A stretch of DNA of 64,000 nucleotides from Candidatus Poribacteria bacterium (lineage in GTDB: Bacteria > Poribacteria > WGA-4E > WGA-3G), in contig JAPPII010000010.1 in NCBI GenBank assembly GCA_028820845.1, forward strand, positions 15,537-79,536, given 5' to 3'. Position numbers and translations under genes: made by a program. This document shows positions 1 through 64,000 of the stretch, in pieces. A model generated the notes under the pieces. That model saw only the letters and a program-made list of their open reading frames with translations. It was not told the origin of the DNA and did not search any database. Numbering within the stretch: the stretch's first letter is position 1; each line of letters begins with the position of its first letter.

Positions 1-1
1 T

Positions 2-940
2 AAGGGGGCTACAACCAAAGATGGAGATTTTCTCGAGCATATTTTCGTTGCGACTGCGCACCAGAATATCCTCTTTTTCACAGATTTGGGTAAGTGTTAT
101 ACGCTAAAAGTTCACCAAATTCCCGAAGCGCGCAGACAGTCAGCCGGTCGTGCAGTCGTTAACCTACTGCGCTTAGCACAAGGTGAAAACATCACCGCAT
201 ACGTCCCAGTTCCACCTAAAGCTAAAGTTGCTGATACGAATGGAGACGGGACCACGGAGGACACTTTTGTCTTTATGGCGACGCACCGAGGTATCGTCAA
301 AAAGACGGCACTCGCCAGTTTTGAGAACACTTTGTCAAGCGGCATCATCGCCGTTAAACTTGATGACGGGGACAAACTTATTGGTGCGCAAGTGACGGAC
401 GGTACGTCCGATATTGTCCTTGTTACGCATAAAGGTGTCGCTATTCGATTCAGTGAGGAAGACGTTAGACCGCTTGGACGCAACACACGCGGTGTCCGCG
501 GCATAGAACTCGGGGACGATGATTTCACCGCGCAAATGGTTATTGTTAAGAGTGAGCCTCCTGAAGAGGCGCGACCGAAACGAAGCCGTGCTCTCAAAGA
601 GGACTTGCTGATTGTTACTGAAAATGGATACGGCAAACGCACGGCTGTTGCTGCTTACCGTGTCCAAAAACGGGGTGGTAAAGGCATCATTGCCATTGGA
701 AAATCAACCCGAAATGGAGCGGTTGTTGCTGCAATGCGCGTCGCTAAGACCGATGAGCTCGTCCTCATTAGTTCAAACGGGTACGTGACCCGAACGGCAG
801 TTTCAGATATTCGACGCATCGGGCGGAATACGCAAGGGGTCCGTATTATGGCACTACAAAACGAGGAAACACTTGTTGATGCCGCCAAAATTGAACTCTC
901 CTCCTCTCTACTTAACGGAGGATCTAATTCGGAGGAATAG
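2..940 (+). CDS. gyrA: DNA gyrase subunit A, C-terminal beta-pinwheel domain (5' partial, gene starts upstream of window)
   Basis: Frame is open from base 2 (KGATTKDGDFLEHIFVATAHQNILFFTDLGKCYTLKVHQIPEA...). Repeated blade motifs GRNTRGVRGI / GRNTQGVRIM are typical of the GyrA CTD. TAG stop at 938-940. Confidence 0.9.
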   Translation, partial: KGATTKDGDFLEHIFVATAHQNILFFTDLGKCYTLKVHQIPEARRQSAGRAVVNLLRLAQGENITAYVPVPPKAKVADTNGDGTTEDTFVFMATHRGIVKKTALASFENTLSSGIIAVKLDDGDKLIGAQVTDGTSDIVLVTHKGVAIRFSEEDVRPLGRNTRGVRGIELGDDDFTAQMVIVKSEPPEEARPKRSRALKEDLLIVTENGYGKRTAVAAYRVQKRGGKGIIAIGKSTRNGAVVAAMRVAKTDELVLISSNGYVTRTAVSDIRRIGRNTQGVRIMALQNEETLVDAAKIELSSSLLNGGSNSEE

Positions 941-946
941 TTATCA

Positions 947-981
947 GTTTTTCAGTTACCAGACACTGGAAACTGAAAAAC
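947..981 (+). terminator. Long hairpin built from word repeats, 6 nt after the gyrA stop (possible terminator, no U-tract)
   Basis: gtttttcagtt a ccag aca ctgg a aactgaaaaac: 15 bp with one A-A mismatch. Confidence 0.3.
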
Positions 982-997
982 CGACAACCCTAAAAAA

Positions 998-2716
<1,719 letters not shown>

Positions 2717-2753
2717 CAGATTAGCAATTAGCAGTTAGGGCGTTCCGCTGCGC
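2717..2753 (+). repeat. Post-stop word repeat (CAGATTAGCAATTAGCAGTTAG) ending in a GGGCGTTCCGCTGCGC box
   Basis: Starts 1 nt after the TAG stop. The box recurs at 19102, 31689 (inverted) and 49926 (inverted). Confidence 0.8.
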
Positions 2754-2765
2754 AAATTAAAAAAA

Positions 2766-4448
2766 ATGAAAAATATAACCCTGCTTTTCATTGCTATGCT
2801 ATTGCCTTTAGGCTTGCCGCTCGGAAGTTCGGCGTACGTTTGCGGTACACCGGAGTTAACTGCTGGATGGAAGACTGGAAGCGAAGAAGGATGGAACGAA
2901 GTTCCTTCCGCTCCTGAGCTGCCCGCTGCTCCGGCACTACCTGTCGGGACAGAACGGACCTTCTTCGCACCTGATTTCAGAAGTATGCAGCAATACAGGG
3001 TTTCTACGGTACTGCGCGGTGTAGGCAATTTCTGTTATGTTTTCGTTGAGGATACTGAATGGAATACACGCGTTACCGCCGCTACTGTTCAGGCGATAAT
3101 TCGCGCTTTTGACGCAGCTGTACCGATGAATCCACAACGCGGAATTTACCTGACACTCACGGAAATCTTCGGTGCTCCGCCCGATATTGATAGAAATGGA
3201 AGGATTATCTTACTTCTGCTCAATATCCGAGATAAAGACAATGGCAATCAATATACAGCAGGTTTTTTCAATCCAGCAGATCAGAGCCGAGGTGTTCTTA
3301 GACACCCTGGATTTCGTGGCTTTCCGATTCGCAGTAACGAAGGTGAAATACTGTATATCGATACACACCCGCTGAATCCGAATAGCGAAACCGCTCATAA
3401 TGTTGTCGCACATGAATTTCAGCATATTATCAATTGGACACACGATGCTAAAGAAGCGACTTGGGTTGATGAAGGTTGTGCAGAGTACGCCTCATTTCTC
3501 TGTGGATACTCGCTCCAAGAACATATAACTGCCTTCGAGAAAGCACCGACTATTTCGCTCGTCACATGGCCCGACGCAGGCGGTAATTTGCTGCCCCACT
3601 ACGGTGCTGCTTTCTTGTGGATGCTCTATCTACATGAACAGTATGGCGGTATAGCAACGGTGACTGAAATCGTTCAGAATCGTGGAACATCCTTCACCGG
3701 TATCGCTGATGTCCTCGCATCGCAGGGTGTCCATCAAACGGTCTCCGACATCTTTATTTCATGGAAACTTGCTAATTACTTGTCTGATTATCGGGCAGTA
3801 AATCTCTCTTTATCACCCCGTCGCTGGCACCGTTCCTACCCGAGTGGCACACAAGATGGAGAATTGGGCAATTTTTCAGCGGATTACATTGGGTTTGAAA
3901 ATGCTGGTGGATTAACAATAGGATTTTCCAGCGGTTCCGTGTCGAATACTGCTGTCCACGCTATTGAGTTCCACACCACCGGGGCTGTTGAGGTTCGGGA
4001 GATGGCATTATCTACGAGTAACACGGGTTCTCTCGTCCTACCAACCACCGTTACGGAGGCAGTCCTCGTTCCGAGCCTACAGAGGGATACGCCCAGCTTC
4101 CATTCAGAGAACAAAAAGTACCAATATAGTGGGACACGCGGTGCCCATATTGCATTTACCACGACGGCTCTCCCTAACGCCGTACATCCGCGCTACTGGG
4201 ACATTATCGCTAAACCGAGTGAACCACTTGTTGGGTTAACGCCTATGGTGACCTTAATGCTCCACAACAATAAAGCGGAGCAGCTGTACCGTGAAGCACA
4301 AGCGATGTACCAAGTAACGCGAGACGCTCAGGACAACCACCTGTATCGATTCTCGTTTCTGCTTGAACCGGAAATAGAACCCGAATCTATCAGATACCAA
4401 ATCTCGCTTGATTCAAGAATTGTTGACACAGGTACGCTAACGGAGTAA
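2766..4448 (+). CDS. Secreted zinc metalloprotease-like protein (HExxH, MA-clan/M30-like)
   Basis: Signal peptide MKNITLLFIAMLLPLGLPLGSSA. HEFQH motif (VVAHEFQHIINW) followed by WVDEGCAEY. Confidence 0.6.
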   Translation: MKNITLLFIAMLLPLGLPLGSSAYVCGTPELTAGWKTGSEEGWNEVPSAPELPAAPALPVGTERTFFAPDFRSMQQYRVSTVLRGVGNFCYVFVEDTEWNTRVTAATVQAIIRAFDAAVPMNPQRGIYLTLTEIFGAPPDIDRNGRIILLLLNIRDKDNGNQYTAGFFNPADQSRGVLRHPGFRGFPIRSNEGEILYIDTHPLNPNSETAHNVVAHEFQHIINWTHDAKEATWVDEGCAEYASFLCGYSLQEHITAFEKAPTISLVTWPDAGGNLLPHYGAAFLWMLYLHEQYGGIATVTEIVQNRGTSFTGIADVLASQGVHQTVSDIFISWKLANYLSDYRAVNLSLSPRRWHRSYPSGTQDGELGNFSADYIGFENAGGLTIGFSSGSVSNTAVHAIEFHTTGAVEVREMALSTSNTGSLVLPTTVTEAVLVPSLQRDTPSFHSENKKYQYSGTRGAHIAFTTTALPNAVHPRYWDIIAKPSEPLVGLTPMVTLMLHNNKAEQLYREAQAMYQVTRDAQDNHLYRFSFLLEPEIEPESIRYQISLDSRIVDTGTLTE

Positions 4449-4660
4449 TATTATAGCAGATAGCCGATAGCGAACCGCGAACTGCTAACAGCAATTCGTT
4501 AATGGTTCTTGGTTGATAGTCATTAGTTAAGAGTCTGTCCGTTAAAGGAAACCTTCTTAACCAACAACCAATAACCCGGGGAATGCCATACGGCATTCAT
4601 ACCGTTGATTACGACTAACAACTATATGCGAATAGCGAACCGCTATAAAAAAGGGGTAAA
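4447..4660 (+). repeat. Composite intergenic repeat block (word runs plus a conserved core with GGGGAATGCCATACGG)
   Basis: Contains agcgaaccgcgaactgc and gcgaatagcgaaccgc words. The core at 4578-4622 matches the reverse complement of 31612-31657. Confidence 0.8.
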
Positions 4661-4662
4661 AC

Positions 4663-5634
4663 ATGCAATCTACACTTTATGCAGGAACTATTGGACAAAG
4701 TGTCTGGCGCAGCACCGACAACGGTGATACTTGGGGTCGAGTGAGTAACGGACTCTTTCCGGAAGCCGATATTCGTGCTTTAGCCGTTAGTCCCAGTAAC
4801 CCAGACACGCTCTACGCCGGTACCGAAAACGGCATTTTCCAGACCAACAACGCTGCGGAGTCGTGGCACCATCTTCCAAGCCCCATGGATGGACGGGAAG
4901 TCTGGGCGATTGCCATTGATCTGAACGCACCTGACACGGTCTATGCTGGAACGTGCCCTTCTGCACTTTTCAAATCTACGGATGGAGGTGCTAACTGGAA
5001 GCAGCTCAACGTCGATTTGGCAGAAGAGTGCGAAGGTGTCCCGATTATTCCGCGTGTCACAACTTTCGTGATTGATCCCAACGATTCGCAAACACTCTAC
5101 GCTGGGATCGAAATTGATGGAATGCGTCTCAGCACCGATGGCGGGGAAACATGGACTGAGCGCAGTGAGGGTCTCAGTAGCTTGGATATTCATGGGCTTT
5201 GTGTAGTCCCGGGTTCCCCGAAGACTATCGTCGCTGCAACGAATAACGATGTCTGTGTGACAACAGATATGGGACAGCAGTGGACACCACTGAATGTTAA
5301 AGCGCACTATCCATGGCCATACTGCCGTGCAGCTTTCTTTTTGAACGGTGATGCAGGTCGTGTATTTATCGGAGCAGGGAACGGACCTCCGGGCGATCAA
5401 GGCGGTATTTTTTCAACACGTGACGCTGGCAAATCGTGGACCCGAGCGGACATCGGTCGAACTGCCAACAGCACGATTTGGTGCTTCGCCCACAACCCGA
5501 ATGCTAACGACCTTCTTATCGCTTGTAGCGTAAGCGGGCAGCTTTATCGGAGCACAGATGCGGGTGATTCTTGGACAAAACTCTCACATGAATTCGGAGA
5601 GGTCCGGGCATTAGCGATCGCCGCTTCCGGGTAG
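4663..5634 (+). CDS. BNR/Asp-box repeat beta-propeller protein (Ycf48/sialidase-like fold)
   Basis: Five SxDxGxxW boxes: STDNGDTW, STDGGANW, STDGGETW, TRDAGKSW, STDAGDSW. Confidence 0.8.
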   Translation: MQSTLYAGTIGQSVWRSTDNGDTWGRVSNGLFPEADIRALAVSPSNPDTLYAGTENGIFQTNNAAESWHHLPSPMDGREVWAIAIDLNAPDTVYAGTCPSALFKSTDGGANWKQLNVDLAEECEGVPIIPRVTTFVIDPNDSQTLYAGIEIDGMRLSTDGGETWTERSEGLSSLDIHGLCVVPGSPKTIVAATNNDVCVTTDMGQQWTPLNVKAHYPWPYCRAAFFLNGDAGRVFIGAGNGPPGDQGGIFSTRDAGKSWTRADIGRTANSTIWCFAHNPNANDLLIACSVSGQLYRSTDAGDSWTKLSHEFGEVRALAIAASG

Positions 5635-5683
5635 TCCATTTCCAGTAATGAATGATAACCTTGAATGGAATGTCGGATAAAAG

Positions 5684-5712
5684 TTGACGTATTTCTGTAA
5701 TTTTGGTATGCT
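5684..5712 (+). promoter_or_regulatory. Sigma-70-type promoter TTGACG-N17-TATGCT preceding a structured leader or sRNA candidate
   Basis: ttgacgtatttctgtaattttggtatgct read directly, about 290 nt upstream of the lipoprotein start. Confidence 0.45.
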
Positions 5713-5998
5713 TTTAGCAAAATGTGAGGCAAAGACACGTTGTGCTTCAAGAGCACAATGGGGTTTCCAACGAATATCGGCGCGATTTAGCAATCGCGCC
5801 AACAAGTTGGACAGGGTCTATAGGCTCGCTCGTTGGGAACCCTAAATTTGTCTTAGCCCAAGACATCGGACGCTCCATCACGGGAGTAAAGGAAAGACTT
5901 TTAGAGCACACATTGTAAAGTTAAGTCAAGTTTTTGGCTCTGATTGGTAGAAAATTTGGCTTGAAAATTACACCGAAAATTATAGGAGGCACACTTCA

Positions 5999-6772
5999 GT
6001 GACACGTTTCTTTACAATTCTACTTATACCGCTTCTCTGCCTGGCAATGATGGGCTGTGGGCCAGACGAACCAAAGATCACAACGCCACCGCCAATCACC
6101 GATGCGAAGCGGATTGCTGTCACGCCGTTCTTCACTGAGGCGGAGGCGGAAGATATAAGCAAATTAGGGACGCGTATCAGCGTCAACCTTGCGACCCGTC
6201 TCGAACTCATCTTCAAGGAAGCAGAGTGGGTTTATGACCTCTCAAACAAAGTTAAACCGGTCGATGATAAACTCGGAGAATTGGGGTTGACCCTGAATCA
6301 GATTTACGCTGACCCAGCGTTGGCGGCGAAGCTTGGACAGTCACTTGATACTGATATGATTATCATTGGCATGGTTGAGTCACCGAAATTAACTCGGCAG
6401 GATTACGATCAGCACCTGATGAAGCAGGGGAGTCAGGGCGGAATTTCAGGGACATCCACTTATATCCGCACCCGTCTTACGGCTCTTGGGCGTGTTTGGG
6501 TCAAGGTTGTTGATTCTGGCTCTGGCGAACTTATCTTTAGCAATGGCATTCGTTCCTATCTCAAGTATTGGTACGCCTATCAGACTCAGCAGAGCGAACA
6601 GATAATCTTTAAGAGCGATGTAGATAGACTCGCCGATTTGGGAAAATATCTCCCACTCAGAATTGCTTATATGCTCCATCCAACTGGGTTAAAGTTGGAA
6701 CAAGAACAGCAGATTCTGCTTAAACCGGATATTATCCTCAAGGGAACGGGCGGTATCGTTGAATTTAATTAG
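5999..6772 (+). CDS. Hypothetical lipoprotein
   Basis: GTG start 10 nt after AGGAGG. Lipobox LAMMGC in MTRFFTILLIPLLCLAMMGCG. Confidence 0.6.
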   Translation: MTRFFTILLIPLLCLAMMGCGPDEPKITTPPPITDAKRIAVTPFFTEAEAEDISKLGTRISVNLATRLELIFKEAEWVYDLSNKVKPVDDKLGELGLTLNQIYADPALAAKLGQSLDTDMIIIGMVESPKLTRQDYDQHLMKQGSQGGISGTSTYIRTRLTALGRVWVKVVDSGSGELIFSNGIRSYLKYWYAYQTQQSEQIIFKSDVDRLADLGKYLPLRIAYMLHPTGLKLEQEQQILLKPDIILKGTGGIVEFN

Positions 6773-6900
6773 ATAGTCCATCAATTCGTGGCGTGGTTTG
6801 CAACCTTTTGCTTCAAAAGTGGAGGGGACTCCGCAGTAAAGAGGGGAACCCCAGTTTGCAACCGCGCCTACTCTATGGATTGCAAATATATAAGCACAAA

Positions 6901-7377
6901 CTAAGCACGCGAAGTTTTTAAAAAGAAACGCTCAATCTGGTTGGTATAGGCTTCCCCATACTTCAACAATTCCCAAGAGGCATCGTACAATTCAGATGGT
7001 GGGAGTTCTTGATACGGGTTGGCGATGCTTTCGTAGTAGTCCAAAGCCTTCATGAAAAAGTCCAGCGTTTCTCTATCAATGGTGCTGTTTTGATGTAAGG
7101 CGCGAAAACTGTGATGCTTTTGCAGTGGCGGCGTTTGTCCGCTAAATTCGATGATAACGTTGTTGATATCCACAGCACGTTGGATAATCATGAGGAAGCA
7201 ACTTTTAACGTAGGAGTGTGTAATCCGGTCTCCCTCAACGTATTCTTCTCGGTTCGCAGGCAGCCCATGCCGTAATTGGTCGAAACATTCGCTTATGGAT
7301 TCCAGTTTCGCTTTCACTGGGTTGAATCGACGCGACGCTAACTTTTTAGACCCTTTTTTTGTATTTCTTTTTTTCAT
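6901..7377 (-). CDS. DUF86/HepT-like HEPN-domain protein with degenerate Rx4-6H motif
   Basis: 158-aa ORF whose helix pattern (MIIQRAVDINNVIIE ... FRALHQNSTIDRETLDFFMKALDYYESIANPY) matches the DUF86 layout. The RNxxxHxY position reads YESIANPY. Confidence 0.45.
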   Translation of the reverse strand: MKKRNTKKGSKKLASRRFNPVKAKLESISECFDQLRHGLPANREEYVEGDRITHSYVKSCFLMIIQRAVDINNVIIEFSGQTPPLQKHHSFRALHQNSTIDRETLDFFMKALDYYESIANPYQELPPSELYDASWELLKYGEAYTNQIERFFLKTSRA

Positions 7378-7621
7378 CGTGTTTTCCTCCTTTCAGATGC
7401 ATTCTAATTTTTTATCCTTTTTGTTTTTTAGACGTTGGTACGCCCAAAAGGTTGTAATCTTCTTTTTCCTACGCTTCCGTTTCTATACAAGTCCCGCCGC
7501 GCACCTACCAACCAGAGCCGCGACATATCCGTGCGCCGGTCCTACCTACACTTCGGAAACAGTTTTTTTTTGAAGAAAACCGATATGAAATAAGACAAAT
7601 ATGATGAATTGGAGAAAAAAG

Positions 7622-8605
7622 ATGAAAGCAATTATCAGAACCGGCGATGGTGGACCAGAAGTCTTACAATTGGCTGAAGCACCATCACCCACACCAACAG
7701 CAACGCAACTTTTGGTGGATGTGCATGCGACTGCTTTGAATCGTGCCGACCTGATTCAACGTCGAGGCGGCTATCCCCCACCGCCTGGTGAATCCGAAAT
7801 ACTCGGTCTGGAGATTGCGGGTACCGTTTCAGAAGCAGGTGCTGCCGTAGAGAACGGGATTTCCAAAGGCGATCGAGTCTTCGGGCTTGTCGGAGGCGGT
7901 GGCTATGCAGAACAGGCTGTTATTGATTACCGCATGGCGATGCCTATACCTGATGAGTGGAGTTTTGAACAAGCCGCTGCAGTTCCCGAAGTCTTTTTTA
8001 CGGCAAACGAAAATATCTTCACGTTGGGCAAATTATCAGCAGGTGAGACAATCCTAATTCATGCCGGTGGAAGCGGGGTCGGTAGTGCCGGAATTCAGAT
8101 TTCACGGCATGCGGGTGCCACGGTCTTTGTCACTGCCGGAACATCGGAAAAAATCGATAAATGCCAGGCACTTGGCGCAACAGAGGGGATCAACTACAAA
8201 ACAACTGACTTCGTTGCCGAAATCCAACGTTTAACCGATGGACAGGGCGTTGATGTCGTTTTAGACTTTATTGGTGCTCCGTACCTTGAGCGGAACCTCT
8301 CTATCCTCAAAACAAAGGGGAGACTCCTGCAAGTCGGATTGATCGCTGGGGCGACCGCGGAAATTAATCTTGGCGCGGTGATGTGCAACCGACTCCAGAT
8401 TACCGGATCGGTTATGAGACCGCAATCCATTGACGAAAAGATTGCTATTACACAGCGTTTCGTTGAACGATGGTTGCCAGAATTGAAACATGGCGCGCTA
8501 CAGCCGATTATTGATACCGTCTTTCCGCTCGCCGAGGCACGGCAGGCGCACGAGTATATGGAAGCGAATCGCAATTTTGGTAAAATTCTTTTGAAAGTAG
8601 GATAG
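7622..8605 (+). CDS. NAD(P)H:quinone oxidoreductase, zinc-independent MDR family
   Basis: GGAG lies 7 nt upstream of the ATG at 7622. MKAIIRTGDGGPEVLQL, AGGSGVGSAGIQ nucleotide-binding motif, C-terminal GKILLKV. Confidence 0.85.
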   Translation: MKAIIRTGDGGPEVLQLAEAPSPTPTATQLLVDVHATALNRADLIQRRGGYPPPPGESEILGLEIAGTVSEAGAAVENGISKGDRVFGLVGGGGYAEQAVIDYRMAMPIPDEWSFEQAAAVPEVFFTANENIFTLGKLSAGETILIHAGGSGVGSAGIQISRHAGATVFVTAGTSEKIDKCQALGATEGINYKTTDFVAEIQRLTDGQGVDVVLDFIGAPYLERNLSILKTKGRLLQVGLIAGATAEINLGAVMCNRLQITGSVMRPQSIDEKIAITQRFVERWLPELKHGALQPIIDTVFPLAEARQAHEYMEANRNFGKILLKVG

Positions 8606-8611
8606 CGGAAT

Positions 8612-8690
8612 AGTTATCGGTTATCGGTTGTCAGTTATCAGTTAAAGAGGTTTTTAAATCAAGCAGATAATCTCTTAACCGACGACCGAA
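8612..8690 (+). repeat. Post-stop word repeat (AGTTATCGGTTATCGGTTGTCAGTTATCAGTTAAAGAG) with an imperfect hairpin
   Basis: Read directly, just after the quinone oxidoreductase stop. Confidence 0.75.
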
Positions 8691-8753
8691 AGGAACTCTG
8701 TACAATAGATTTCCGTATCGATTCCTGACAGCCCACGGAAACGAACAAAATAA

Positions 8754-11700
8754 ATGACGCAATTACTCTCACAACAAACAGAAGCGGCACACAAACCTAT
8801 ACGTACACAATTTCGGCTTGCGATCATACTGTCCCTTCTTTTTTTTCTATGTATAGGTAGCGCGACCGCACGGCTTACTCAAGTCACATCAGAGAGCGGA
8901 ATTACCGTTCAATTCACCTTGCCGGAACTAACTATCTCTGAGGTAGTTCGAGACAGGGTCCGCTATCAAGAGGTCCATTACGACGACAGCCGCTTTACCA
9001 ATGAACCCGGTAATCCCAAAGTTCCAGTCACACGGTTGATGTTAGGTATACCGGCGTCAGTTGAAATCGAAGCAATTGATATTTCTGCGGCTCCAGCTGA
9101 GACACGTACCGGTATTCGTCTCGTGCCGGTCTCTATTTTCGATGTGCAGGAACGCAACTCACAACACGCAGCGACACAACACTGGGTAGAAAGCGGTAGT
9201 GCCTATCAATCGACTGGAAACGCTTCCTATCCGGGATTCCCACTTGCCCGCGTCGTCCGGGAAGGTTACATTCGCAGCCAACGCGTCATTGCGGTGGCAT
9301 TGTATCCTGTGCAGTATCTGCCGAGAACCCGTCAATTGCGCCTGTACTCACACCTTACGGTGAACATCCGGTTTTCCAGTAGCGGTCAGCAGTCAGCGGT
9401 CAGCAGTCGGTCAAGAGGAATTAGTGGCAGTGAAGTGGGACACAATCGCCCCACATTGATAGCCGAATCAGAAGCCTTTGAACGTGCCTTGTCCCATCAA
9501 CTTCTCAATGCTGAGCAGGCGCGTAATTTCAGAGTGCCCCGTCCCGTGATGCCTGCAGCACCGGCACTCATTCCTGATGAGACTTCCGATAGTGTCCGCT
9601 TTAAATTATTCGTCGAAGAAACCGGGGTCTATACTGTAACAGCAGAAGCCCTACAGCAGGATTGGGGGATAGAGCTCGTTGGCGCAGATCCAAGGCAACT
9701 TCGACTCACGCACGAGAGTAGAAATATTCCTATCTACATTAGCGGCGCAGGCGACGGCCGTTTTGATCCAGAAGATGCCATCTTTTTCCTTGGACATAAA
9801 CCGAAAAACCGCTATAGTCGTTGGAATATCTATTGGCTCACGCTTGACAATAGGCGGCGCACCTCTGCGCGGGTCCCACAGGTTACTGTCAGCCCCACAG
9901 ATCCAACAGCGACACAAGTCCCTACCTTCCGCTCTAAACTAACCTTTGAAGAGAATTATCTCACGAATAACCTTGAATTTGTATACACAAACACCGTTTC
10001 TCCCGGTAATAAACATGGGTGGTTTGAAGCATTGGATTTCTGGTACTGGGATGGTATCAAAAATGGAAGCGATGTTGGCGAAATGCGCCTTGAGTTTCCG
10101 CTCTATGATGTTGCAAAAAGTTTCGACCCGCTGCACATTTCCGTCGATTTGCAAGGTGGCACACCGGTATCCCATGAAATCTTAGTCGCTATCAACGGGG
10201 TCCGAATAGAGTTTGCGAAATGGAAACAGCAGGACACGCTCACTGTCCAACGGACTTTACGGGCATGGGATACACTCAAAGATAATAGGAACGGCGAACA
10301 AAATGTCTTGTCCCTTGCCCGTGTTGATGATAACGTTGACGAAGACACAACCCGCTATCCGTATCATGTCTATCTCAACCGTTTTTCTGTTGAGTATACC
10401 CGCCTCTTCCGCGCAGTTTCTGATGAACTGTGGTTCACATCACCTACCCCAGATGAAACTTCACAGACGAAACCTACGGGTGGGCGCAAACTTCAGTATG
10501 AAATTAAGGCGTTTGGCGACCCGGGTGTACATATTTTTGAGACAGATGGCAATGTGCTCACTGCTCGGATGCAAGGGGTTACGGTGGAGACGGACATAGA
10601 AAACCCTAATTCCTATAACGCGCTTTTCCAGATGCTCGACACCCGAAACGCCGAGTTTGTTGCGGTTTCTGATACTGCGTTGCGTCAGCCAGAGCGTATT
10701 GAAATCATCGGACCTACGGATTTAGCCACTGCGAATCACGGTGCCGATTATTTGGTCGTGACACATTCAAAATTCCTATCTGCAGCGGAAAGATTAGCAG
10801 CGTGGCGCGCAACGCCTGGCGGTGGCGGATATCGTACGAGGGTCGTTACAACGGATGAGATCTACAATACATTTGGCGGTGGCGCGGTCAGCCCTAAGGC
10901 AATCAAGGCGTTTCTGACCCACGCTTATCAATCTTGGGCACCACCCGCGCTGTCTTACGTTGTCTTTTTTGGCGATGGAACGTTTGATTTTCGCGGTGTT
11001 GACACAGAAATTCACCTCGAACCCCCCGAACTCGATGGTTACATTCCAACACACTATATCCGAACGGATTCATTTGGTCGAACTGCCGCCGATCACTGGT
11101 ACGCGACGGTTTCAGGACACGATGAATTCACCGATTTCTACATCGGGAGGCTCAGCGTTGAAACTGTCAGCCAATCGGAGACTGTTGTTGATAAAATATT
11201 GGCTTATGAACAGAGTCCACCCAGTGGAGATTGGCGTAGGAAGATTATCTCTGTCGCTGACGATGAAGTTAGTAACTCTGGGGATTTTATCTTCAAGAAG
11301 AGTCTCAACGAAATTGCGAAAGACCACACCCGTTTAGGCTATGAGACCATTGAAGTCTTTCTCGAAGATGTCATCGACGAAGTTGAGGCGCGTCCAGCCG
11401 ATTATGCAAACATCTTGCCCCGCTATGTCGCGAGGGAGAGGATTATCAAGGCACTCGGAGAAGGAGCGGTCTTGGCGCAATACGCTGGCCATGGCGGTAG
11501 GACTGTCTGGACGCACGAGTCAATATTTGACAACGCAGACGTTGAGGAGGTTGAGGAGACGGCAAAGATCCCTTTCATGTTGGTGCTCAGCTGCTATAAT
11601 GGCTATTTTGATAAACCGGGTGAACCCAGCATGGCGGAGAAGTTATTGCGAAAAGAGAGAGGCGGTATCATCGGTATGCTGAGTGCCACACGTCTCACTT

Positions 11701-14700
11701 ATGGCAGTGGAAATGATGCCCTCAATCGGATTATCTTTGACATGCTTTTTAAACGGAACATCCGACAACTCGGTCCCTTGAGTTTTGATTCAAAAGTCGA
11801 ACTTCTGATGACAGAGGGGACAGGGCAGATTGATGTCATGATGGAGTATACACTTTTCGGAGACCCCGCTTTACAAATTGCTATCGCTGATGGTGAGATT
11901 CTGCCTAATATTGAGACGAAAACAGTTGCGCCGGGTGACACACTCAGAGTCGCTCCCGGATACGTTCAGACTGCCACCTACGACGCATTGGGGCGGGTCA
12001 AACGCTTTGCAAGAAATACCACTTTTAATGGCACACTTACCGTAAAGGCATTATTCCCTGGAAAAACAGTCATCGCACAAGGCATCTCAGGTCCCGTTAA
12101 TTACTATACCGGCGATGTAATTGTGACGAAAACCCTGAGCGTTAGCAACGGTGCCTATCCTGCGGTAACTTTCACTGTTCCACAAAACATTGCCAGCGGT
12201 GATGCGCACGTTGAGTACTACGCACAGAGTCCCACAACAATCGCTGTCGGTGGTGATGGATTTACTGTTAATATTCCAAAAATTCTTGATGTTCAGACGG
12301 AATTAGTCGGTGAGGACAAATTCCGTATCTCTGTTCAGGTTTCTGATGAAAAGGAAGCACTGACTTCAGTACTCTTGAGTTGGCGGAACCCCATAAGCCG
12401 ACAGTGGGAGTATGTGACGCTTACGCCAGCACCAACACCTTTGTCAGCAGAGGGATGGTGGACAGTTCCCGAACCCCTTGATGCCCCAATAGATGGTTCC
12501 GTTATCCGATACGATATTCAAGTCACAGACGCAGATGGTAATACGGTTGAAAGTCAGGCGTTACGATATTATCCCTATGTCCATCCGAATCTTGCTGTTG
12601 TAGAGGTCGCCAGAACCGCTGTTATTCGGTACGGCTACAACACTGAAGCGCAGCAGTGGTCCCTCTCAGCAGACGTTCAGGTAGAGGGGGATGAGATACA
12701 AACGCCTGTTGAAGTCGCCTTCTTTTACGGCAATCCCGATGTTGACGACGATACGATTATTGATGATAGTGCCAATCTCCTTGGAACTGCTCGAATTCAA
12801 CCCGGGGATTGGATACAACGTTCGCCGTTAGCGAATTCCGAAAATCCGCGTGGGGAAAAAGACGTTTATGAACCCGATCCGTTGAATACACTGCCAATCG
12901 CAACCGCCGCCCTTCCACTAACGGCGAACTTTCCATTTGCCGGTGGACAACACGAAAACGTTGATAGGCGCGGGCTACCTCTCGGTACACACGATATATT
13001 TGTTTATGTGGACCCAAACTTTGGTGAAACAGATCAATCCGGTAAGGTTCTCGAAAACGAGGAGGACGACAATATTGCCTACCGACAAATCTCTGTTGAC
13101 ATGGGTGTGATAGGCGGAACCTCTTCAAATCAGATTGCCAGTTTGGATCGGAACTGCGTTGTTACTGCGCCACCGGGTGTACTTCAAAATCCAACTGTGC
13201 TTAGGGTTGCTACGCTACCAGCAGGCAGTGGTCAGCAGTCAGCAAGACAACAGACTTCGCTGACCGATGATCGCTATTCTGTCAAGCCTGTCCCACTACC
13301 TGGGAACGCTTACGGTTATGAATTGGCTATCGGAAGTCAGCAGTCAGTCGTAAACGTTTTTAATTCCGCAGGTGAGTTACCAACAGCTGACAGCCAACAG
13401 CCGACAGCCATTTCTCTGACTTCTCCAATAGCGATTGACTTCAGTTTTGATCTTGGCGCACTCGGGACGCAGCTCGCTAAAGAATTGTTAGGAAGTGCGG
13501 AGGAGGTTACTGACGTATCGGATACAGCCGCCACAATTGGCACTGCAGTTGAGTCCCGGGCACGCGAGATAGGTATTTATCAGTGGAGTTCGACGCTCAG
13601 CAACTGGATCCGGCTTCCCTCTCAATTATTGACTGGCACTGCGGGAACGTTGCAGCGGCGGATACAGACTACCGACATAAGTGCAAAAAATATTGGCGAA
13701 GGTGAACTCCGGGACATTCGCATCCATCCAGACGGCGCGCCAACTGGAAAATACGTCCTGCTTTTCACAGGTCCGCAAACCTATCGACTCCTCCGCGCAC
13801 CCTTCACAGAAGAAGCGCAGACGCTTGAAGAATTAGAAGTTGTTGCACCGAGAGAACAACTTGCAGGCTTTAGTACAGACTTCCCCAATTTTAGACATGG
13901 ATTTGATGTTAATGTTGAAATTGATCCCGAAGAACCTTTCAGGTTCGGCGATGTTTGGACATTTAACATCACTGCTCTTGAACAACCCTTTGATACTGAC
14001 CCGGACACCTCTCCACAACAAGAGCTGCGTTGGTATGCATCGGGATTCGGAGATGTCAACCGAGGCACCGGAATTGTTAGTTCCATTGAACTCCCACCGG
14101 ATACCGCTATGCCAGAAGATCGGTGGATTATCCTTTTCCTCACTGACACAGAATTTCAAATTGAGGGAGAGAAAACGGGTATCCTACGGTCTCAATCCGG
14201 TGAAAATGCCCCACGCCGCGGGACAGTCGGGCAGCCGTTTTTCTACGCGCCTTACGGTTTACATTTCCAGATTACACAAAGCACGCGTTCTTTCAAACCG
14301 GGGGACAGGTTTCGGTTTGAAACCCGACCTGTAGGGACCATTAGAGCCACGACGGATCGGCTCGGAAGTGTCACACTTTTATACACTGACGATGCTGTAC
14401 CACCGGACATACAGTTGACTATTGGGAATCAGCAACATTTTGTGCCAGGAGATGCGACGGACGCTGAACCGCTCATCGGAGCGACCCTAACGGATCCAAG
14501 TGGCATCGACTATCTCACCCGTTCATTTTTGTTGGAGCTTGGCAGCGGGCTCTCGTATGAACCGATCAATCCCGAAGCCTATCAGTTAACCTACCATCCC
14601 GGCTCGAATCAGCTTGTTTTAACATATCTGTCTCCTGAACTCGAACCGCGGGAGTATGAGATTCGACTCACAGCCAGCGATGTACACGGAAACACTGACA

Positions 14701-15026
14701 CAGAGAGCATTACATTCCGAGTTCACGATACTTTGCAGTTGCTATCGTTTCTGAACTATCCGAATCCGTTCCCGCGTAAAACGACGCTTACCTGCGAACT
14801 AACAGCACCTGCTGACTCGTTTGTTGTGAAAATCTACACACTGAGCGGACGACTTATCCGTGAACTTTCGATACCGGCGACCCCTGGGTTCCTTATGGTG
14901 GAGTGGGATGGTAGGGATGCTGATGGTATTGAGGTAGCGAACGGCGTTTACTACGCAAAACTCCAAATTAAGCGAGAGGGTGAAAAAGACATCACCGAAA
15001 TACTTAAAATGATGAAACTTCGTTGA
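8754..15026 (+). CDS. Giant secreted C25 (gingipain-like) cysteine peptidase with T9SS-type C-terminal sorting domain
   Basis: 2090-aa ORF. C25 core (ADYLVVTH...YVVFFGDGTFDF, catalytic-type YAGHGG and LVLSCYNGYF). C-terminal LNYPNPFPRKTTL...IYTLSGRLIREL...WDGRDADGIEVANGVYYAKL sorting domain. Confidence 0.85.
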   Translation: MTQLLSQQTEAAHKPIRTQFRLAIILSLLFFLCIGSATARLTQVTSESGITVQFTLPELTISEVVRDRVRYQEVHYDDSRFTNEPGNPKVPVTRLMLGIPASVEIEAIDISAAPAETRTGIRLVPVSIFDVQERNSQHAATQHWVESGSAYQSTGNASYPGFPLARVVREGYIRSQRVIAVALYPVQYLPRTRQLRLYSHLTVNIRFSSSGQQSAVSSRSRGISGSEVGHNRPTLIAESEAFERALSHQLLNAEQARNFRVPRPVMPAAPALIPDETSDSVRFKLFVEETGVYTVTAEALQQDWGIELVGADPRQLRLTHESRNIPIYISGAGDGRFDPEDAIFFLGHKPKNRYSRWNIYWLTLDNRRRTSARVPQVTVSPTDPTATQVPTFRSKLTFEENYLTNNLEFVYTNTVSPGNKHGWFEALDFWYWDGIKNGSDVGEMRLEFPLYDVAKSFDPLHISVDLQGGTPVSHEILVAINGVRIEFAKWKQQDTLTVQRTLRAWDTLKDNRNGEQNVLSLARVDDNVDEDTTRYPYHVYLNRFSVEYTRLFRAVSDELWFTSPTPDETSQTKPTGGRKLQYEIKAFGDPGVHIFETDGNVLTARMQGVTVETDIENPNSYNALFQMLDTRNAEFVAVSDTALRQPERIEIIGPTDLATANHGADYLVVTHSKFLSAAERLAAWRATPGGGGYRTRVVTTDEIYNTFGGGAVSPKAIKAFLTHAYQSWAPPALSYVVFFGDGTFDFRGVDTEIHLEPPELDGYIPTHYIRTDSFGRTAADHWYATVSGHDEFTDFYIGRLSVETVSQSETVVDKILAYEQSPPSGDWRRKIISVADDEVSNSGDFIFKKSLNEIAKDHTRLGYETIEVFLEDVIDEVEARPADYANILPRYVARERIIKALGEGAVLAQYAGHGGRTVWTHESIFDNADVEEVEETAKIPFMLVLSCYNGYFDKPGEPSMAEKLLRKERGGIIGMLSATRLTYGSGNDALNRIIFDMLFKRNIRQLGPLSFDSKVELLMTEGTGQIDVMMEYTLFGDPALQIAIADGEILPNIETKTVAPGDTLRVAPGYVQTATYDALGRVKRFARNTTFNGTLTVKALFPGKTVIAQGISGPVNYYTGDVIVTKTLSVSNGAYPAVTFTVPQNIASGDAHVEYYAQSPTTIAVGGDGFTVNIPKILDVQTELVGEDKFRISVQVSDEKEALTSVLLSWRNPISRQWEYVTLTPAPTPLSAEGWWTVPEPLDAPIDGSVIRYDIQVTDADGNTVESQALRYYPYVHPNLAVVEVARTAVIRYGYNTEAQQWSLSADVQVEGDEIQTPVEVAFFYGNPDVDDDTIIDDSANLLGTARIQPGDWIQRSPLANSENPRGEKDVYEPDPLNTLPIATAALPLTANFPFAGGQHENVDRRGLPLGTHDIFVYVDPNFGETDQSGKVLENEEDDNIAYRQISVDMGVIGGTSSNQIASLDRNCVVTAPPGVLQNPTVLRVATLPAGSGQQSARQQTSLTDDRYSVKPVPLPGNAYGYELAIGSQQSVVNVFNSAGELPTADSQQPTAISLTSPIAIDFSFDLGALGTQLAKELLGSAEEVTDVSDTAATIGTAVESRAREIGIYQWSSTLSNWIRLPSQLLTGTAGTLQRRIQTTDISAKNIGEGELRDIRIHPDGAPTGKYVLLFTGPQTYRLLRAPFTEEAQTLEELEVVAPREQLAGFSTDFPNFRHGFDVNVEIDPEEPFRFGDVWTFNITALEQPFDTDPDTSPQQELRWYASGFGDVNRGTGIVSSIELPPDTAMPEDRWIILFLTDTEFQIEGEKTGILRSQSGENAPRRGTVGQPFFYAPYGLHFQITQSTRSFKPGDRFRFETRPVGTIRATTDRLGSVTLLYTDDAVPPDIQLTIGNQQHFVPGDATDAEPLIGATLTDPSGIDYLTRSFLLELGSGLSYEPINPEAYQLTYHPGSNQLVLTYLSPELEPREYEIRLTASDVHGNTDTESITFRVHDTLQLLSFLNYPNPFPRKTTLTCELTAPADSFVVKIYTLSGRLIRELSIPATPGFLMVEWDGRDADGIEVANGVYYAKLQIKREGEKDITEILKMMKLR

Positions 15027-15051
15027 GAATAGTTGTCAGTTAAGAGTCTAT

Positions 15052-16071
15052 ATGAAACATTGTAAGAAAAGTATCTTCTACTATATTACGTCTGTAATTA
15101 TGTTCTGCATCGGACTTGCATCCGCAGACGCGAAATACACGGCTGACTTCTTGACGCTGGGTGTCGGTGCCCGAGTTCTTGGAATGGGGGGTGCAGGCAC
15201 TGCACTGAGTGCTGACGCTTACGCCCCGTACTGGAATTCTGCTGGACTTGGACAACTTACCCGATACGAGGTCAGTTTCATGCATTCCACACTCAACGGG
15301 GAAGATGCCTACGATTTCGTCAGTTACATACACCCTCTTAAAAACCGAGGCGCAATCGGTGTGAGCTGGCTGCGCGTCGGTGTTGACGACATTCTGATCA
15401 CTGGTTTGCCAGTTGCCAGCCGTCCTATCGGAGCGACGAACCGACCTGAAGTTATAGGCACTTTCAACAATACGGATAACGCTTTCCTTTTTGCCTCGGG
15501 ATGGCGACTTCCGTCTCTCTACGGTATGAATCTTCGGGTCGGCGGCACGCTCAAACTGCTCTACATGAGCGGCTATCGGAGCACGAACGCCATTGGTGGT
15601 GGTGCGGACATCGGTTTCATTGCGACGACAAACCCAGAAAAGCCGCATCAACTGACGCTTGGTCTACAAGCGAGCGATGCCTTTCAGACGAAGCTTTATT
15701 GGAACACACCGCCGCCGTCAGCAGATCAGACCTCCCATACTGAAACGATACCGCCCCATCTCAAAATTGGCATTGCAACAACACATAGGCTTAGCGTTTT
15801 CCGAAGTGTGCTGATTCTTGCCTTAGATACCTACATCAAAGACGGTGTTGAACTGCACGCAGGTGCGGAATGGACGCTATTTGACCTGCTCGCCTTACGG
15901 ATTGGGCTTGCGGAACGAAGTGGCAGCCTTGAGAGTGTCCGCCAATTGACAGCAGGTGCAGGATTGAACCTCCGATTCGTCACAGGTGCAGGGGCAGGAT
16001 TGGACTATGCGTTTGCGAACCATCCCGCATTAGGCGGTAGCCATCGTATGTCTCTTCGGATACGGTTTTAG
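15052..16071 (+). CDS. PorV/PorQ-family outer-membrane beta-barrel protein
   Basis: Signal peptide followed by FLTLGVGARVLGMGGAGTALSADAYAPYWNSAGLG, the hallmark N-terminal motif of this family. Alternating beta-strand pattern and aromatic C-terminus (RIRF). Confidence 0.7.
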   Translation: MKHCKKSIFYYITSVIMFCIGLASADAKYTADFLTLGVGARVLGMGGAGTALSADAYAPYWNSAGLGQLTRYEVSFMHSTLNGEDAYDFVSYIHPLKNRGAIGVSWLRVGVDDILITGLPVASRPIGATNRPEVIGTFNNTDNAFLFASGWRLPSLYGMNLRVGGTLKLLYMSGYRSTNAIGGGADIGFIATTNPEKPHQLTLGLQASDAFQTKLYWNTPPPSADQTSHTETIPPHLKIGIATTHRLSVFRSVLILALDTYIKDGVELHAGAEWTLFDLLALRIGLAERSGSLESVRQLTAGAGLNLRFVTGAGAGLDYAFANHPALGGSHRMSLRIRF

Positions 16072-16091
16072 GTGAGGCGAAGGAAAAAGTT

Positions 16092-16940
16092 ATGTTTAAG
16101 TATTTTCTATCTACTTTCGTTTTGAGTGTTGTAATGATCTGTAATGTTTATGCACATGGCGGTGGACTTGACGCCGAGGGTTGACATAACGACAACATTA
16201 ATGGCGGTCGCCATTGCCATAAAAACGTCAATCCTGATCTGGTTGAAGATAATCTGGTTGACGATAATCCGGTTGAAGATAATCCCGTTGAAAATAATCC
16301 CGCTGAAGATAATCCCGTTGAAGATAATCCCGTTGAAAATAATCCCGTTGAAAATAATCCCGCTGAAGATAATCCCGTTGAAGATAATCCCGTTGAAAAT
16401 AATCCCGCTGAAGATAATTCACAACCTGTAGTTCCTCAATTAGATCTACGCTCATATTTATGTCACAAGGTTAAAGTTATTGATGTTTATGATGGAGATA
16501 CAATCACCATAGATATAAACAAAAGACATGTTAGAATTAGACTGGCAGGAATAGATGCTCCCGAATTAAACGCCAAAATGGAAAGAGAAAGAAACGCGGC
16601 GATAGAAGGCCGGGATCATTTAGAAAGGCTTATATTGGACAAAGAGGTTATCGTGTTGTTTGAAGAAAGTGATACGACACTTGATGGTATACATCGCGGT
16701 AATTTTGGGCGGCCAATCGCTTACATATTTATATTGGACAATGAAGCACTGCCAAAGGTGAAAACTTTTGTTAATCGAAATATGATAGATAACGGCAAAG
16801 CGATAAGGTCTAAATACAAGATAGATTTTCCTGTGCTATTTACCAAAGATTTTGATTTGTCCGATATACCCGTAAGTGTTTGGCTGAGTGTAAATGCAAC
16901 AAAGCGAGCAACGACAACTTGGGCAGAATTAAAAAGGTGA
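16092..16940 (+). CDS. Secreted staphylococcal-nuclease-like (thermonuclease) protein with N-terminal His/Cys motif. The reading frame is interrupted by one in-frame TGA at 16182-16184 (selenocysteine candidate or pseudogene).
   Basis: The ATG at 16092 is in the same frame as ORF 16578-16940. Signal peptide MFKYFLSTFVLSVVMICNVYA and HGGGLDAEG lie before the TGA. After it the frame stays open for 131 codons with no ATG/GTG/TTG and encodes HNDNINGGRHCH, DNPVE repeats, and the SNase motifs VIDVYDGDTITI and RLAGIDAPE. Confidence 0.7.
16200..16215 (+). other. SECIS-like hairpin candidate downstream of the in-frame TGA
   Basis: AATGGC-GGTC-GCCATT: a 6-bp stem with a GGUC apical loop. The first loop G lies 21 nt after the TGA. 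Confidence 0.3.
16236..16418 (+). repeat. 15-bp tandem repeat (about 11 full units) encoding a (D/N)NP(V/A)E pentapeptide linker
   Basis: gataatcccgttgaa / aataatcccgctgaa units read directly. In frame with the nuclease gene. Confidence 0.95.
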
Positions 16941-17311
16941 TAGACCTCGCCTTACAGGATATTGTGAAATCCAATTTAAATGTGAGTTTGAAAATAAACT
17001 TGTAGGTCGGGTAGAGCGGTAAATACACACGAAAAACCTTATCATTTGGACAAATATGTTGTTTTTCAAGGCGTTTTCTACCTAAATAGTGGTAGCGAAA
17101 CCCGACATCCTACCTTTATCAAACTCGCGTAATTTAACCAATCCCAAAACTACTTATTTCGTAAAAAAAATGACTTTTTCTGCAAGGTTTGCTATACTTT
17201 CACATTAAGTTGTCAAAAGACGCATTTCGCAATTGCTGCGAATGTATCAATTACCCCACACTTTAGTTTGAATTTTTTTGAACGGATTCCTAAATCGGAA
17301 AGGGAGAATGA

Positions 17312-19081
17312 ATGTATAAGAGACTTTTTTGTTTGATATGTGCTTTTGTAGTGTTAACCCTCACATCAACGCAGTACGCAATAGCTGATTATCGTATTAC
17401 AAACGGCAGCGCGACAGAACCGGCATTTGTGGTATACTCCAGATGGTTACCTGCCAATGGAAATTGGCCAGAAGGCTGGCGGACAAATGGGTATTATCGG
17501 ATTGAACCCGGTGGCACTCGAAACTTGTCTATCCCACAAGGGAATGCATGGGTGTATATCTATGTGCAGCGTGGTGGCAGCGAGATTAAACCAACTGACC
17601 ACGCGACAAGAGACAGCGCACCGTTTTGGATACATCCCTCTGAAGCATTTACAGTCGTGGAAACGACCGAGGGGGATTTCCTGAAAAGCAATCGCGGTAG
17701 ATGGAGTTTAGAGACAGCGACTTTGTATGAATACCGGAACGGCGGCTCACACACCATTCCTGATGAACCGCGTCTCCCAGACCTGACTGCACGACAAATC
17801 TACAATCAGGCAATGAATTCTGTAGTGTGGATTTATAATGTGTATGAAGAAGCAGAAGGTAGTGGTGTATTAATTGATCGAGAACGGAAACTCGTCGTTA
17901 CCAACCAACATGTTACAAACCTATCTAATTGGGTCTTTGTCTATTCCCCAGTGCCAGATCCGAATAGCGAGAATGGAGAATTGATTGGTGATAGAGACTA
18001 CTATGTAGAGAATTATGAAGCACTTGAGAGGACTGGTTATGCCACATGGGGAAGAGTGATTGCTGAAAATGCAAACAGAGATTTGGCGATACTTCAACTT
18101 CATTCACTCCCCGGGATAGCGCGCCAAATTAATCACAATTTGGGCGCGGATCTCTCTCGGAAAGTGAGAAGGAAAGATCCCGTTCATATCCTCGGAAACC
18201 CAGGGAAACTTGATCTATGGCGTTGGACGTTAGGACTTTTCCAATCAGACACTGGAGACTGGTTGCACATCGATGCGGATATATTTGGTGGCAACAGCGG
18301 GGGGCCTGTGCTAAACGAGCAGGGTAAGTTAATCGGGATTGTCGCAAGATCGGACGAGCGTACCACAGCCTCTGCAGTTCCAGTAAGATATGTCAAAGTT
18401 TTGTTGGATACAGTGGGTCCAAAACATACATTCAGGATTATAAACGACGCAGGGCTTACTGTCCCTTACCAAATCAAGTGGTCGAGTAACCACAATTGGG
18501 AGCAACAATCTCTTAATCAAGGAGCGAGTTTGTATTATTGGTGGAATGGTGAAACCGTAGCTTCGGGTTATCCTAAAATCCGTTTTGATGAGATCGTTAA
18601 TGATGGCCGGTTTACTGAGCGTATCTATAGGTTGGATACCTTCCTACGGTACTTTGGGAATAACTACAAGAATCACGTTTCTGTTGATGATGCCTATACC
18701 TACACATTTTCTTACAACCAATGGACGAGAAAAATCAATCTTTCTCGTGATACACTCGCAGCCCCATCCTTAGTCAAAGCGATTCCAAAGGAAACAGTCT
18801 TGCTAACCAACTATCCCAACCCGTTCAATCCCGAAACTTGGATACCCTATCAACTTGCCAAACCTGCCGAGGTGACGGTCACCATCTATGCAGCAGATGG
18901 GAAGTTAGTTCGGAGGCTGGCGTTAGGACATCAACCTGCAGGCGTGTATCAGAGCAAAAGCCGTGCGGCGTATTGGGATGGCAAAAATGATGTCGGGGAG
19001 TCTGTGGCGAGTGGTTTGTATTTCTATACTCTGAAAGCAGGTGAATTTACTGCCACGCGGAAGATGCTGATAAGGAAATAG
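17312..19081 (+). CDS. Secreted trypsin-like (S1C-type) serine protease with T9SS-type C-terminal sorting domain
   Basis: Signal peptide. Triad contexts TNQHV, RDLAILQL, GGNSGGPVL. C-terminal LTNYPNPFNPETWIPYQL...IYAADGKLVRRL...WDGKNDVGESVASGLYFYTL. Confidence 0.85.
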   Translation: MYKRLFCLICAFVVLTLTSTQYAIADYRITNGSATEPAFVVYSRWLPANGNWPEGWRTNGYYRIEPGGTRNLSIPQGNAWVYIYVQRGGSEIKPTDHATRDSAPFWIHPSEAFTVVETTEGDFLKSNRGRWSLETATLYEYRNGGSHTIPDEPRLPDLTARQIYNQAMNSVVWIYNVYEEAEGSGVLIDRERKLVVTNQHVTNLSNWVFVYSPVPDPNSENGELIGDRDYYVENYEALERTGYATWGRVIAENANRDLAILQLHSLPGIARQINHNLGADLSRKVRRKDPVHILGNPGKLDLWRWTLGLFQSDTGDWLHIDADIFGGNSGGPVLNEQGKLIGIVARSDERTTASAVPVRYVKVLLDTVGPKHTFRIINDAGLTVPYQIKWSSNHNWEQQSLNQGASLYYWWNGETVASGYPKIRFDEIVNDGRFTERIYRLDTFLRYFGNNYKNHVSVDDAYTYTFSYNQWTRKINLSRDTLAAPSLVKAIPKETVLLTNYPNPFNPETWIPYQLAKPAEVTVTIYAADGKLVRRLALGHQPAGVYQSKSRAAYWDGKNDVGESVASGLYFYTLKAGEFTATRKMLIRK

Positions 19082-19125
19082 TGGTCAGCGGTCAGCAGTC
19101 AGGGCGCTACGCTTTCAGCATTGCT
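19082..19125 (+). repeat. Post-stop word repeat (TGGTCAGCGGTCAGCAGTCAG) plus a GGGCGCTACGC box variant
   Basis: Begins the base after the TAG stop of the S1 protease gene. Confidence 0.8.
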
Positions 19126-19212
19126 CCGCAAGCCCACGCGCGACTTGCGTAAAAGTCAGGGATATAGGAAATCAGTGGCATTTCCGCACAAAAACGTGTA
19201 TAATACCCGTAT

Positions 19213-20319
19213 ATGGCAGACTTCAATGAAATCCTTGCTTTTTTCATGGACTCCCTCGGACAGTTCGCAGATAGAAGTGCGAAATGGCTGTTATCAAACC
19301 GAGAGAACCTTCGTGGGCTCCTGCAAATTATCGGTAAAGACCTTGTTGAGTCGCTTGACTTCAGCAGAATGCGGCGCGTCAATACGACCTTTATCGCCGA
19401 TAACCTGCGCGAACAAGAGTCGGATCTGGTCTTTCTCTTACCCTTCCGAGATACTGATGAAACAGAGGTGATGATCTATATCCTCATTGAACATCAGTCC
19501 ACGGTAGACCCGGTGATGGGTTTTCGGATGTTATCGTATATGTACCACATCTGGGATGACCAACGGCAGCAGTGGGTCGCTGAGGGTGTCCCGAAGAGCC
19601 AATGGCGGTTTCGTCCGATCATCCCTGTTGTATTTTATACAGGCAAAGCAGAATGGCACTCCGTGATTTCAATGGAGGCGTTGATGGATGTGCCGGAGCC
19701 CTTGCGTCGATTTGTTCCGAGGTTTGAGACGTTGTTTCTGGGTATCCAAGGTGAACCTGATGCGAACTTACTGCAGGCTGAGGGACCGTTTGGGTGGCTG
19801 CTGACGGTTCTCAAACGTGCGGACACGCCGGATCGTTCTGTGTTTGTATCGGTGTTAGAGACGTTAGGGGATCATCTGGGGGGTCTGACGGAGTCGGAGC
19901 GTGCTGCGTGGGTGCAAGCGGTCTACTATCTTCACTTACTGGTTTTCTACAAGCGTTCTGTTGGGGAGCGTGCGGATTTAGATCGGGTCGTTGCTGAACA
20001 CCAAAGGACGTTGACCCTTTCTCAAGCGGAGGTAACTCTCATGCAAACGATGGCTGAACACTATTTGCAACAAGGCATAGAACAAGGTATAGAACAAGGT
20101 ATAGAACAAGGTATTGAAGAAGGTATTGAACAAGGGGCGCGTCGGACGAGTATCGAAAGCACACTTGCTATCCTCAACACTCGCTTCCCAGATGCTGACG
20201 TTCAGACCCTCACGCCTGCACTCGAAGCCATTGCGGACCTCAACCGACTTAAGCAACTCAATATCGAGGCATCTGTCGTAGGCTCCTTTCACGCTTTCCA
20301 AGAACAGATAGATGCATAA
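19213..20319 (+). CDS. Rpn-family recombination-promoting nuclease / putative transposase (PD-(D/E)XK) with DUF4351-like tail
   Basis: DLVFLLPF...EVMIYILIEHQSTVDPVMGFRMLSYM core. C-terminal EQGI x5 repeat followed by ARRTSIESTLAILNTRFP. Confidence 0.75.
   Translation: MADFNEILAFFMDSLGQFADRSAKWLLSNRENLRGLLQIIGKDLVESLDFSRMRRVNTTFIADNLREQESDLVFLLPFRDTDETEVMIYILIEHQSTVDPVMGFRMLSYMYHIWDDQRQQWVAEGVPKSQWRFRPIIPVVFYTGKAEWHSVISMEALMDVPEPLRRFVPRFETLFLGIQGEPDANLLQAEGPFGWLLTVLKRADTPDRSVFVSVLETLGDHLGGLTESERAAWVQAVYYLHLLVFYKRSVGERADLDRVVAEHQRTLTLSQAEVTLMQTMAEHYLQQGIEQGIEQGIEQGIEEGIEQGARRTSIESTLAILNTRFPDADVQTLTPALEAIADLNRLKQLNIEASVVGSFHAFQEQIDA
20071..20135 (+). repeat. 12-bp tandem repeat (caaggtatagaa x5) encoding EQGI repeats in the Rpn-like gene
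   Basis: Read directly. Confidence 0.9.
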
Positions 20320-20352
20320 GCCGAAAGAAAAGCGAACTATCAGTTTTGCGGT

Positions 20353-20910
20353 TCATGAGGTCAATTGTGCCCACGGATAAAGATGGCTCCAATCTTGGCT
20401 GAAGATGACGCGAACAGGTTGATACACTGCTGTCTGTAGCCGTAGAGAAACAGCATACACCAATGCCCTGTGATTTCCATCTTCAAGGTAAAACTTGATT
20501 TTCGGAGCATGCGCCGGTTTCTCATAAGCAGCCAAGGGTCTAATCAACAATTCGCCCATCAAGCGCGGGTCAAATCTCGCGCTGATAATAAAGCAGCCGT
20601 CGAACCACGGTTCATCATGAGAAAGACGCTTAAAGACTTGGAGCGGATGCTGATACGGATATGCCTTCAAAATCCTGTCTACGACATCTTTAAGCGTGCG
20701 GGACTCTCCTTTAGGCGTTAGCGTGTCTACTAAGTTCTTATTACCCGCCCATACATTATCGTTCGCTTCCATGAAAACGAGGTCGTTGAAGTCTGTTTCA
20801 CTCAGCGTGAAGGTCTGATACACCGCGGTGTCGATCTGCTGACGGGTTGCTTCATATTCAGAGGGTGATGCGGATAACCGATTCGCATCCTCTAACAGCA
20901 ATTCTTTCAC
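20353..20910 (-). CDS. Hypothetical protein with possible ParB/Srx-like motif
   Basis: 185-aa ORF. C-terminal YLEDGNHRALVYA resembles the ParB-N DGxHR box. No other recognisable motif. Confidence 0.35.
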   Translation of the reverse strand: MKELLLEDANRLSASPSEYEATRQQIDTAVYQTFTLSETDFNDLVFMEANDNVWAGNKNLVDTLTPKGESRTLKDVVDRILKAYPYQHPLQVFKRLSHDEPWFDGCFIISARFDPRLMGELLIRPLAAYEKPAHAPKIKFYLEDGNHRALVYAVSLRLQTAVYQPVRVIFSQDWSHLYPWAQLTS

Positions 20911-20932
20911 GTTTATCTCCGATTATTATAAA

Positions 20933-22120
20933 TCACGGACACACAAATTTCCCAAGAATTTTCCGAACAGATGCCCCAGTCGCAGAAGGCAAATTTCCAA
21001 CTTGCCCGTGGAGTGTCTCATTTGCCAGAATTGCAAACGCAATCGCTTCCTTGGCATCCGACGAGATACCTGAGTTATCTACGGGTTCAACTGCTGTCCC
21101 GGCTAAGAGTTCACGGAGTCTCCGCATAATCGTTCGATTGTGGACACCGCCACCGCTTACGTAAAGCACGTCTATCGGGTGCTGTTCCACTACAAACTGC
21201 TGAATGTAGTTTGTAATCGTCCGAACCGTCAATTCGGTGAGGGTCGCAATCGTGTCGTTGTCAGCAAGCCGGTGCGAACGACACGCTTCCAGACATTCCA
21301 TTGCAAAGGTATTCCCAAACAGCTCGCGTCCCGTCGTCTTTGGGGGTTGCAGTTGAAAAAAGGGATGCTTTAACCATTCATTCACAAGCCATTGATAAGG
21401 TGTGCCTTGTGCAGCGCGCATACCTGATGTATCATAGCGTTCTCTTCCTTCCGTCATCTCTCTCACGACTGCATCGATACACATATTCCCAGGACCCGTA
21501 TCCGAAGCCGATACACCGTCGGCCGAACAGTCCGCTGGGAGCACTGTGAGATTCGCAATCCCTCCGATGTTCAAAAGCCCCACCGTTTTAACGGAATCAC
21601 GGAACAATAAGTAGTCTGGATAGGAGACCAACGGTGCCCCTTGTCCACCTGCTGCCATATCTGCTACCCGAAAATCAGCAATCGTCGGGATGCCGGTTTC
21701 GTGCGCGATGACCGCAGGTTCGCCAATTTGCAACGTTGATGGATAATGAGAAGCATTTGGATCTCTGGGGAGATGGTGAATCGTTTGACCGTGTGAGCCG
21801 ATAAGGGCAATGTCGTTAGCGGACATGCCGCTTTTTTGTAGGATGTGTTTCGCAGCCTCCGCGAAGAGATGCCCGATATAGAAATTCATCTCACAGATGT
21901 CGTCAACGCGCCCAGTATCGGGATGGCAGAGGGCAAGGATGCGTTGCGGCACCCCGACTGGAAAGGGAAAAGTCTCAAACGCGATTAGATTGACTGTGGT
22001 TTCCAATCCGTGTCCACTAATTTCGACGATGGCTGCATCAATGCCGTCAACTGAAGTCCCGGACATCAAGCCGATAATGTACTTTTTATCTATTTCAAGG
22101 AGTTTGAAAAATTCTTTCAT
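20933..22120 (-). CDS. anmK: Anhydro-N-acetylmuramic acid kinase
   Basis: N-terminal IIGLMSGTSVDGIDAAIVEI and the overall 395-aa layout are typical of AnmK. Confidence 0.9.
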   Translation of the reverse strand: MKEFFKLLEIDKKYIIGLMSGTSVDGIDAAIVEISGHGLETTVNLIAFETFPFPVGVPQRILALCHPDTGRVDDICEMNFYIGHLFAEAAKHILQKSGMSANDIALIGSHGQTIHHLPRDPNASHYPSTLQIGEPAVIAHETGIPTIADFRVADMAAGGQGAPLVSYPDYLLFRDSVKTVGLLNIGGIANLTVLPADCSADGVSASDTGPGNMCIDAVVREMTEGRERYDTSGMRAAQGTPYQWLVNEWLKHPFFQLQPPKTTGRELFGNTFAMECLEACRSHRLADNDTIATLTELTVRTITNYIQQFVVEQHPIDVLYVSGGGVHNRTIMRRLRELLAGTAVEPVDNSGISSDAKEAIAFAILANETLHGQVGNLPSATGASVRKILGKFVCP

Positions 22121-22265
22121 GGTGAGATGGTATGTTATCAGAGTTCTAATCCTTTTTCAAGTATAAAAACTTTGACCCAGATCCATTCAATTGTCGGTTT
22201 TTCGATCCGTTTTTGAAACCTCCAGGCCCGGTAGGCACGGTTTCCTAACCGTGCCGGTTTTAAGC

Positions 22266-22294
22266 TTGCGTTTCTGAGGCGGATAGTGTATACT
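22266..22294 (+). promoter_or_regulatory. Sigma-70-type promoter TTGCGT-N17-TATACT with TG extension, for the Uma2 gene
   Basis: cttgcgtttctgaggcggatagtgtatact read directly. Confidence 0.45.
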
Positions 22295-22357
22295 CATAGG
22301 TGGCAACTCTAAAACCCAAACGTGTTTTTTCAAACAATAACTACAAGGAGGAGACAG

Positions 22358-23086
22358 ATGGCAAGGTATGAAGAAAATCGTGGGGATCTGGGTTCTGCCC
22401 CGACTCAAGACAGCCAACTGTATCCCGAAACGGATGGCAAACCTATGGCAGCAAGTGATGAGCATAGACGTGTACTGATGAATCTGCTGCGTCTGCTTGA
22501 AGCGTTTTTTGCTCAGACCCCAGATACTTACGTCTCTGGAGATATATTGATGTATTATCTTGAGGGGGACCCTCGGAAAGTCGTGTCCCCTGATGTTCTG
22601 GTTACTTTCGGCGTTGGGCAGAAGCTCCGCAAGACATATCGCGTCTGGCAAGAGGGGAAATGCCCGGATTTCGTGCTGGAATTGTCGAGTGAAACGACTT
22701 ACAGGAACGACTTGCGGGAAAAGATGGAACTTTACGCGATATTAGGGATCCCCGAATATTTCTTGGCGGATATAGAGGGGTTATACTTACCAACGCCACT
22801 TATGGGGTTTAGATTAGTAGATGGGGTTTATGAGCCGGTGTCGCCTGGCAGAGACGGTGCGGTGCATGCCTCGGTTCTCGGTTTAGATTTCCACCTGCGT
22901 TTTAGGGATATACAACTTTATGATCCCACCCGGGAGCAGTGGCTTCAGTTACCTGAAGAAGCCGCAGAAACTCGCGCTGAACAAGCAGAAACTCGCGCTG
23001 AACAAGCAGAAACTCGCGCTGAACAAGCAGAAACTGAAGCTGCAGCATTGCGCGCTGAACTCGCCCGCTTGCGGGGGAACCCCTGA
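22358..23086 (+). CDS. Uma2-family (DUF820) endonuclease
   Basis: AGGAGG lies 6 nt before the ATG at 22358. YPETDGKPMA, VSPDVLV, PDFVLELSS, EYFL motifs. C-terminal AETRAEQ x3 repeat. Confidence 0.8.
   Translation: MARYEENRGDLGSAPTQDSQLYPETDGKPMAASDEHRRVLMNLLRLLEAFFAQTPDTYVSGDILMYYLEGDPRKVVSPDVLVTFGVGQKLRKTYRVWQEGKCPDFVLELSSETTYRNDLREKMELYAILGIPEYFLADIEGLYLPTPLMGFRLVDGVYEPVSPGRDGAVHASVLGLDFHLRFRDIQLYDPTREQWLQLPEEAAETRAEQAETRAEQAETRAEQAETEAAALRAELARLRGNP
22964..23037 (+). repeat. 21-bp tandem repeat (gcagaaactcgcgctgaacaa x3.5) encoding AETRAEQ repeats in the Uma2 gene
   Basis: Read directly. Confidence 0.9.
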
Positions 23087-23128
23087 TCCTTCCGCTCTCA
23101 AGCCTCCGATAGGTTGTGGGTGCCTTGA

Positions 23129-24355
23129 TTAATTGTAGGTGTAATATTGTTTTGCGTTATCAACCCATGTCTGTAGTGCTGGAATCCACTTTTTTTCTAT
23201 TTCGTCAACAGACTTCCCATTCATAAGATCGTTTCGGAGCCAGTTATTTCCTGCTAACCTGTCAAAGTGCGAGGTTCGGAACGCAAAATGATCGCTGTAT
23301 TCAGATGTAAGGGTAACTAACATGTAAATGGCTGTTTCTATTGGATGGAAATGTTCCCTATCCGTAACGTGAATTGCGACCCCACCACAAGTCTGTTTTG
23401 CGTGTTTTGTGCTCTCAGTGGCGGGAGCGGGTGTAAAAACAATAGGTCGGAATCGGACACCCGGAAGCCCCAATCCATTCAGTGTTTCTGCCCATTTTTC
23501 ACTATCACACCAAGGCGCGCCGATGTATTCAAACGGCTTCGTCGTTCCGCGCCCTTCGCTCATATTTGTCCCTTCAAATAGACATAAACCCGGATAGAGC
23601 GTCGCCGTTGTGAGGGTCGGCATATTCGGTGATGGCGGCACCCATTGCAAACCTGTGTCGTCGTACCACATCCGACGTTCGTATTCCTGCATCGGCGCGA
23701 CTTTTAACCGACACGACGGTACACGTTCTGCTTTCAGTAACATCGCCAGCTCACCGATTGTCAGACCGTAGCGCATCGGTATCGCGTGTATTCCGACAAA
23801 AGATTCAAACCCACTTGCTAATACAGCTCCTTCTACAGTCGTGCAGCCAATCGGATTTGGTCGGTCAGCGACGATAAATTCTACACCGTGGTCGCTTGCG
23901 GCTTCCATTGCATAGAGCAATGTCGAAATGTAGGTATAGTAGCGCGCCCCTACATCCTGCATATCGTAGACAAGCACATCTATCCCTTCAAGTTGTTCCG
24001 ATGTCGGACGCATAGATTGTCCGTATAGACTGAAAACTTTTTTAACGATTAAATCTGGGCTGCTGCGGACGTTGTCCTTGCAGGTTTTCGGCGAGGTTAA
24101 CGCGCTGTTGACGGCAACACCATCTTGTACGGAACCCCAGAATCCATGCTCTGGCGAGAAAATTGCAGAGAGTTGACAATCAGACGCTTCCGCGAGAAGT
24201 CGATAGTTGCTCCGTAAGGTAGCATCAACACCTGTGTGATTCGTAATCAATCCTATGGATTTCCCTTGAATCCAGTCGCGTTTTTCTGTGAGTAAGACGG
24301 TCAATCCTAATTTAACTTTATGGGATCGCTTTATGAAAGACATCTGTTTTCTCAC
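23129..24355 (-). CDS. DUF1343 family protein (NamZ-like exo-beta-N-acetylmuramidase)
   Basis: GLITNHTGVD and FSPEHGFWG motifs. The start may instead be the ATG at 24343. Confidence 0.8.
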   Translation of the reverse strand: MRKQMSFIKRSHKVKLGLTVLLTEKRDWIQGKSIGLITNHTGVDATLRSNYRLLAEASDCQLSAIFSPEHGFWGSVQDGVAVNSALTSPKTCKDNVRSSPDLIVKKVFSLYGQSMRPTSEQLEGIDVLVYDMQDVGARYYTYISTLLYAMEAASDHGVEFIVADRPNPIGCTTVEGAVLASGFESFVGIHAIPMRYGLTIGELAMLLKAERVPSCRLKVAPMQEYERRMWYDDTGLQWVPPSPNMPTLTTATLYPGLCLFEGTNMSEGRGTTKPFEYIGAPWCDSEKWAETLNGLGLPGVRFRPIVFTPAPATESTKHAKQTCGGVAIHVTDREHFHPIETAIYMLVTLTSEYSDHFAFRTSHFDRLAGNNWLRNDLMNGKSVDEIEKKWIPALQTWVDNAKQYYTYN

Positions 24356-24426
24356 GGTATATGGGGGGAGCCTTGTCCCTACACTATGGTAGGCAATCGT
24401 GACGGTTACAAATCGACTGACAACTA

Positions 24427-25455
24427 TTAAAATATGAGACTGTGGAACATTTTCCGAAATTCGATAATGCCGCGCCGGTCAGCGTCAGGGTGCACTCGAT
24501 TTGTCAACAGAATCGCTGCGAGTTTTCTCTTTAGGCAGATCCGTATTGACGTGCCTGTGAAGCCTGTGTGATAGAGACACCCATCGTCCGTTACAGCCCA
24601 TCCGGTGCATCGACATTCCCCTTCTGCTGAAGCGACCTGTTGCAGGGTCTGAAGGCTCTCTGGACGTAGCAAGGCACCACCGTTATCCATCAGTGCCCTG
24701 CAAAATTTTCCGAGATCCGTTGATGTAGAAAAGAGTCCAGCATTGCCTGAAACACCCCCTAAAAAGTGGGCGTTCTCGTCGTGGACTTGCCCAATAATCA
24801 CGCCTTCTCGCCAGTCGTAGCGTTCATAATTTACCATTCTGCGTTCAAAACTATTAGAATCTTCCGTTGCCGCACAATCTTCACGACAAGCCTGTGGTGG
24901 ATTGAACTGTGTTGATTCCATGCCGAGTGGCGCGAAGATACGCTCCTGCGCCAATTTATCTAAGGATTCTCCGGTTACCCTTTCCAAGAGTTTCCCCAAC
25001 ACAATGTATCCCAAACAGCTATATACCGCCTTCTCACCCGGCTGAGATTCCAATGCGACTTCGGCGAGGTAGGGAATTACGTTCCCACGTGAAGGTGCTC
25101 GCAAATAGAGCGGTAACCAAGCAGGGAGTCCTGAGGTATGTGTCAGTAGGTGGACAAGCGTTACGTTTGTGTGTTTAAACGCTGGCAGGTATTTCGCCAC
25201 CGGTGTGTTGAGGGAGAGTACACCCCTTTCAACTAACTGCATGCAAAGCGTTCCAACAACAATAGGTTTCGTCAGCGATGCTAAATCAAACAACGTTGTC
25301 TGAAGCATCGGTAAACGTTTCGGCTTCACGCATCGGAAGCCGAATGCCTTGTGGTAAAGCACTTTTTTATCCGTGAGAATGTAGGCGACAGCTCCAGGAA
25401 AAACCTTTTCTGCAATACTGTTTTCGATAAGCCTCGGAATTGATTCTTTTATCAA
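24427..25455 (-). CDS. Beta-lactamase-fold serine hydrolase (PBP/esterase family)
   Basis: SxxK motif in FDLASLTKPIVV. 342 aa, class C-like layout. Confidence 0.8.
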   Translation of the reverse strand: MIKESIPRLIENSIAEKVFPGAVAYILTDKKVLYHKAFGFRCVKPKRLPMLQTTLFDLASLTKPIVVGTLCMQLVERGVLSLNTPVAKYLPAFKHTNVTLVHLLTHTSGLPAWLPLYLRAPSRGNVIPYLAEVALESQPGEKAVYSCLGYIVLGKLLERVTGESLDKLAQERIFAPLGMESTQFNPPQACREDCAATEDSNSFERRMVNYERYDWREGVIIGQVHDENAHFLGGVSGNAGLFSTSTDLGKFCRALMDNGGALLRPESLQTLQQVASAEGECRCTGWAVTDDGCLYHTGFTGTSIRICLKRKLAAILLTNRVHPDADRRGIIEFRKMFHSLIF

Positions 25456-25537
25456 TGGTTAATCTTTCTCCACAATAGCGAGATCTCCAATCTCATGTCA
25501 GCAATCAGGATCATTCAGTTTTCCAATAATTTACGTC

Positions 25538-25594
25538 CGGAAGCCCGAACTTGTTCGGGAAAAGTGTGCCTCCCCGAATAAATTCGGGCATCCA
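25538..25594 (-). repeat. REP-like doublet of the palindromic unit GGATGCCCGAAYTTRTTCGGG
   Basis: cggaagcccgaacttgttcggg...ccccgaataaattcgggcatccag. Its reverse complement aligns with 43613-43678. Confidence 0.8.
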
Positions 25595-25801
25595 GAAACG
25601 GGAAGGCTTCAGATATGTAAACTTAACCCTTAAAACTAAATAGCCCTGTGTCAGCAATCGTTTTTAGTTGACGGATAGACTACATATATGATACACTACT
25701 TGTTATATTTTTTTAAGTATTTTTTCACTTAAGAGTTAGGTCGCAACTTGTATTGCCTTACATTGTCCAGTGCGTGTGTCTGGCAGCTCGGAGTGTGGAT
25801 C

Positions 25802-26167
25802 ATGAGTTTACCGCCAAAAGAAATTCAGGATATAGTGACAACTGAAAAGCCTTGGGGTGGTTTCATACAATATGTGCTCAATCAGCAAGTTACCGTCAAA
25901 ATCTTAGAAATTCGGGCGGGTGAACAGGTGAGTTATCAGTATCATCACCATCGGAGCGAGTTGTGGATTCCACTTGATGAGGGTGCTTGCGTGAAGTTGA
26001 ACGGCACGATTCAGCGTCCTGAACCTATGGAACCCGTCTTCATTCCGCAAGGTGCGAGACACCAACTCATCGGTGAATCTAAGGATTACCGGATCCTCGA
26101 AATTGCGTTCGGCGACTTTGACGAAGAAGACATCGTTCGCCTTTCGGACAAGTATGGAAGGGCTTAA
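25802..26167 (+). CDS. Cupin-domain protein (type II phosphomannose-isomerase-like)
   Basis: GGAG lies 8 nt before the ATG at 25802. KPWGGF and SYQYHHHRSELW cupin motifs. Confidence 0.75.
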   Translation: MSLPPKEIQDIVTTEKPWGGFIQYVLNQQVTVKILEIRAGEQVSYQYHHHRSELWIPLDEGACVKLNGTIQRPEPMEPVFIPQGARHQLIGESKDYRILEIAFGDFDEEDIVRLSDKYGRA

Positions 26168-27563
26168 TTCAGAGGAGATTTTGTTGGATAGAAGAATTTA
26201 TCTTTCGCTTGGGGAGTCCCCATCGGTTAAGGGCAAACAATCGACGGAGCAAAAGGTTGATATTGCCTTAGAAAAAATTCATGCCTTATTTCAGGAAGAG
26301 ATGTCAGCACCGCTTTCGGCGTTGGAAGCCGATCTTCGTGCTTGGACCCGGAGCCATCTCCAGACCGAAAATATTGCCGAGGTCGCTACGTTAGCGGCGC
26401 GGGCGCGTGAAGAATTTTCGGTGCTTGTCATCATCGGTATAGGCGGTTCTGACCTAAGTGCGCGAGTCTTTCACGATTCTTTCAACCACCCGTATCATAA
26501 TTTACTGTCGCCTGAAGAACGCGGCAGTGCCCCTGAAGTGTATTTTACCGGTGATACATTTGACCCTCGTAAACTCGCTGGCTTGCTTGAGATGCTTAAA
26601 GCGAGAAATCTTCTCCACAAAACCCTTTTCAACGTCATCAGCAAGTCCGGCACAACAACTGAGACGATGGCTACGCTGATGATTATCCGCGAGGCACTTG
26701 ACACTGTAGACTGGCAACAGCAGGTGCTTGCTACTACGGGATTGACCTCTGACAGTGTCCTATTCCGAATGCACGAGCAATCGCCTTTCTACGGTGAGAC
26801 GCTGCTTCCTGTTCCTAATGGCGTTGGCGGACGGTTTTCTGCTTTTTCTCCGGTCGGTCTGTTCTTCCTTGCCGCGACAGCTGGAAAAGGAGAGACCCCG
26901 GAGACCCGAACCCGTTCGGCATTAGAAGGGGTCGGACAAGCACATGACGACTTCAAACTGCCTCATCGACATCAAGACAACATCGCCTATCAACTCGCAC
27001 GTTGGATTCATCTTGCTGAGGAAGTGGAGGGGAAAGGCACTATTATTTTTTACAATTATGCCGATAATACCTGCCTTGGTGAGTGGTTCGTCCAACTTTA
27101 TACGGAATCTATTCAGGAACGCGGCTCCGGTGCTAACGTCATACCGGCGAAGGGACCTACAAGCAACCACTCAAGTCTCAACGGTATCATCGCCGGTCCG
27201 AGAGATAAAGTCGTTCTTTTTATTCATTGGGAGGAATTGGGAACGGATTTAGTCCTTCCAACAAACACCGGAGTGGACAGCAAATTGATTGCGTTTGAAG
27301 GGATGTCCATGACGCACATGCAGACGGCTTCCTATCGCGGGACTGCCTTGGATTTTAGCAACAAGGGTGTATCCAATGCAACGCTAACCCTTCCCAAACG
27401 AGACATCCAGTCTGTTTGTCAACTCATGCGTGTTTTAATGGATACTATTGCTGTGAAAGGTAAACTTCAAGGCTTACACCTTGACAATACGGGTGGCAAC
27501 GAACTAACATATCTTCAAGATGGGGTTGAGGGTTATAAGCAGAATTTCCGATCCTTTTTATAG
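26154..27563 (+). CDS. pgi: Glucose-6-phosphate isomerase
   Basis: GIGGSDLSARVF and ISKSGTTTET motifs. The ATG at 26154 overlaps the cupin stop by 14 nt. Confidence 0.85.
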   Translation: MEGLNSEEILLDRRIYLSLGESPSVKGKQSTEQKVDIALEKIHALFQEEMSAPLSALEADLRAWTRSHLQTENIAEVATLAARAREEFSVLVIIGIGGSDLSARVFHDSFNHPYHNLLSPEERGSAPEVYFTGDTFDPRKLAGLLEMLKARNLLHKTLFNVISKSGTTTETMATLMIIREALDTVDWQQQVLATTGLTSDSVLFRMHEQSPFYGETLLPVPNGVGGRFSAFSPVGLFFLAATAGKGETPETRTRSALEGVGQAHDDFKLPHRHQDNIAYQLARWIHLAEEVEGKGTIIFYNYADNTCLGEWFVQLYTESIQERGSGANVIPAKGPTSNHSSLNGIIAGPRDKVVLFIHWEELGTDLVLPTNTGVDSKLIAFEGMSMTHMQTASYRGTALDFSNKGVSNATLTLPKRDIQSVCQLMRVLMDTIAVKGKLQGLHLDNTGGNELTYLQDGVEGYKQNFRSFL

Positions 27564-27600
27564 GGACTGTTAGTACACTGACAACTGACAACGAAAGAAA

Positions 27601-29658
27601 ATGAGGAATAAATTCTCCGCCTTACGGCTTCAGGATAAAATATTTATCGCCTACGGCTTCGTCTTCCTCGTGATGTTTGGCGTTATTTTTGGTAGCACCA
27701 ATTTCCTGATTCGACTTGCCTTTAAAAGGGAAATTGATAGTTATGTTAAAACCCTTCAGGCACAAGTTTCAAACAAGTACCGTGCTTTCGTTGAAACCGT
27801 TGAAAAGAAAGTCCACGCCGCAGCCACCGATGTGAGACTACATCGGGCTATAGAGCGGCAATCCGACTATGTTTACTTACCAGCAACGGAATTTGATCTC
27901 TTAGCGTACGGGACCCCGGATGGAAAACTTTTGTATCCCGATTTCGGAGGACGGAGGGACGCACGTAGATATGACCCGTTGGAAAGCCGAGGGGGGCATA
28001 TACAACTCAGAAGTATTCCGCAGCAAGGCGATATAGGTCTACAGTTTGTGGTACAGGCAACCGAAGCGGGAGAGTGGGGTTTTGTTACGGGTGGGGACCG
28101 ATTACAAACGTGGTTAGAGGCTCAAACGAATATCCAGTCCGACGAGCATCCCATCTTTCTTGTCGAGAAGCCGCAAATACCAGATTCGGCATCCTTTGGT
28201 TCCGAACCGAAAATGGATGTAGATAATTGGCTCCCGTTAAATAATGCGTCCCGGGAGACACACAGAGATGGGTGGTCTGAAGCATTTTCCAATGCACAAT
28301 CAGCGCGAGAGGTGTTTTTACAAGAAACGGAAGAAAACGGGGGAAGTGCATATACCGCTTTTCGGATAACGCCTTTTAACTCACCGTTTGCCATAGCGCG
28401 TGAAGCAACCCCTGTTGATCTGATTGTCGCGTATTCCCATAAGCGTCAGATGGCATGGCAGCAGCGACTGACGCTCACACTGCTTTTGAGTGGACTTGGT
28501 GGGCTTGTACTGGTTTATCTCATTAGTTATATTATCAGCCGCCTCGTTACCCGTCCTGTTGAGATGCTCCGAGAAGGGGTCAGTCATATTGCTGCTGGTG
28601 ATCTGGATCATCGCGTTAAAATCCAGTCTCTTAATGAGATAGGACAGCTTGCTGAAGGTTTTAACCACATGGCGCAAGAGTTAAAACGGAGTTTAGAGGA
28701 GCGGATGGCCGCAGAACGCGCAGCGACGTGGCGAGATGTCGCGAGACAGGTGGCGCACGAAATCAAAAATCCGCTGTTTCCGATCCGACTCTCCGTTGAA
28801 AATCTGCAGCAAGCAAAATCAAACCCAGAGGTCTTTGAGCAAATATTTGGTGAATGTACCGACACTGTCATTGAAGAGGTTGATCGGATTGGAAAATTAA
28901 TAGATGAATTCCATCAATTCGCTCGGATGCCGAAACTGCAAAAGAAACCGAGCCAACTCAACAACATTGTCCGATCCGTCTTGAACTTATACATGGGTAG
29001 ACAGATACCCAACCTTGAGCAGAACTCCGAAGCCTCAGCGACTGATATAATGCCCGAAGATACTGTCCTACAGAATTCTATAGACAAGTTTTGGCTTGAA
29101 AATGTTTCCAAGATTAAGGTTGAAACCGAGTTAGCACGACTACCGCAGCTGTCGCTTGATCCTGAACAGATCGCCCAAGCCCTCGGCAACCTCTTCAAAA
29201 ACGCAATTGAAGCAATGCCGGATGGTGGGACGCTGAAGGTAAAAACCTATTTCACACCAAATGGAAGTCAGGGGAATAGCGAACCGCGAACCGCGAATAG
29301 CGGACAGCCGAAAACCATCAAAGGGACAGTTTCGCTTGAAATCCAAGATACCGGTCGCGGTATGTCTGAGGAAACGATGGCAAATCTTTTCGTCCCGTAT
29401 TACACGACGAAGGTGGAGACAGATGGTACAGGTTTGGGGATGCCGATTGTCAAGCGGATTGTCACGGAGCACAGTGCCGAGATGGACTGTCAAAGTGCTG
29501 AGAACGTCGGGACGACGGTCCGTATCCGTTTCCCGTATGACCCAAACGCGCCTTCTGAAGACTTAGCTGCAGAATCGGTCTCCGCGCCCGTTGCTGGGAA
29601 GCCGGAAGAATTAACAATACCCGAAACCAAAGAACAGACGATAGACCCTCAGACCTAA
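27601..29658 (+). CDS. Sensor histidine kinase (two TM segments, large periplasmic region, HAMP, HisKA, HATPase_c)
   Basis: H-box VAHEIKNPL, G1 IQDTGRGM, G2 GTGLGMPIV. Contains an in-frame word-repeat insertion (EPRTANSGQP). Confidence 0.9.
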   Translation: MRNKFSALRLQDKIFIAYGFVFLVMFGVIFGSTNFLIRLAFKREIDSYVKTLQAQVSNKYRAFVETVEKKVHAAATDVRLHRAIERQSDYVYLPATEFDLLAYGTPDGKLLYPDFGGRRDARRYDPLESRGGHIQLRSIPQQGDIGLQFVVQATEAGEWGFVTGGDRLQTWLEAQTNIQSDEHPIFLVEKPQIPDSASFGSEPKMDVDNWLPLNNASRETHRDGWSEAFSNAQSAREVFLQETEENGGSAYTAFRITPFNSPFAIAREATPVDLIVAYSHKRQMAWQQRLTLTLLLSGLGGLVLVYLISYIISRLVTRPVEMLREGVSHIAAGDLDHRVKIQSLNEIGQLAEGFNHMAQELKRSLEERMAAERAATWRDVARQVAHEIKNPLFPIRLSVENLQQAKSNPEVFEQIFGECTDTVIEEVDRIGKLIDEFHQFARMPKLQKKPSQLNNIVRSVLNLYMGRQIPNLEQNSEASATDIMPEDTVLQNSIDKFWLENVSKIKVETELARLPQLSLDPEQIAQALGNLFKNAIEAMPDGGTLKVKTYFTPNGSQGNSEPRTANSGQPKTIKGTVSLEIQDTGRGMSEETMANLFVPYYTTKVETDGTGLGMPIVKRIVTEHSAEMDCQSAENVGTTVRIRFPYDPNAPSEDLAAESVSAPVAGKPEELTIPETKEQTIDPQT

Positions 29659-29698
29659 ATGAATCCGCTCTTTGGATGTTTTGATTAGGATAAGGAAC

Positions 29699-31111
29699 AT
29701 GGAAACTATTCTGATTGTAGACGATGAAAAAAATACGCTTAAGATGTTATCCCAGGGTCTCAAGATGCGTGGGTATCAAGCCCTGACGGCTGCCAGTGGT
29801 GAGCAGGCATTACAACAGTGCGCTAAGTCCGAGGTCAATCTTGTGCTCTTAGATATCCGCATGGAAAACGGTATGGATGGCATTGAGACGCTTGTAAAAC
29901 TCCGGGAACTCTATCCAACGTTGAATGTCGTTATGATGTCGGCGCAACAGGATATCGAGATCGCTGTTAAGACGATGGAGCTCGGTGCAAAGCGGTACAT
30001 CACGAAACCCATCAGTATTGATAAAATTTTATCCAATGTCCAACCGTTTTTGGAAATATCGCGCTTATCACAAGAAAACGAGATTCTGAAGTCACAAATC
30101 ACGATAACCGATGAGATGGTGGGTGAGAGTGCCGCTGTTTCGTATCTCCGTTCACAAATTAAGCGAGTCGCTGGCAGCAAACTTGGGGTTCTGATTTCTG
30201 GGGAGAATGGCACAGGTAAACAACTGGTTGCGAACGCCATTCATCAACAGAGCAGACGCGCTGGGAAAACCTTTATCCCACTCAACTGTGCCGCCCTTCC
30301 CGATGAACTCATTGAGAGTGAACTTTTTGGACATGAGCGAGGCGCATTTACTGGTGCCGATTCGCAACGGAAGGGACGTTTTGAACTCGCACACGGCGGC
30401 ACCCTCTTTCTTGATGAAATCGGCGATATGAGCCTAAAAGCGCAAGCCAAGGTACTCCGCGTCATCGAGACCGGCGAAGTTGAACGCCTCGGTGGTAACC
30501 AGATTCGGACGGTCGATGTCCGAATTATTACAGCGACTAACAAGCGACTTCCAGAAGAAATTGAGAACGGACGGTTCCGGCGCGACCTCTTCTATCGACT
30601 TAACGTTGTGCCTATTCAGGTCCCGCCGCTTCGCGAACGGATGGAGGATATCCCGGTGTTAGTCAAATATTTTGCTGAGCGTTTGCAGCTGGATATGGGG
30701 TCCACGCCAAAGGTCATTGATCCAGCAGCTTACGTCGTATTTCAGAGTTACCATTGGCCCGGGAACATCCGAGAGTTGAAGAATATTGTTGAACGTCTCC
30801 TCATTATGGTGAATCGCGATGTCGTGATGGCACCGGATGTCGCTGAAGCGTTGTCTTTGACCCCTCAGCCCTCTCCACTTTACCCGGCGACTGCACCCTC
30901 CTTGGAGTCTCCTATGGGAATACCCCTCTACAAGCCGGGAATGGCACTAAGTCAGATGGTGGATGATGCCGAAGCGCAATGTATTCTTGCGGCTTTGGAA
31001 GAAAATAAGTGGAACATCCGGCGAACTTCAGAAGTATTAGAGGTTGAGCGGAGTAACTTGTACAAAAAGATGAACAAATACGGCATTTCCCGTCCAGACT
31101 CAGGGAATTAG
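29699..31111 (+). CDS. Sigma-54-dependent response regulator (REC-AAA+-HTH, NtrC family)
   Basis: ILIVDDE / LLDIRM receiver, Walker A GENGTGK, GAFTGA loop, C-terminal Fis-type HTH. Confidence 0.9.
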   Translation: METILIVDDEKNTLKMLSQGLKMRGYQALTAASGEQALQQCAKSEVNLVLLDIRMENGMDGIETLVKLRELYPTLNVVMMSAQQDIEIAVKTMELGAKRYITKPISIDKILSNVQPFLEISRLSQENEILKSQITITDEMVGESAAVSYLRSQIKRVAGSKLGVLISGENGTGKQLVANAIHQQSRRAGKTFIPLNCAALPDELIESELFGHERGAFTGADSQRKGRFELAHGGTLFLDEIGDMSLKAQAKVLRVIETGEVERLGGNQIRTVDVRIITATNKRLPEEIENGRFRRDLFYRLNVVPIQVPPLRERMEDIPVLVKYFAERLQLDMGSTPKVIDPAAYVVFQSYHWPGNIRELKNIVERLLIMVNRDVVMAPDVAEALSLTPQPSPLYPATAPSLESPMGIPLYKPGMALSQMVDDAEAQCILAALEENKWNIRRTSEVLEVERSNLYKKMNKYGISRPDSGN

Positions 31112-31132
31112 GTTGGGGGATTTGTACTGACA

Positions 31133-31567
31133 ATGCCACGGAAACATATCAGCGAAAACAGCGGGATAACTCGCCTCCAACTCCTTATCCTTATTATCAT
31201 AGTTGTTTTGATTGGCGTACTCTCTTTTCCACCATGGTTAGAATATCGTAGAGTGAGCACGGCGGATATAGATGTCGAGACTATTGCTACTGCTATTAAA
31301 AAGTACTTCAGACACACGGGACATTATCCGACGAGTTTGAATGCATTGATGACGGATCCTGGTCTTGAAGGATGGCGTGGAAATTACTTGGAGTCTATCC
31401 CTGAAACACCTTGGGGCGGCAGCTACGCGCTCCTGCAGGACACCTATAAGGTCGGGATAGCGAAAGATCACCCCCGCGTGCCAGAAAAGTATCGCGTCGG
31501 CGGTGTCGCGGAGATCAGTCGCGTCTATCATGCCGACGCCCGTCTCGGTGAGCAGTATTGGTGGTGA
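31133..31567 (+). CDS. GspG-like pseudopilin with atypical prepilin leader
   Basis: NSG/ITRLQLLILIIIVVLIG N-terminus (Gln in place of the canonical Glu+5). T2SS-G-like body (YFRHTGHYPTSLNAL...GWRGNYL...TPWGGSY). Confidence 0.6.
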   Translation: MPRKHISENSGITRLQLLILIIIVVLIGVLSFPPWLEYRRVSTADIDVETIATAIKKYFRHTGHYPTSLNALMTDPGLEGWRGNYLESIPETPWGGSYALLQDTYKVGIAKDHPRVPEKYRVGGVAEISRVYHADARLGEQYWW

Positions 31568-31720
31568 TTGGTTAGCAATTAGCAGTTAGTTATCAGCAGT
31601 TAGCGGTTTATCGTTGGGCGAAATCAACGGCATGAAGGTTTCCGTATGGCATTCCCCGCCTGCCGAGTTACTGACCGCTGAAAGTGGAGCGTAGCGGAAC
31701 GCCCTGACTGCTGACCGCTA
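31568..31720. repeat. Composite intergenic repeat block, inverted copy of the 4447-4660 type
   Basis: Word runs at both ends in inverted orientation, core CCGTATGGCATTCCCC, and box GCGTAGCGGAACGCCC. Confidence 0.8.
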
Positions 31721-31729
31721 TATAAAAAT

Positions 31730-32518
31730 ATGTGGATTTTTATTTTCGTGTTGGGTGCAGCAATCGGAAGTTTTCTCAATGTCTATATCTATCGCATTCC
31801 GCGCGATGGCATGTCGGTTCATTCGCCGCGCCGCTCTTTCTGTCCAGTATGCCAAGAGACAATAAGAACGTTTGACACTATCCCACTTTTAAGTTACCTG
31901 TTCTTACGCGGACAGTGCCGACACTGCAAAACAGGAATTTCGGTGTTGTATCCGTGTGTTGAACTCGCAACCGCACTCCTATTTCTTGTAATGTATTATC
32001 GCTTCGGGTTAACCCTTGAAGGTCTGCTTGCGCTCGTTTTTGTTTCGCTGCTCGTCCCGATTGCTGTCATCGATACGCAGCACTATATTATCCCAAACGT
32101 CCTTATAGTGGTCGGGTTGATTCTCGGTTTTGTTATTGTCTCTGGAATTGCGTATCAGCGCGGTGATGTCTGGTATCTGCTCATACGACTTATTGGTGCT
32201 GTTGTCGGTGGGACAGCGTTGTGGTTAATTGCCGTGATTGGGAGCGCGATTTTACGTAAAAAAGCGATGGGTGGCGGAGACATCAAGTTGATGGCACTCA
32301 ACGGATTGTTCCTCGGCGCGTGGCCCGAACTGGCGATGGTCATCGCCTTCTCTGCTTTTAGTGGTGCGATTGTTGGAACGACGCTTATCATTTCTGGCAT
32401 AAAAGACCGTCAAAGCCCTATTCCGTATGGTCCTTTTCTCGCCGGTGCCGCTGTGCTTGTGCTTTTATGGGGAGATAGCCTCTGGCAGACGTACTTGCAG
32501 TTTATGGGGTGGTATTAA
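31730..32518 (+). CDS. Prepilin peptidase (A24 family)
   Basis: CPVC...CRHC zinc-type motif, polytopic membrane layout, GGGDIKL catalytic Asp box. Confidence 0.9.
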   Translation: MWIFIFVLGAAIGSFLNVYIYRIPRDGMSVHSPRRSFCPVCQETIRTFDTIPLLSYLFLRGQCRHCKTGISVLYPCVELATALLFLVMYYRFGLTLEGLLALVFVSLLVPIAVIDTQHYIIPNVLIVVGLILGFVIVSGIAYQRGDVWYLLIRLIGAVVGGTALWLIAVIGSAILRKKAMGGGDIKLMALNGLFLGAWPELAMVIAFSAFSGAIVGTTLIISGIKDRQSPIPYGPFLAGAAVLVLLWGDSLWQTYLQFMGWY

Positions 32519-32585
32519 TGGGTTCTCAGTAGTCGGTTGTCGGTTTTCAGTTAAGAGAGATTTGGATTCATTTGTTGGAGGAAAT

Positions 32586-34682
32586 ATGAAGACCTTCCAT
32601 ACAATCATTTGTTTGCTAATGTTCTTTTTTACCTATCAGATTGTCTATGCGCAACAAGCACCTACTGCGGGTTTTGTTGATTTGGAAATGCCTCTGGAGG
32701 AAGCACTTACTAAAATTACTTTTATTGTTACGCGGTTAAGTGGTGAAGGCAGCAATGAAGTTGTTAGCAGTGAAGTTGTTTTTGAAGGTGAAGGCGTAAT
32801 CCGGGAAAAAGACTACATAGAACTACGTATACCGCACGACTTTGGGGAGCGTGTCGCCTACAGTATCTATACGCTCCTATCTAAATATGCTGTTGAAAGC
32901 AATCGGTATATTTTTGTGCCTTTTTCTAAGTGGAATGGTAGTTCACGTTCAACGGTGTTTTGGTATTTCTATGTAGTAGATAAAAAAACGCTCAGAATTG
33001 TTGATGGAATTCGCCTGGGGGGGTTCTTGCGCATTGAGGATGTCGTTTTAGCCGATGCGTTCACCAATACTGTGTCCATTACTTATATTAGGGGAGGGAG
33101 CTCGAGGGGTGAAGTTGTATATGACCCCGATAAAGCAATCAAAAGACATCTTCGGATGATAGAAGGTAAATTTCGAGATGTGGAAGATCCTTTAAGTCCG
33201 TCCGATCCTGATATGATGTTCGTTCGGGCAGGCACGTCTTGGATGGGAAGCCACGATGACGATGCGGCGGACGATGAAAAGCACCTGCACATCGTCTACC
33301 TTGATGCATTTCATATTGACAAATACGAAGTGACGAATGCACAATATAAGAAATTTGTTGATGCGAACCCACGGTGGCAAAAGGATCGTATTCCTGAAAA
33401 GTATCATGATGGAGATTATCTGAAACATTGGAATGGGAACAATTACCCATCAGGCAAAGGTAACCATCCCGTTGTTTATGTGAGTTGGTACGCAGCAATG
33501 GCATACGCCGAGTGGCGTGGGAGACGCCTTCCGACAGAAGCAGAATGGGAGAAGGCTGCGCGCGGAGGTCGTCATCCTATTAAATACCCGTGGGGTTCTT
33601 CTCCTGATTTGAACAAGGCAAACTACGGTGGGAAAATTGGCGATACTACCCCCGTTGGGACCTACGAGGCGAATGGATATGGTTTATACGATATGGCAGG
33701 CAATGTTTGGGAATGGTGTCTTGATGAATACGATGCAGGTTTCTATTATATTTCTCCGTATCGTAATCCTGTTGCAGGTGGGACTGTAGATAGTATTTTA
33801 TCTGATTGGACGAATGTTAAAAACGTCCGTGTGCTACGCGGCGGTTCTTGGGTCAGTGATGTCCAATTTATGGTAGTTTCTGATCGGACGCGGTTCACAC
33901 CTCGGATCACGAACAATGCCCGTGGATTCCGTTGTGTGAAACCTGTAACACCTGATCTTGCTACAGAGAACGGCAAGCCGATCAGTAAACAAGTTGCCAT
34001 AACATCGCAGAGTTCTGGAGTTTTTTTTCAATTGGTTGAGCCCATAAAGTTTGCCAATGACACCGTGGTGACATCTATCTCTAAAACTGGTATTGACACC
34101 CTCCGGGATTTACCAGTTCGCCTTGGGGAGAATGAGCATATTAATGGGATAACGATAAAGAACGAAAAAGGCGAAAAGATCCATGTGCGAACGTGTAGAG
34201 AGTATGATGCCGCGCTTAAGCATGGCTATCAGCCCGACTCGACCTTTAAAATAAAAATGTCTGTTTGGTTTGAGCATCAATGTGGTTTGCTAAAGGCTTT
34301 GGAGATGGCAACTGCTCCCCAGCGAAGTTACATATCAAATCCTAATGTGGGGATAGCGAACTTAGATTTACTCCCCTTTGCTATCTTCCCAGCAGGAAGA
34401 GAGTTGGACGCGACCTATCAGGAAAAAATTGAAAACGAAGCACTCGTGGTTAGAGCAAGGAATCGAAATCATTTGGTCACTGAAGGGAAAGGAATCAGAC
34501 AATCGTTAAAGGAAATAGTCCGTGCTGACTTTAACAACGACGGTATTGAAGACATTTTGCTCTTTGAATATCACCATTACATAAAAGGGACCCTGGGAAA
34601 TGGAGAGATTATTATCTTAACCCGTAAATCAATGGATGAAAAATTTGAGGCAGTGCGACCCCTAAATCCGATGCCAGATTGA
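32586..34682 (+). CDS. Secreted multidomain protein with central FGE-sulfatase (SUMF1-like) domain
   Basis: GGAGG lies before the ATG at 32586. Signal peptide MKTFHTIICLLMFFFTYQIVYA. YEVTNAQYKKF, HPVVYVSWYAAMAYAEW, LPTEAEWEKAARGG, NVWEWC, RVLRGGSW, RGFRCV. The flanking N- and C-terminal regions are unassigned. Confidence 0.8.
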   Translation: MKTFHTIICLLMFFFTYQIVYAQQAPTAGFVDLEMPLEEALTKITFIVTRLSGEGSNEVVSSEVVFEGEGVIREKDYIELRIPHDFGERVAYSIYTLLSKYAVESNRYIFVPFSKWNGSSRSTVFWYFYVVDKKTLRIVDGIRLGGFLRIEDVVLADAFTNTVSITYIRGGSSRGEVVYDPDKAIKRHLRMIEGKFRDVEDPLSPSDPDMMFVRAGTSWMGSHDDDAADDEKHLHIVYLDAFHIDKYEVTNAQYKKFVDANPRWQKDRIPEKYHDGDYLKHWNGNNYPSGKGNHPVVYVSWYAAMAYAEWRGRRLPTEAEWEKAARGGRHPIKYPWGSSPDLNKANYGGKIGDTTPVGTYEANGYGLYDMAGNVWEWCLDEYDAGFYYISPYRNPVAGGTVDSILSDWTNVKNVRVLRGGSWVSDVQFMVVSDRTRFTPRITNNARGFRCVKPVTPDLATENGKPISKQVAITSQSSGVFFQLVEPIKFANDTVVTSISKTGIDTLRDLPVRLGENEHINGITIKNEKGEKIHVRTCREYDAALKHGYQPDSTFKIKMSVWFEHQCGLLKALEMATAPQRSYISNPNVGIANLDLLPFAIFPAGRELDATYQEKIENEALVVRARNRNHLVTEGKGIRQSLKEIVRADFNNDGIEDILLFEYHHYIKGTLGNGEIIILTRKSMDEKFEAVRPLNPMPD

Positions 34683-34722
34683 GAGTTTAAATTGTAGCAG
34701 ATTGTAGAATTACTTAGGTACT

Positions 34723-34751
34723 TTGCAATTAACTATCCAATAGAGTATAAT
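34723..34751 (+). promoter_or_regulatory. Sigma-70-type promoter TTGCAA-N17-TATAAT for the nitroreductase gene
   Basis: ttgcaattaactatccaatagagtataat, 27 nt upstream of the ATG, with AAGGAGG between them. Confidence 0.55.
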
Positions 34752-34777
34752 TCAATTCCATAAGGAGGATCTAACGT

Positions 34778-35347
34778 ATGGATGTTAAAGACGCGATTCT
34801 TTCAAGACGCACGATTTTTAAGTTTGAACAGAAACCGGTGCCAGATGATGTCATTGAACAGGTTTTCAGTTTTGGGATATGGGCACCGAATCACCATGTC
34901 ACCGAACCGTGGCGTTTTATCGTGATTGGCGAGAAAACGAAACTAACCCTTGCAGATCGCTATCGCGAGATCAAGATGGAAGATACGCCTGACCACGTTG
35001 ATGCCGAAAATCTTAAGAAAATCGGTGAACTGGCTTACGAGAAATTCATGTCGAAGCCGACGATTATCGCTGTTTCTTGCGTACAAGAAGGGGACGAGCA
35101 ACGTAAACGCGAAGATTATGCCGCTGCCTGCTGTGCGATGCAAAACGTCCAACTCGCCGCATGGGATGCCGGAGTCGGAATGCAGTGGAGTACGGGCAGG
35201 ATCACGATGGAAGAGAATACCTATCAATTGCTCGGCATTGATTCTTCACAAGAGTATATTATCGGCTTCTTCTACACGGGTTACCCCGCCGACATCGGCG
35301 CACCGAAGCGACAACCCGCAGGCGATTTCATCCGTTGGGTGGCATAG
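34778..35347 (+). CDS. Nitroreductase-family protein
   Basis: RRTIFKFEQKPV N-terminus, 189 aa, typical nitroreductase length and pattern. Confidence 0.8.
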   Translation: MDVKDAILSRRTIFKFEQKPVPDDVIEQVFSFGIWAPNHHVTEPWRFIVIGEKTKLTLADRYREIKMEDTPDHVDAENLKKIGELAYEKFMSKPTIIAVSCVQEGDEQRKREDYAAACCAMQNVQLAAWDAGVGMQWSTGRITMEENTYQLLGIDSSQEYIIGFFYTGYPADIGAPKRQPAGDFIRWVA

Positions 35348-35369
35348 ACCGAGACTATGAGGAATCTCC

Positions 35370-35831
35370 ATGGAAGAGCAAAACAGGGATAGACGATCAT
35401 CAATGTTCACAGTCCGGAATGCCGAGAACGCGATGATCGCATTCACAATTTTTGCGCTGTTCTGTCTGTTGATGGTGCTCTTCCATGAGATGTTGGTCGC
35501 AAGTCAAAATTTTGTTGGTGCACTTTACAGTGTTGCAAGGAATATCTCAAAGATTATGTCAGGGGCAACATTACTGACGATATTTGAGGAGGCAATTGAC
35601 ATCATGTTTCAACGTATTAGGGATACTCTGAAAAAGGAGAGAGAACTTAAAGCGCAAGCTATAGCCGAAGGTAAAGCCGAAGGTAAAGCCGAAGGTAAAG
35701 CCGAAGGTAAAGCCGAAGGTAAAGCCGAAGCCTACCAAGAGGTGGCTGAGTGGAATCGCCGCAGAATGGCAGCGGAAGCCCGCGGTGAAAAATTCACAGA
35801 ACCACCTCCTGGATTACCGCTAAATCGTTAA
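35370..35831 (+). CDS. Hypothetical membrane protein with AEGK x5 repeat
   Basis: One hydrophobic helix (MIAFTIFALFCLLMVLF) and a 12-bp tandem repeat. No recognised domain. Confidence 0.4.
   Translation: MEEQNRDRRSSMFTVRNAENAMIAFTIFALFCLLMVLFHEMLVASQNFVGALYSVARNISKIMSGATLLTIFEEAIDIMFQRIRDTLKKERELKAQAIAEGKAEGKAEGKAEGKAEGKAEAYQEVAEWNRRRMAAEARGEKFTEPPPGLPLNR
35664..35729 (+). repeat. 12-bp tandem repeat (gccgaaggtaaa x5.5) encoding AEGK repeats
   Basis: Read directly. Confidence 0.9.
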
Positions 35832-36653
35832 CTGATACGCTGCTTTGGCGTTCTGCCAGAAGAACTTCGCTTTGACTGCATCGCCTTTCGCGCTGAAGTA
35901 GTCGTTCACAATCTTTTGGACGACTTCGTAAGATGCGAAGCGTTCAGAGACGGGCCAATTGCTTCCGTAGATGAGCCGGTCTTCACCAAACGCGTCCCAC
36001 AAGACATCTATCGTTGGGGTGTAATAGGCGACATCGGTTGGCGCGGGAATTTGCCCGGTGTGTTCCGCTAACCCCGATACCTTACAGTAGATGTTCGGAT
36101 AGCGAGCCACCTCACGGATTGCTGAGACCCATGCTGCATCAGGCGGTTGTTCGGATATGCGTGCCCCGGCAATATGATTGATGACAATCCGCATTTCCGG
36201 TGTATGCTCGACCAGCGTCGGTAAGATGGATAAGGCTTCGGGGTTAATTAGCAGATCCAAGGTGAGTTCCTTCGCTGCTAACTTTTCAATACTCGCCAAG
36301 AACGTTGGGTCACCGATTGTCCGTAGGTGTCCGCTGCCGAGACGTATCCCGCGAAAAAGTGGATTCGCGGAAAACCGGTTCAGATTATCCTCAAAATCAG
36401 CTGTCGGTTCCAAATGTCCCACGAACCCGACAATGAAAGGTTCTTCTGCGGCGAGGTCAAGAATCCACCGGTTATCCTCAAGCCATTTGCTTGCCTCAAC
36501 AACAACGGTGCCTGTTACGCCTTCAGGGACTGCGAGGATTTTGTAGTCTTCGGGCATAACGCGTCGGTAGAGGACTTCATCGTTCGGATTGGGCCACGGC
36601 ACGCCTTCAGGACGTGTCGGATCGTAGAAATGCGTATGTGTATCAATAATCAT
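35820..36653 (-). CDS. Amidohydrolase-2 family metal-dependent hydrolase (TIM barrel)
   Basis: MIIDTHTHFYDP start at the ATG at 36653. C-terminal DRLIYGSNWP. Confidence 0.8.
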   Translation of the reverse strand: MIIDTHTHFYDPTRPEGVPWPNPNDEVLYRRVMPEDYKILAVPEGVTGTVVVEASKWLEDNRWILDLAAEEPFIVGFVGHLEPTADFEDNLNRFSANPLFRGIRLGSGHLRTIGDPTFLASIEKLAAKELTLDLLINPEALSILPTLVEHTPEMRIVINHIAGARISEQPPDAAWVSAIREVARYPNIYCKVSGLAEHTGQIPAPTDVAYYTPTIDVLWDAFGEDRLIYGSNWPVSERFASYEVVQKIVNDYFSAKGDAVKAKFFWQNAKAAYQLTI

Positions 36654-36788
36654 ATTTTTAACTATTGCTCCTGGGCATCGTTCCACTACGTTTCACGATG
36701 ATTTTCGGTTAATTTAGAAACATTTTGAAATCCAAAATAGGTTCATAATTTAACGTGCGTTTGAAAAAAGATTAATTGGTAAGTTTCT

Positions 36789-37625
36789 GTGCATAATGCT
36801 GTTTTTTTCTTTTGTATTAATGTTAGGCTTTTCATCGTAGTTGGACTCTTAACCTATTTGCTATCGGGATGTAATCCGTCCGATCAGGCACAGCAACAGC
36901 GGCGCGAACTTCAACGTGATGCTTTGCGGCTTGAAATGGGACAGGCACTCAACCCGACAGATGCGGAGGGGTACATCCAACTCGGAAAAATCTATCGCGA
37001 ATTGGGTGAGTACGAGAAAGCACTGGACGCGTTTCAGGGTGCTATCGCACTTGATGACGAGCACGCACACGCCTACAACAATCTCGGTCTGGTTTATATT
37101 GATCTCGGTCTGTATGTCCTCGCTATTGATATGTTCCAGGCCGCGCTTGAGTTCGATCCCGGAAATCCTGCCTTCTATAACAACCTCGGCTATGCGTACG
37201 ATAAAACCGACCAATTTGCTGAAGCTCTCGCCGCCTTTCGTACCGCAATTGAAGAAGATCCAACCTTCGTTGATGCCTATAACAACCTCGCGGATGCGTA
37301 TCTCTACCGCGAAATGTATCAGGAGGCTATCCAGCAGTATGAAGCAGCCCTTGAAATAGAAGCCGGGGACGCTGATGTCTATTTCAATCTCGGTTTCGCT
37401 TACGAGGAGACTGGGGAATTCCTCCGCGCCATCCAGTCCTATGAAAGAGGTATATCCCTCGATAGCAGCGACGCAGAGGCATATTATCGCCTTGCACAGG
37501 TGTATGAGAAAAATGGTGACACACTCATGATGCGTCGTTATCTGGAGGCGTTCTTAATGCGCGCGAGGGATATTCCATACCTCCAAGAGCAGGTTCGCAC
37601 CGCTGAGGAACTGCTGGATAGGTAG
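36789..37625 (+). CDS. TPR-repeat lipoprotein
   Basis: Lipobox LLSGC. Consecutive AYNNLG.. / AYYRLAQVY TPR units. Confidence 0.75.
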   Translation: MHNAVFFFCINVRLFIVVGLLTYLLSGCNPSDQAQQQRRELQRDALRLEMGQALNPTDAEGYIQLGKIYRELGEYEKALDAFQGAIALDDEHAHAYNNLGLVYIDLGLYVLAIDMFQAALEFDPGNPAFYNNLGYAYDKTDQFAEALAAFRTAIEEDPTFVDAYNNLADAYLYREMYQEAIQQYEAALEIEAGDADVYFNLGFAYEETGEFLRAIQSYERGISLDSSDAEAYYRLAQVYEKNGDTLMMRRYLEAFLMRARDIPYLQEQVRTAEELLDR

Positions 37626-38928
37626 TGTCCTTCCGCAGAATTAGCAGGAATTCCGATTTCATACCATCCGGGTTCTTGTTTTTCCGCGCCCCGAAAAGTT
37701 TTCGTGTCTGAATCCGATCCTCGTAAACCTTTTCAAACGTAAACCCGCGTTCCGTAAAATACTCCGCTAATATCCGCCACAATTCGACCGTTATACCGTC
37801 AATTCGTGGATTGCCGACGAAGATACAGGCAGCAGCATTCGGTTTCAACTGATTCATTGCGTTTTCAAGGGCATTGACTGTGTGACAGAAATAGGAGTCC
37901 AACCGTTTTCGGAGATCCTCCCGCGTGAGCATCTCTCTGATTTTATTTAGCGTTTCTGTTTGAACAATCCGATCTGCCTTCCGATACGGGATTTCAAGCC
38001 GTGATAACTCTCTAACCTCTTCCTCAGTGTGTCCCAACCAAAACAGTTCCATCTTCGTCGAGCGGATATATTCTTGCGCTTGAAGATACGGGGGCGACGT
38101 TATCAAAGCATCACACGTCCACGGCACCGTAACGTAAGACGAATCCACCCCACCCTTAAACGCAACCTTACTTTCGGATGTATACTGTTGTGTGGACATC
38201 ACGAAGTCGTTGAGGCTTTTTAACGTCTTCAAGGAGAGACTGTGAACCATTTCATCTAATTGGTCTCTCCAATTTTCCTTTAGCAGCTCCTCTACAGCTT
38301 TCAACTTACGCTTGGATCTCGCAAGTTTAGGAGTTCTGTCTTCTGTATAGGAGAACCGTTTGCCCGCCTTCAACAACGCTGATTTGATAATGTCGCAATA
38401 GATACTGTTGTCCGTGTTATTGATAAATCCCCAATAATAGGTCAATACCTCTAAAATTTCAGGCGGGTACCAGTAATCAACACTCGACCAATGCGGTATA
38501 AACTGGTGTTTGCTTTCTCTCATATCCTCTAATAGTTTGAACAAATCCGCTTCGCGCAGCCGCTCTTTTCCACGATAGACCTTCAATGGCATGATGTGGT
38601 TTAGAAGTAGATTCAAATCAAGGAGAAAGGTATTACGTTTGCACAGATACGCCTCAACCCCCACCGTTCCTGAGCCTGCAAACGGATCCACGATCCAATC
38701 GCCTTCCTTTGTGTAGGTCGTAATCGCATACCGAACAATCTGTGGAATGAATTTCGCAGGATAAGCAAAGATGGCATGTGTCAAATAGCCGGTGTCTTTG
38801 ATTTCAGGGACGAGCTCTCGGAACGAAACCAACTCTATTTCGCCAGATGTAGAGTCGTTTCTTGGGAGCTGAGGTTCGGTGTCTGTCGGGAAAAGTGTGA
38901 ACTGTTCTGGCGAATTATGGTTTGTCAT
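37525..38928 (-). CDS. Orphan DNA methyltransferase (N4-C/N6-A type; motif I, then a long variable region, then SPPY)
   Basis: DPFAGSGTVGVEA (FxGxG) and ITSPPYLQAQEY (motif IV) about 195 aa apart. No nuclease gene adjacent. Confidence 0.75.
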   Translation of the reverse strand: MTNHNSPEQFTLFPTDTEPQLPRNDSTSGEIELVSFRELVPEIKDTGYLTHAIFAYPAKFIPQIVRYAITTYTKEGDWIVDPFAGSGTVGVEAYLCKRNTFLLDLNLLLNHIMPLKVYRGKERLREADLFKLLEDMRESKHQFIPHWSSVDYWYPPEILEVLTYYWGFINNTDNSIYCDIIKSALLKAGKRFSYTEDRTPKLARSKRKLKAVEELLKENWRDQLDEMVHSLSLKTLKSLNDFVMSTQQYTSESKVAFKGGVDSSYVTVPWTCDALITSPPYLQAQEYIRSTKMELFWLGHTEEEVRELSRLEIPYRKADRIVQTETLNKIREMLTREDLRKRLDSYFCHTVNALENAMNQLKPNAAACIFVGNPRIDGITVELWRILAEYFTERGFTFEKVYEDRIQTRKLFGARKNKNPDGMKSEFLLILRKDTTYPAVPQRCEPALGGMEYPSRALRTPPDNDAS

Positions 38929-38930
38929 TA

Positions 38931-40190
38931 CTATTCCAATTCTTCTTCGGTGAGTTGAAAGTCGAAGACCGCTTCCCCATCTTCCGTTCCACCAACTTCC
39001 TCTTCCGTCAACTGAAAATCAAAAACCACCTCCGCCTCTTCAACTGATTCCGTCTCTGTGTCCGGCGTTACAGTGCCTTGGACTTGTTCTGTAGATTGTG
39101 AGGTCTCTTGTGTTTCGAGTTTCGGAGAACTTGCGCCGAGGATAGTCAGACCGACAATTCCTATGACACAGACGCTTGTGACCGTCAACGCGACTGGACG
39201 TTTCCAGAGAACAACCCGCTCGCTTTTGTCTAAAAACGGAAGGAGGAGCAATAGCACCATGCCGACTGTCGGGATGACAAACGTCCCAATGATCTCAAAG
39301 GGACCCTGGAAGTATTTCAGGAGTTGAAACAGAAATAGAAAATACCACTCGGGTCGCGGGTCATAATCCGCATTCGTCGGATCAGCGACATCTTCAAGCG
39401 GAACGGGAACAAATAGGGCGACAGATGCAAGGACTGCAAAGAGGATCAACATGCCGACAACATCTTCAAATACCTGATCGGGATAGAACGGTTTCCCAGT
39501 CTTCATCTCTTCTGGCGTGTTTTCCGGTTTACCTGAAGAACCGTAATATCGGACGAAGAAGAGATGCACACCGACCAAGCCGAAAGCTAACCACGGCAAC
39601 CAGATGGTGTGAAGTGCGTAGAACCTCGACAGCGTCACGGCACCTATCTCTGCGCCACCGCGCATCACCTTCGCGACAAAATCACCTAACACGGGCGCAG
39701 TGCTGGCGATTTCCACACCGACAACCGTTGCCCAATACGCCTTCTCGTCCCACGGGAGCAGGTAGCCTGTAAATCCGAAACCGAGCACAATCAATAGTAG
39801 GAAAACGCCGAATATCCAGGTGAGTTCGCGCGGTGCTTTGTATGAACCGTAGAGAACAACACGGAGCAGATGCAGAAACACGATGATGACCATCGCGCTC
39901 GCGCCCCAATGGTGCAAGCCCCGCACGAAGGCACCGAACGGAACCTCTTCGCTGATATAGGTTACGGCGTTATGGGCGTGTTCGGGTGAGGGTGAATAGT
40001 ATAACGCAAGGAAAGCACCTGTGACAGCTTGAAGGAGGAGCAGAAACATCGCCAAGCTACCGAGCGAGAATAGCAGATTAATATGTTTCGGCAGCGGTTT
40101 GCGGAGGTGTCTGTCCACCGACTCTAATGGAAGGCGTTCACGCATAAACGCCATCCACCCTTCCGACCTTCCATCCTTCCGACCTTCCAT
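38931..40190 (-). CDS. Cytochrome b (bc-complex type) with acidic repeat tail
   Basis: Heme-ligand contexts GLHHWGASAMVIIVFLHLLR and FYALHTIWLPW...GVHLFFV. The true start may be MAFMRERL (M13). Confidence 0.85.
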   Translation of the reverse strand: MEGRKDGRSEGWMAFMRERLPLESVDRHLRKPLPKHINLLFSLGSLAMFLLLLQAVTGAFLALYYSPSPEHAHNAVTYISEEVPFGAFVRGLHHWGASAMVIIVFLHLLRVVLYGSYKAPRELTWIFGVFLLLIVLGFGFTGYLLPWDEKAYWATVVGVEIASTAPVLGDFVAKVMRGGAEIGAVTLSRFYALHTIWLPWLAFGLVGVHLFFVRYYGSSGKPENTPEEMKTGKPFYPDQVFEDVVGMLILFAVLASVALFVPVPLEDVADPTNADYDPRPEWYFLFLFQLLKYFQGPFEIIGTFVIPTVGMVLLLLLPFLDKSERVVLWKRPVALTVTSVCVIGIVGLTILGASSPKLETQETSQSTEQVQGTVTPDTETESVEEAEVVFDFQLTEEEVGGTEDGEAVFDFQLTEEELE

Positions 40191-40194
40191 CCTG

Positions 40195-40683
40195 CTACGT
40201 CTCCTTCACGTATAAAATACCGGCTTCCACTTTGGTCTCGAGTCTCTGCAACGGCTCTGGCGGCGGACCCGCAACAACCGCGCCAGTCTTATCGAATATC
40301 GCACCGTGACACGGACAGAGGAAAGATTCCTTCTGCTCATCCCACCGGACGAGACAACCGAGGTGCGAACAGGTACGCGAGAAAACGCTCCACTCCCCAT
40401 TGCCGGTGTCGGTTACATAGACGGAACGTTTTTTCGTCGCTTGAACCCAGCCGTCTTTCGCGGTGAAGGTGTAATCTACCTTTTTAAAGCGACTGTTTCT
40501 CAGCCGATCAGCGAGTCCCAAATCGACCCATTTCGATTCCGGCTTCTTAAAAGCAGGTGAGATCGCAAAACCGATGAGCGGAATTCCGGCGGCGAGGCTC
40601 AGAATTCCACCAATCAGTGCTGTTGCGAGTTCTAAAAATGAACGTCTGCTCTCTTTCTTCTCCATCGGTTTCTCCATGCACAA
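40195..40683 (-). CDS. Rieske [2Fe-2S] subunit with Tat-type signal
   Basis: SRRSFLE twin-arginine motif. CSHLGC and CPCHG cluster-binding boxes. Confidence 0.9.
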   Translation of the reverse strand: MCMEKPMEKKESRRSFLELATALIGGILSLAAGIPLIGFAISPAFKKPESKWVDLGLADRLRNSRFKKVDYTFTAKDGWVQATKKRSVYVTDTGNGEWSVFSRTCSHLGCLVRWDEQKESFLCPCHGAIFDKTGAVVAGPPPEPLQRLETKVEAGILYVKET

Positions 40684-40706
40684 CCTAACAGATCATGGGA
40701 CAAAGA

Positions 40707-41771
40707 TTAATTCTTCCGAGTTTGGCCTTCAAAGGGTGTACGGAGGTCGTAGCGTCCTTCTTCCAAGACGGGTAGTGTGCCGTCGTTAACCATAATTTCA
40801 AGCGGTAGTTCTTTCGTTTCCATCGGCATCGTGACGACGTTCTTAATTCGCAGCGACTCGTAGATAGCCAACATAATTTCAAGCGTATAGCGGGCTTGGA
40901 CACCACTCCCGCGATGGTCAGAAATGTCACCCTCGATCCACTCAATGAGTTCCTGAAACTGGTTCTTAGGCTCTGGTGGCGGTGTGATCGTTTGCCATCC
41001 CTGTGCGTCTCCGTTTTGGAGGAGGATCGTGCCATCAGGACCGTTGCGAATCTGCCCTTCTGTGCCAGCAATTTGAGGCATTGAGACGGGTGGTTCCGGT
41101 AGGTCGCCTTCATAGATACCGCGTGCACCGCCTTCAAAGCAGACCAAACCCATACAGAGGTCTTCACAAATCGTCCGGCGTTCCCACCGGTCAGTGGTTC
41201 GGGATGTCTGTCCAATAACCCACAACGTTTCTGGGTCAGACAGCATGAATCGCCAGCCGTCGATAGCGTGTGTACCTGTATTGAGCAGTCCGGCGTGCTG
41301 TTTGGCGCGGTGATGGACGGTTGTCGGTTCGCCAATAGCTCCTGCAGCGACGAGTCGTCGTATTTCTATGTTTGCCGGTCTGTATCTACCTTGATGCCCG
41401 ATGATGAGTTTGACGTTGTTTTCTTCGCAGGCGGCAATCATGGCATCGGCTTGTCCGAGCGAAGCTGCCATCGGTTTTTCTCCGATGATCCCTTTCACAC
41501 CTGCCTTCGCTGCTGCGACAGTGGCTTCTGCTCGGGGGCCCTGCCACGTTGTGATGCTAACGATGTCCAAATCCTCTTTTGACAACATTTCGTCAACGTC
41601 GGTATAGGTAGCCGGAATGTCGTATTCATCAGCCGTCCGTTTCGCGGATTCCTCGAAGATGTCCATTGCTGCGACGACTTGGACATCGGGATTGTTTTTC
41701 CACGCTCTGGAATGGGACCTACCCATCCCCCCGCATCCGATGATTCCGATTCGGTATGTCTGGTTTGCCAT
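40707..41771 (-). CDS. Gfo/Idh/MocA-family oxidoreductase
   Basis: AGGAGG lies 8 nt before the ATG at 41771. YRIGIIGCGGMGRSH Rossmann motif. Confidence 0.85.
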   Translation of the reverse strand: MANQTYRIGIIGCGGMGRSHSRAWKNNPDVQVVAAMDIFEESAKRTADEYDIPATYTDVDEMLSKEDLDIVSITTWQGPRAEATVAAAKAGVKGIIGEKPMAASLGQADAMIAACEENNVKLIIGHQGRYRPANIEIRRLVAAGAIGEPTTVHHRAKQHAGLLNTGTHAIDGWRFMLSDPETLWVIGQTSRTTDRWERRTICEDLCMGLVCFEGGARGIYEGDLPEPPVSMPQIAGTEGQIRNGPDGTILLQNGDAQGWQTITPPPEPKNQFQELIEWIEGDISDHRGSGVQARYTLEIMLAIYESLRIKNVVTMPMETKELPLEIMVNDGTLPVLEEGRYDLRTPFEGQTRKN

Positions 41772-41921
41772 CAGTTTCGCCTCCTTTTGTATTGATAAGG
41801 ATTCTATCAATTTTTACCCTTTCGGTCAACAGAAAACTAAACGGCCCTAATCTTTCCTTCTGGGATGTGTAAAGTTTTCGACCCTAAATCCTCAAGAATA
41901 TAAACCACCAACACATTTTAA

Positions 41922-41950
41922 CTTGACAAAATTTAGCAAATATAATATAA
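41922..41950 (+). promoter_or_regulatory. Consensus sigma-70-type promoter TTGACA-N17-TATAAT
   Basis: cttgacaaaatttagcaaatataatataat in the AT-rich divergent region. AAGGAGG and a GTG follow about 30 nt downstream. Confidence 0.6.
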
Positions 41951-42138
41951 TATAGTATCCCTATCTTCAAAGGAGGACAGACGCCGTGAATCTCTCAACA
42001 CTGAACATGTCAATAATACCATTAACCCGCTCCTGCAAAATGTTACACTTTTCGCCAAATTATTTTTTTTATAACAGAAAATTAAACATCAACAAACCCT
42101 TACGGCCACTATGTTCTCTAACGTTACACACTGGACAC

Positions 42139-42164
42139 AAAATGTTACACCAGTGTAACATTTT
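42139..42164. promoter_or_regulatory. Perfect 12+2+12 palindrome AAAATGTTACAC-CA-GTGTAACATTTT (operator candidate)
   Basis: Read directly. A further AAAATGTTACAC copy lies at 42037-42048, with related boxes at 42122 and 42283. Confidence 0.55.
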
Positions 42165-42320
42165 TAAGGGTAAATTGCTCAAAAATATACTGTTAAGTTA
42201 ATACTATATTCACAATAATATCATCCTGTAAATCCATAAATCCTGATTCTGAAGTAGTCAGCATCTTGACAAACTTTCGGAAGTGTGTAAACATAAGGAA
42301 AAACGAAAGGGAGTTCTTGT

Positions 42321-43418
42321 ATGGCAGACTATCAAGATAAAGGTTCTCAGATTCGAGTGACAAACCTTGAGGCTTTCCCAATGGGTGTGAAAGCATACGT
42401 CAAGATTGAAACGAACATGGGGGTTACAGGTTGGGGCGAGATTAACAACATGGAGACAACCGTCACTTGTGCGTTGGCACGCTCCTTGTCGGAACTGATT
42501 ATCGGAGAAAACCCGACGCGGATTGAGCATCACTGGCAACGCCTCTTCCGCGCACACCGAAACATCCGAGGTGGCGGTTTGATGGTGCATACTATCTCCG
42601 CGATTGATATGGCGTTGTGGGATATTGCTGGAAAGTTGTGGGGCGTGCCGGTGTATCGCCTGCTCGGCGGTCCCTGCCGAGATAAGATTTGGAAGTATCC
42701 GAGTCCGAAAGCGATCAAGACGGGACCGGGAGGTTCCAAACCTTTTGCTGGCACCCCCGATGAAATCGCCGATTTGGTGCAGCGCGTGCGGGATGCACGA
42801 GAGAAGGTCGGTTCCGACGGTGCAGTCATGTTTGACGCGCATAGCTGCCTACCGCCCCCTATCGTCAAACAGTTCGCCAGTTATCTGCAACCCGATGACC
42901 TGCTTTTCTTAGAAGAGGCGTGGGTGCCGGGCAACATTGAAGTGATGCGTAAGATCCGAGAGTCAGTCCCTGTCCCCTTAGCGACGGGTGAGCGCGATCG
43001 CACAATATGGGAGGTCCGCGAAATCCTTGAGGCGCAGGTGATTGATATCCTTCAACCCGATGTCGGACACGGCGGCGGTATTACACAGGTTAAAAAAGTC
43101 GCTGCGCTCGCCGAGGCGCATCACGTCCCGATCGCACCACACTGCACGATGTCCTACCTCGGTCTCACCGCAAGTTTTCACCTATCTGCTGCAGTGCCGT
43201 TTTTCCTGATCCACGAGGGTTATGAAAACGTCCTTCCAGACGGAGTCGCCCACAAAACGTGGGAGATGGATGAGGAAGGCTACGTTTCGCTGCCAGAAGG
43301 CCCCGGTTTAGGTGTTGAAGTAGATGAGGCAAAAGTGATTGAAGTCGGTCAAGAGGCGGGAAGGCGGTTTACTTGGCCCGATAATAGATTAGCGGATGGC
43401 TCCATCGCGGATTATTAG
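42321..43418 (+). CDS. Enolase-superfamily enzyme (mandelate racemase / sugar-acid dehydratase subgroup)
   Basis: KIETNMGVTGWGE capping region. MFDAHS, LEEAW, ATGER metal-ligand contexts. DVGHGGGIT. Confidence 0.85.
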   Translation: MADYQDKGSQIRVTNLEAFPMGVKAYVKIETNMGVTGWGEINNMETTVTCALARSLSELIIGENPTRIEHHWQRLFRAHRNIRGGGLMVHTISAIDMALWDIAGKLWGVPVYRLLGGPCRDKIWKYPSPKAIKTGPGGSKPFAGTPDEIADLVQRVRDAREKVGSDGAVMFDAHSCLPPPIVKQFASYLQPDDLLFLEEAWVPGNIEVMRKIRESVPVPLATGERDRTIWEVREILEAQVIDILQPDVGHGGGITQVKKVAALAEAHHVPIAPHCTMSYLGLTASFHLSAAVPFFLIHEGYENVLPDGVAHKTWEMDEEGYVSLPEGPGLGVEVDEAKVIEVGQEAGRRFTWPDNRLADGSIADY

Positions 43419-43461
43419 AATTTCCCATCATAGTGTTCTGTCACATCTAAACTGAGAGGTA

Positions 43462-43522
43462 GTTCGTAGTAGGGCAATTCATTGCCCGTTTCTGACGTGC
43501 GATAAATCGCACTACTACGAAC
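43462..43522 (+). other. 61-nt element predicted to fold as a three-way junction
   Basis: 11-bp outer stem gttcgtagtag/ctactacgaac enclosing two 7-bp hairpins, gggcaat-tc-attgccc and gtgcgat-aa-atcgcac. Confidence 0.5.
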
Positions 43523-43612
43523 CAGGGTTTCCCCATCATTTGAAGGTTGACAGACTAATAGTTATAGGAACACTTTGATGAGGTAAAAAAATAATTCGGT
43601 AGTGTTCCAACT

Positions 43613-43678
43613 CTGGATGCCCGAACTTGTTCGGGGCTGTTTCGCTCACCCGCGTCCCAACAAGTTGGGGCATCCAAG
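43613..43678 (+). repeat. REP-like doublet of the palindromic unit GGATGCCCGAAYTTRTTCGGG
   Basis: ctggatgcccgaacttgttcgggg...cccaacaagttggggcatccaag. The two halves are inverted copies of each other. Confidence 0.8.
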
Positions 43679-43809
43679 AAAATTATCGATCCCTCTATGT
43701 ATTCCTCTATTTCCCTCCATAGCAAAAAATTTTGCATAAAAATTCATTTTATGCAACCTTTCCACCCTTAAAATCCCACTTAACATCACAAGGCAATATT
43801 CTTTAGGAG

Positions 43810-46803
43810 ATGGTCATGAAAAACGACGATATTGATCTGATTCATCGTATCTTGTCAGGTGATGAAGATGCGTTCACTACATTGATGCAAAAGCACCGAC
43901 GTTGGGTGTATTCACTTGCATGGCGTGAGATTGGTGATTTTCACGCGGCGCAGGAGATTACGCAAGATACCTTTATCCAAGCTTTTAAGTCGCTGCCGAG
44001 TTTAAGAGATCCGAATCGTTTTTCTGGGTGGTTGCATGCGATAGCGAAGCGTCAATGCGTTGCGTGGCTACAAAAGAAGCCGATTGCGATGCAGTCCCTG
44101 GATACGCTGCCGAAAGCCGAATTGGAACAGTTGTTTTATACACAGTACCTTGAAGAGGAACGGATACAGGCATCAACGGCTGATTTGCGAGAAGTTGTGG
44201 AATATCTCCTGCAAAAGTTACCCGTTGGTGAACGTTCTGTAATGGTTCTGCACTATTACAAAGGCTTGACCTGTGAAGAGATGAGTGAGCGTTTAGAGGT
44301 GTCGTTGAATACAGTGAAAAGTCGTTTATATCGTGCAAGGAAGCGATTAGAGAAGGAGGAATCAATGCTTCGAGAAAACGTCGGTCCGAACCTATTGAGA
44401 AGTGAGCCGCGCCGCGTTGACATTCAGACGACTGCGGCAACGGAAACGGGTGATCATTTGGCAGAAGGCGGTTTTAACTTCAACCAAACTTCTAAGGTCT
44501 TTACATCTTCTGGCTTTCACACGAAAGGTTGGGGTGGCGGCGATCCATCGCCGATGTACATGTTACTGCACTATCTCACCCACGGTTGGATTGACCTTTT
44601 TAAATTTCCTTTGGTTTCGGGTAGTTCGTGGGAACAGGAAGGCGGTTGGAAATCACGAGGGACAGCAACCGTTGAGGCTTATGAAACGGTAAATGTATCC
44701 GCGGGCACTTTTCCAATGTGCCTGAAGCATAAGACTGTTTTCACGGATGCTGATGTAGAAGATACCAACGCTGAGTTGCGAAGTGCGCTTGTAAACGGGA
44801 CGCGTTATCTGTGGTTTGCCAAAGGTGTTGGACTCGTGAAGATGCGTTATGAACATTCCAACGGTGTCGCAACAGAAGCCGAATTGCTTAAATACGAAAC
44901 GCCGACGCAGCAAGGCGAAACGTACTTTCCTGTTCAGATAGACACGCAGTGGACATACAAGTGGCATAATACCTATCGCGATAAAGCGGTTATTGAGGTG
45001 TGGCGTGTCATCAGGAATTTCCGTCAACTTGAGGATGCTGGTAACCCGGTGCAACTTGAATCGGCAAGATATGAGGTCAGTGTTGATGCGAATGAGCCGC
45101 GCGTAGCGAATGTCAAGTGTATCCTAACGCCAAAAAGCGGCGGTGGTACGAAAAATGACCGAAAGCGTTTGTTTTTTTCTATGAGTCGTTTTGGTACCGA
45201 TTGGTTGTACGATGGATATGCCCGTTCTCTTAGAGATGTGACGGCTACTGATGCGAAAGGTAAAGCACTGGTTGTAGAAGAGATTGCCAAAACGCAGTGG
45301 GTCGTTGAAACACGTGATGCATCGCCTGTGACACTCCAATACAAAGTGTTGCTGGATCACGATGAACGGGATTGGCCCTTTGGTAGAGACGAAGCTCCGT
45401 ATGCCCAAGACGATTGTATTTTCTGGCCCGGATATGCGCTGTTTATCGTTGGTGAGGTGGACGATATTGAACTGTCTGTTGATGTACCTGATAATTGGTC
45501 CGTCTCGACCCCTTGGGAGCGGATTGAACCCAACGGACACCGTTTTGTTTGTAAAAATCAAGACGATCTGATGTATGCGTACCTCGTGCTTGGTGAACAT
45601 TCTGAGCGTCTGGTAAGTTCAGGAGAGGCAGAGATTGTGCTTGCACTGGGGGGACGCTTTAAAGCTTCAATGGATAAAGTTGCGTCTGCTGTCGAGGCAA
45701 TTCTACAGGCATATTCAGGCATATTTGGTGGAACCCCGAAAGGCAGCATGCTATTTGTCATGAATCCTTATGGCGGGGAAGAATACCGCAGCGGTGGGGC
45801 ATCAGAAAGAAGCATCACGGCTCTGATCGGTGGCGCATTGGACGACGGCAGAGCGGATTTTTGGGGACCCTTGGTTGCAAATGTGATTGGTTATATCTGG
45901 AACGGAAAAGTTATTCATTTTGCTGAGCAGGAGTATGGGTTCAGCGAAGTTAATGAACAGGAGTATTGGTTCAGCGAAGGTTTCAGTAAGTATTATTCAA
46001 GTGTTATCTGTACTCGCCTCGGACTTATTTCTGAAGGCGATTTTCTCAGGAGTCTTGAACTTGCATGGGAATCGTATCTGTCTCAACAGGGCGAACGCTC
46101 CATTCGAGAGGCCGGTGAAGATAAATTAGCCAATCGAGAACTCGTCTACGACGGTGGGCGTTTAATCGCTGCCGCACTGGATTTACAGATTCGTAATCTA
46201 ACGAAAAATCGAAGCAGTTTGGACGATGTGATGCAGCAGATGTATCGAGAGTTTGGTCTCACCGATACTGCGTACACGATGGACGATGTCATCAGGATCG
46301 TCAGCCAAGTTGCGGGTGAAAACTTTGAACCTTTCTTCAGCAAATACGTGACGGGGACGGAAAGGTTACCGTTAGAGGAATACCTTAAGGACGTGGGTGT
46401 GGATGTTGAGATAGACCTTGGAGAACGGCTCCCGAAACTTGGGTATATCATCCATGAAATGCTGGGTATCGGTTCATTTGGGGGACCGCCGGGTGGCGGC
46501 ATGTTCATCCATCGATCCCGAAAGTTTCAGGATGATGACAGGCTGATAGGTATTGACGGCACACCGGTGAAGACGCGTGACGACATTAGAAGGGCTGCCA
46601 AAGATTGGAAATCTGGGGATGTGGTGAGGTTGACACTTGAAAGAGAGGGAGCAGAGATTGTCTTGCCTGTTACATTAGAAGGGGATCCGTCTAAAGAACC
46701 GCCATTGGAGTCGGATGTTACTGATGTCGCTATTAGAAAAAAAACGGATAACACAGAGTCGCAACGTGCAATTTGGTCGGGAATCTTAGGTGAGGATCAG
46801 TGA
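43810..46803 (+). CDS. ECF sigma factor fused to a ~800-aa C-terminal extension (unassigned region, catalytically degenerate M61-like peptidase, PDZ)
   Basis: Sigma region 2 (DEDAFTTLMQKHRRWVYSLAWREIGDFHAAQEITQDTF) and region 4 (LPVGERSVMVLHYYKGLTCEEMSERLEVSLNTVKSRLYRARKRL). This is followed by a continuous ORF with the M61-like WFSEGFSKYY box, ANVIGYIW in place of HExxH, and a terminal PDZ-like segment (GIDGTPVKTRDDI...GDVVRLTLEREG). The ATG at 43816 has better SD spacing. Confidence 0.8.
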   Translation: MVMKNDDIDLIHRILSGDEDAFTTLMQKHRRWVYSLAWREIGDFHAAQEITQDTFIQAFKSLPSLRDPNRFSGWLHAIAKRQCVAWLQKKPIAMQSLDTLPKAELEQLFYTQYLEEERIQASTADLREVVEYLLQKLPVGERSVMVLHYYKGLTCEEMSERLEVSLNTVKSRLYRARKRLEKEESMLRENVGPNLLRSEPRRVDIQTTAATETGDHLAEGGFNFNQTSKVFTSSGFHTKGWGGGDPSPMYMLLHYLTHGWIDLFKFPLVSGSSWEQEGGWKSRGTATVEAYETVNVSAGTFPMCLKHKTVFTDADVEDTNAELRSALVNGTRYLWFAKGVGLVKMRYEHSNGVATEAELLKYETPTQQGETYFPVQIDTQWTYKWHNTYRDKAVIEVWRVIRNFRQLEDAGNPVQLESARYEVSVDANEPRVANVKCILTPKSGGGTKNDRKRLFFSMSRFGTDWLYDGYARSLRDVTATDAKGKALVVEEIAKTQWVVETRDASPVTLQYKVLLDHDERDWPFGRDEAPYAQDDCIFWPGYALFIVGEVDDIELSVDVPDNWSVSTPWERIEPNGHRFVCKNQDDLMYAYLVLGEHSERLVSSGEAEIVLALGGRFKASMDKVASAVEAILQAYSGIFGGTPKGSMLFVMNPYGGEEYRSGGASERSITALIGGALDDGRADFWGPLVANVIGYIWNGKVIHFAEQEYGFSEVNEQEYWFSEGFSKYYSSVICTRLGLISEGDFLRSLELAWESYLSQQGERSIREAGEDKLANRELVYDGGRLIAAALDLQIRNLTKNRSSLDDVMQQMYREFGLTDTAYTMDDVIRIVSQVAGENFEPFFSKYVTGTERLPLEEYLKDVGVDVEIDLGERLPKLGYIIHEMLGIGSFGGPPGGGMFIHRSRKFQDDDRLIGIDGTPVKTRDDIRRAAKDWKSGDVVRLTLEREGAEIVLPVTLEGDPSKEPPLESDVTDVAIRKKTDNTESQRAIWSGILGEDQ

Positions 46804-46823
46804 TTTTGTAATGAGGTGAGTTT

Positions 46824-48350
46824 ATGCATACACTTTGGCTAATTATCCAACGAGAATTCGTCTCAAATGTGTTGACATCCCGATTTATGATTGGGTTTAT
46901 CGTGTGTCTGCTTTCAACTGCCGTTGCTGTTTTCGTCCAAGTGGACGATTACGAAAAACGTTTGGCGGGATATAACACCGCGATACGGGAGGCACAAGAG
47001 GAAACTCGGACATGGGAGCTCTATGTTGACATCAAGCCGAAAGCGCACCGAAAACCAAACCTGCTCGGAATATTTAACGTAGGGACAGAGAACTTCGGGG
47101 CAAATACGGTCACCGTTGAACTCTCAAAACCCATCTTTGAATTCATTACTTTCCCTATCTGGTTGCCCCCGACGCAAAAGCGGGGTTCAGACAACCCCTT
47201 CCTTGCCATGTTCCTGGCTGTTGATGTGGTTTTCATCTTCAAAATCGTTCTCAGTGCTTTGGCGATTCTGTTCGCTTACAACACAATTTCGGGTGAGAGA
47301 GAGGATGGCACGTTGAAACTTGTGTTATCCAATGCGGTACCGAGAGATGTAGTCGTGCTGGGGAAATACCTTGGTGGAATGTTATCGCTGTTTCCTATCA
47401 TCTTGGTGAGTTTACTCGTGGTCCTGTTAATATCTTTCGCTTCACCAGTTACCGCTTTTGATGGAAACGACATCGCACATATCATCTTAATATTTGGTGT
47501 TTCGTTGTTGTACGTGTCAACGTGGTATCTTTTAGGGTTTGTCCTATCCGTTTGGACGAAGGAAGCGGCGACAACGTTAATTCTTTCGATGTTTATTTGG
47601 GTGATTCTGACGAGCGTTCATTCAAATGTAGTGACGTTTGCAGTGGAGAAGTTCCCGCCACATCCATCTAAATCCGAACAGTCGGTCCTTCAGCCCGCCT
47701 TTGATGTCTGGGATCAGTTCAGAAAGGAACGGGATGCCTACGTTAAACAGCGGGGCTATGATGATTTGAAAGAGTCAATTACTTGGGAACCTGAGACATC
47801 TTCAACGGGAACGAGGTCTGGTTCTATGTCTGGGGGCTATTTCTTGACAGAGAGTTATAGCGTCAACAGTGTTAGTAAAGCGGATACCTCTATCTTCCAG
47901 GAGATTTTAGGCTATCAGGAACAACTTCGGGTTACATACGCGAACAAAGCGGAGGAAATTCTCAAAGAACCTGCGGAAATTCGAGAGCGAAATGTGAGAT
48001 TCGCAGACGCGCTCTCGCGTATTTCCTTCGCGGATGTTTATAATTTCGCTGTTGGTGCGATAGCGGGGACCGATCGGCAGCGTTATAACGATTTTATTGC
48101 CGACTCCAGAGCCTATAAACGCGAGATTGTTGAGTATTTGAAGGATAAGAAGGCGTTTTCGTCGCGAGCATGGTTTTCCACGGATAAGGGTGCTGCGGAA
48201 TTGACAGATTTACCGGTTTTCAAGCATCGGCGGCTTTCCCTTTCTGAAAGTTTTTCACAGGCATCAATGGATGTTTTGATATTGTTGGCGTGGAATATTG
48301 TTCTGTTCATGACGGCTTATGTATCCTTCCTACGGTATGATATGAGTTGA
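46824..48350 (+). CDS. ABC-2-type permease-like polytopic protein with long C-terminal soluble region (paralog 1 of 4)
   Basis: ISGEREDGTLKLVLSNAVPR motif. N-terminal helix, loop, TM bundle, ~200-aa soluble region, final TM. Confidence 0.75.
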   Translation: MHTLWLIIQREFVSNVLTSRFMIGFIVCLLSTAVAVFVQVDDYEKRLAGYNTAIREAQEETRTWELYVDIKPKAHRKPNLLGIFNVGTENFGANTVTVELSKPIFEFITFPIWLPPTQKRGSDNPFLAMFLAVDVVFIFKIVLSALAILFAYNTISGEREDGTLKLVLSNAVPRDVVVLGKYLGGMLSLFPIILVSLLVVLLISFASPVTAFDGNDIAHIILIFGVSLLYVSTWYLLGFVLSVWTKEAATTLILSMFIWVILTSVHSNVVTFAVEKFPPHPSKSEQSVLQPAFDVWDQFRKERDAYVKQRGYDDLKESITWEPETSSTGTRSGSMSGGYFLTESYSVNSVSKADTSIFQEILGYQEQLRVTYANKAEEILKEPAEIRERNVRFADALSRISFADVYNFAVGAIAGTDRQRYNDFIADSRAYKREIVEYLKDKKAFSSRAWFSTDKGAAELTDLPVFKHRRLSLSESFSQASMDVLILLAWNIVLFMTAYVSFLRYDMS

Positions 48351-48365
48351 AAGGAGGAGAGACGA

Positions 48366-49817
48366 ATGATTCTACACATTGCGACGAAAGAGATACATCA
48401 CAATCTCACGACCCTCCGATTTGCCTTGATGATTATTCTTTTGCCTCTCCTGTTTTTGGCGAACGCGTTGATATACAGTTTAGGCGGTTACGGCTATACC
48501 ACGCAGATTAATACCTATAATCGACAGGTGGAACAGAAGAGAAAGCATATTAAAAATCACGCGGATACGAGTTTGGCGGAGTTAGCACTCAGGGGCCCTG
48601 GAGAGATTCCGAAGTTTCCGAGCCCAATGACTTTCTGTGCGGATGGAACTGATGAGCTCGTCCCGCGTTTTGTCAAGATGACCGGCGAAGGATCGTCCAG
48701 CCGCAGCGGTCAGAATCAAACTGAGGATTACGGATGGACACCGCCGTGGACACTGGAGTATCCTTTGCAGAGTAAAGTCGGGGGCGCGATGCAGCGGATT
48801 AAGATTGACTGGGTCTTCATCGGGGGCCTCATGAGTTTCTTTGCGATTTTATTCACTTTTGATGCGATCGCTGGGGAGAGAGCCCGCGGCACGCTGAGCC
48901 TCATAATGTCTAATACTGTCTCGCGCAGCCAAGTGTTATTAGGTAAATACCTCGGAGCGTTTTTGACCCTTATGGTTCCACTTGTAATTGGTATCCTGAT
49001 GAACCTGTTGTTTATCCTTATTTCCCGGAATATTCCTTTTGCGTCGAGTGAGTGGTTGCGAGTTTTGGGGATGGTCGGGTTGTTTGCATTACACGTCTCT
49101 GTTTTCATCTTTCTCGGGTTGTTTTTCTCAAGTCGGGTTTCAAACGCAATCACAAGTTTAGTATGGCTCTTATTGACTTGGGTCTGCTTGGCGTTCGTAT
49201 TTCCGAGTCTGCTTGGGACTTTTGTTGGCAATCTAAATCCGATTCCCTCCGTTGACGAAGTGTCAATGCAGAAAGATGTGCAGTTAAAACAGTTGAGAGA
49301 TGAATACCGACCTTTTGGTGGGTCAGAATCTAAGTTAAGGAAGGCAGCAGCCATCGAGAATCCCGAAGCAACGCGACGCTGGGCGACCTACCTCACCAAA
49401 GAGATAGAGACGAAAACTCGATTTAATGATGGACAAATCGACCAGCAGTTTAAGCAGGTGCAGCTCGCCCGAGATATTACTCAAATCTCACCGATAACGA
49501 CCTTCCAGTATGCAATGGAAGGACTTGCGAATACCGGCATCGTCAGTTATATGAATTTCGTCAAACAGGCGCGCCGTTATCGACAGACGTTCATAGATTT
49601 CATCGAAACCGAAGATCAGAGCGATCCGGAGAGTCTACACATCTATCCTGTAAAAGAGGGGTTGTCGCAGAAGCCGGTGAATCCAGCGGCGGTGCCGGTG
49701 TTCACAGAGCATATCTCGTATCGGAGTGTGTTATCTCAGGTCGGTTTGTTGGTGTTGTTTAATCTGCTATTTTTTATTATGGCGCAGGTTTCTTTTTTGA
49801 TGAGTGAGGTAAAATAG
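48366..49817 (+). CDS. ABC-2-type permease-like polytopic protein (paralog 2 of 4)
   Basis: IAGERARGTLSLIMSNTVSR motif. Same topology as 46824-48350. Confidence 0.75.
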   Translation: MILHIATKEIHHNLTTLRFALMIILLPLLFLANALIYSLGGYGYTTQINTYNRQVEQKRKHIKNHADTSLAELALRGPGEIPKFPSPMTFCADGTDELVPRFVKMTGEGSSSRSGQNQTEDYGWTPPWTLEYPLQSKVGGAMQRIKIDWVFIGGLMSFFAILFTFDAIAGERARGTLSLIMSNTVSRSQVLLGKYLGAFLTLMVPLVIGILMNLLFILISRNIPFASSEWLRVLGMVGLFALHVSVFIFLGLFFSSRVSNAITSLVWLLLTWVCLAFVFPSLLGTFVGNLNPIPSVDEVSMQKDVQLKQLRDEYRPFGGSESKLRKAAAIENPEATRRWATYLTKEIETKTRFNDGQIDQQFKQVQLARDITQISPITTFQYAMEGLANTGIVSYMNFVKQARRYRQTFIDFIETEDQSDPESLHIYPVKEGLSQKPVNPAAVPVFTEHISYRSVLSQVGLLVLFNLLFFIMAQVSFLMSEVK

Positions 49818-49960
49818 CGGTCAGCGGTCAGGTCGCTATGCTTCAGCAGTCAGTAGTTCGTTTGTGGCGGGTGAAAACGTCCACAACTGATAGATGCTCT
49901 TACTGATTGCTGAGAGTGGCGGACGCAGCACGCAACGCCCTGATGACTGAACGCTAACTA
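49818..49960. repeat. Word-repeat element filling the convergent junction between the two permease/TolC operons
   Basis: gcggtcagcggtcagg...cagcagtcagtag on the left. Inverted ...gcacgcaacgccctgatgactgaacgctaacta on the right. Confidence 0.75.
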
Positions 49961-51340
49961 CTATTCAATCCACTCCATTGTTTCTCGGAGTTTTTCCTTT
50001 GCCCTTGCATGATCTCGGCGGGTTTGATAATAGACGCGTTGTGCCTCTGTAAATTGTGCTTGTGCTTGAAACGCATCGTTGTAGGTTAGACCTTGGTAAC
50101 CGGGGATTTCGACGGTGACTTCATCCAGCACGCGTTCAATCGTCCGTAACTGTTGCTCGAAAATTCTCACCCGCTTTTCTTCAATTTCCATCCGTTCTCT
50201 TGCATTTGCCACCTCACGGTAGTCCCGTCGCACCTCTACACGGATTAACTTTGTTTTTTCGACGTACTCGAGCTGCATTCGCTCAAGTTCTGCGACTTCT
50301 CGGGAGCGAAGGTTCTTCGTCTTATTTCCATCGTATAACGGGATGTTGAACTTAAAACCCAGTTCCCATCCATCTTGGGTGCGTGGATTTGTCTCAAAGA
50401 GACTCGCGCCATCTCGTTCACGGTCAAGTATCACCGGATCATAGATGGCTTTTGCGTCCCACGTCTGGTTACCTGCTTGTTGCTCCAGGAGCACACTGAG
50501 ATCCTTATAGCGTGCTTCAGCAGAGAGTTCAGGGAAGCGGTTCCAGATAGTCTCTCCGGCGAGACGTTCTTGACGCAACATATCGCCTTGTAAGTCGCGA
50601 AGGTCAAGACTATTGGTGATTGCGAGTTCAACGGCAGCTTCGAGCGTTACATCGTCGTCTGGAAGGGGGCGCGAAAGGACAACCTGTGCAAGTGGGTCAA
50701 GTCCAGTGAGACTGATGAGTTCAGCGGTATCCACGTCGAGTTGTCGTTGGAGTTCGTTGAGTGCGAGTTGCTGTTCTGAGAGTTCCAATTCTGTGTTGAG
50801 TTGCCTGAGAAATGGAATCCGCCTTTGGGTCTGTTCAATTTTTGTGCCTTCTAATTTCTTTTCGAGTTCCACCGCAATCGCACCCCGTTCTTTAATTTCT
50901 TCTTGCGTGAGAATAATATTATGCCAGAGATTCCGAACAGCGTAGACGATCTCCTTCTTGGCGCGTTCGTATTCAATTTCGGCTTTGCGAACCTCTTCCT
51001 GTGCGGCATCAAGACCTTGCGGGATTTCACCGAATTGCGCAAAGAGCATGCTCGCTTGTGCGCGAGTGAGATAGTCTCTGTCTTCGATGTCGCCATCTTT
51101 CTGTCTTTGATATTCGCCGGTGAGTCCGACCTGTGGGAGGTAAACAGCTTTAGAGACACGGAGGTTTGCCTTGGCGCGCTCGACAACTTTCTCTGCTTTT
51201 TTGACTGTTTCGTTGTTTTGTAAAGCGAGTGCTATTGCGCGTTCTGGCTGAAGTGAGACAAGGCGTTGTGCTGAGACGACACCCGCAATACTGAGAAACA
51301 GACACACTGCAAGTGCCGTCAACTTTTTGTTCATTCTCAA
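49961..51340 (-). CDS. TolC-family outer-membrane efflux protein
   Basis: Signal peptide. Two-fold repeat of long helical segments. AIALALQNNETVKKAEK...LPQVGLTGEY start is typical of OEP proteins. Confidence 0.8.
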   Translation of the reverse strand: MRMNKKLTALAVCLFLSIAGVVSAQRLVSLQPERAIALALQNNETVKKAEKVVERAKANLRVSKAVYLPQVGLTGEYQRQKDGDIEDRDYLTRAQASMLFAQFGEIPQGLDAAQEEVRKAEIEYERAKKEIVYAVRNLWHNIILTQEEIKERGAIAVELEKKLEGTKIEQTQRRIPFLRQLNTELELSEQQLALNELQRQLDVDTAELISLTGLDPLAQVVLSRPLPDDDVTLEAAVELAITNSLDLRDLQGDMLRQERLAGETIWNRFPELSAEARYKDLSVLLEQQAGNQTWDAKAIYDPVILDRERDGASLFETNPRTQDGWELGFKFNIPLYDGNKTKNLRSREVAELERMQLEYVEKTKLIRVEVRRDYREVANARERMEIEEKRVRIFEQQLRTIERVLDEVTVEIPGYQGLTYNDAFQAQAQFTEAQRVYYQTRRDHARAKEKLRETMEWIE

Positions 51341-51345
51341 GCTCC

Positions 51346-53709
51346 TTAACGGCGGCTGATGCGGATTGTGACAACCACAATCGCAATCATAAGGAGAATC
51401 AACGCACCGAAAAGGAGCGTCGTTACCGACATTTGCGTCTGTGATTCAACCTGTACTGTAATTGAACGGTCGCGTGCCTCAAACTTCCGGTTATCGACCG
51501 TGACTTCGGCGTTTAACTTCGCTTGATATTCGCCAACCCCGATATCCGCAGGTGGACTTAAGGTCAGTTGTATCTCCGTCTCCGCATTCCGTCCGAGTGA
51601 ACTGACAACTTCGGGGATAACCGTGTATTTCCAGTCCGTGTTGACATCAACGATCATACGGATATCGACGAGGTCGCGGGTACCGATATTCTTTAACGTC
51701 GCTGTCATGTTGACCTCTTCGCCTATTTTAATTGTCTGGAACGCATTCGGCACGAATACCTCAATCTCTGGAACACCTTTTGGAATCAGTTCAAACCGTT
51801 CAACCCCGCCTTGTATCCCCGCGATCCTATCGGCGGGTAAATCCAAGCGATTGTTGACCCCACCGAGTTCGTTTGCCTCTGCCTCGTCCAAAACAGCAAC
51901 ATAGAACTCAAGTGTACTGTCAAGATAGGAGGCATCCAGTTCTTCTGGCAGATAGACGATTAGGGACAAACTCCGTTTCGACTGTTCCTGCGTGAACTTC
52001 ACCTGTGACTGACGCGACTGCGTTTCTGGGTCTTGGAATTCAAAGGAGAGGCGGTTCAGCAGGTTAATGACGCGGAGTTGGAAAGTGTTTTCTGTTTCAG
52101 CCAACCGATCCAATGTCAAGTCATAAGTGACGCTGCTGCCGAGGTTCCCCTCCTGCGAAAATCGTAATGAACTGACGTTTACCACATCCAAGGCAGATTC
52201 TTTTTGTAGATAGATGAGGCGTGTGTCGGGTTCGGGGAGTTCGGGATACTTCAACTCCACCTTCAAGCTTTCGACATCTTTCTGAAGTTGAAACGTCAGT
52301 TCCACGGTTTCGTTGTAGCCGAGGACGGGTATCTTCGTTTCATAAGGTTTGACGATGTTTGTGTCATCGGTGACATCGAGCAAGGAGACGTAAATTCCTC
52401 GGATCTCGTTTGCCGCTGCAATCTCTTCAGGGGTTGCGTTGCTCGGCATCGCCTCGGTTGTGGAGGTGTTCTTGAGTTGAAGCGTCACCATCATTTGGTT
52501 GTCCACGCGAAACTTCTTCGCACTCAGGATAGAAATGTGGCGTGTATCTTCCTCAAGATGGATTTTTTTCGGGTACGGCTTGTCAAGGTATAGAATATGA
52601 ACCGTAACGCTATCAATATTCCGTCGGAGTTCAAAATCAAGAGTTGTCGCCTGTCCATCTTTCAGCGATGGGATCCGGTATTCGTAGGGGAAACCGATAA
52701 TCGCGTCAGTTTCGTCTCTGATGGAGACATAGACGTTGTTAATCTCTTGCGCTGTCGCGCCATTCGAGTAATCTGTGGGGTCAGTGGTGTCTGTTTCTTT
52801 TCTCTCTCCCTTTATGGCACCGTAGGTAAGTACAACCTCCAAGTGCCGTCGGTCGCCCTTCTTGTAGCGTCTCGCTGACACGACGGAGATGTAGGGGTCT
52901 TCCTGTTTTAAGTGGATATTCTTATTGTCAGTCTCACCCGAGTATATCAACTCGACAACGACATCTCGTACATCCTCTTTTATGAGTTCAAACTCTAACG
53001 TAACGGCTTCACCCTCTTTGAGCGTTTCGATGCGTTGTTCGTAAGGTTCAGCGATAATTGCCCCACTTGTGCCGTAACCTTCCTGCTCTTTAATCGACAC
53101 AAAGATGTCGTCAATCTGTGCACTAATAATAATTTCGCGTCCCAACACTTTGGAGCTCTCAACGAGTGTGACGGGGGATGAGCTATTCCGCAACGTGATT
53201 GAGAACAGTTCTCTTCCGTCGTCGGATTCATATAAGTTTGTGCTTTCGACAGTGATGTGCCACTCGTCCTTGAGCGAGTTAAGTTCGGTGTCTTGCAGCG
53301 TCAGTTTTGCTTGTTCGTATTCGGAGACGGCGGTTTCGTAATCTTCCTCCGCTTTATTCACTTGAGAGACAGTGACGATATTATTTGCCTCCATCATCAT
53401 CGCTTTAAGATTTTCAAGTTCAACCAACTTCTTTTTCATCAGTTGTTCCTTGAGTTCCATTTCCAAGCGTTTCGTCTCTATCTGGATTTGGCGGCTCTGT
53501 TCCTCTTTGGTTTTTGCTCTGTTCTCATCGGAAACCGGTTGGGTCTCTTCTGCAAACGCTATCGGTGTTTCTGTAGGCAGCAATATCCCTATCGTGCCGA
53601 TAAAAATAAACACGAGCATTGGAATTGAAAGATTGGAAGGTTGGAAGATTGGTGTCACCCATTCTTCCATCCATCCATCTGTCCGTCCAAGTATCTTCCA
53701 TCCATCCAT
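51346..53709 (-). CDS. Doubly membrane-anchored 787-aa protein: N-terminal TM, coiled coil, three ~116-aa internal repeats, NEW3/CARDB-like domain, C-terminal TM
   Basis: Hydrophobic segments MLVFIFIGTIGILL and LLFGALILLMIAIVVV. Heptad-rich aa 60-145. Repeats share the pattern VYVSI..(x)..PYE.RI..LK.G...TL.FEL...V..V.V...Y....K.IHL.E. C-terminal TLKNIGTRDL...GEYQAKL pattern. Confidence 0.7.
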   Translation of the reverse strand: MDGWKILGRTDGWMEEWVTPIFQPSNLSIPMLVFIFIGTIGILLPTETPIAFAEETQPVSDENRAKTKEEQSRQIQIETKRLEMELKEQLMKKKLVELENLKAMMMEANNIVTVSQVNKAEEDYETAVSEYEQAKLTLQDTELNSLKDEWHITVESTNLYESDDGRELFSITLRNSSSPVTLVESSKVLGREIIISAQIDDIFVSIKEQEGYGTSGAIIAEPYEQRIETLKEGEAVTLEFELIKEDVRDVVVELIYSGETDNKNIHLKQEDPYISVVSARRYKKGDRRHLEVVLTYGAIKGERKETDTTDPTDYSNGATAQEINNVYVSIRDETDAIIGFPYEYRIPSLKDGQATTLDFELRRNIDSVTVHILYLDKPYPKKIHLEEDTRHISILSAKKFRVDNQMMVTLQLKNTSTTEAMPSNATPEEIAAANEIRGIYVSLLDVTDDTNIVKPYETKIPVLGYNETVELTFQLQKDVESLKVELKYPELPEPDTRLIYLQKESALDVVNVSSLRFSQEGNLGSSVTYDLTLDRLAETENTFQLRVINLLNRLSFEFQDPETQSRQSQVKFTQEQSKRSLSLIVYLPEELDASYLDSTLEFYVAVLDEAEANELGGVNNRLDLPADRIAGIQGGVERFELIPKGVPEIEVFVPNAFQTIKIGEEVNMTATLKNIGTRDLVDIRMIVDVNTDWKYTVIPEVVSSLGRNAETEIQLTLSPPADIGVGEYQAKLNAEVTVDNRKFEARDRSITVQVESQTQMSVTTLLFGALILLMIAIVVVTIRISRR

Positions 53710-53729
53710 ATTTTTTCACCCTTCTCTCT

Positions 53730-54464
53730 CTACTCAGGCGCGTCTTCTTCAGATTCATATCCAGCGACATAGTGCAGGTACAACGCCTCAAGGTCCTCTT
53801 TTTGAATCTCGTCGCGCGTGAGTTCCCGCTCCAGGTTACCTTCCACAAGGATTCCTATCCTATCGGCGATCTCCTTCGCACGGAAAATATCGTGCGTGGA
53901 CATGAAGATGGCTTTCCCTTCCTCTTTGAGTTGGCGGAGTAGGTTCAAGAAATCGGCACCGCCCTTGGGATCCAAGCCGGAGGTCGGTTCATCGAGCAGG
54001 ACGGCTTGTGCGTTCTTCATAATCGCAATAGCAATCCCCAAGCGTTGACGCATCCCTTTAGAGAACGTCTTGACGCGCCGTGTAAACGCTTCCTCTGGTA
54101 AACCGACACGTCCGAGTGTTGCATCTAATTCCTCATTGGATACCTTCTTCCGTCCACCGAGTTTCGCAAAGAAAGACAGGTTTTGACGTGCCGTGAAGTT
54201 GCGATAGAGTTCGACGTTCTCGGAGACGTAGGCGAGATGCTTCTTGGCTTCCAGTGGAAACTTAGGTATCTCAATGTCCCCGACGAGTGCGGTGCCGCTT
54301 GTAGGTTCGATAAAGTTCAGGAGCATGGAGATGGTCGTACTTTTCCCTGCTCCGTTTGCGCCGAGAACGACATAGATTTCGCCATCATCCACTTTTAGAT
54401 TCAAGTTGTTAACGGCTAAAACGCTTTCATTATAGACTTTCGTGAGTTCGCGGGTTTCTAACAT
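53730..54464 (-). CDS. ABC transporter ATP-binding protein
   Basis: Walker A GANGAGKST, signature SKGMRQR, Walker B VLLDEPTSGLD. Confidence 0.92.
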   Translation of the reverse strand: MLETRELTKVYNESVLAVNNLNLKVDDGEIYVVLGANGAGKSTTISMLLNFIEPTSGTALVGDIEIPKFPLEAKKHLAYVSENVELYRNFTARQNLSFFAKLGGRKKVSNEELDATLGRVGLPEEAFTRRVKTFSKGMRQRLGIAIAIMKNAQAVLLDEPTSGLDPKGGADFLNLLRQLKEEGKAIFMSTHDIFRAKEIADRIGILVEGNLERELTRDEIQKEDLEALYLHYVAGYESEEDAPE

Positions 54465-54536
54465 TGGGTTTCTCCTACAGTTGGTTTTCTCTGTGTATAT
54501 GATACCAGAAATTTAAAGGGTTTTCAAGCGAGACCT

Positions 54537-55211
54537 TTATCGGTTTTTGCTGTTGCCAGTGCGAATGCTCTCAGTAATATTGGTAGAACTGAAGGGTCCT
54601 TTCTCGCTGTGATGGAACTGTTCTCTCGCGCCCAGAATCTCGATACGGTGATTTACCAACTTATCCATATAAGCAGCTTTGTAAGTTTCCCAATCCGTTG
54701 TCGGTGGAATATCCAAAATGCCTAACTGTTGCAGATTCGGGTTGTCTTCGAGAAGTGCCAACGTGTGCCGTTTTGATAGGTAGCGTGAGTAGTCGCCGAA
54801 ATTTTCTATGGTAACGCCTCCGTCCAGAAGGTGTTGGAGCCATTCTTCTCGCGGGTATCTTGCATCTATCTCGCGTTCTGTGAAGGTGCTAACATAATTT
54901 GCGGTTTCTATGCCAACGCCTTTACGATGGATATTCACCTCGGTCTTTGCATGTCCACGGTTGTAGTCTGCATTAAATGCTTGCATAAGTTCACGTGCGT
55001 TTTGGGGTCCAGTATACTTTTTGTGATTGGGGGGTGCTGACCAACTGAATTCTACATGTTCGCGTAACTGGATATTCGCTATTTCGCTTTCAGAAATGTA
55101 TTTCTGCGTGTGCGAATAGTCGGAGCAACTGCTGAGAAAAATGGCAAGTCCCAAAACTGTGAAAAGTGAAAGTCTGGATAGAACGTCTACGCTGCGAAAA
55201 GTGTTTTTCAT
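54537..55211 (-). CDS. Hypothetical lipoprotein
   Basis: Lipobox FLSSC after a hydrophobic leader. No recognised domain. Confidence 0.55.
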   Translation of the reverse strand: MKNTFRSVDVLSRLSLFTVLGLAIFLSSCSDYSHTQKYISESEIANIQLREHVEFSWSAPPNHKKYTGPQNARELMQAFNADYNRGHAKTEVNIHRKGVGIETANYVSTFTEREIDARYPREEWLQHLLDGGVTIENFGDYSRYLSKRHTLALLEDNPNLQQLGILDIPPTTDWETYKAAYMDKLVNHRIEILGAREQFHHSEKGPFSSTNITESIRTGNSKNR

Positions 55212-55321
55212 TTTTTGGTCTCCTTTGTTTGTGTAACCTGAAGGATGTTGTATCCCTTCATTCTATTTTTTCGTAGGGTTACCGAGAGATATACTGACTT
55301 ATGTTTATAGTGACGCGTTTT

Positions 55322-55349
55322 GAAGGCAAAAAGGTTGCATTATTTTTTT
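55322..55349 (-). promoter_or_regulatory. ECF-type promoter candidate TGCAAC-N18-CGTC upstream of the lipoprotein/ATPase/repeat-protein/TolC operon
   Basis: Minus strand reads aatgcaacctttttgccttcaaaacgcgtcact, near-identical to the element at 63538-63564. Confidence 0.55.
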
Positions 55350-55459
55350 CAGTATGTTACACACCTATTATTGGAAAGAGTTCCTAAAAGACACTATCTG
55401 GAGATAGGTGCATACTGATAACCTGGGATTGCAAGCTCTGCCGACAAAGGCGTTCTTTA

Positions 55460-57148
55460 CTATCGCTGACTTAACATCATGGTTACGAAGAAAAGGATAG
55501 GGGCGAGCCTTGCTATTGCATCAATCGGTTTTTCTTCGGGTGAGAGTGTCAGTTCCAGCGATGCCGCATCCGCTCCGACAGCGAGCGAAGCGAACAGAAC
55601 CCCTACTTTTTGTGTGAACGCAATTACCTCCGGTCTCCACCACGGAAGTCCCTCAGTTTCAACAAAAGGTAAAAGCTTTTCTATGTTGAGTTGGAACAAG
55701 CACGCTGGATTTGCCGGTAAATCTTCCAGTCTCCTTTTAAAGCTGGATGTCGGATTTCCAGTCAAAAGATTATCAACGATGGATTTATACTGTTTTTCAG
55801 ACAGTGCTATCACAAATAGTTCGTTGACACTTCCATAATAGAGGGTGCCGGATATAGCAGCAGTGTTAAAGGTCATGCCTTTATAGTCAAACTGTTGGGG
55901 GGATTCGGTACTGAGTTTTTCGAGGAGACCGTTGAAAAGAGCCCGCCATTTCAAGGGAGAAGCGGGATTAAAAATCAACCCTAAATCCGTCTCCGCAAAT
56001 TCAACTTTAAACCTTTCAATCTTTCCACCCGTCAATCCGGTGTTAAAATTAGGAGGTTTCTCTAAGAAGGAAATATCCGCGCTGATAACAAGTTCGCCTG
56101 TCACTGCCGCAAGCAGATCGGTCTGATCGGGTATCAGAAAACTCCTGAGGCTCTCATCGATGGAGGTTGTGTTCCTCTCGGAAGCAAAGAGCATCCGCCA
56201 AAAGGTCTGGGAACTTGATGGCGCGACCGTAAGGAAGAGCACCTCGTCCCCTGACAAGCCCTGAATGGCTTGCATTTTAGATGGCTCTTGGAACAGCGAG
56301 ATGAGTGTACCTTGTCCACCATTCTTCAATGTGCCGGACAGCTGTTGGCTGCCACCCGGTTTCAGCAGATCCCACCTGTAGACCAACGTCTGGAAAGCGT
56401 CTAATTGTTTACCAACAACAGGCGGTAGGAGTGCTTTCAGATAAGGACCTCCTGTTTCCACATCCACATACGCGAATACCTCGCTTTTCCCAAATTTATC
56501 CGCAACAGGACGATAGGCAGTGTTTTCAGTGATGGCACGTCCTTTAGTCTTGTAGGTGTCCACCATTTTCTCAAAGCTACCAGGGGTAATGCCCACCAGC
56601 AGAAGGGTTTCATCAACGCGCCCGTATGTGAGTTCCAGTGTGTTAAGTTGTGCAGTATGGTACGTGATGCCTTGATAGTCTCCTACCTCAGGTTGTACGG
56701 GGTTTCCTGCCATGCCGCTGAGGGTTGTCACGACTTGGGATAAGATTTGTTCGGCTGCTTGGCGTTGGTTCCCGCTGTTTTCAATAACGATTCCCACCAT
56801 CAACCCCGCTGCGCCAGGCGAAACTGTCACTGCGACTTGGCTTCCCAAAAAGGTTTCGATTAAACCTTGGATGTCCGCCCCTGTAAACATGGGCAGTGCC
56901 TGCATGAGTTGTTGAATATCTTGCCACTGTGAGGCAGCGGAGATGAAACCTGCAGCCGCCTTCCAGTTTTCGGAGCTCCCAATTGCCACACGACATTCTT
57001 GTAGGTTTTGGAGTTTGAGGTAGAGGAAGCTATCCGATGGAATGACGGTTTCTATCGTTTGGGCGTGCGTTGCTGATCCAAGCAGGACAGTGAAGATAGA
57101 GATGAGCCACAGATAGGATAAGGAACGTGTAGGGATTCTTTTTATCAT
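55460..57148 (-). CDS. Secreted protein, DUF3352-like
   Basis: Signal peptide ending THAQ. N-terminal IPSDSFLYLKLQNL pattern and ~560-aa size are reminiscent of DUF3352. Assignment is from memory only. Confidence 0.45.
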   Translation of the reverse strand: MIKRIPTRSLSYLWLISIFTVLLGSATHAQTIETVIPSDSFLYLKLQNLQECRVAIGSSENWKAAAGFISAASQWQDIQQLMQALPMFTGADIQGLIETFLGSQVAVTVSPGAAGLMVGIVIENSGNQRQAAEQILSQVVTTLSGMAGNPVQPEVGDYQGITYHTAQLNTLELTYGRVDETLLLVGITPGSFEKMVDTYKTKGRAITENTAYRPVADKFGKSEVFAYVDVETGGPYLKALLPPVVGKQLDAFQTLVYRWDLLKPGGSQQLSGTLKNGGQGTLISLFQEPSKMQAIQGLSGDEVLFLTVAPSSSQTFWRMLFASERNTTSIDESLRSFLIPDQTDLLAAVTGELVISADISFLEKPPNFNTGLTGGKIERFKVEFAETDLGLIFNPASPLKWRALFNGLLEKLSTESPQQFDYKGMTFNTAAISGTLYYGSVNELFVIALSEKQYKSIVDNLLTGNPTSSFKRRLEDLPANPACLFQLNIEKLLPFVETEGLPWWRPEVIAFTQKVGVLFASLAVGADAASLELTLSPEEKPIDAIARLAPILFFVTMMLSQR

Positions 57149-57162
57149 AGTTTTTTCCTTTT

Positions 57163-58722
57163 TTATACCTCTGAACGGATAAAAATCAGGAATGCCCCTA
57201 AAAGAAATACGCCGAGCAGTCCGACGAGCAACAGTATATCCAGTATTGCTGCGTTGAAGGTATCGCTAAAAGTGATTTTATCCTCGAAGTTTGGAAGTGC
57301 CTGCGGTGAAATCGGCTTGTTGGACATTCCCTCCGGGATTCCGATGATATGGGGGCTTTCTGTATCGGCACGATCGGTTTCAATGATGAAGTCTCGGAAC
57401 TGTCTGATATGAAGGTGCACACTGTCAAGAAATTGCAGGTGGCGGTTCAACCCCGTACCAGTCATAGATTCAAGGGCGTATTGGACGATGGCTGCTGGCG
57501 AGAAACGTGTCACCGCCCTGGCGCGCTGGACTTGCGCGAGTTGTGCCCTTAAATGCTCGCGGTTTAGCCGCTCCCGGATTTCGACATCTTTGTTGACAAA
57601 CTCAGCCTTGATACGCAATTCTTCCTCATCTGCATCTGCCTTTTCGGCTTCGGCTTTCGCCATCGCCGCCATAAGTTCTGCTTGTTTCTCCTTTGCCAAT
57701 TTTTCCGCTTCTTTCGGCGAGGTTTTCGCAAGGTCCATGAGTTGACTGAGAAGACCTCCGGTTTGTGATTGCGCTTTGTCCATCATTTGCTGGTCGAAAT
57801 CATCGTTAATCTGCTCAAGCGCGCGCCTTTTTGCGGTTTCCCTTTGATGAGCGGTTTGGACGGGAGACATCCATTTTGTGGAGAGCGTGCCGAGAGTGGA
57901 AGGCATAAAGACGACGAGTGCCACCCAGATAATCAACAGCACGACGAGACTCACCCGGGTGTCTCGCGTGCCAGCGGAGACCATCAACCCGATTGCGATG
58001 AAGATACTGGCGTAACCTAAGGCGATCAGCATAATCATCCCCAAACGTCCCCAGTCTGCCGCCCCGAGCTGCGTCCAACTATCTGTGGAAATTACCGCCA
58101 GATTCAACAGTACTGCAAAACAGAACGGAATGAGAACGGCTATCAGGGTACCTAAGAACTTTCCGACTAAGAGTGCGGGACGCGAAATCGGGTTGGCGAG
58201 GCATAATCGGAGCGTTCCGCTTTCTCTTTCGCCAGAGAGGGCATCGAAGGTAAACAAGAGGGGAATGAAAGAGAGTAGATAGGTAATGATAAATACGTAG
58301 TCTATCTTTGTCGCCTTGGGACGTAGGTCCCGCGCATTCGGATTGGCGGTGGGATAGTCCGCCGACCAGATGCTTTTGACTTGTATGCCTAATCCCGCAG
58401 TTCTACTCCAGGATCCCCAATTTTGCGTGCCGCGATTCGGCAAAAAGGCATCCGCGCTGTCTGCAATGAAAGTCAATGCGGATGGCTGTTTGTAAAGTGT
58501 CCCAGGCCCCTTTCTCAGGAGTTCATAGAGCTCCGTCCGCGACTGCAATGTGTCGCGGTCACGGGCGACGTTCTCAGAATAGCTCCGGACCTTGTCTGGC
58601 TGGCTCTGAAGGTGCACCACGGCATTGGTTATCATGAGTGCTGCCATGATGATGACAGTCAAGGCGAAGCGGAGGCTGTTGAGATGGTCAAAGAACTCTC
58701 TTTGAATGATATGTCTAATCAT
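57163..58722 (-). CDS. ABC-2-type permease-like polytopic protein (paralog 3 of 4)
   Basis: AAGGAG lies 8 nt before the ATG at 58722 (MIRHIIQREF). LSGERESGTLRLCLANPISR motif. Confidence 0.75.
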   Translation of the reverse strand: MIRHIIQREFFDHLNSLRFALTVIIMAALMITNAVVHLQSQPDKVRSYSENVARDRDTLQSRTELYELLRKGPGTLYKQPSALTFIADSADAFLPNRGTQNWGSWSRTAGLGIQVKSIWSADYPTANPNARDLRPKATKIDYVFIITYLLSFIPLLFTFDALSGERESGTLRLCLANPISRPALLVGKFLGTLIAVLIPFCFAVLLNLAVISTDSWTQLGAADWGRLGMIMLIALGYASIFIAIGLMVSAGTRDTRVSLVVLLIIWVALVVFMPSTLGTLSTKWMSPVQTAHQRETAKRRALEQINDDFDQQMMDKAQSQTGGLLSQLMDLAKTSPKEAEKLAKEKQAELMAAMAKAEAEKADADEEELRIKAEFVNKDVEIRERLNREHLRAQLAQVQRARAVTRFSPAAIVQYALESMTGTGLNRHLQFLDSVHLHIRQFRDFIIETDRADTESPHIIGIPEGMSNKPISPQALPNFEDKITFSDTFNAAILDILLLVGLLGVFLLGAFLIFIRSEV

Positions 58723-58735
58723 TGTGTTTTCTCCT

Positions 58736-60211
58736 TTAAACTTCAACTCTGATAAAAATCAGAAAGCTTACCATAAACAGCACCAGATTCATGAGGAAAA
58801 GAATTGATACATCTGGCAGGGCGCGTTGTGCGTTTTCGGAGACATCCGCCCGCGCGAAGCGAAACTGCGGCAAATCCCACCAATCTACTGCACCTTGGTC
58901 AGAAGCAAACCAGCGTCGACTCGCAAACGCGTCTTTATCGTGCAAATAGTCAATCAGTATCTGGCGGTATGCCTGGACTGCGCCGACGAAATCTAACATG
59001 CCATTCATATCCGTGCCTGCCCAGGCGGAAGTTGCAAAGGTATAGAGGCTTGCTGGGCTGAATTTCATCAACCGTTCATCCCATGTTGCTTGTCGAATGG
59101 TGGTTCGTGCCAAGCGTTGTTCGTTTATCAATCCTGCCTTTTCTGCTGCGCGGATGTGCGTTGTACCGATGAACGCTTGATAGTTTTGGAAATGCGGGAG
59201 ACTCGGTTCTGAATCGGCGTTCACTTTGATCATGTTAAACCCATATCTTCTGTCGGAAGAAGATGATGATCCTGAATAACCGATATTAAACCGAGGCGGT
59301 TCCCCCTCAAGCGGACTGTTGGCTAAGAACCGTTGTTCTTCCCGTTCGACTTCTTCCCAAATTTGATTAATCTGTTGATTCGCGGATTGTCTTTCTGCGC
59401 GCATATCGCCCACGGGATTAAGGGTAAATCGACTCCAGTTCGGATAAACAAGTACCAAAACGACCCATAGAAACATACAGAGCATCAGGGACGTAGCCGT
59501 GCGGCGGGTCATAGTGGAAATCAACAGTCCAATCAGATAAAAAACAGATAAGTAGACAATTGTAGTACCGACGATTCCACCAACCCTCAGAAAATCTGTT
59601 GCATCCAGCTGAATCGAACTGGCGAGGGAAAGCTGAAGCATCACTATCAGTAAGCTCATCAGCACAGGCAGCAGCAGACACACCATCGCGGCGAGATATT
59701 TGGCAAATAGAATCGTCCCTCGTCGGACCGGATGCGAGATAACCAGACGCAAGGTGCCGCTTTCCCAATCGCCTGCGATTGCATCGTAAGCGAAAAGCAG
59801 GGCGAGTAGACTTAGCACCACTTGAAAGATAGACACCAGATCGATCTGAGAAAAAAGATTTAGGTACGGGTTCTCCAAGTTTCGTGCGGAGACGCTTGAA
59901 ATCGTCGGTACCTCGCCGTGATAAATTTCAACGGTTGTCCCGAGACGCTTCTCTAATCCTGCACTCAAAAGGCTAAGCGGATTCGGGGGGCGTTCAACGA
60001 AAAGTTCTAACTGCGAATAGGTTTCTGCCTCTACCGCTTTCTCACGATGGACTTTCGCTTGTTGGCTGTAACTCGCGACTCGGTTTTCGTGAGCGTCAAT
60101 CAGCACAACGGTATTGGCGACAACGAGCAGGAGCGTAATCACAACGGCGGCTAAAAACCGCGCGCTCATCAAATGTCCCACGAGTTCTTGGCGTATTAGG
60201 GTGTGTAACAT
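58736..60211 (-). CDS. ABC-2-type permease-like polytopic protein (paralog 4 of 4)
   Basis: MLHTLIRQEL start. IAGDWESGTLRLVISHPVRR motif. Same topology as the other three. Confidence 0.75.
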   Translation of the reverse strand: MLHTLIRQELVGHLMSARFLAAVVITLLLVVANTVVLIDAHENRVASYSQQAKVHREKAVEAETYSQLELFVERPPNPLSLLSAGLEKRLGTTVEIYHGEVPTISSVSARNLENPYLNLFSQIDLVSIFQVVLSLLALLFAYDAIAGDWESGTLRLVISHPVRRGTILFAKYLAAMVCLLLPVLMSLLIVMLQLSLASSIQLDATDFLRVGGIVGTTIVYLSVFYLIGLLISTMTRRTATSLMLCMFLWVVLVLVYPNWSRFTLNPVGDMRAERQSANQQINQIWEEVEREEQRFLANSPLEGEPPRFNIGYSGSSSSSDRRYGFNMIKVNADSEPSLPHFQNYQAFIGTTHIRAAEKAGLINEQRLARTTIRQATWDERLMKFSPASLYTFATSAWAGTDMNGMLDFVGAVQAYRQILIDYLHDKDAFASRRWFASDQGAVDWWDLPQFRFARADVSENAQRALPDVSILFLMNLVLFMVSFLIFIRVEV

Positions 60212-60225
60212 AATCTAAACCTCGG

Positions 60226-60268
60226 TGTTGGTTATTGGTTTTCAGTTAACTGACAACCCTGAAAGGTC
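60226..60268. repeat. Word repeat with CAGTTAACTG palindrome
   Basis: ggttattggttttcagttaactgacaaccctgaaagg between the secreted-protein and permease genes. Confidence 0.6.
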
Positions 60269-60337
60269 TTTATTAATTAAAGATACAATCTAAGGGCAAA
60301 AAAGTTGCTTAATTTTTCAAAAAAGGCTATCAGGAGC

Positions 60338-62005
60338 TTACCGAACAGAGATTCGGGCTCGAAAAGCGTTGGTGCCTCCTTCCTGATTGACCCAACCGCC
60401 AGTGGCACGGAGTTGAAAGACCTGCCCCTTGTCAAATCGATAAGTGATTGTTCCGGTTTCACGGGGTTGGATTCCCCATGCCTGGGCGAGTGCGTTCTGA
60501 GGTGTTCCTTCTGTCTGAAGTGCATTGTCGCCAGGGAACAGATCGAACGAACCGACAAGGTCTGCCCTACCAACTTGAATGGCGATGGTGAGTGTGCCGC
60601 CGTTTTCAAAGGCGGTCGTATCAATTCTTATAACAGTGGCATCTTGAGGGGCAGTCGCATAACCAAAAGTGTCCAGTACTTCCACGGACGGTTGTATCCG
60701 GTCGAGGACAACCCCGCGACTGCTTGACAGTGGCATCGGGATGCTCTCACCGACTCCGGGGCGTTTTCCTGCCAACGCTTCTGAAAGGAACAGCCGATAC
60801 GCCTTCGCCTTATTGCGCAAGGGGAGCTCGTTAACAGGCTGCCTACCCATGAGTTCAAGTTCAGGTGAGATAATCAAAGAATCTATAGGTGAGAGTCTCT
60901 TCCAGCCCTGAACGATGATTTGTGTCAAAGGCGGTAGGTCGTCAATAGTGTTTGCATCTCGTAAGCGTTTCATGTCGGTATTGAGTACCCACGTGTTGAT
61001 AAAACTGTCGTTCAAGAGTTCGATATTTTTATCATCAGAGAGAGCAACTGCCCTCAGGCTCTTGCCGCTCCCTCCGCACGCTTCATCAGTCAGTGGACCA
61101 TTTGTTGAAACAATGTGAATCGGTTTCTGTTCTGCCCGTGCCATTTCTAAAGCTGCATCTACCGATACCCAGTTAATGTACTGTGATTTGTAAAAACGTC
61201 GTATTAAGATACGTTCGGCTTCTGATAGAGGTATTGCTTCAGAGAATTGGGTATCTTGAATTATAGTTTCTGTACCGGCACGAAGTTCGATTTGCGGGCA
61301 GAAGCCGGCATCCGTTGTAAAGATGCGCCTATCGTTATGGTATCGGTTGACATCGAAGTTGAGTGTGCCGTGAGGGACGTACATTTGAAAGAAGGCGACT
61401 TTCTCGTCTGGACGGTTGAGGACGAGATGTCCAGTAAACTGTGAAGGGGTGAACCAACCGTCCGCTAACCTGAACTCTGCATGAACGCGAAACACGATGT
61501 GGGCTATTTCGGCATTGTAGGCACGTAGACACGCCCATGCCCCGCGCGAATCTCCCGAATTGATGTGCATATCGAGATGTGGGTTCGGGTGAAGTTGCCT
61601 CAGCAACGCCAGTAAACCGTCTTGTTCGATTTCCCAGAGATCGCCAACAGAGACACCATTCCCACGTGATGTCGGATTTTCGCGGAGGAGGCTTTGCAAC
61701 CTTTGGAGGAACGTTTTCCCGCTCCCCTTTCGTAAGCCTACTTCCGTCGGAAGAAACGCCTGAAAGACCGCTGTCGGATACTGCTTTTCAGGCTCGGCGA
61801 CTCGTAGGTTCGCCAGTGCGTCCCACTCTACATGGAAATTGCTTCCGGTGTACGCAATCGGGGCGATAAAGCCTTTGACGACAACGTTAGCGTCGCTGTC
61901 AAGCGTGAGAGTGATTCTGTTGGCAGTGGGTGTGTCAGCTGCAAATCCCCAGTATGGCAGGAACAGAACAGAAATCAGAAGGTTCCCGATGCCTAATTTC
62001 TTCAT
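60338..62005 (-). CDS. Secreted protein sharing a ~105-aa C-terminal domain with the adjacent sigma/anti-sigma fusion
   Basis: GGAGG lies 7 nt before the ATG at 62005. Signal peptide MKKLGIGNLLISVLFLPYWGFA. The C-terminus ATVIRIDTTAFENGGTLTIAIQVG...GTITYRFDKGQVFQL...GGTNAFRARISVR aligns with the C-terminus of 62050-63381. Confidence 0.7.
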   Translation of the reverse strand: MKKLGIGNLLISVLFLPYWGFAADTPTANRITLTLDSDANVVVKGFIAPIAYTGSNFHVEWDALANLRVAEPEKQYPTAVFQAFLPTEVGLRKGSGKTFLQRLQSLLRENPTSRGNGVSVGDLWEIEQDGLLALLRQLHPNPHLDMHINSGDSRGAWACLRAYNAEIAHIVFRVHAEFRLADGWFTPSQFTGHLVLNRPDEKVAFFQMYVPHGTLNFDVNRYHNDRRIFTTDAGFCPQIELRAGTETIIQDTQFSEAIPLSEAERILIRRFYKSQYINWVSVDAALEMARAEQKPIHIVSTNGPLTDEACGGSGKSLRAVALSDDKNIELLNDSFINTWVLNTDMKRLRDANTIDDLPPLTQIIVQGWKRLSPIDSLIISPELELMGRQPVNELPLRNKAKAYRLFLSEALAGKRPGVGESIPMPLSSSRGVVLDRIQPSVEVLDTFGYATAPQDATVIRIDTTAFENGGTLTIAIQVGRADLVGSFDLFPGDNALQTEGTPQNALAQAWGIQPRETGTITYRFDKGQVFQLRATGGWVNQEGGTNAFRARISVR

Positions 62006-62049
62006 TTTCAAACCTCCAAACAAAGTTGAAAGAATAAGTAAAAATAGGA

Positions 62050-63381
62050 TTACCGAATGGAAATTTGTGCGTAAAAGGCGTTGGTACTTCCTTTTTCGCT
62101 CTGCCAATCGCTTGCAGCTCCCAATCGAAAGGCTTGCCCCTTGTCAAATTGATAGGTGATTGTTCCTGTACCACCGGGTGGGATTCCCCACTGATGTGCA
62201 AGCGCATCGCTTGATCTACGTATGCCTCCCCTTGGAAGTTTGCTGTCGCCATCAAATAGGTCGAATGAACCCGCTGCTTCGCCGCTACCGACGCGAATGT
62301 CAATCGTTAACATCCCGCCGTCTTCAAACGCTGTGGCATCAATGTGGACAACGGTATAGTCCAGATGCCCGCTTTCCGGCATCCGAAAAAAGTCCAATAC
62401 CTCCATCTGCGTCTGCTGTGTTTCTTCTGTTAGCACTTCCGGGTCTTTTGCTTCGAGAGCTGCCATTCGGTGGGTATCTGCCCCTGGACTGGATCCGGTG
62501 TTTCTTCCCGGTGTATCTGTGCGACCGAGTTGGGTTTTCACGGCGGGTTTAACCTGCCTCATAGGTGCCGCAGGTGCCTCTACGATGTCAATTCTCATCT
62601 CCGAAGTCGCGTCTAAACTGTAGGGGTGCTGGAAATAGGTTATATATTCATTGCCCATTCCGAGGATCAGCAGTGCCACGATAGCAGTTGAAGCGGTTAC
62701 TGCCCAAGGGAGCTGGGGCGTGTTTCCTTTCGGTGGTGCAGGTTTGATGCCGCCTCCTTTGTCTTTCACGGCTTGTATGATGTTCTCAGTCAAATTTGGA
62801 GAGATCTGGAAGGTGCTGAGTGCCTCTTGAATCAAGGGTTCTTCCTTCTTCAAACGTTGACGGGCGCGACTGAGCCGACTCTTAATCGTATTGGCGGATA
62901 CCCCCAGAAACTTGCTAATTTCTTCACACGTCATCTCTCCGAAGTAGTAAAGTGTTATGATGGTGCGATCGCTCTCTTGTAATTTGGCAAGCAATTTTTT
63001 GACGACTTCTCGCTGTGCTTCAGTTACTGTTTTTGCTTGCTCATCTGCCACATGTTGGGAATAGGTGTCTTTTCCTTTTCTCATAAGGTCAATATCCTCC
63101 ACGAGTTGGGCATGCAGCCGTTTCTTCCGGAGCCGCGCAATGCAGCACCGGGTCACAATCACATATAGCCATCCCGGAAATCGCTCCAGTTCTTTCAGGG
63201 TTGCCAGATTTTGATGGACTTTCAGAAAGGTCTCTTGCGTAATATCTTCAGCGATATGGAAGTCCCCAATTTTGCGCCACGCGAGGGCGTGGACGTGTTT
63301 CTGGTGTTTTTTCACGAGCGTGGTGAAAGCGGTTTCATCGCCATCAAGTGTGCGGCGAATTAATTCAGCGTCATTTTGCAT
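62050..63381 (-). CDS. ECF sigma factor fused to a single-pass transmembrane anti-sigma-like module and an extracytoplasmic C-terminal domain
   Basis: Sigma regions 2 and 4 (DETAFTTLVKKHQKHVHALAWRKIGDFHIAEDITQETF; LQESDRTIITLYYFGEMTCEEISKFLGVSANTIKSRLSRARQRL), a TM helix (LPWAVTASTAIVALLILGMG), then ~200 further residues. Confidence 0.8.
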   Translation of the reverse strand: MQNDAELIRRTLDGDETAFTTLVKKHQKHVHALAWRKIGDFHIAEDITQETFLKVHQNLATLKELERFPGWLYVIVTRCCIARLRKKRLHAQLVEDIDLMRKGKDTYSQHVADEQAKTVTEAQREVVKKLLAKLQESDRTIITLYYFGEMTCEEISKFLGVSANTIKSRLSRARQRLKKEEPLIQEALSTFQISPNLTENIIQAVKDKGGGIKPAPPKGNTPQLPWAVTASTAIVALLILGMGNEYITYFQHPYSLDATSEMRIDIVEAPAAPMRQVKPAVKTQLGRTDTPGRNTGSSPGADTHRMAALEAKDPEVLTEETQQTQMEVLDFFRMPESGHLDYTVVHIDATAFEDGGMLTIDIRVGSGEAAGSFDLFDGDSKLPRGGIRRSSDALAHQWGIPPGGTGTITYQFDKGQAFRLGAASDWQSEKGSTNAFYAQISIR

Positions 63382-63537
63382 CGGATACCTCCAAGAAGGG
63401 ATTTTTCGTATGGGGCGTAGGAGTTACGCGTTCATCAAGCGTTCCTGATAAGCTCTCCAGTTAACTATAACTGCTTCGATCCTATTCGTCAATTGAGGAA
63501 GCAAAGAGGTGGCGTTAATCCCGAATTGCCCATTAAT

Positions 63538-63564
63538 GACGCGCGTTGAGGAAAAATGGTTGCA
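63538..63564 (-). promoter_or_regulatory. ECF-type promoter candidate TGCAAC-N17-CGTC upstream of the sigma/anti-sigma fusion gene
   Basis: Minus strand reads tatgcaaccatttttcctcaacgcgcgtcatt, about 150 nt upstream of the ATG at 63381. Confidence 0.55.
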
Positions 63565-63574
63565 TAATTATATA

Positions 63575-63605
63575 AAAAAGAAGATTCGGAGAAAATCTTC
63601 TTTTT
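63575..63605. terminator. AT-rich bidirectional hairpin with flanking T/A runs (weak intrinsic terminator candidate for the PD40-like gene)
   Basis: aaaaagaagatt-cggagaa-aatcttcttttt, followed by T-runs on both strands. Confidence 0.4.
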
Positions 63606-63731
63606 TCTTTTTGCCTCTAAAATTGGGTGTGCCGTGCAACATCAAATATCCAACCTGAAAAATTTCAGGAATGCCACGGTCGTCAACACGATTCCAGAAA
63701 AGCAGAGCAGTAACACATCAACCACTTTTCG

Positions 63732-64000
63732 TCAATCTCTGGTTTTTATCTTCCCCCAGACTGTTGTTAACAGCTGGGGTTGTGGCGAGACTGGCAAGGC
63801 AAACGCCGGATCGAACCAATCCGCACCTACATTATCACCACGATCTGTGAGTTTTTCTGGAATTCCATCAGCCAAGGCGATTTTGAAGAGGTGGACGGTT
63901 TCACGGATCTGTTTTTCATAAATAAGTTCATCTCCCTGCGGTGCCCAGATGGGGTGGGATGTTGCGCCATCCTCTGCATCAGCAATCTGCCTCAGTTCGC
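63732..64000 (-). CDS. PD40/WD40-like beta-propeller protein, C-terminal fragment (gene starts beyond window end)
   Basis: The minus frame is open from 63998 to the TGA at 63732-63734: ...HPIWAPQGDELIYEK...DWFDPAFALPVSPQPQLLTTVWGKIKTRD. Not in the ORF track because no start codon lies in the window. Confidence 0.6.
   Translation of the reverse strand, partial: ELRQIADAEDGATSHPIWAPQGDELIYEKQIRETVHLFKIALADGIPEKLTDRGDNVGADWFDPAFALPVSPQPQLLTTVWGKIKTRD

Follow-up and report, generated by a model that had tools for sequence, protein, structure and literature searches.

A membrane-tethered ECF sigma factor of Poribacteria shares its extracytoplasmic C-terminal domain with the secreted protein encoded next to it

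Introduction

Why should a sigma factor carry, on the outer side of the membrane, the same domain that terminates a secreted protein encoded by the adjacent gene? The question is raised by the DNA of a Poribacteria sponge symbiont, in which a 64-kb stretch (here called the window, i.e., the whole sequence that was analyzed) encodes a membrane-anchored ECF sigma factor on the minus strand. An earlier note on this locus had proposed that the shared C-terminal domain (CTD) couples the secreted protein to the release of the tethered sigma factor. The current analysis examines the architecture of the two proteins, their evolution, and their relatives in the phylum, and weighs the explanations for their relationship.

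Results

Architecture of the sigma factor

From its N terminus onward, the sigma factor comprises the cytoplasmic regions 2 and 4, a conserved short helix, a single transmembrane (TM) helix, a conserved juxtamembrane motif, a variable linker, and the CTD (Table 1), and its orthologs are intact proteins of 440 to 450 aa in about 50 Poribacteria loci. The Pfam families PF04542, PF08281, and PF07638 cover residues 2 to 180, and the NCBIfam model TIGR02937 matches with 93.3 bits (cut-off, 42.9). Sigma regions other than 2 and 4 had no match in Pfam or NCBIfam, and this composition, with regions 1.1 and 3 lacking, is that of an ECF (group 4) sigma factor. According to hydropathy, LPWAVTASTAIVALLILGM is the sole strongly hydrophobic segment, which is preceded by a Lys-rich flank and followed by an acidic flank and the extracytoplasmic C-terminal region. 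The family matches and hydropathy thus bear out what the earlier note had read from the 443-aa product, i.e., ECF regions 2 and 4, a single TM helix, and an extracytoplasmic tail: the protein is a one-component, single-pass membrane-tethered ECF sigma factor.

The designation as a sigma/anti-sigma fusion is not supported. No anti-sigma family (FecR, zf-HC2/ZAS, and RskA types) was found at an E value of ≤0.1 in Pfam or ≤0.01 in NCBIfam, region 4 is separated from the TM helix by 43 residues (181 to 223), and the segment PLIQEALSTFQISPNLTENIIQAV located there is too short for an anti-sigma domain. On the opposite side of the membrane, the juxtamembrane motif NEYITYFQHPYSLDATSEMRIDIVE is a candidate processing or regulatory site.

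Table 1. Features of the sigma factor locus (window coordinates)
Feature	Position	Strand	Basis or remark
Sigma gene: 443-aa membrane-tethered ECF sigma with extracytoplasmic CTD	62050..63381	-	ORF; Pfam and NCBIfam ECF sigma matches; orthologs
Sigma-70 region 2 (residues 22-88)	63118..63318	-	PF04542 (Sigma70_r2), E 2.2e-14
Sigma-70 region 4 (residues 126-179)	62845..63006	-	PF08281 (Sigma70_r4_2, residues 126-177) and PF04545
Conserved cytoplasmic segment PLIQEALSTFQISPNLTENIIQAV, between region 4 and TM helix	62761..62838	-	Kept across the whole scaffold family
Single TM helix LPWAVTASTAIVALLILGM (residues 224-243)	62653..62712	-	Kyte-Doolittle maximum 1.93; same position in nearly all family members
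Conserved extracytoplasmic juxtamembrane motif NEYITYFQHPYSLDATSEMRIDIVE	62578..62652	-	Family consensus RFQxPYSLDAxSExTVE; kept in sigma fusions whatever the outer domain
Variable linker of sigma	62416..62577	-	dN/dS 0.29-0.60
CTD copy 1 (residues 323-443), eight-stranded beta jelly roll	62053..62415	-	BLASTP; AF2; Foldseek; purifying selection
Secreted protein gene, 555 aa: signal peptide, N-terminal domain, thioredoxin-like middle part, CTD	60338..62005	-	ORF
Signal peptide MKKLGIGNLLISVLFLPYWGFAA	61937..62005	-	Direct sequence reading and hydropathy
N-terminal domain SelN	61166..61936	-	pLDDT below 50, poorly modelled
Middle part, thioredoxin-like (tentative)	60695..61165	-	AF2 secondary-structure order, pLDDT 65-80
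Cys310 (TGC) and Gly311 (GGA)	61073..61078	-	Gly311 at the position of TGA in 138/144 related gene copies
Retained hairpin GAGGGC-AGTT-GCTCTC	61040..61055	-	17 nt after Gly311 codon; SECIS-like in relatives
CTD copy 2 (residues 438-555)	60341..60694	-	BLASTP; AF2
Promoter P1, ECF type, TGCAACC-N15-GCGTCA (= GCAAC-N17-CGTC)	63537..63564	-	About 155 nt upstream of sigma start codon
Promoter P2, ECF type, ATGCAACC-N16-CGCGTCACTATAA	55311..55339	-	Same motif as P1; conserved at same place in orthologous loci
Two ABC-2 family permease genes (DUF3526-containing), same operon	57163..60211	-	PF12679, PF12040; synteny L001-L004
562-aa protein, N-terminal hydrophobic segment	55460..57148	-	No Pfam or NCBIfam match; syntenic in relatives
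Downstream unit: 224-aa lipoprotein, ABC ATPase, 787-aa NPCBM_assoc/CARDB protein, TolC-like outer-membrane factor	49961..55211	-	Family matches and hydropathy

The secreted neighbor and the two CTD copies

The mechanically called ORF of the neighbor (589 aa) begins with a TTG at position 62107 and thereby extends into the sigma gene; translation more credibly starts with the ATG at 62005, which is preceded by GGAGG and yields a protein of 555 aa with an N-terminal signal-like segment, in agreement with the signal peptide claimed before. SelN had no match in Pfam, NCBIfam, or the PDB. The AF2 model of the middle part has the order beta-alpha-beta-alpha-beta-beta-alpha, which fits that of thioredoxin; there was one weak match to DUF255 (E value of 0.16), the comparison with TrxA in hhalign was negative (probability of 2%), and the PDB profile search was empty.

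BLASTP aligned the last 121 residues of both proteins with 64 identities (53%) and an E value of 6e-33, and the Smith-Waterman score of the CTDs (297) lay about 50 standard deviations above that of 1,000 shuffles (28.5 ± 5.0; maximum, 52). The homology, previously judged by eye with roughly half of the positions counted as identical, is hence significant in a formal alignment, and the estimated length of the domain increases from ~105 to ~120 aa. The reported similarity at the DNA level was recovered as well, i.e., 66.8% identity across 292 nt of the CTD-coding sequences and a 32-mer at 60423-60454 and 62135-62166 with two differences. No third copy of the CTD is present within the window.

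Estimates of dN/dS were 0.03 to 0.23 for the sigma-fused CTD, similar to those for the sigma domain (0.08 to 0.14), and 0.29 to 0.60 for the linker; the sigma-fused CTD is under purifying selection. The sigma CTDs constitute orthologous clades of their own with 80 to 100% mutual identity and 45 to 66% identity to the CTD of the neighbor, and nothing in these separate clades points to concerted evolution with the partner. The sigma CTD is best explained as a paralog of the secreted protein's C-terminal domain that is of old origin and has been maintained on its own.

Fold and distribution of the CTD

Modelled alone with AF2, the CTD is an eight-stranded beta sandwich (pLDDT of 94.2; pTM of 0.87), whose nearest solved folds in Foldseek are the ColH collagen-binding domain (rmsd of 2.7 Å), CBM6, CBM86, TNF-like lectins, and GOLD domains. 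Hundreds of jelly rolls match, the best with TM-scores of 0.6 to 0.7 at only 6 to 15% identity, and in view of this generic fold a binding function is an analogy. Most of the invariant residues look like core positions, from which no binding site can be named. With respect to sequence, the CTD is an uncharacterized family without a match in Pfam, NCBIfam, or the PDB, and to that extent the earlier claim of a novel domain stands; the domain is, on the other hand, neither rare nor new in its fold, since its profile retrieved 336 cluster representatives of many architectures (E value of ≤0.001) and the beta jelly roll is common. Carriers include enzymes with a C-terminal CTD (e.g., an S9 peptidase) as well as caspase, TPR, and TonB_C proteins, and the domain occurs in one-, two-, or three-copy variants.

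Among the top 148 representatives were 10 BlaR1-type M56 proteins. The CTD was located after the M56 region in all five that were inspected, which come from other genomes, and the gene adjoined that of a BlaI-type repressor in the three loci retrieved. This position behind the membrane part of proteins paired with BlaI fits an extracytoplasmic input module and makes a sensor role for the CTD plausible.

Promoters and operon

Upstream of the operon of the sigma factor lies P1 (GCAAC-N17-CGTC), which agrees with the ECF promoter type, i.e., an AAC-containing -35 element and a CGT-containing -10 element separated by 16 to 17 nt. The pattern TGCAACC-N14-18-GCGTCA has exactly two matches in the 64 kb (0.02 expected), P1 and P2, which are both found on the correct strand in the appropriate intergenic regions and are conserved in orthologous loci; P2 precedes the downstream ABC-exporter genes. 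Judging by position and motif type, P1 and P2 would be read by this sigma factor. No gene for a site-1 cleavage protease was identified in the operon.

Gene pairing and the sigma scaffold family

All relatives that were retrieved belong to the Poribacteria. Their loci contained about 50 intact sigma-TM-CTD genes, each adjoining a gene of the secreted family, a count that is biased because the loci were selected through the secreted protein (51 sigma-fused CTD copies were present in the loci drawn with this query). When the sigma factor served as the query, all four sigma-CTD genes with an upstream flank, the only informative loci in this unbiased sample, had a secreted-family gene 125 to 405 nt upstream. 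The pair is conserved in both gene orders and, together with the intact reading frame, across species with 50 to 60% identity in these proteins. In locus L003, a simple deletion fused the CTD of the neighbor onto the sigma factor and removed the rest of the partner while the reading frame remained intact. Large arrays of the secreted family without a sigma factor inside 7 kb also exist.

The sigma factor is a member of a large scaffold family whose outer domains vary, e.g., WD40 propellers, Redoxin/AhpC, and a whole probable selenoprotein module. Of 74 complete sigma fusions, 24 have a nearby non-sigma gene whose product is paralogous to their outer part (28 to 73% identity), and several of these neighbors are directly adjacent and have signal peptides. 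The pattern of a sigma-X fusion next to an X gene thus recurs with unrelated X domains. The only non-CTD sigma factor of the sigma-query sample that matched the secreted family (L116/L117) contains the module inside its own ORF.

Probable selenocysteine in the secreted family

In the secreted family, 138 of 144 copies contain an in-frame TGA, never TAA or TAG, behind an invariant Cys; the frame is kept downstream, and the codon probably encodes selenocysteine (Sec). The hairpin located 17 nt after the UGA (6-bp stem; loop, AGKU) is 98.1% paired in 121 distinct sequences and contains frozen synonymous sites (Arg AGG/AGA in 121/121; Leu CTC in 118/121), with a modest covariation of nine cells changed on both sides. 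The hairpin had no match in Rfam, and the family had no sequence match to known selenoprotein families. Among the 40 long ORFs of the window, 7 use TGA as a normal stop, which shows that the codon is not globally reassigned; no tRNA gene is present in the window. Sponge-symbiont bins show an enrichment of SelA and SelB (PMC5649159), and Sec hydrogenases have been reported from Poribacteria (PMC13582414).

As in thioredoxin-fold selenoproteins, the UGA of the relatives is in frame, adjoins the invariant Cys, and falls where the first helix of a probable thioredoxin-like fold begins; a conserved hairpin follows. A Cys-Sec pair is known from the GCUG motif of thioredoxin reductase. Unlike in known selenoproteins, the residue in non-TGA relatives is Gly, Thr, or Trp, and none of these relatives is a Cys-containing homolog. 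The TGA was lost in 6 of 20 copies downstream of a sigma gene and in no other copy. The copy of the window has GGA, and with Gly at the probable catalytic site its secreted protein may not be an enzyme acting on any shared ligand.

Discussion

Overall, the best explanation of the locus as a whole is a model of CTD sensing and proteolytic release, to which we assign a probability of roughly 45%. The CTD would be the input module of the sigma factor and a binding module, through which the sigma factor and the secreted protein would recognize the same ligand or the same envelope or host structure. Occupancy of the sigma CTD would control a cleavage near the conserved juxtamembrane motif, and intramembrane proteolysis would then free the sigma domain, which would drive P1, and thereby the sigma factor, the secreted protein, and the ABC-2 permeases, as well as P2 with the lipoprotein, the ABC ATPase, and the TolC-like factor. 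Ligand binding by the CTD, proteolytic release, and the use of P1 and P2 by this sigma factor are the steps that we infer. Several observations speak against the model: the jelly-roll fold is generic, the invariant CTD residues look mostly like core positions, no site-1 protease gene was identified in the operon, and the secreted protein of the window has Gly at the probable Sec site. The likely benefit of a sigma factor with a neighbor-type CTD, a design used repeatedly in Poribacteria, is that the cell can detect the targets to which its secreted proteins bind.

Fused ECF sigma factors have been reported, e.g., the ECF243 sigma/anti-sigma hybrid IutY of Pseudomonas putida, whose sigma factor is released by proteolysis, and the ECF48, ECF52, and ECF53 fusions such as SCO4117, for which such a release is predicted (PMC8999054). 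The window sigma resembles them in three respects: one polypeptide unites the ECF sigma with a single TM helix and an extracytoplasmic C-terminal region, a separate anti-sigma gene is absent, and the proposed activation is by regulated proteolysis. They differ from it in having a FecR-like or zinc-finger anti-sigma domain before the membrane, where the window sigma has ~43 residues and no such domain; its outer domain is a new sequence family common to the neighboring gene, and its phylum is the Poribacteria. ECF01-Gob of Planctomycetes, a subject of Jogler et al. in 2012, reportedly consists of an ECF sigma, a C-terminal TM segment, and WD40 repeats, and we know of no description of the paralog-of-neighbor rule for this group. 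The comparison is one of architecture: both are tethered without an anti-sigma domain, and Poribacteria paralogs of the window sigma carry WD40 propellers outside, whereas the window sigma itself has a 120-aa jelly roll. ECF01-Gob exists as a group with a C-terminal domain (PMC5766207).

The sharing of the sensor family with the adjacent secreted protein, a rule that also holds for 24 of 74 family members, is reminiscent of RsgI/SigI in Clostridium thermocellum. There, the controlled secreted proteins carry modules of the type that also forms the extracellular sensor, which therefore sees the same substrate; RsgI is, however, a separate anti-sigma factor with known carbohydrate-binding modules and SigI is not an ECF, whereas the window sigma is an ECF fused in one polypeptide, with neither a separate RsgI nor a SigI-type sigma. 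BlaR1/MecR1-BlaI systems (Pfam M56 and Penicillinase_R) likewise possess a membrane protein with an outer sensor domain, but their output is a zinc protease that inactivates a repressor, and they are relatives of the CTD, not of the window system.

Instead of a common ligand, the CTD copies could bind each other, a contact already considered in the earlier note, so that the secreted protein holds the tethered sigma factor off or on and its redox state, consumption, or export alters the contact and hence sigma release. The strictly conserved gene pair in both orders and the paralogy of the whole outer domain with the neighbor in many family members would be compatible with such a contact, jelly rolls among the fold matches (TNF-like lectins and Ena pilus subunits) do oligomerize, and the loss of TGA in sigma-downstream copies alone (6/20) would fit a catalytically dead regulatory partner. 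We nevertheless consider it unlikely in light of the separate clades of sigma CTDs, which are just 45 to 66% identical to those of the neighbors, the intact frame of L003 after deletion of its partner, and the large secreted-family arrays without a nearby sigma factor. That the two genes are not functionally coupled at all is rather improbable. The CTD would then be a general periplasmic anchoring or targeting module, e.g., for binding of an envelope polymer, and the adjacency a product of local duplication and domain shuffling in a cassette-rich genome, in line with its occurrence on unrelated proteins (caspase, S9 peptidase, TPR, and TonB_C), the high local turnover indicated by tandem arrays and copy number variants, and the simple deletion behind the L003 fusion; the retention of pair and frame between species with 50 to 60% identity, the purifying selection on the CTD, and the recurrence of the sigma-X pattern with unrelated domains argue against it.

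Two further explanations concern the manner in which the sigma factor is activated. Its CTD might be a decoy that suffers the same proteolysis, oxidation, or unfolding as the secreted CTDs and whose destruction frees the sigma factor and induces replacement and export functions. Such a sentinel would agree with outer domains that are paralogs of co-encoded secreted products (24/74 fusions), with other members whose outer part is a redox domain (Redoxin/AhpC) or the complete probable selenoprotein module, and with a juxtamembrane motif at which trimming could expose a site-2 substrate, but it explains the use of the CTD in BlaR1-type proteins no better than ligand sensing does, and we regard it as quite improbable. 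Activity of the sigma factor while tethered, in the manner of ToxR/CadC and switched by CTD-driven clustering or conformational change, is very improbable: a sigma factor has to associate with core RNA polymerase and accompany it during initiation, and IutY, the experimentally studied fused ECF, is freed by proteolysis (PMC8999054), even though an anti-sigma domain that would keep the window sigma inactive is missing and a flexible stretch of ~40 residues links region 4 to the membrane.

Beyond the model of CTD sensing and proteolytic release for this locus, a joint reading of the data is possible, which we put forward tentatively. Poribacteria may use a modular form of sensing on one scaffold of ECF sigma, TM helix, and juxtamembrane motif, in which new sensors arise by capture of a copy of a neighboring secreted protein or domain, and each sigma factor, through an outer domain that resembles its products, would monitor either the ligand of the protein family under its control or what becomes of that family. 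The relative L116 would be a sigma factor of this kind that apparently carries Sec in its own outer domain, and the pair in the window would be the instance that connects transcription with a large family of secreted Cys-Sec proteins not described before.

Results

A domain shared by a membrane-tethered sigma factor and its secreted neighbour

The genes of the 443-amino-acid ECF sigma factor and of the secreted protein are adjacent on the minus strand of the window (see the table), and their products share a C-terminal domain (CTD) of about 120 residues. The final 121 residues of each are 53% identical in BLASTP (E value, 6e-33), the local alignment score of the two CTDs is 297 compared with 28.5 ± 5 in 1,000 shuffles, and their coding DNA shows 66.8% identity across 292 nt. 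No third copy was found in the window. The similarity noticed by eye in the earlier note is thus real and highly significant, and the 32-mer quoted there was located at 60423-60454 and 62135-62166; the proposed domain length of about 105 residues and the gene start needed small corrections. As a mechanical ORF, the secreted gene encodes 589 amino acids from a TTG and overlaps the sigma gene, but the ATG at 62005 has a GGAGG before it and starts a typical signal peptide, which gives a product of 555 amino acids.

Pfam places Sigma70_r2 at residues 22-88 and Sigma70_r4_2 at residues 126-177 of the sigma factor, and NCBIfam assigns it to the ECF superfamily (TIGR02937, 93 bits versus a cut-off of 43). 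Only residues 181-223 lie between region 4 and the membrane, and an anti-sigma domain was detected in none of the examined members of the wider family of fusions described below. "Membrane-tethered sigma factor" is therefore the right name; this part of the earlier interpretation held, and the "sigma/anti-sigma fusion" was not supported. Between the window and four orthologs, dN/dS is 0.03 to 0.23 for the CTD, 0.08 to 0.14 for the sigma core, and 0.29 to 0.60 for the linker.

Selected features of the window (nucleotide positions, or residues where indicated)
Feature	Position	Strand	Remarks
Gingipain-like C25 peptidase, 2,090 aa	8754-15026		Ends in FlgD_ig domain
Trypsin-like protease	17312-19081		Ends in FlgD_ig domain
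FGE-sulfatase-domain protein, 751 aa	32427-34682
Second sigma fusion, 997 aa	43810-46803	+	DUF3108-like, M61 peptidase, and PDZ domains
Lipoprotein, 224 aa	54537-55211	-	First gene past P2; lipoprotein signal LAIFLSS|C
P2, ATGCAACC-N16-CGCGTCACTATAA	55311-55339	-	Gap before 224-aa lipoprotein gene
SECIS-like hairpin	61040-61055	-	Retained despite TGA to GGA change
Gly codon GGA	61073-61075	-	Position of TGA in relatives
Sigma gene, 443 aa	62050-63381	-	ORF
TM segment of sigma factor	Residues 224-243		LPWAVTASTAIVALLILGMG; only strongly hydrophobic segment
P1	63537-63564	-	Upstream of sigma gene

Family and fold of the CTD

The CTD matched nothing in Pfam, NCBIfam, or the PDB sequences. A word-indexed search with the CTD alone returned 16 fragments only, an artefact of gene callers that stop at an in-frame TGA. 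A profile built from 11 copies retrieved 336 proteins at an E value of ≤0.001 (215 at ≤1e-10) from 1.84 billion cluster representatives; these are 90 to 924 amino acids long and mostly carry the domain at the C terminus. Judged by its sequence, the family is uncharacterised. Outside Poribacteria, a single taxon name, Syntrophobacteraceae, was attached to the clusters.

AlphaFold2 confidently predicted an eight-stranded beta sandwich (43-sequence alignment; pLDDT, 94.2; pTM, 0.87), for which Foldseek found hundreds of jelly rolls in the PDB at 6 to 15% identity. The best TM-scores, about 0.6 to 0.7, were obtained with GOLD domains, the Tk-SP C-terminal jelly roll, PliG, Ena pilus subunits, the ColH collagen-binding domain (rmsd, 2.7 Å), CBM6, CBM86, and TNF-like lectins. 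The fold is accordingly a common one that frequently serves in binding.

Among the top 148 of the 336 representatives, Pfam partners comprise Peptidase_M56 (10 proteins), caspase (6), TonB_C (2), M48 (2), TIR (1), S9 peptidase plus PD40 (1), and sigma-70 (1), as well as TPR. In all five M56 proteins examined, the CTD follows the M56 membrane region, and the genes of three M56-CTD proteins traced to their contigs all adjoin a Penicillinase_R (BlaI-type) repressor gene. The CTD hence occurs in transmembrane signal transducers of another, unrelated class, based on proteolysis, and this setting provides the best independent support for its role as an input module. BlaR1-type M56-CTD genes beside BlaI-type repressor genes were seen in L155 (3615-5914), L156, L157, and L158, in genomes of about 10 Mb; nearby N_methyl and DUF1501 genes suggest Planctomycetota.

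Distribution and arrangement of the gene pair

One genome per GTDB species was scanned with the N-terminal alignment of the secreted protein, and the scan was repeated with only N-terminal and full-length sequences in the alignment, the fragments having left no conserved block. It yielded 241 matches, from which 74 loci were kept, all from Candidatus Poribacteria MAGs. Four home-made HMMs run on six-frame translations resolved three arrangements. In arrangement A (the window, L001 to L019 except L003, and L041), the sigma-TM-CTD gene precedes the secreted gene. Arrangement B has one to four secreted-family genes before the sigma-TM-CTD gene, and a longer second sigma fusion often comes next. 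Arrangement C consists of secreted-family arrays, up to six genes long, that have no sigma gene within 7 kb. Intact sigma-TM-CTD ORFs, 440 to 450 amino acids long, number about 50. The sole split one (L001, 7270-8603) encodes 244 plus 200 amino acids; its frame shifts by one base directly behind the TM helix, which either marks it as a pseudogene or reflects a sequencing error.

Because these loci had been chosen through the secreted gene, the sigma fusion was used to query JGI metagenomes for a second sample. The CTD was present in 5 of 95 sigma ORFs there, and all four sigma-CTD ORFs with an upstream flank had a secreted-family gene 125 to 405 nt upstream. Within an arrangement, sigma-fused CTDs are 80 to 100% identical to each other and 45 to 66% identical to the CTD of the neighbour; the two are old paralogs that have been maintained separately. 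Concerted evolution or recent gene conversion was discarded, since the sigma CTDs make their own clades.

A scaffold with exchangeable outer domains

The metagenome scan returned 429 relatives, in nearly all of which sigma regions 2 and 4 are followed by a helix (consensus FQISPNLTENIM), a stretch rich in Pro, a single TM helix, and a conserved outer motif (consensus RFQxPYSLDAxSExTVElvDaPiV); beyond this motif, as many as about 800 amino acids are variable. In ten members of this scaffold family, Pfam detected WD40 propellers, Redoxin/AhpC, BNR/sortilin-like repeats, LRR plus GHL15, Kelch repeats, and an inactive M16 peptidase domain. The second fusion of the window is 45% identical to the 443-amino-acid protein in its sigma part, and a convincing TM helix was not found in it (hydropathy maximum, 1.02). 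It is also followed by two ABC-2/DUF3526 permease genes (46824-49817); such permeases were ruled out as general partners of the scaffold (4 of 58).

The outer parts (beyond residue 300) of 74 complete fusions from loci L078 to L154 were compared with the rest of their own locus. A paralog was encoded by a neighbouring non-sigma gene in 24 cases (28 to 73% identity, up to 735 aligned residues) and by a neighbouring sigma fusion in nine; none was found for the other 41, whose flanks are often incomplete. Directly adjacent paralogs with signal peptides include those of L114 (73% over 387 amino acids), L126 (64%), and L124 (58%). The window pair is thus one case of a recurrent design, in which a sigma-TM-outer domain X fusion adjoins a gene for a paralog of X. 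In L098, the gene after the sigma fusion (8170-10461) has no sigma domain; it encodes a helix and a TM segment like those of the scaffold plus its neighbour's outer domain (62% identity over 723 amino acids), making it a sigma-less twin of that neighbour.

How such fusions change is illustrated by L003 (8001-9767; protein P0086), where a 588-amino-acid sigma factor bears two CTDs and a separate gene for the secreted protein is missing. At the junction AHISI|AGKRPGLGEKDPVPLSN, the end of the sigma factor's own CTD is joined in frame to the linker preceding the neighbour's CTD, with deletion of the neighbour's signal peptide and entire N-terminal and middle parts. The acquired CTD and the one on the secreted protein of L041 are 88% identical.

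Promoters and putative regulon

When the sigma upstream regions of arrangement A were aligned, a conserved block emerged, ATGCAACC-N16-CGCGTCAYTATAA, which is an ECF-type promoter of the form GCAAC-N17-CGTC. The pattern TGCAACC-N14-18-GCGTCA has exactly two matches in the 64-kb window (0.02 expected), P1 and P2, and occurs at the same two places in orthologous loci. The minus-strand cluster is accordingly read as a P1 unit (the sigma-CTD and secreted proteins, two ABC-2 permeases, and a 562-amino-acid unknown protein) and a P2 unit (the lipoprotein, which matched no family, an ABC ATPase, a 787-amino-acid NPCBM_assoc/CARDB protein, and a TolC-like outer-membrane factor). From motif type, position, and conservation, we infer that the 443-amino-acid sigma factor reads both.

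A probable selenocysteine in the secreted family

Homology matches to the secreted family were mostly fragments of two kinds, either ending exactly in ...GPLxDE[AVS]C or starting at the next Met. Translation of related loci revealed an in-frame TGA immediately past the Cys (e.g., L002, 7899-7901), at which gene callers split the genes into about 308 plus about 200 to 400 amino acids. It is present in 138 of 144 copies across the fetched loci, never replaced by TAA or TAG; the downstream frame is kept in all 138, and the preceding Cys is invariant. The six exceptions encode Gly (GGA in four, GGC in two), and all are sigma-downstream copies of arrangement A, the window included. Elsewhere in the protein database, further relatives without the TGA encode Gly, Thr, or Trp at this position, and the preceding Cys is also missing from two.

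A hairpin (GAGGGC-AGKU-GYCCUC) located 17 nt past the TGA is 98.1% paired in 121 distinct sequences, and both of its sides have changed in 9 cells. At synonymous sites the hairpin is frozen (Cys TGC and Arg AGG/AGA, 121 of 121 each; Ala GCA, 115 of 121; Leu CTC, 118 of 121), while third positions vary freely in the codons beyond. The region past the TGA had no match in Rfam. Global UGA reassignment was rejected, since TGA ends 7 of the 40 long ORFs of the window, as was a pseudogene origin, given 138 independent copies with frame and adjacent Cys preserved. SelA and SelB are enriched in sponge-symbiont bins (PMC5649159), and Sec-containing hydrogenases have been reported from Poribacteria (PMC13582414). 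The TGA is likely to encode selenocysteine in a Cys-Sec pair; the rival explanation, programmed read-through, stays alive because no homolog found has Cys at that position. The family is probably a large undescribed set of secreted Cys-Sec selenoproteins, with arrays of up to six genes.

The full-length secreted protein was modelled poorly by AlphaFold2 (pLDDT, 53), and Foldseek matched only the CTD part. The order of predicted secondary structures, of moderate confidence, tentatively places the Cys-TGA site at the start of helix 1 of a thioredoxin-like fold, for which a PDB profile search, Pfam at an E value of ≤10, and hhalign against Escherichia coli TrxA gave no real support. Among sigma factors without a CTD in the JGI sample, only L116 (4998-7300; second assembly copy, L117) matched the secreted family: a scaffold sigma factor carries, fused on the outer side of the membrane, the complete N-terminal and middle module with its in-frame TGA (FDAESC*GTGKSLRAVVLS). 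Its product would be a sigma factor containing selenocysteine. Protein P0074 (541 amino acids) begins immediately past one family gene's TGA and extends to the Cys that directly precedes the TGA of the following module, so that either two-module proteins exist or the genes lie in tandem with no intervening stop. In a divergent subfamily, the motif is WGVFDDESC-TGA-ASGK (L017, 5206; L019, 5500).

Discussion

We propose, at a probability of roughly 45%, that the CTD is a binding module whose copy on the sigma factor lets it sense what the secreted family binds, releasing it onto P1 and P2. Occupancy of the CTD would control cleavage near the conserved juxtamembrane motif, intramembrane proteolysis would free the sigma factor, and the free protein would then switch on both promoters. 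A direct contact between the CTD of the sigma factor and that of its secreted partner is a less probable alternative, suited by the loss of Sec in some sigma-adjacent secreted copies. That the proteins are not coupled at all and the shared domain reflects nothing but local shuffling seems unlikely, and it is more doubtful still that the sigma factor carries its CTD as a sentinel copy reporting damage. Activity of the sigma factor while still tethered, with no release by proteolysis, is very improbable.

An ECF sigma factor with a fused transmembrane sensor is a kind of system that is already known. Fused membrane-tethered ECF sigma factors are known mostly through bioinformatics, and to our knowledge the signal has been identified for almost none of them. 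The ECF01-Gob group, with WD40 repeats, is a relative in kind. The fused ECF sigma factor IutY is released by Prc and RseP, and the predicted fusions ECF48, ECF52, and ECF53 are alike in kind (PMC8999054); ECF groups with C-terminal extensions have been described in general (PMC7826278). The sigma factor of the window resembles IutY in its hardware but lacks its anti-sigma domain, whereas the logic of the proposed mechanism would be like that of RsgI/SigI of Clostridium thermocellum. What appears to be new is the CTD sequence family, the paralog-of-neighbour rule on a conserved Poribacteria scaffold, and the link to a probable secreted selenoprotein family.

Paralogy of the outer domain with the adjacent secreted protein in about a third of the 74 fusions offers a rule for guessing the signal of each sigma factor, and the scaffold family represents a natural set of swappable input modules. 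The rule makes the logic of one-component sigma factors testable and may supply parts for synthetic biology. Since the CTD is also found in BlaR1-type proteins elsewhere, the ligand of one system could explain many. A phylum-restricted, probable selenoprotein family of sponge symbionts bears on selenium biology, annotation quality, and symbiont physiology.
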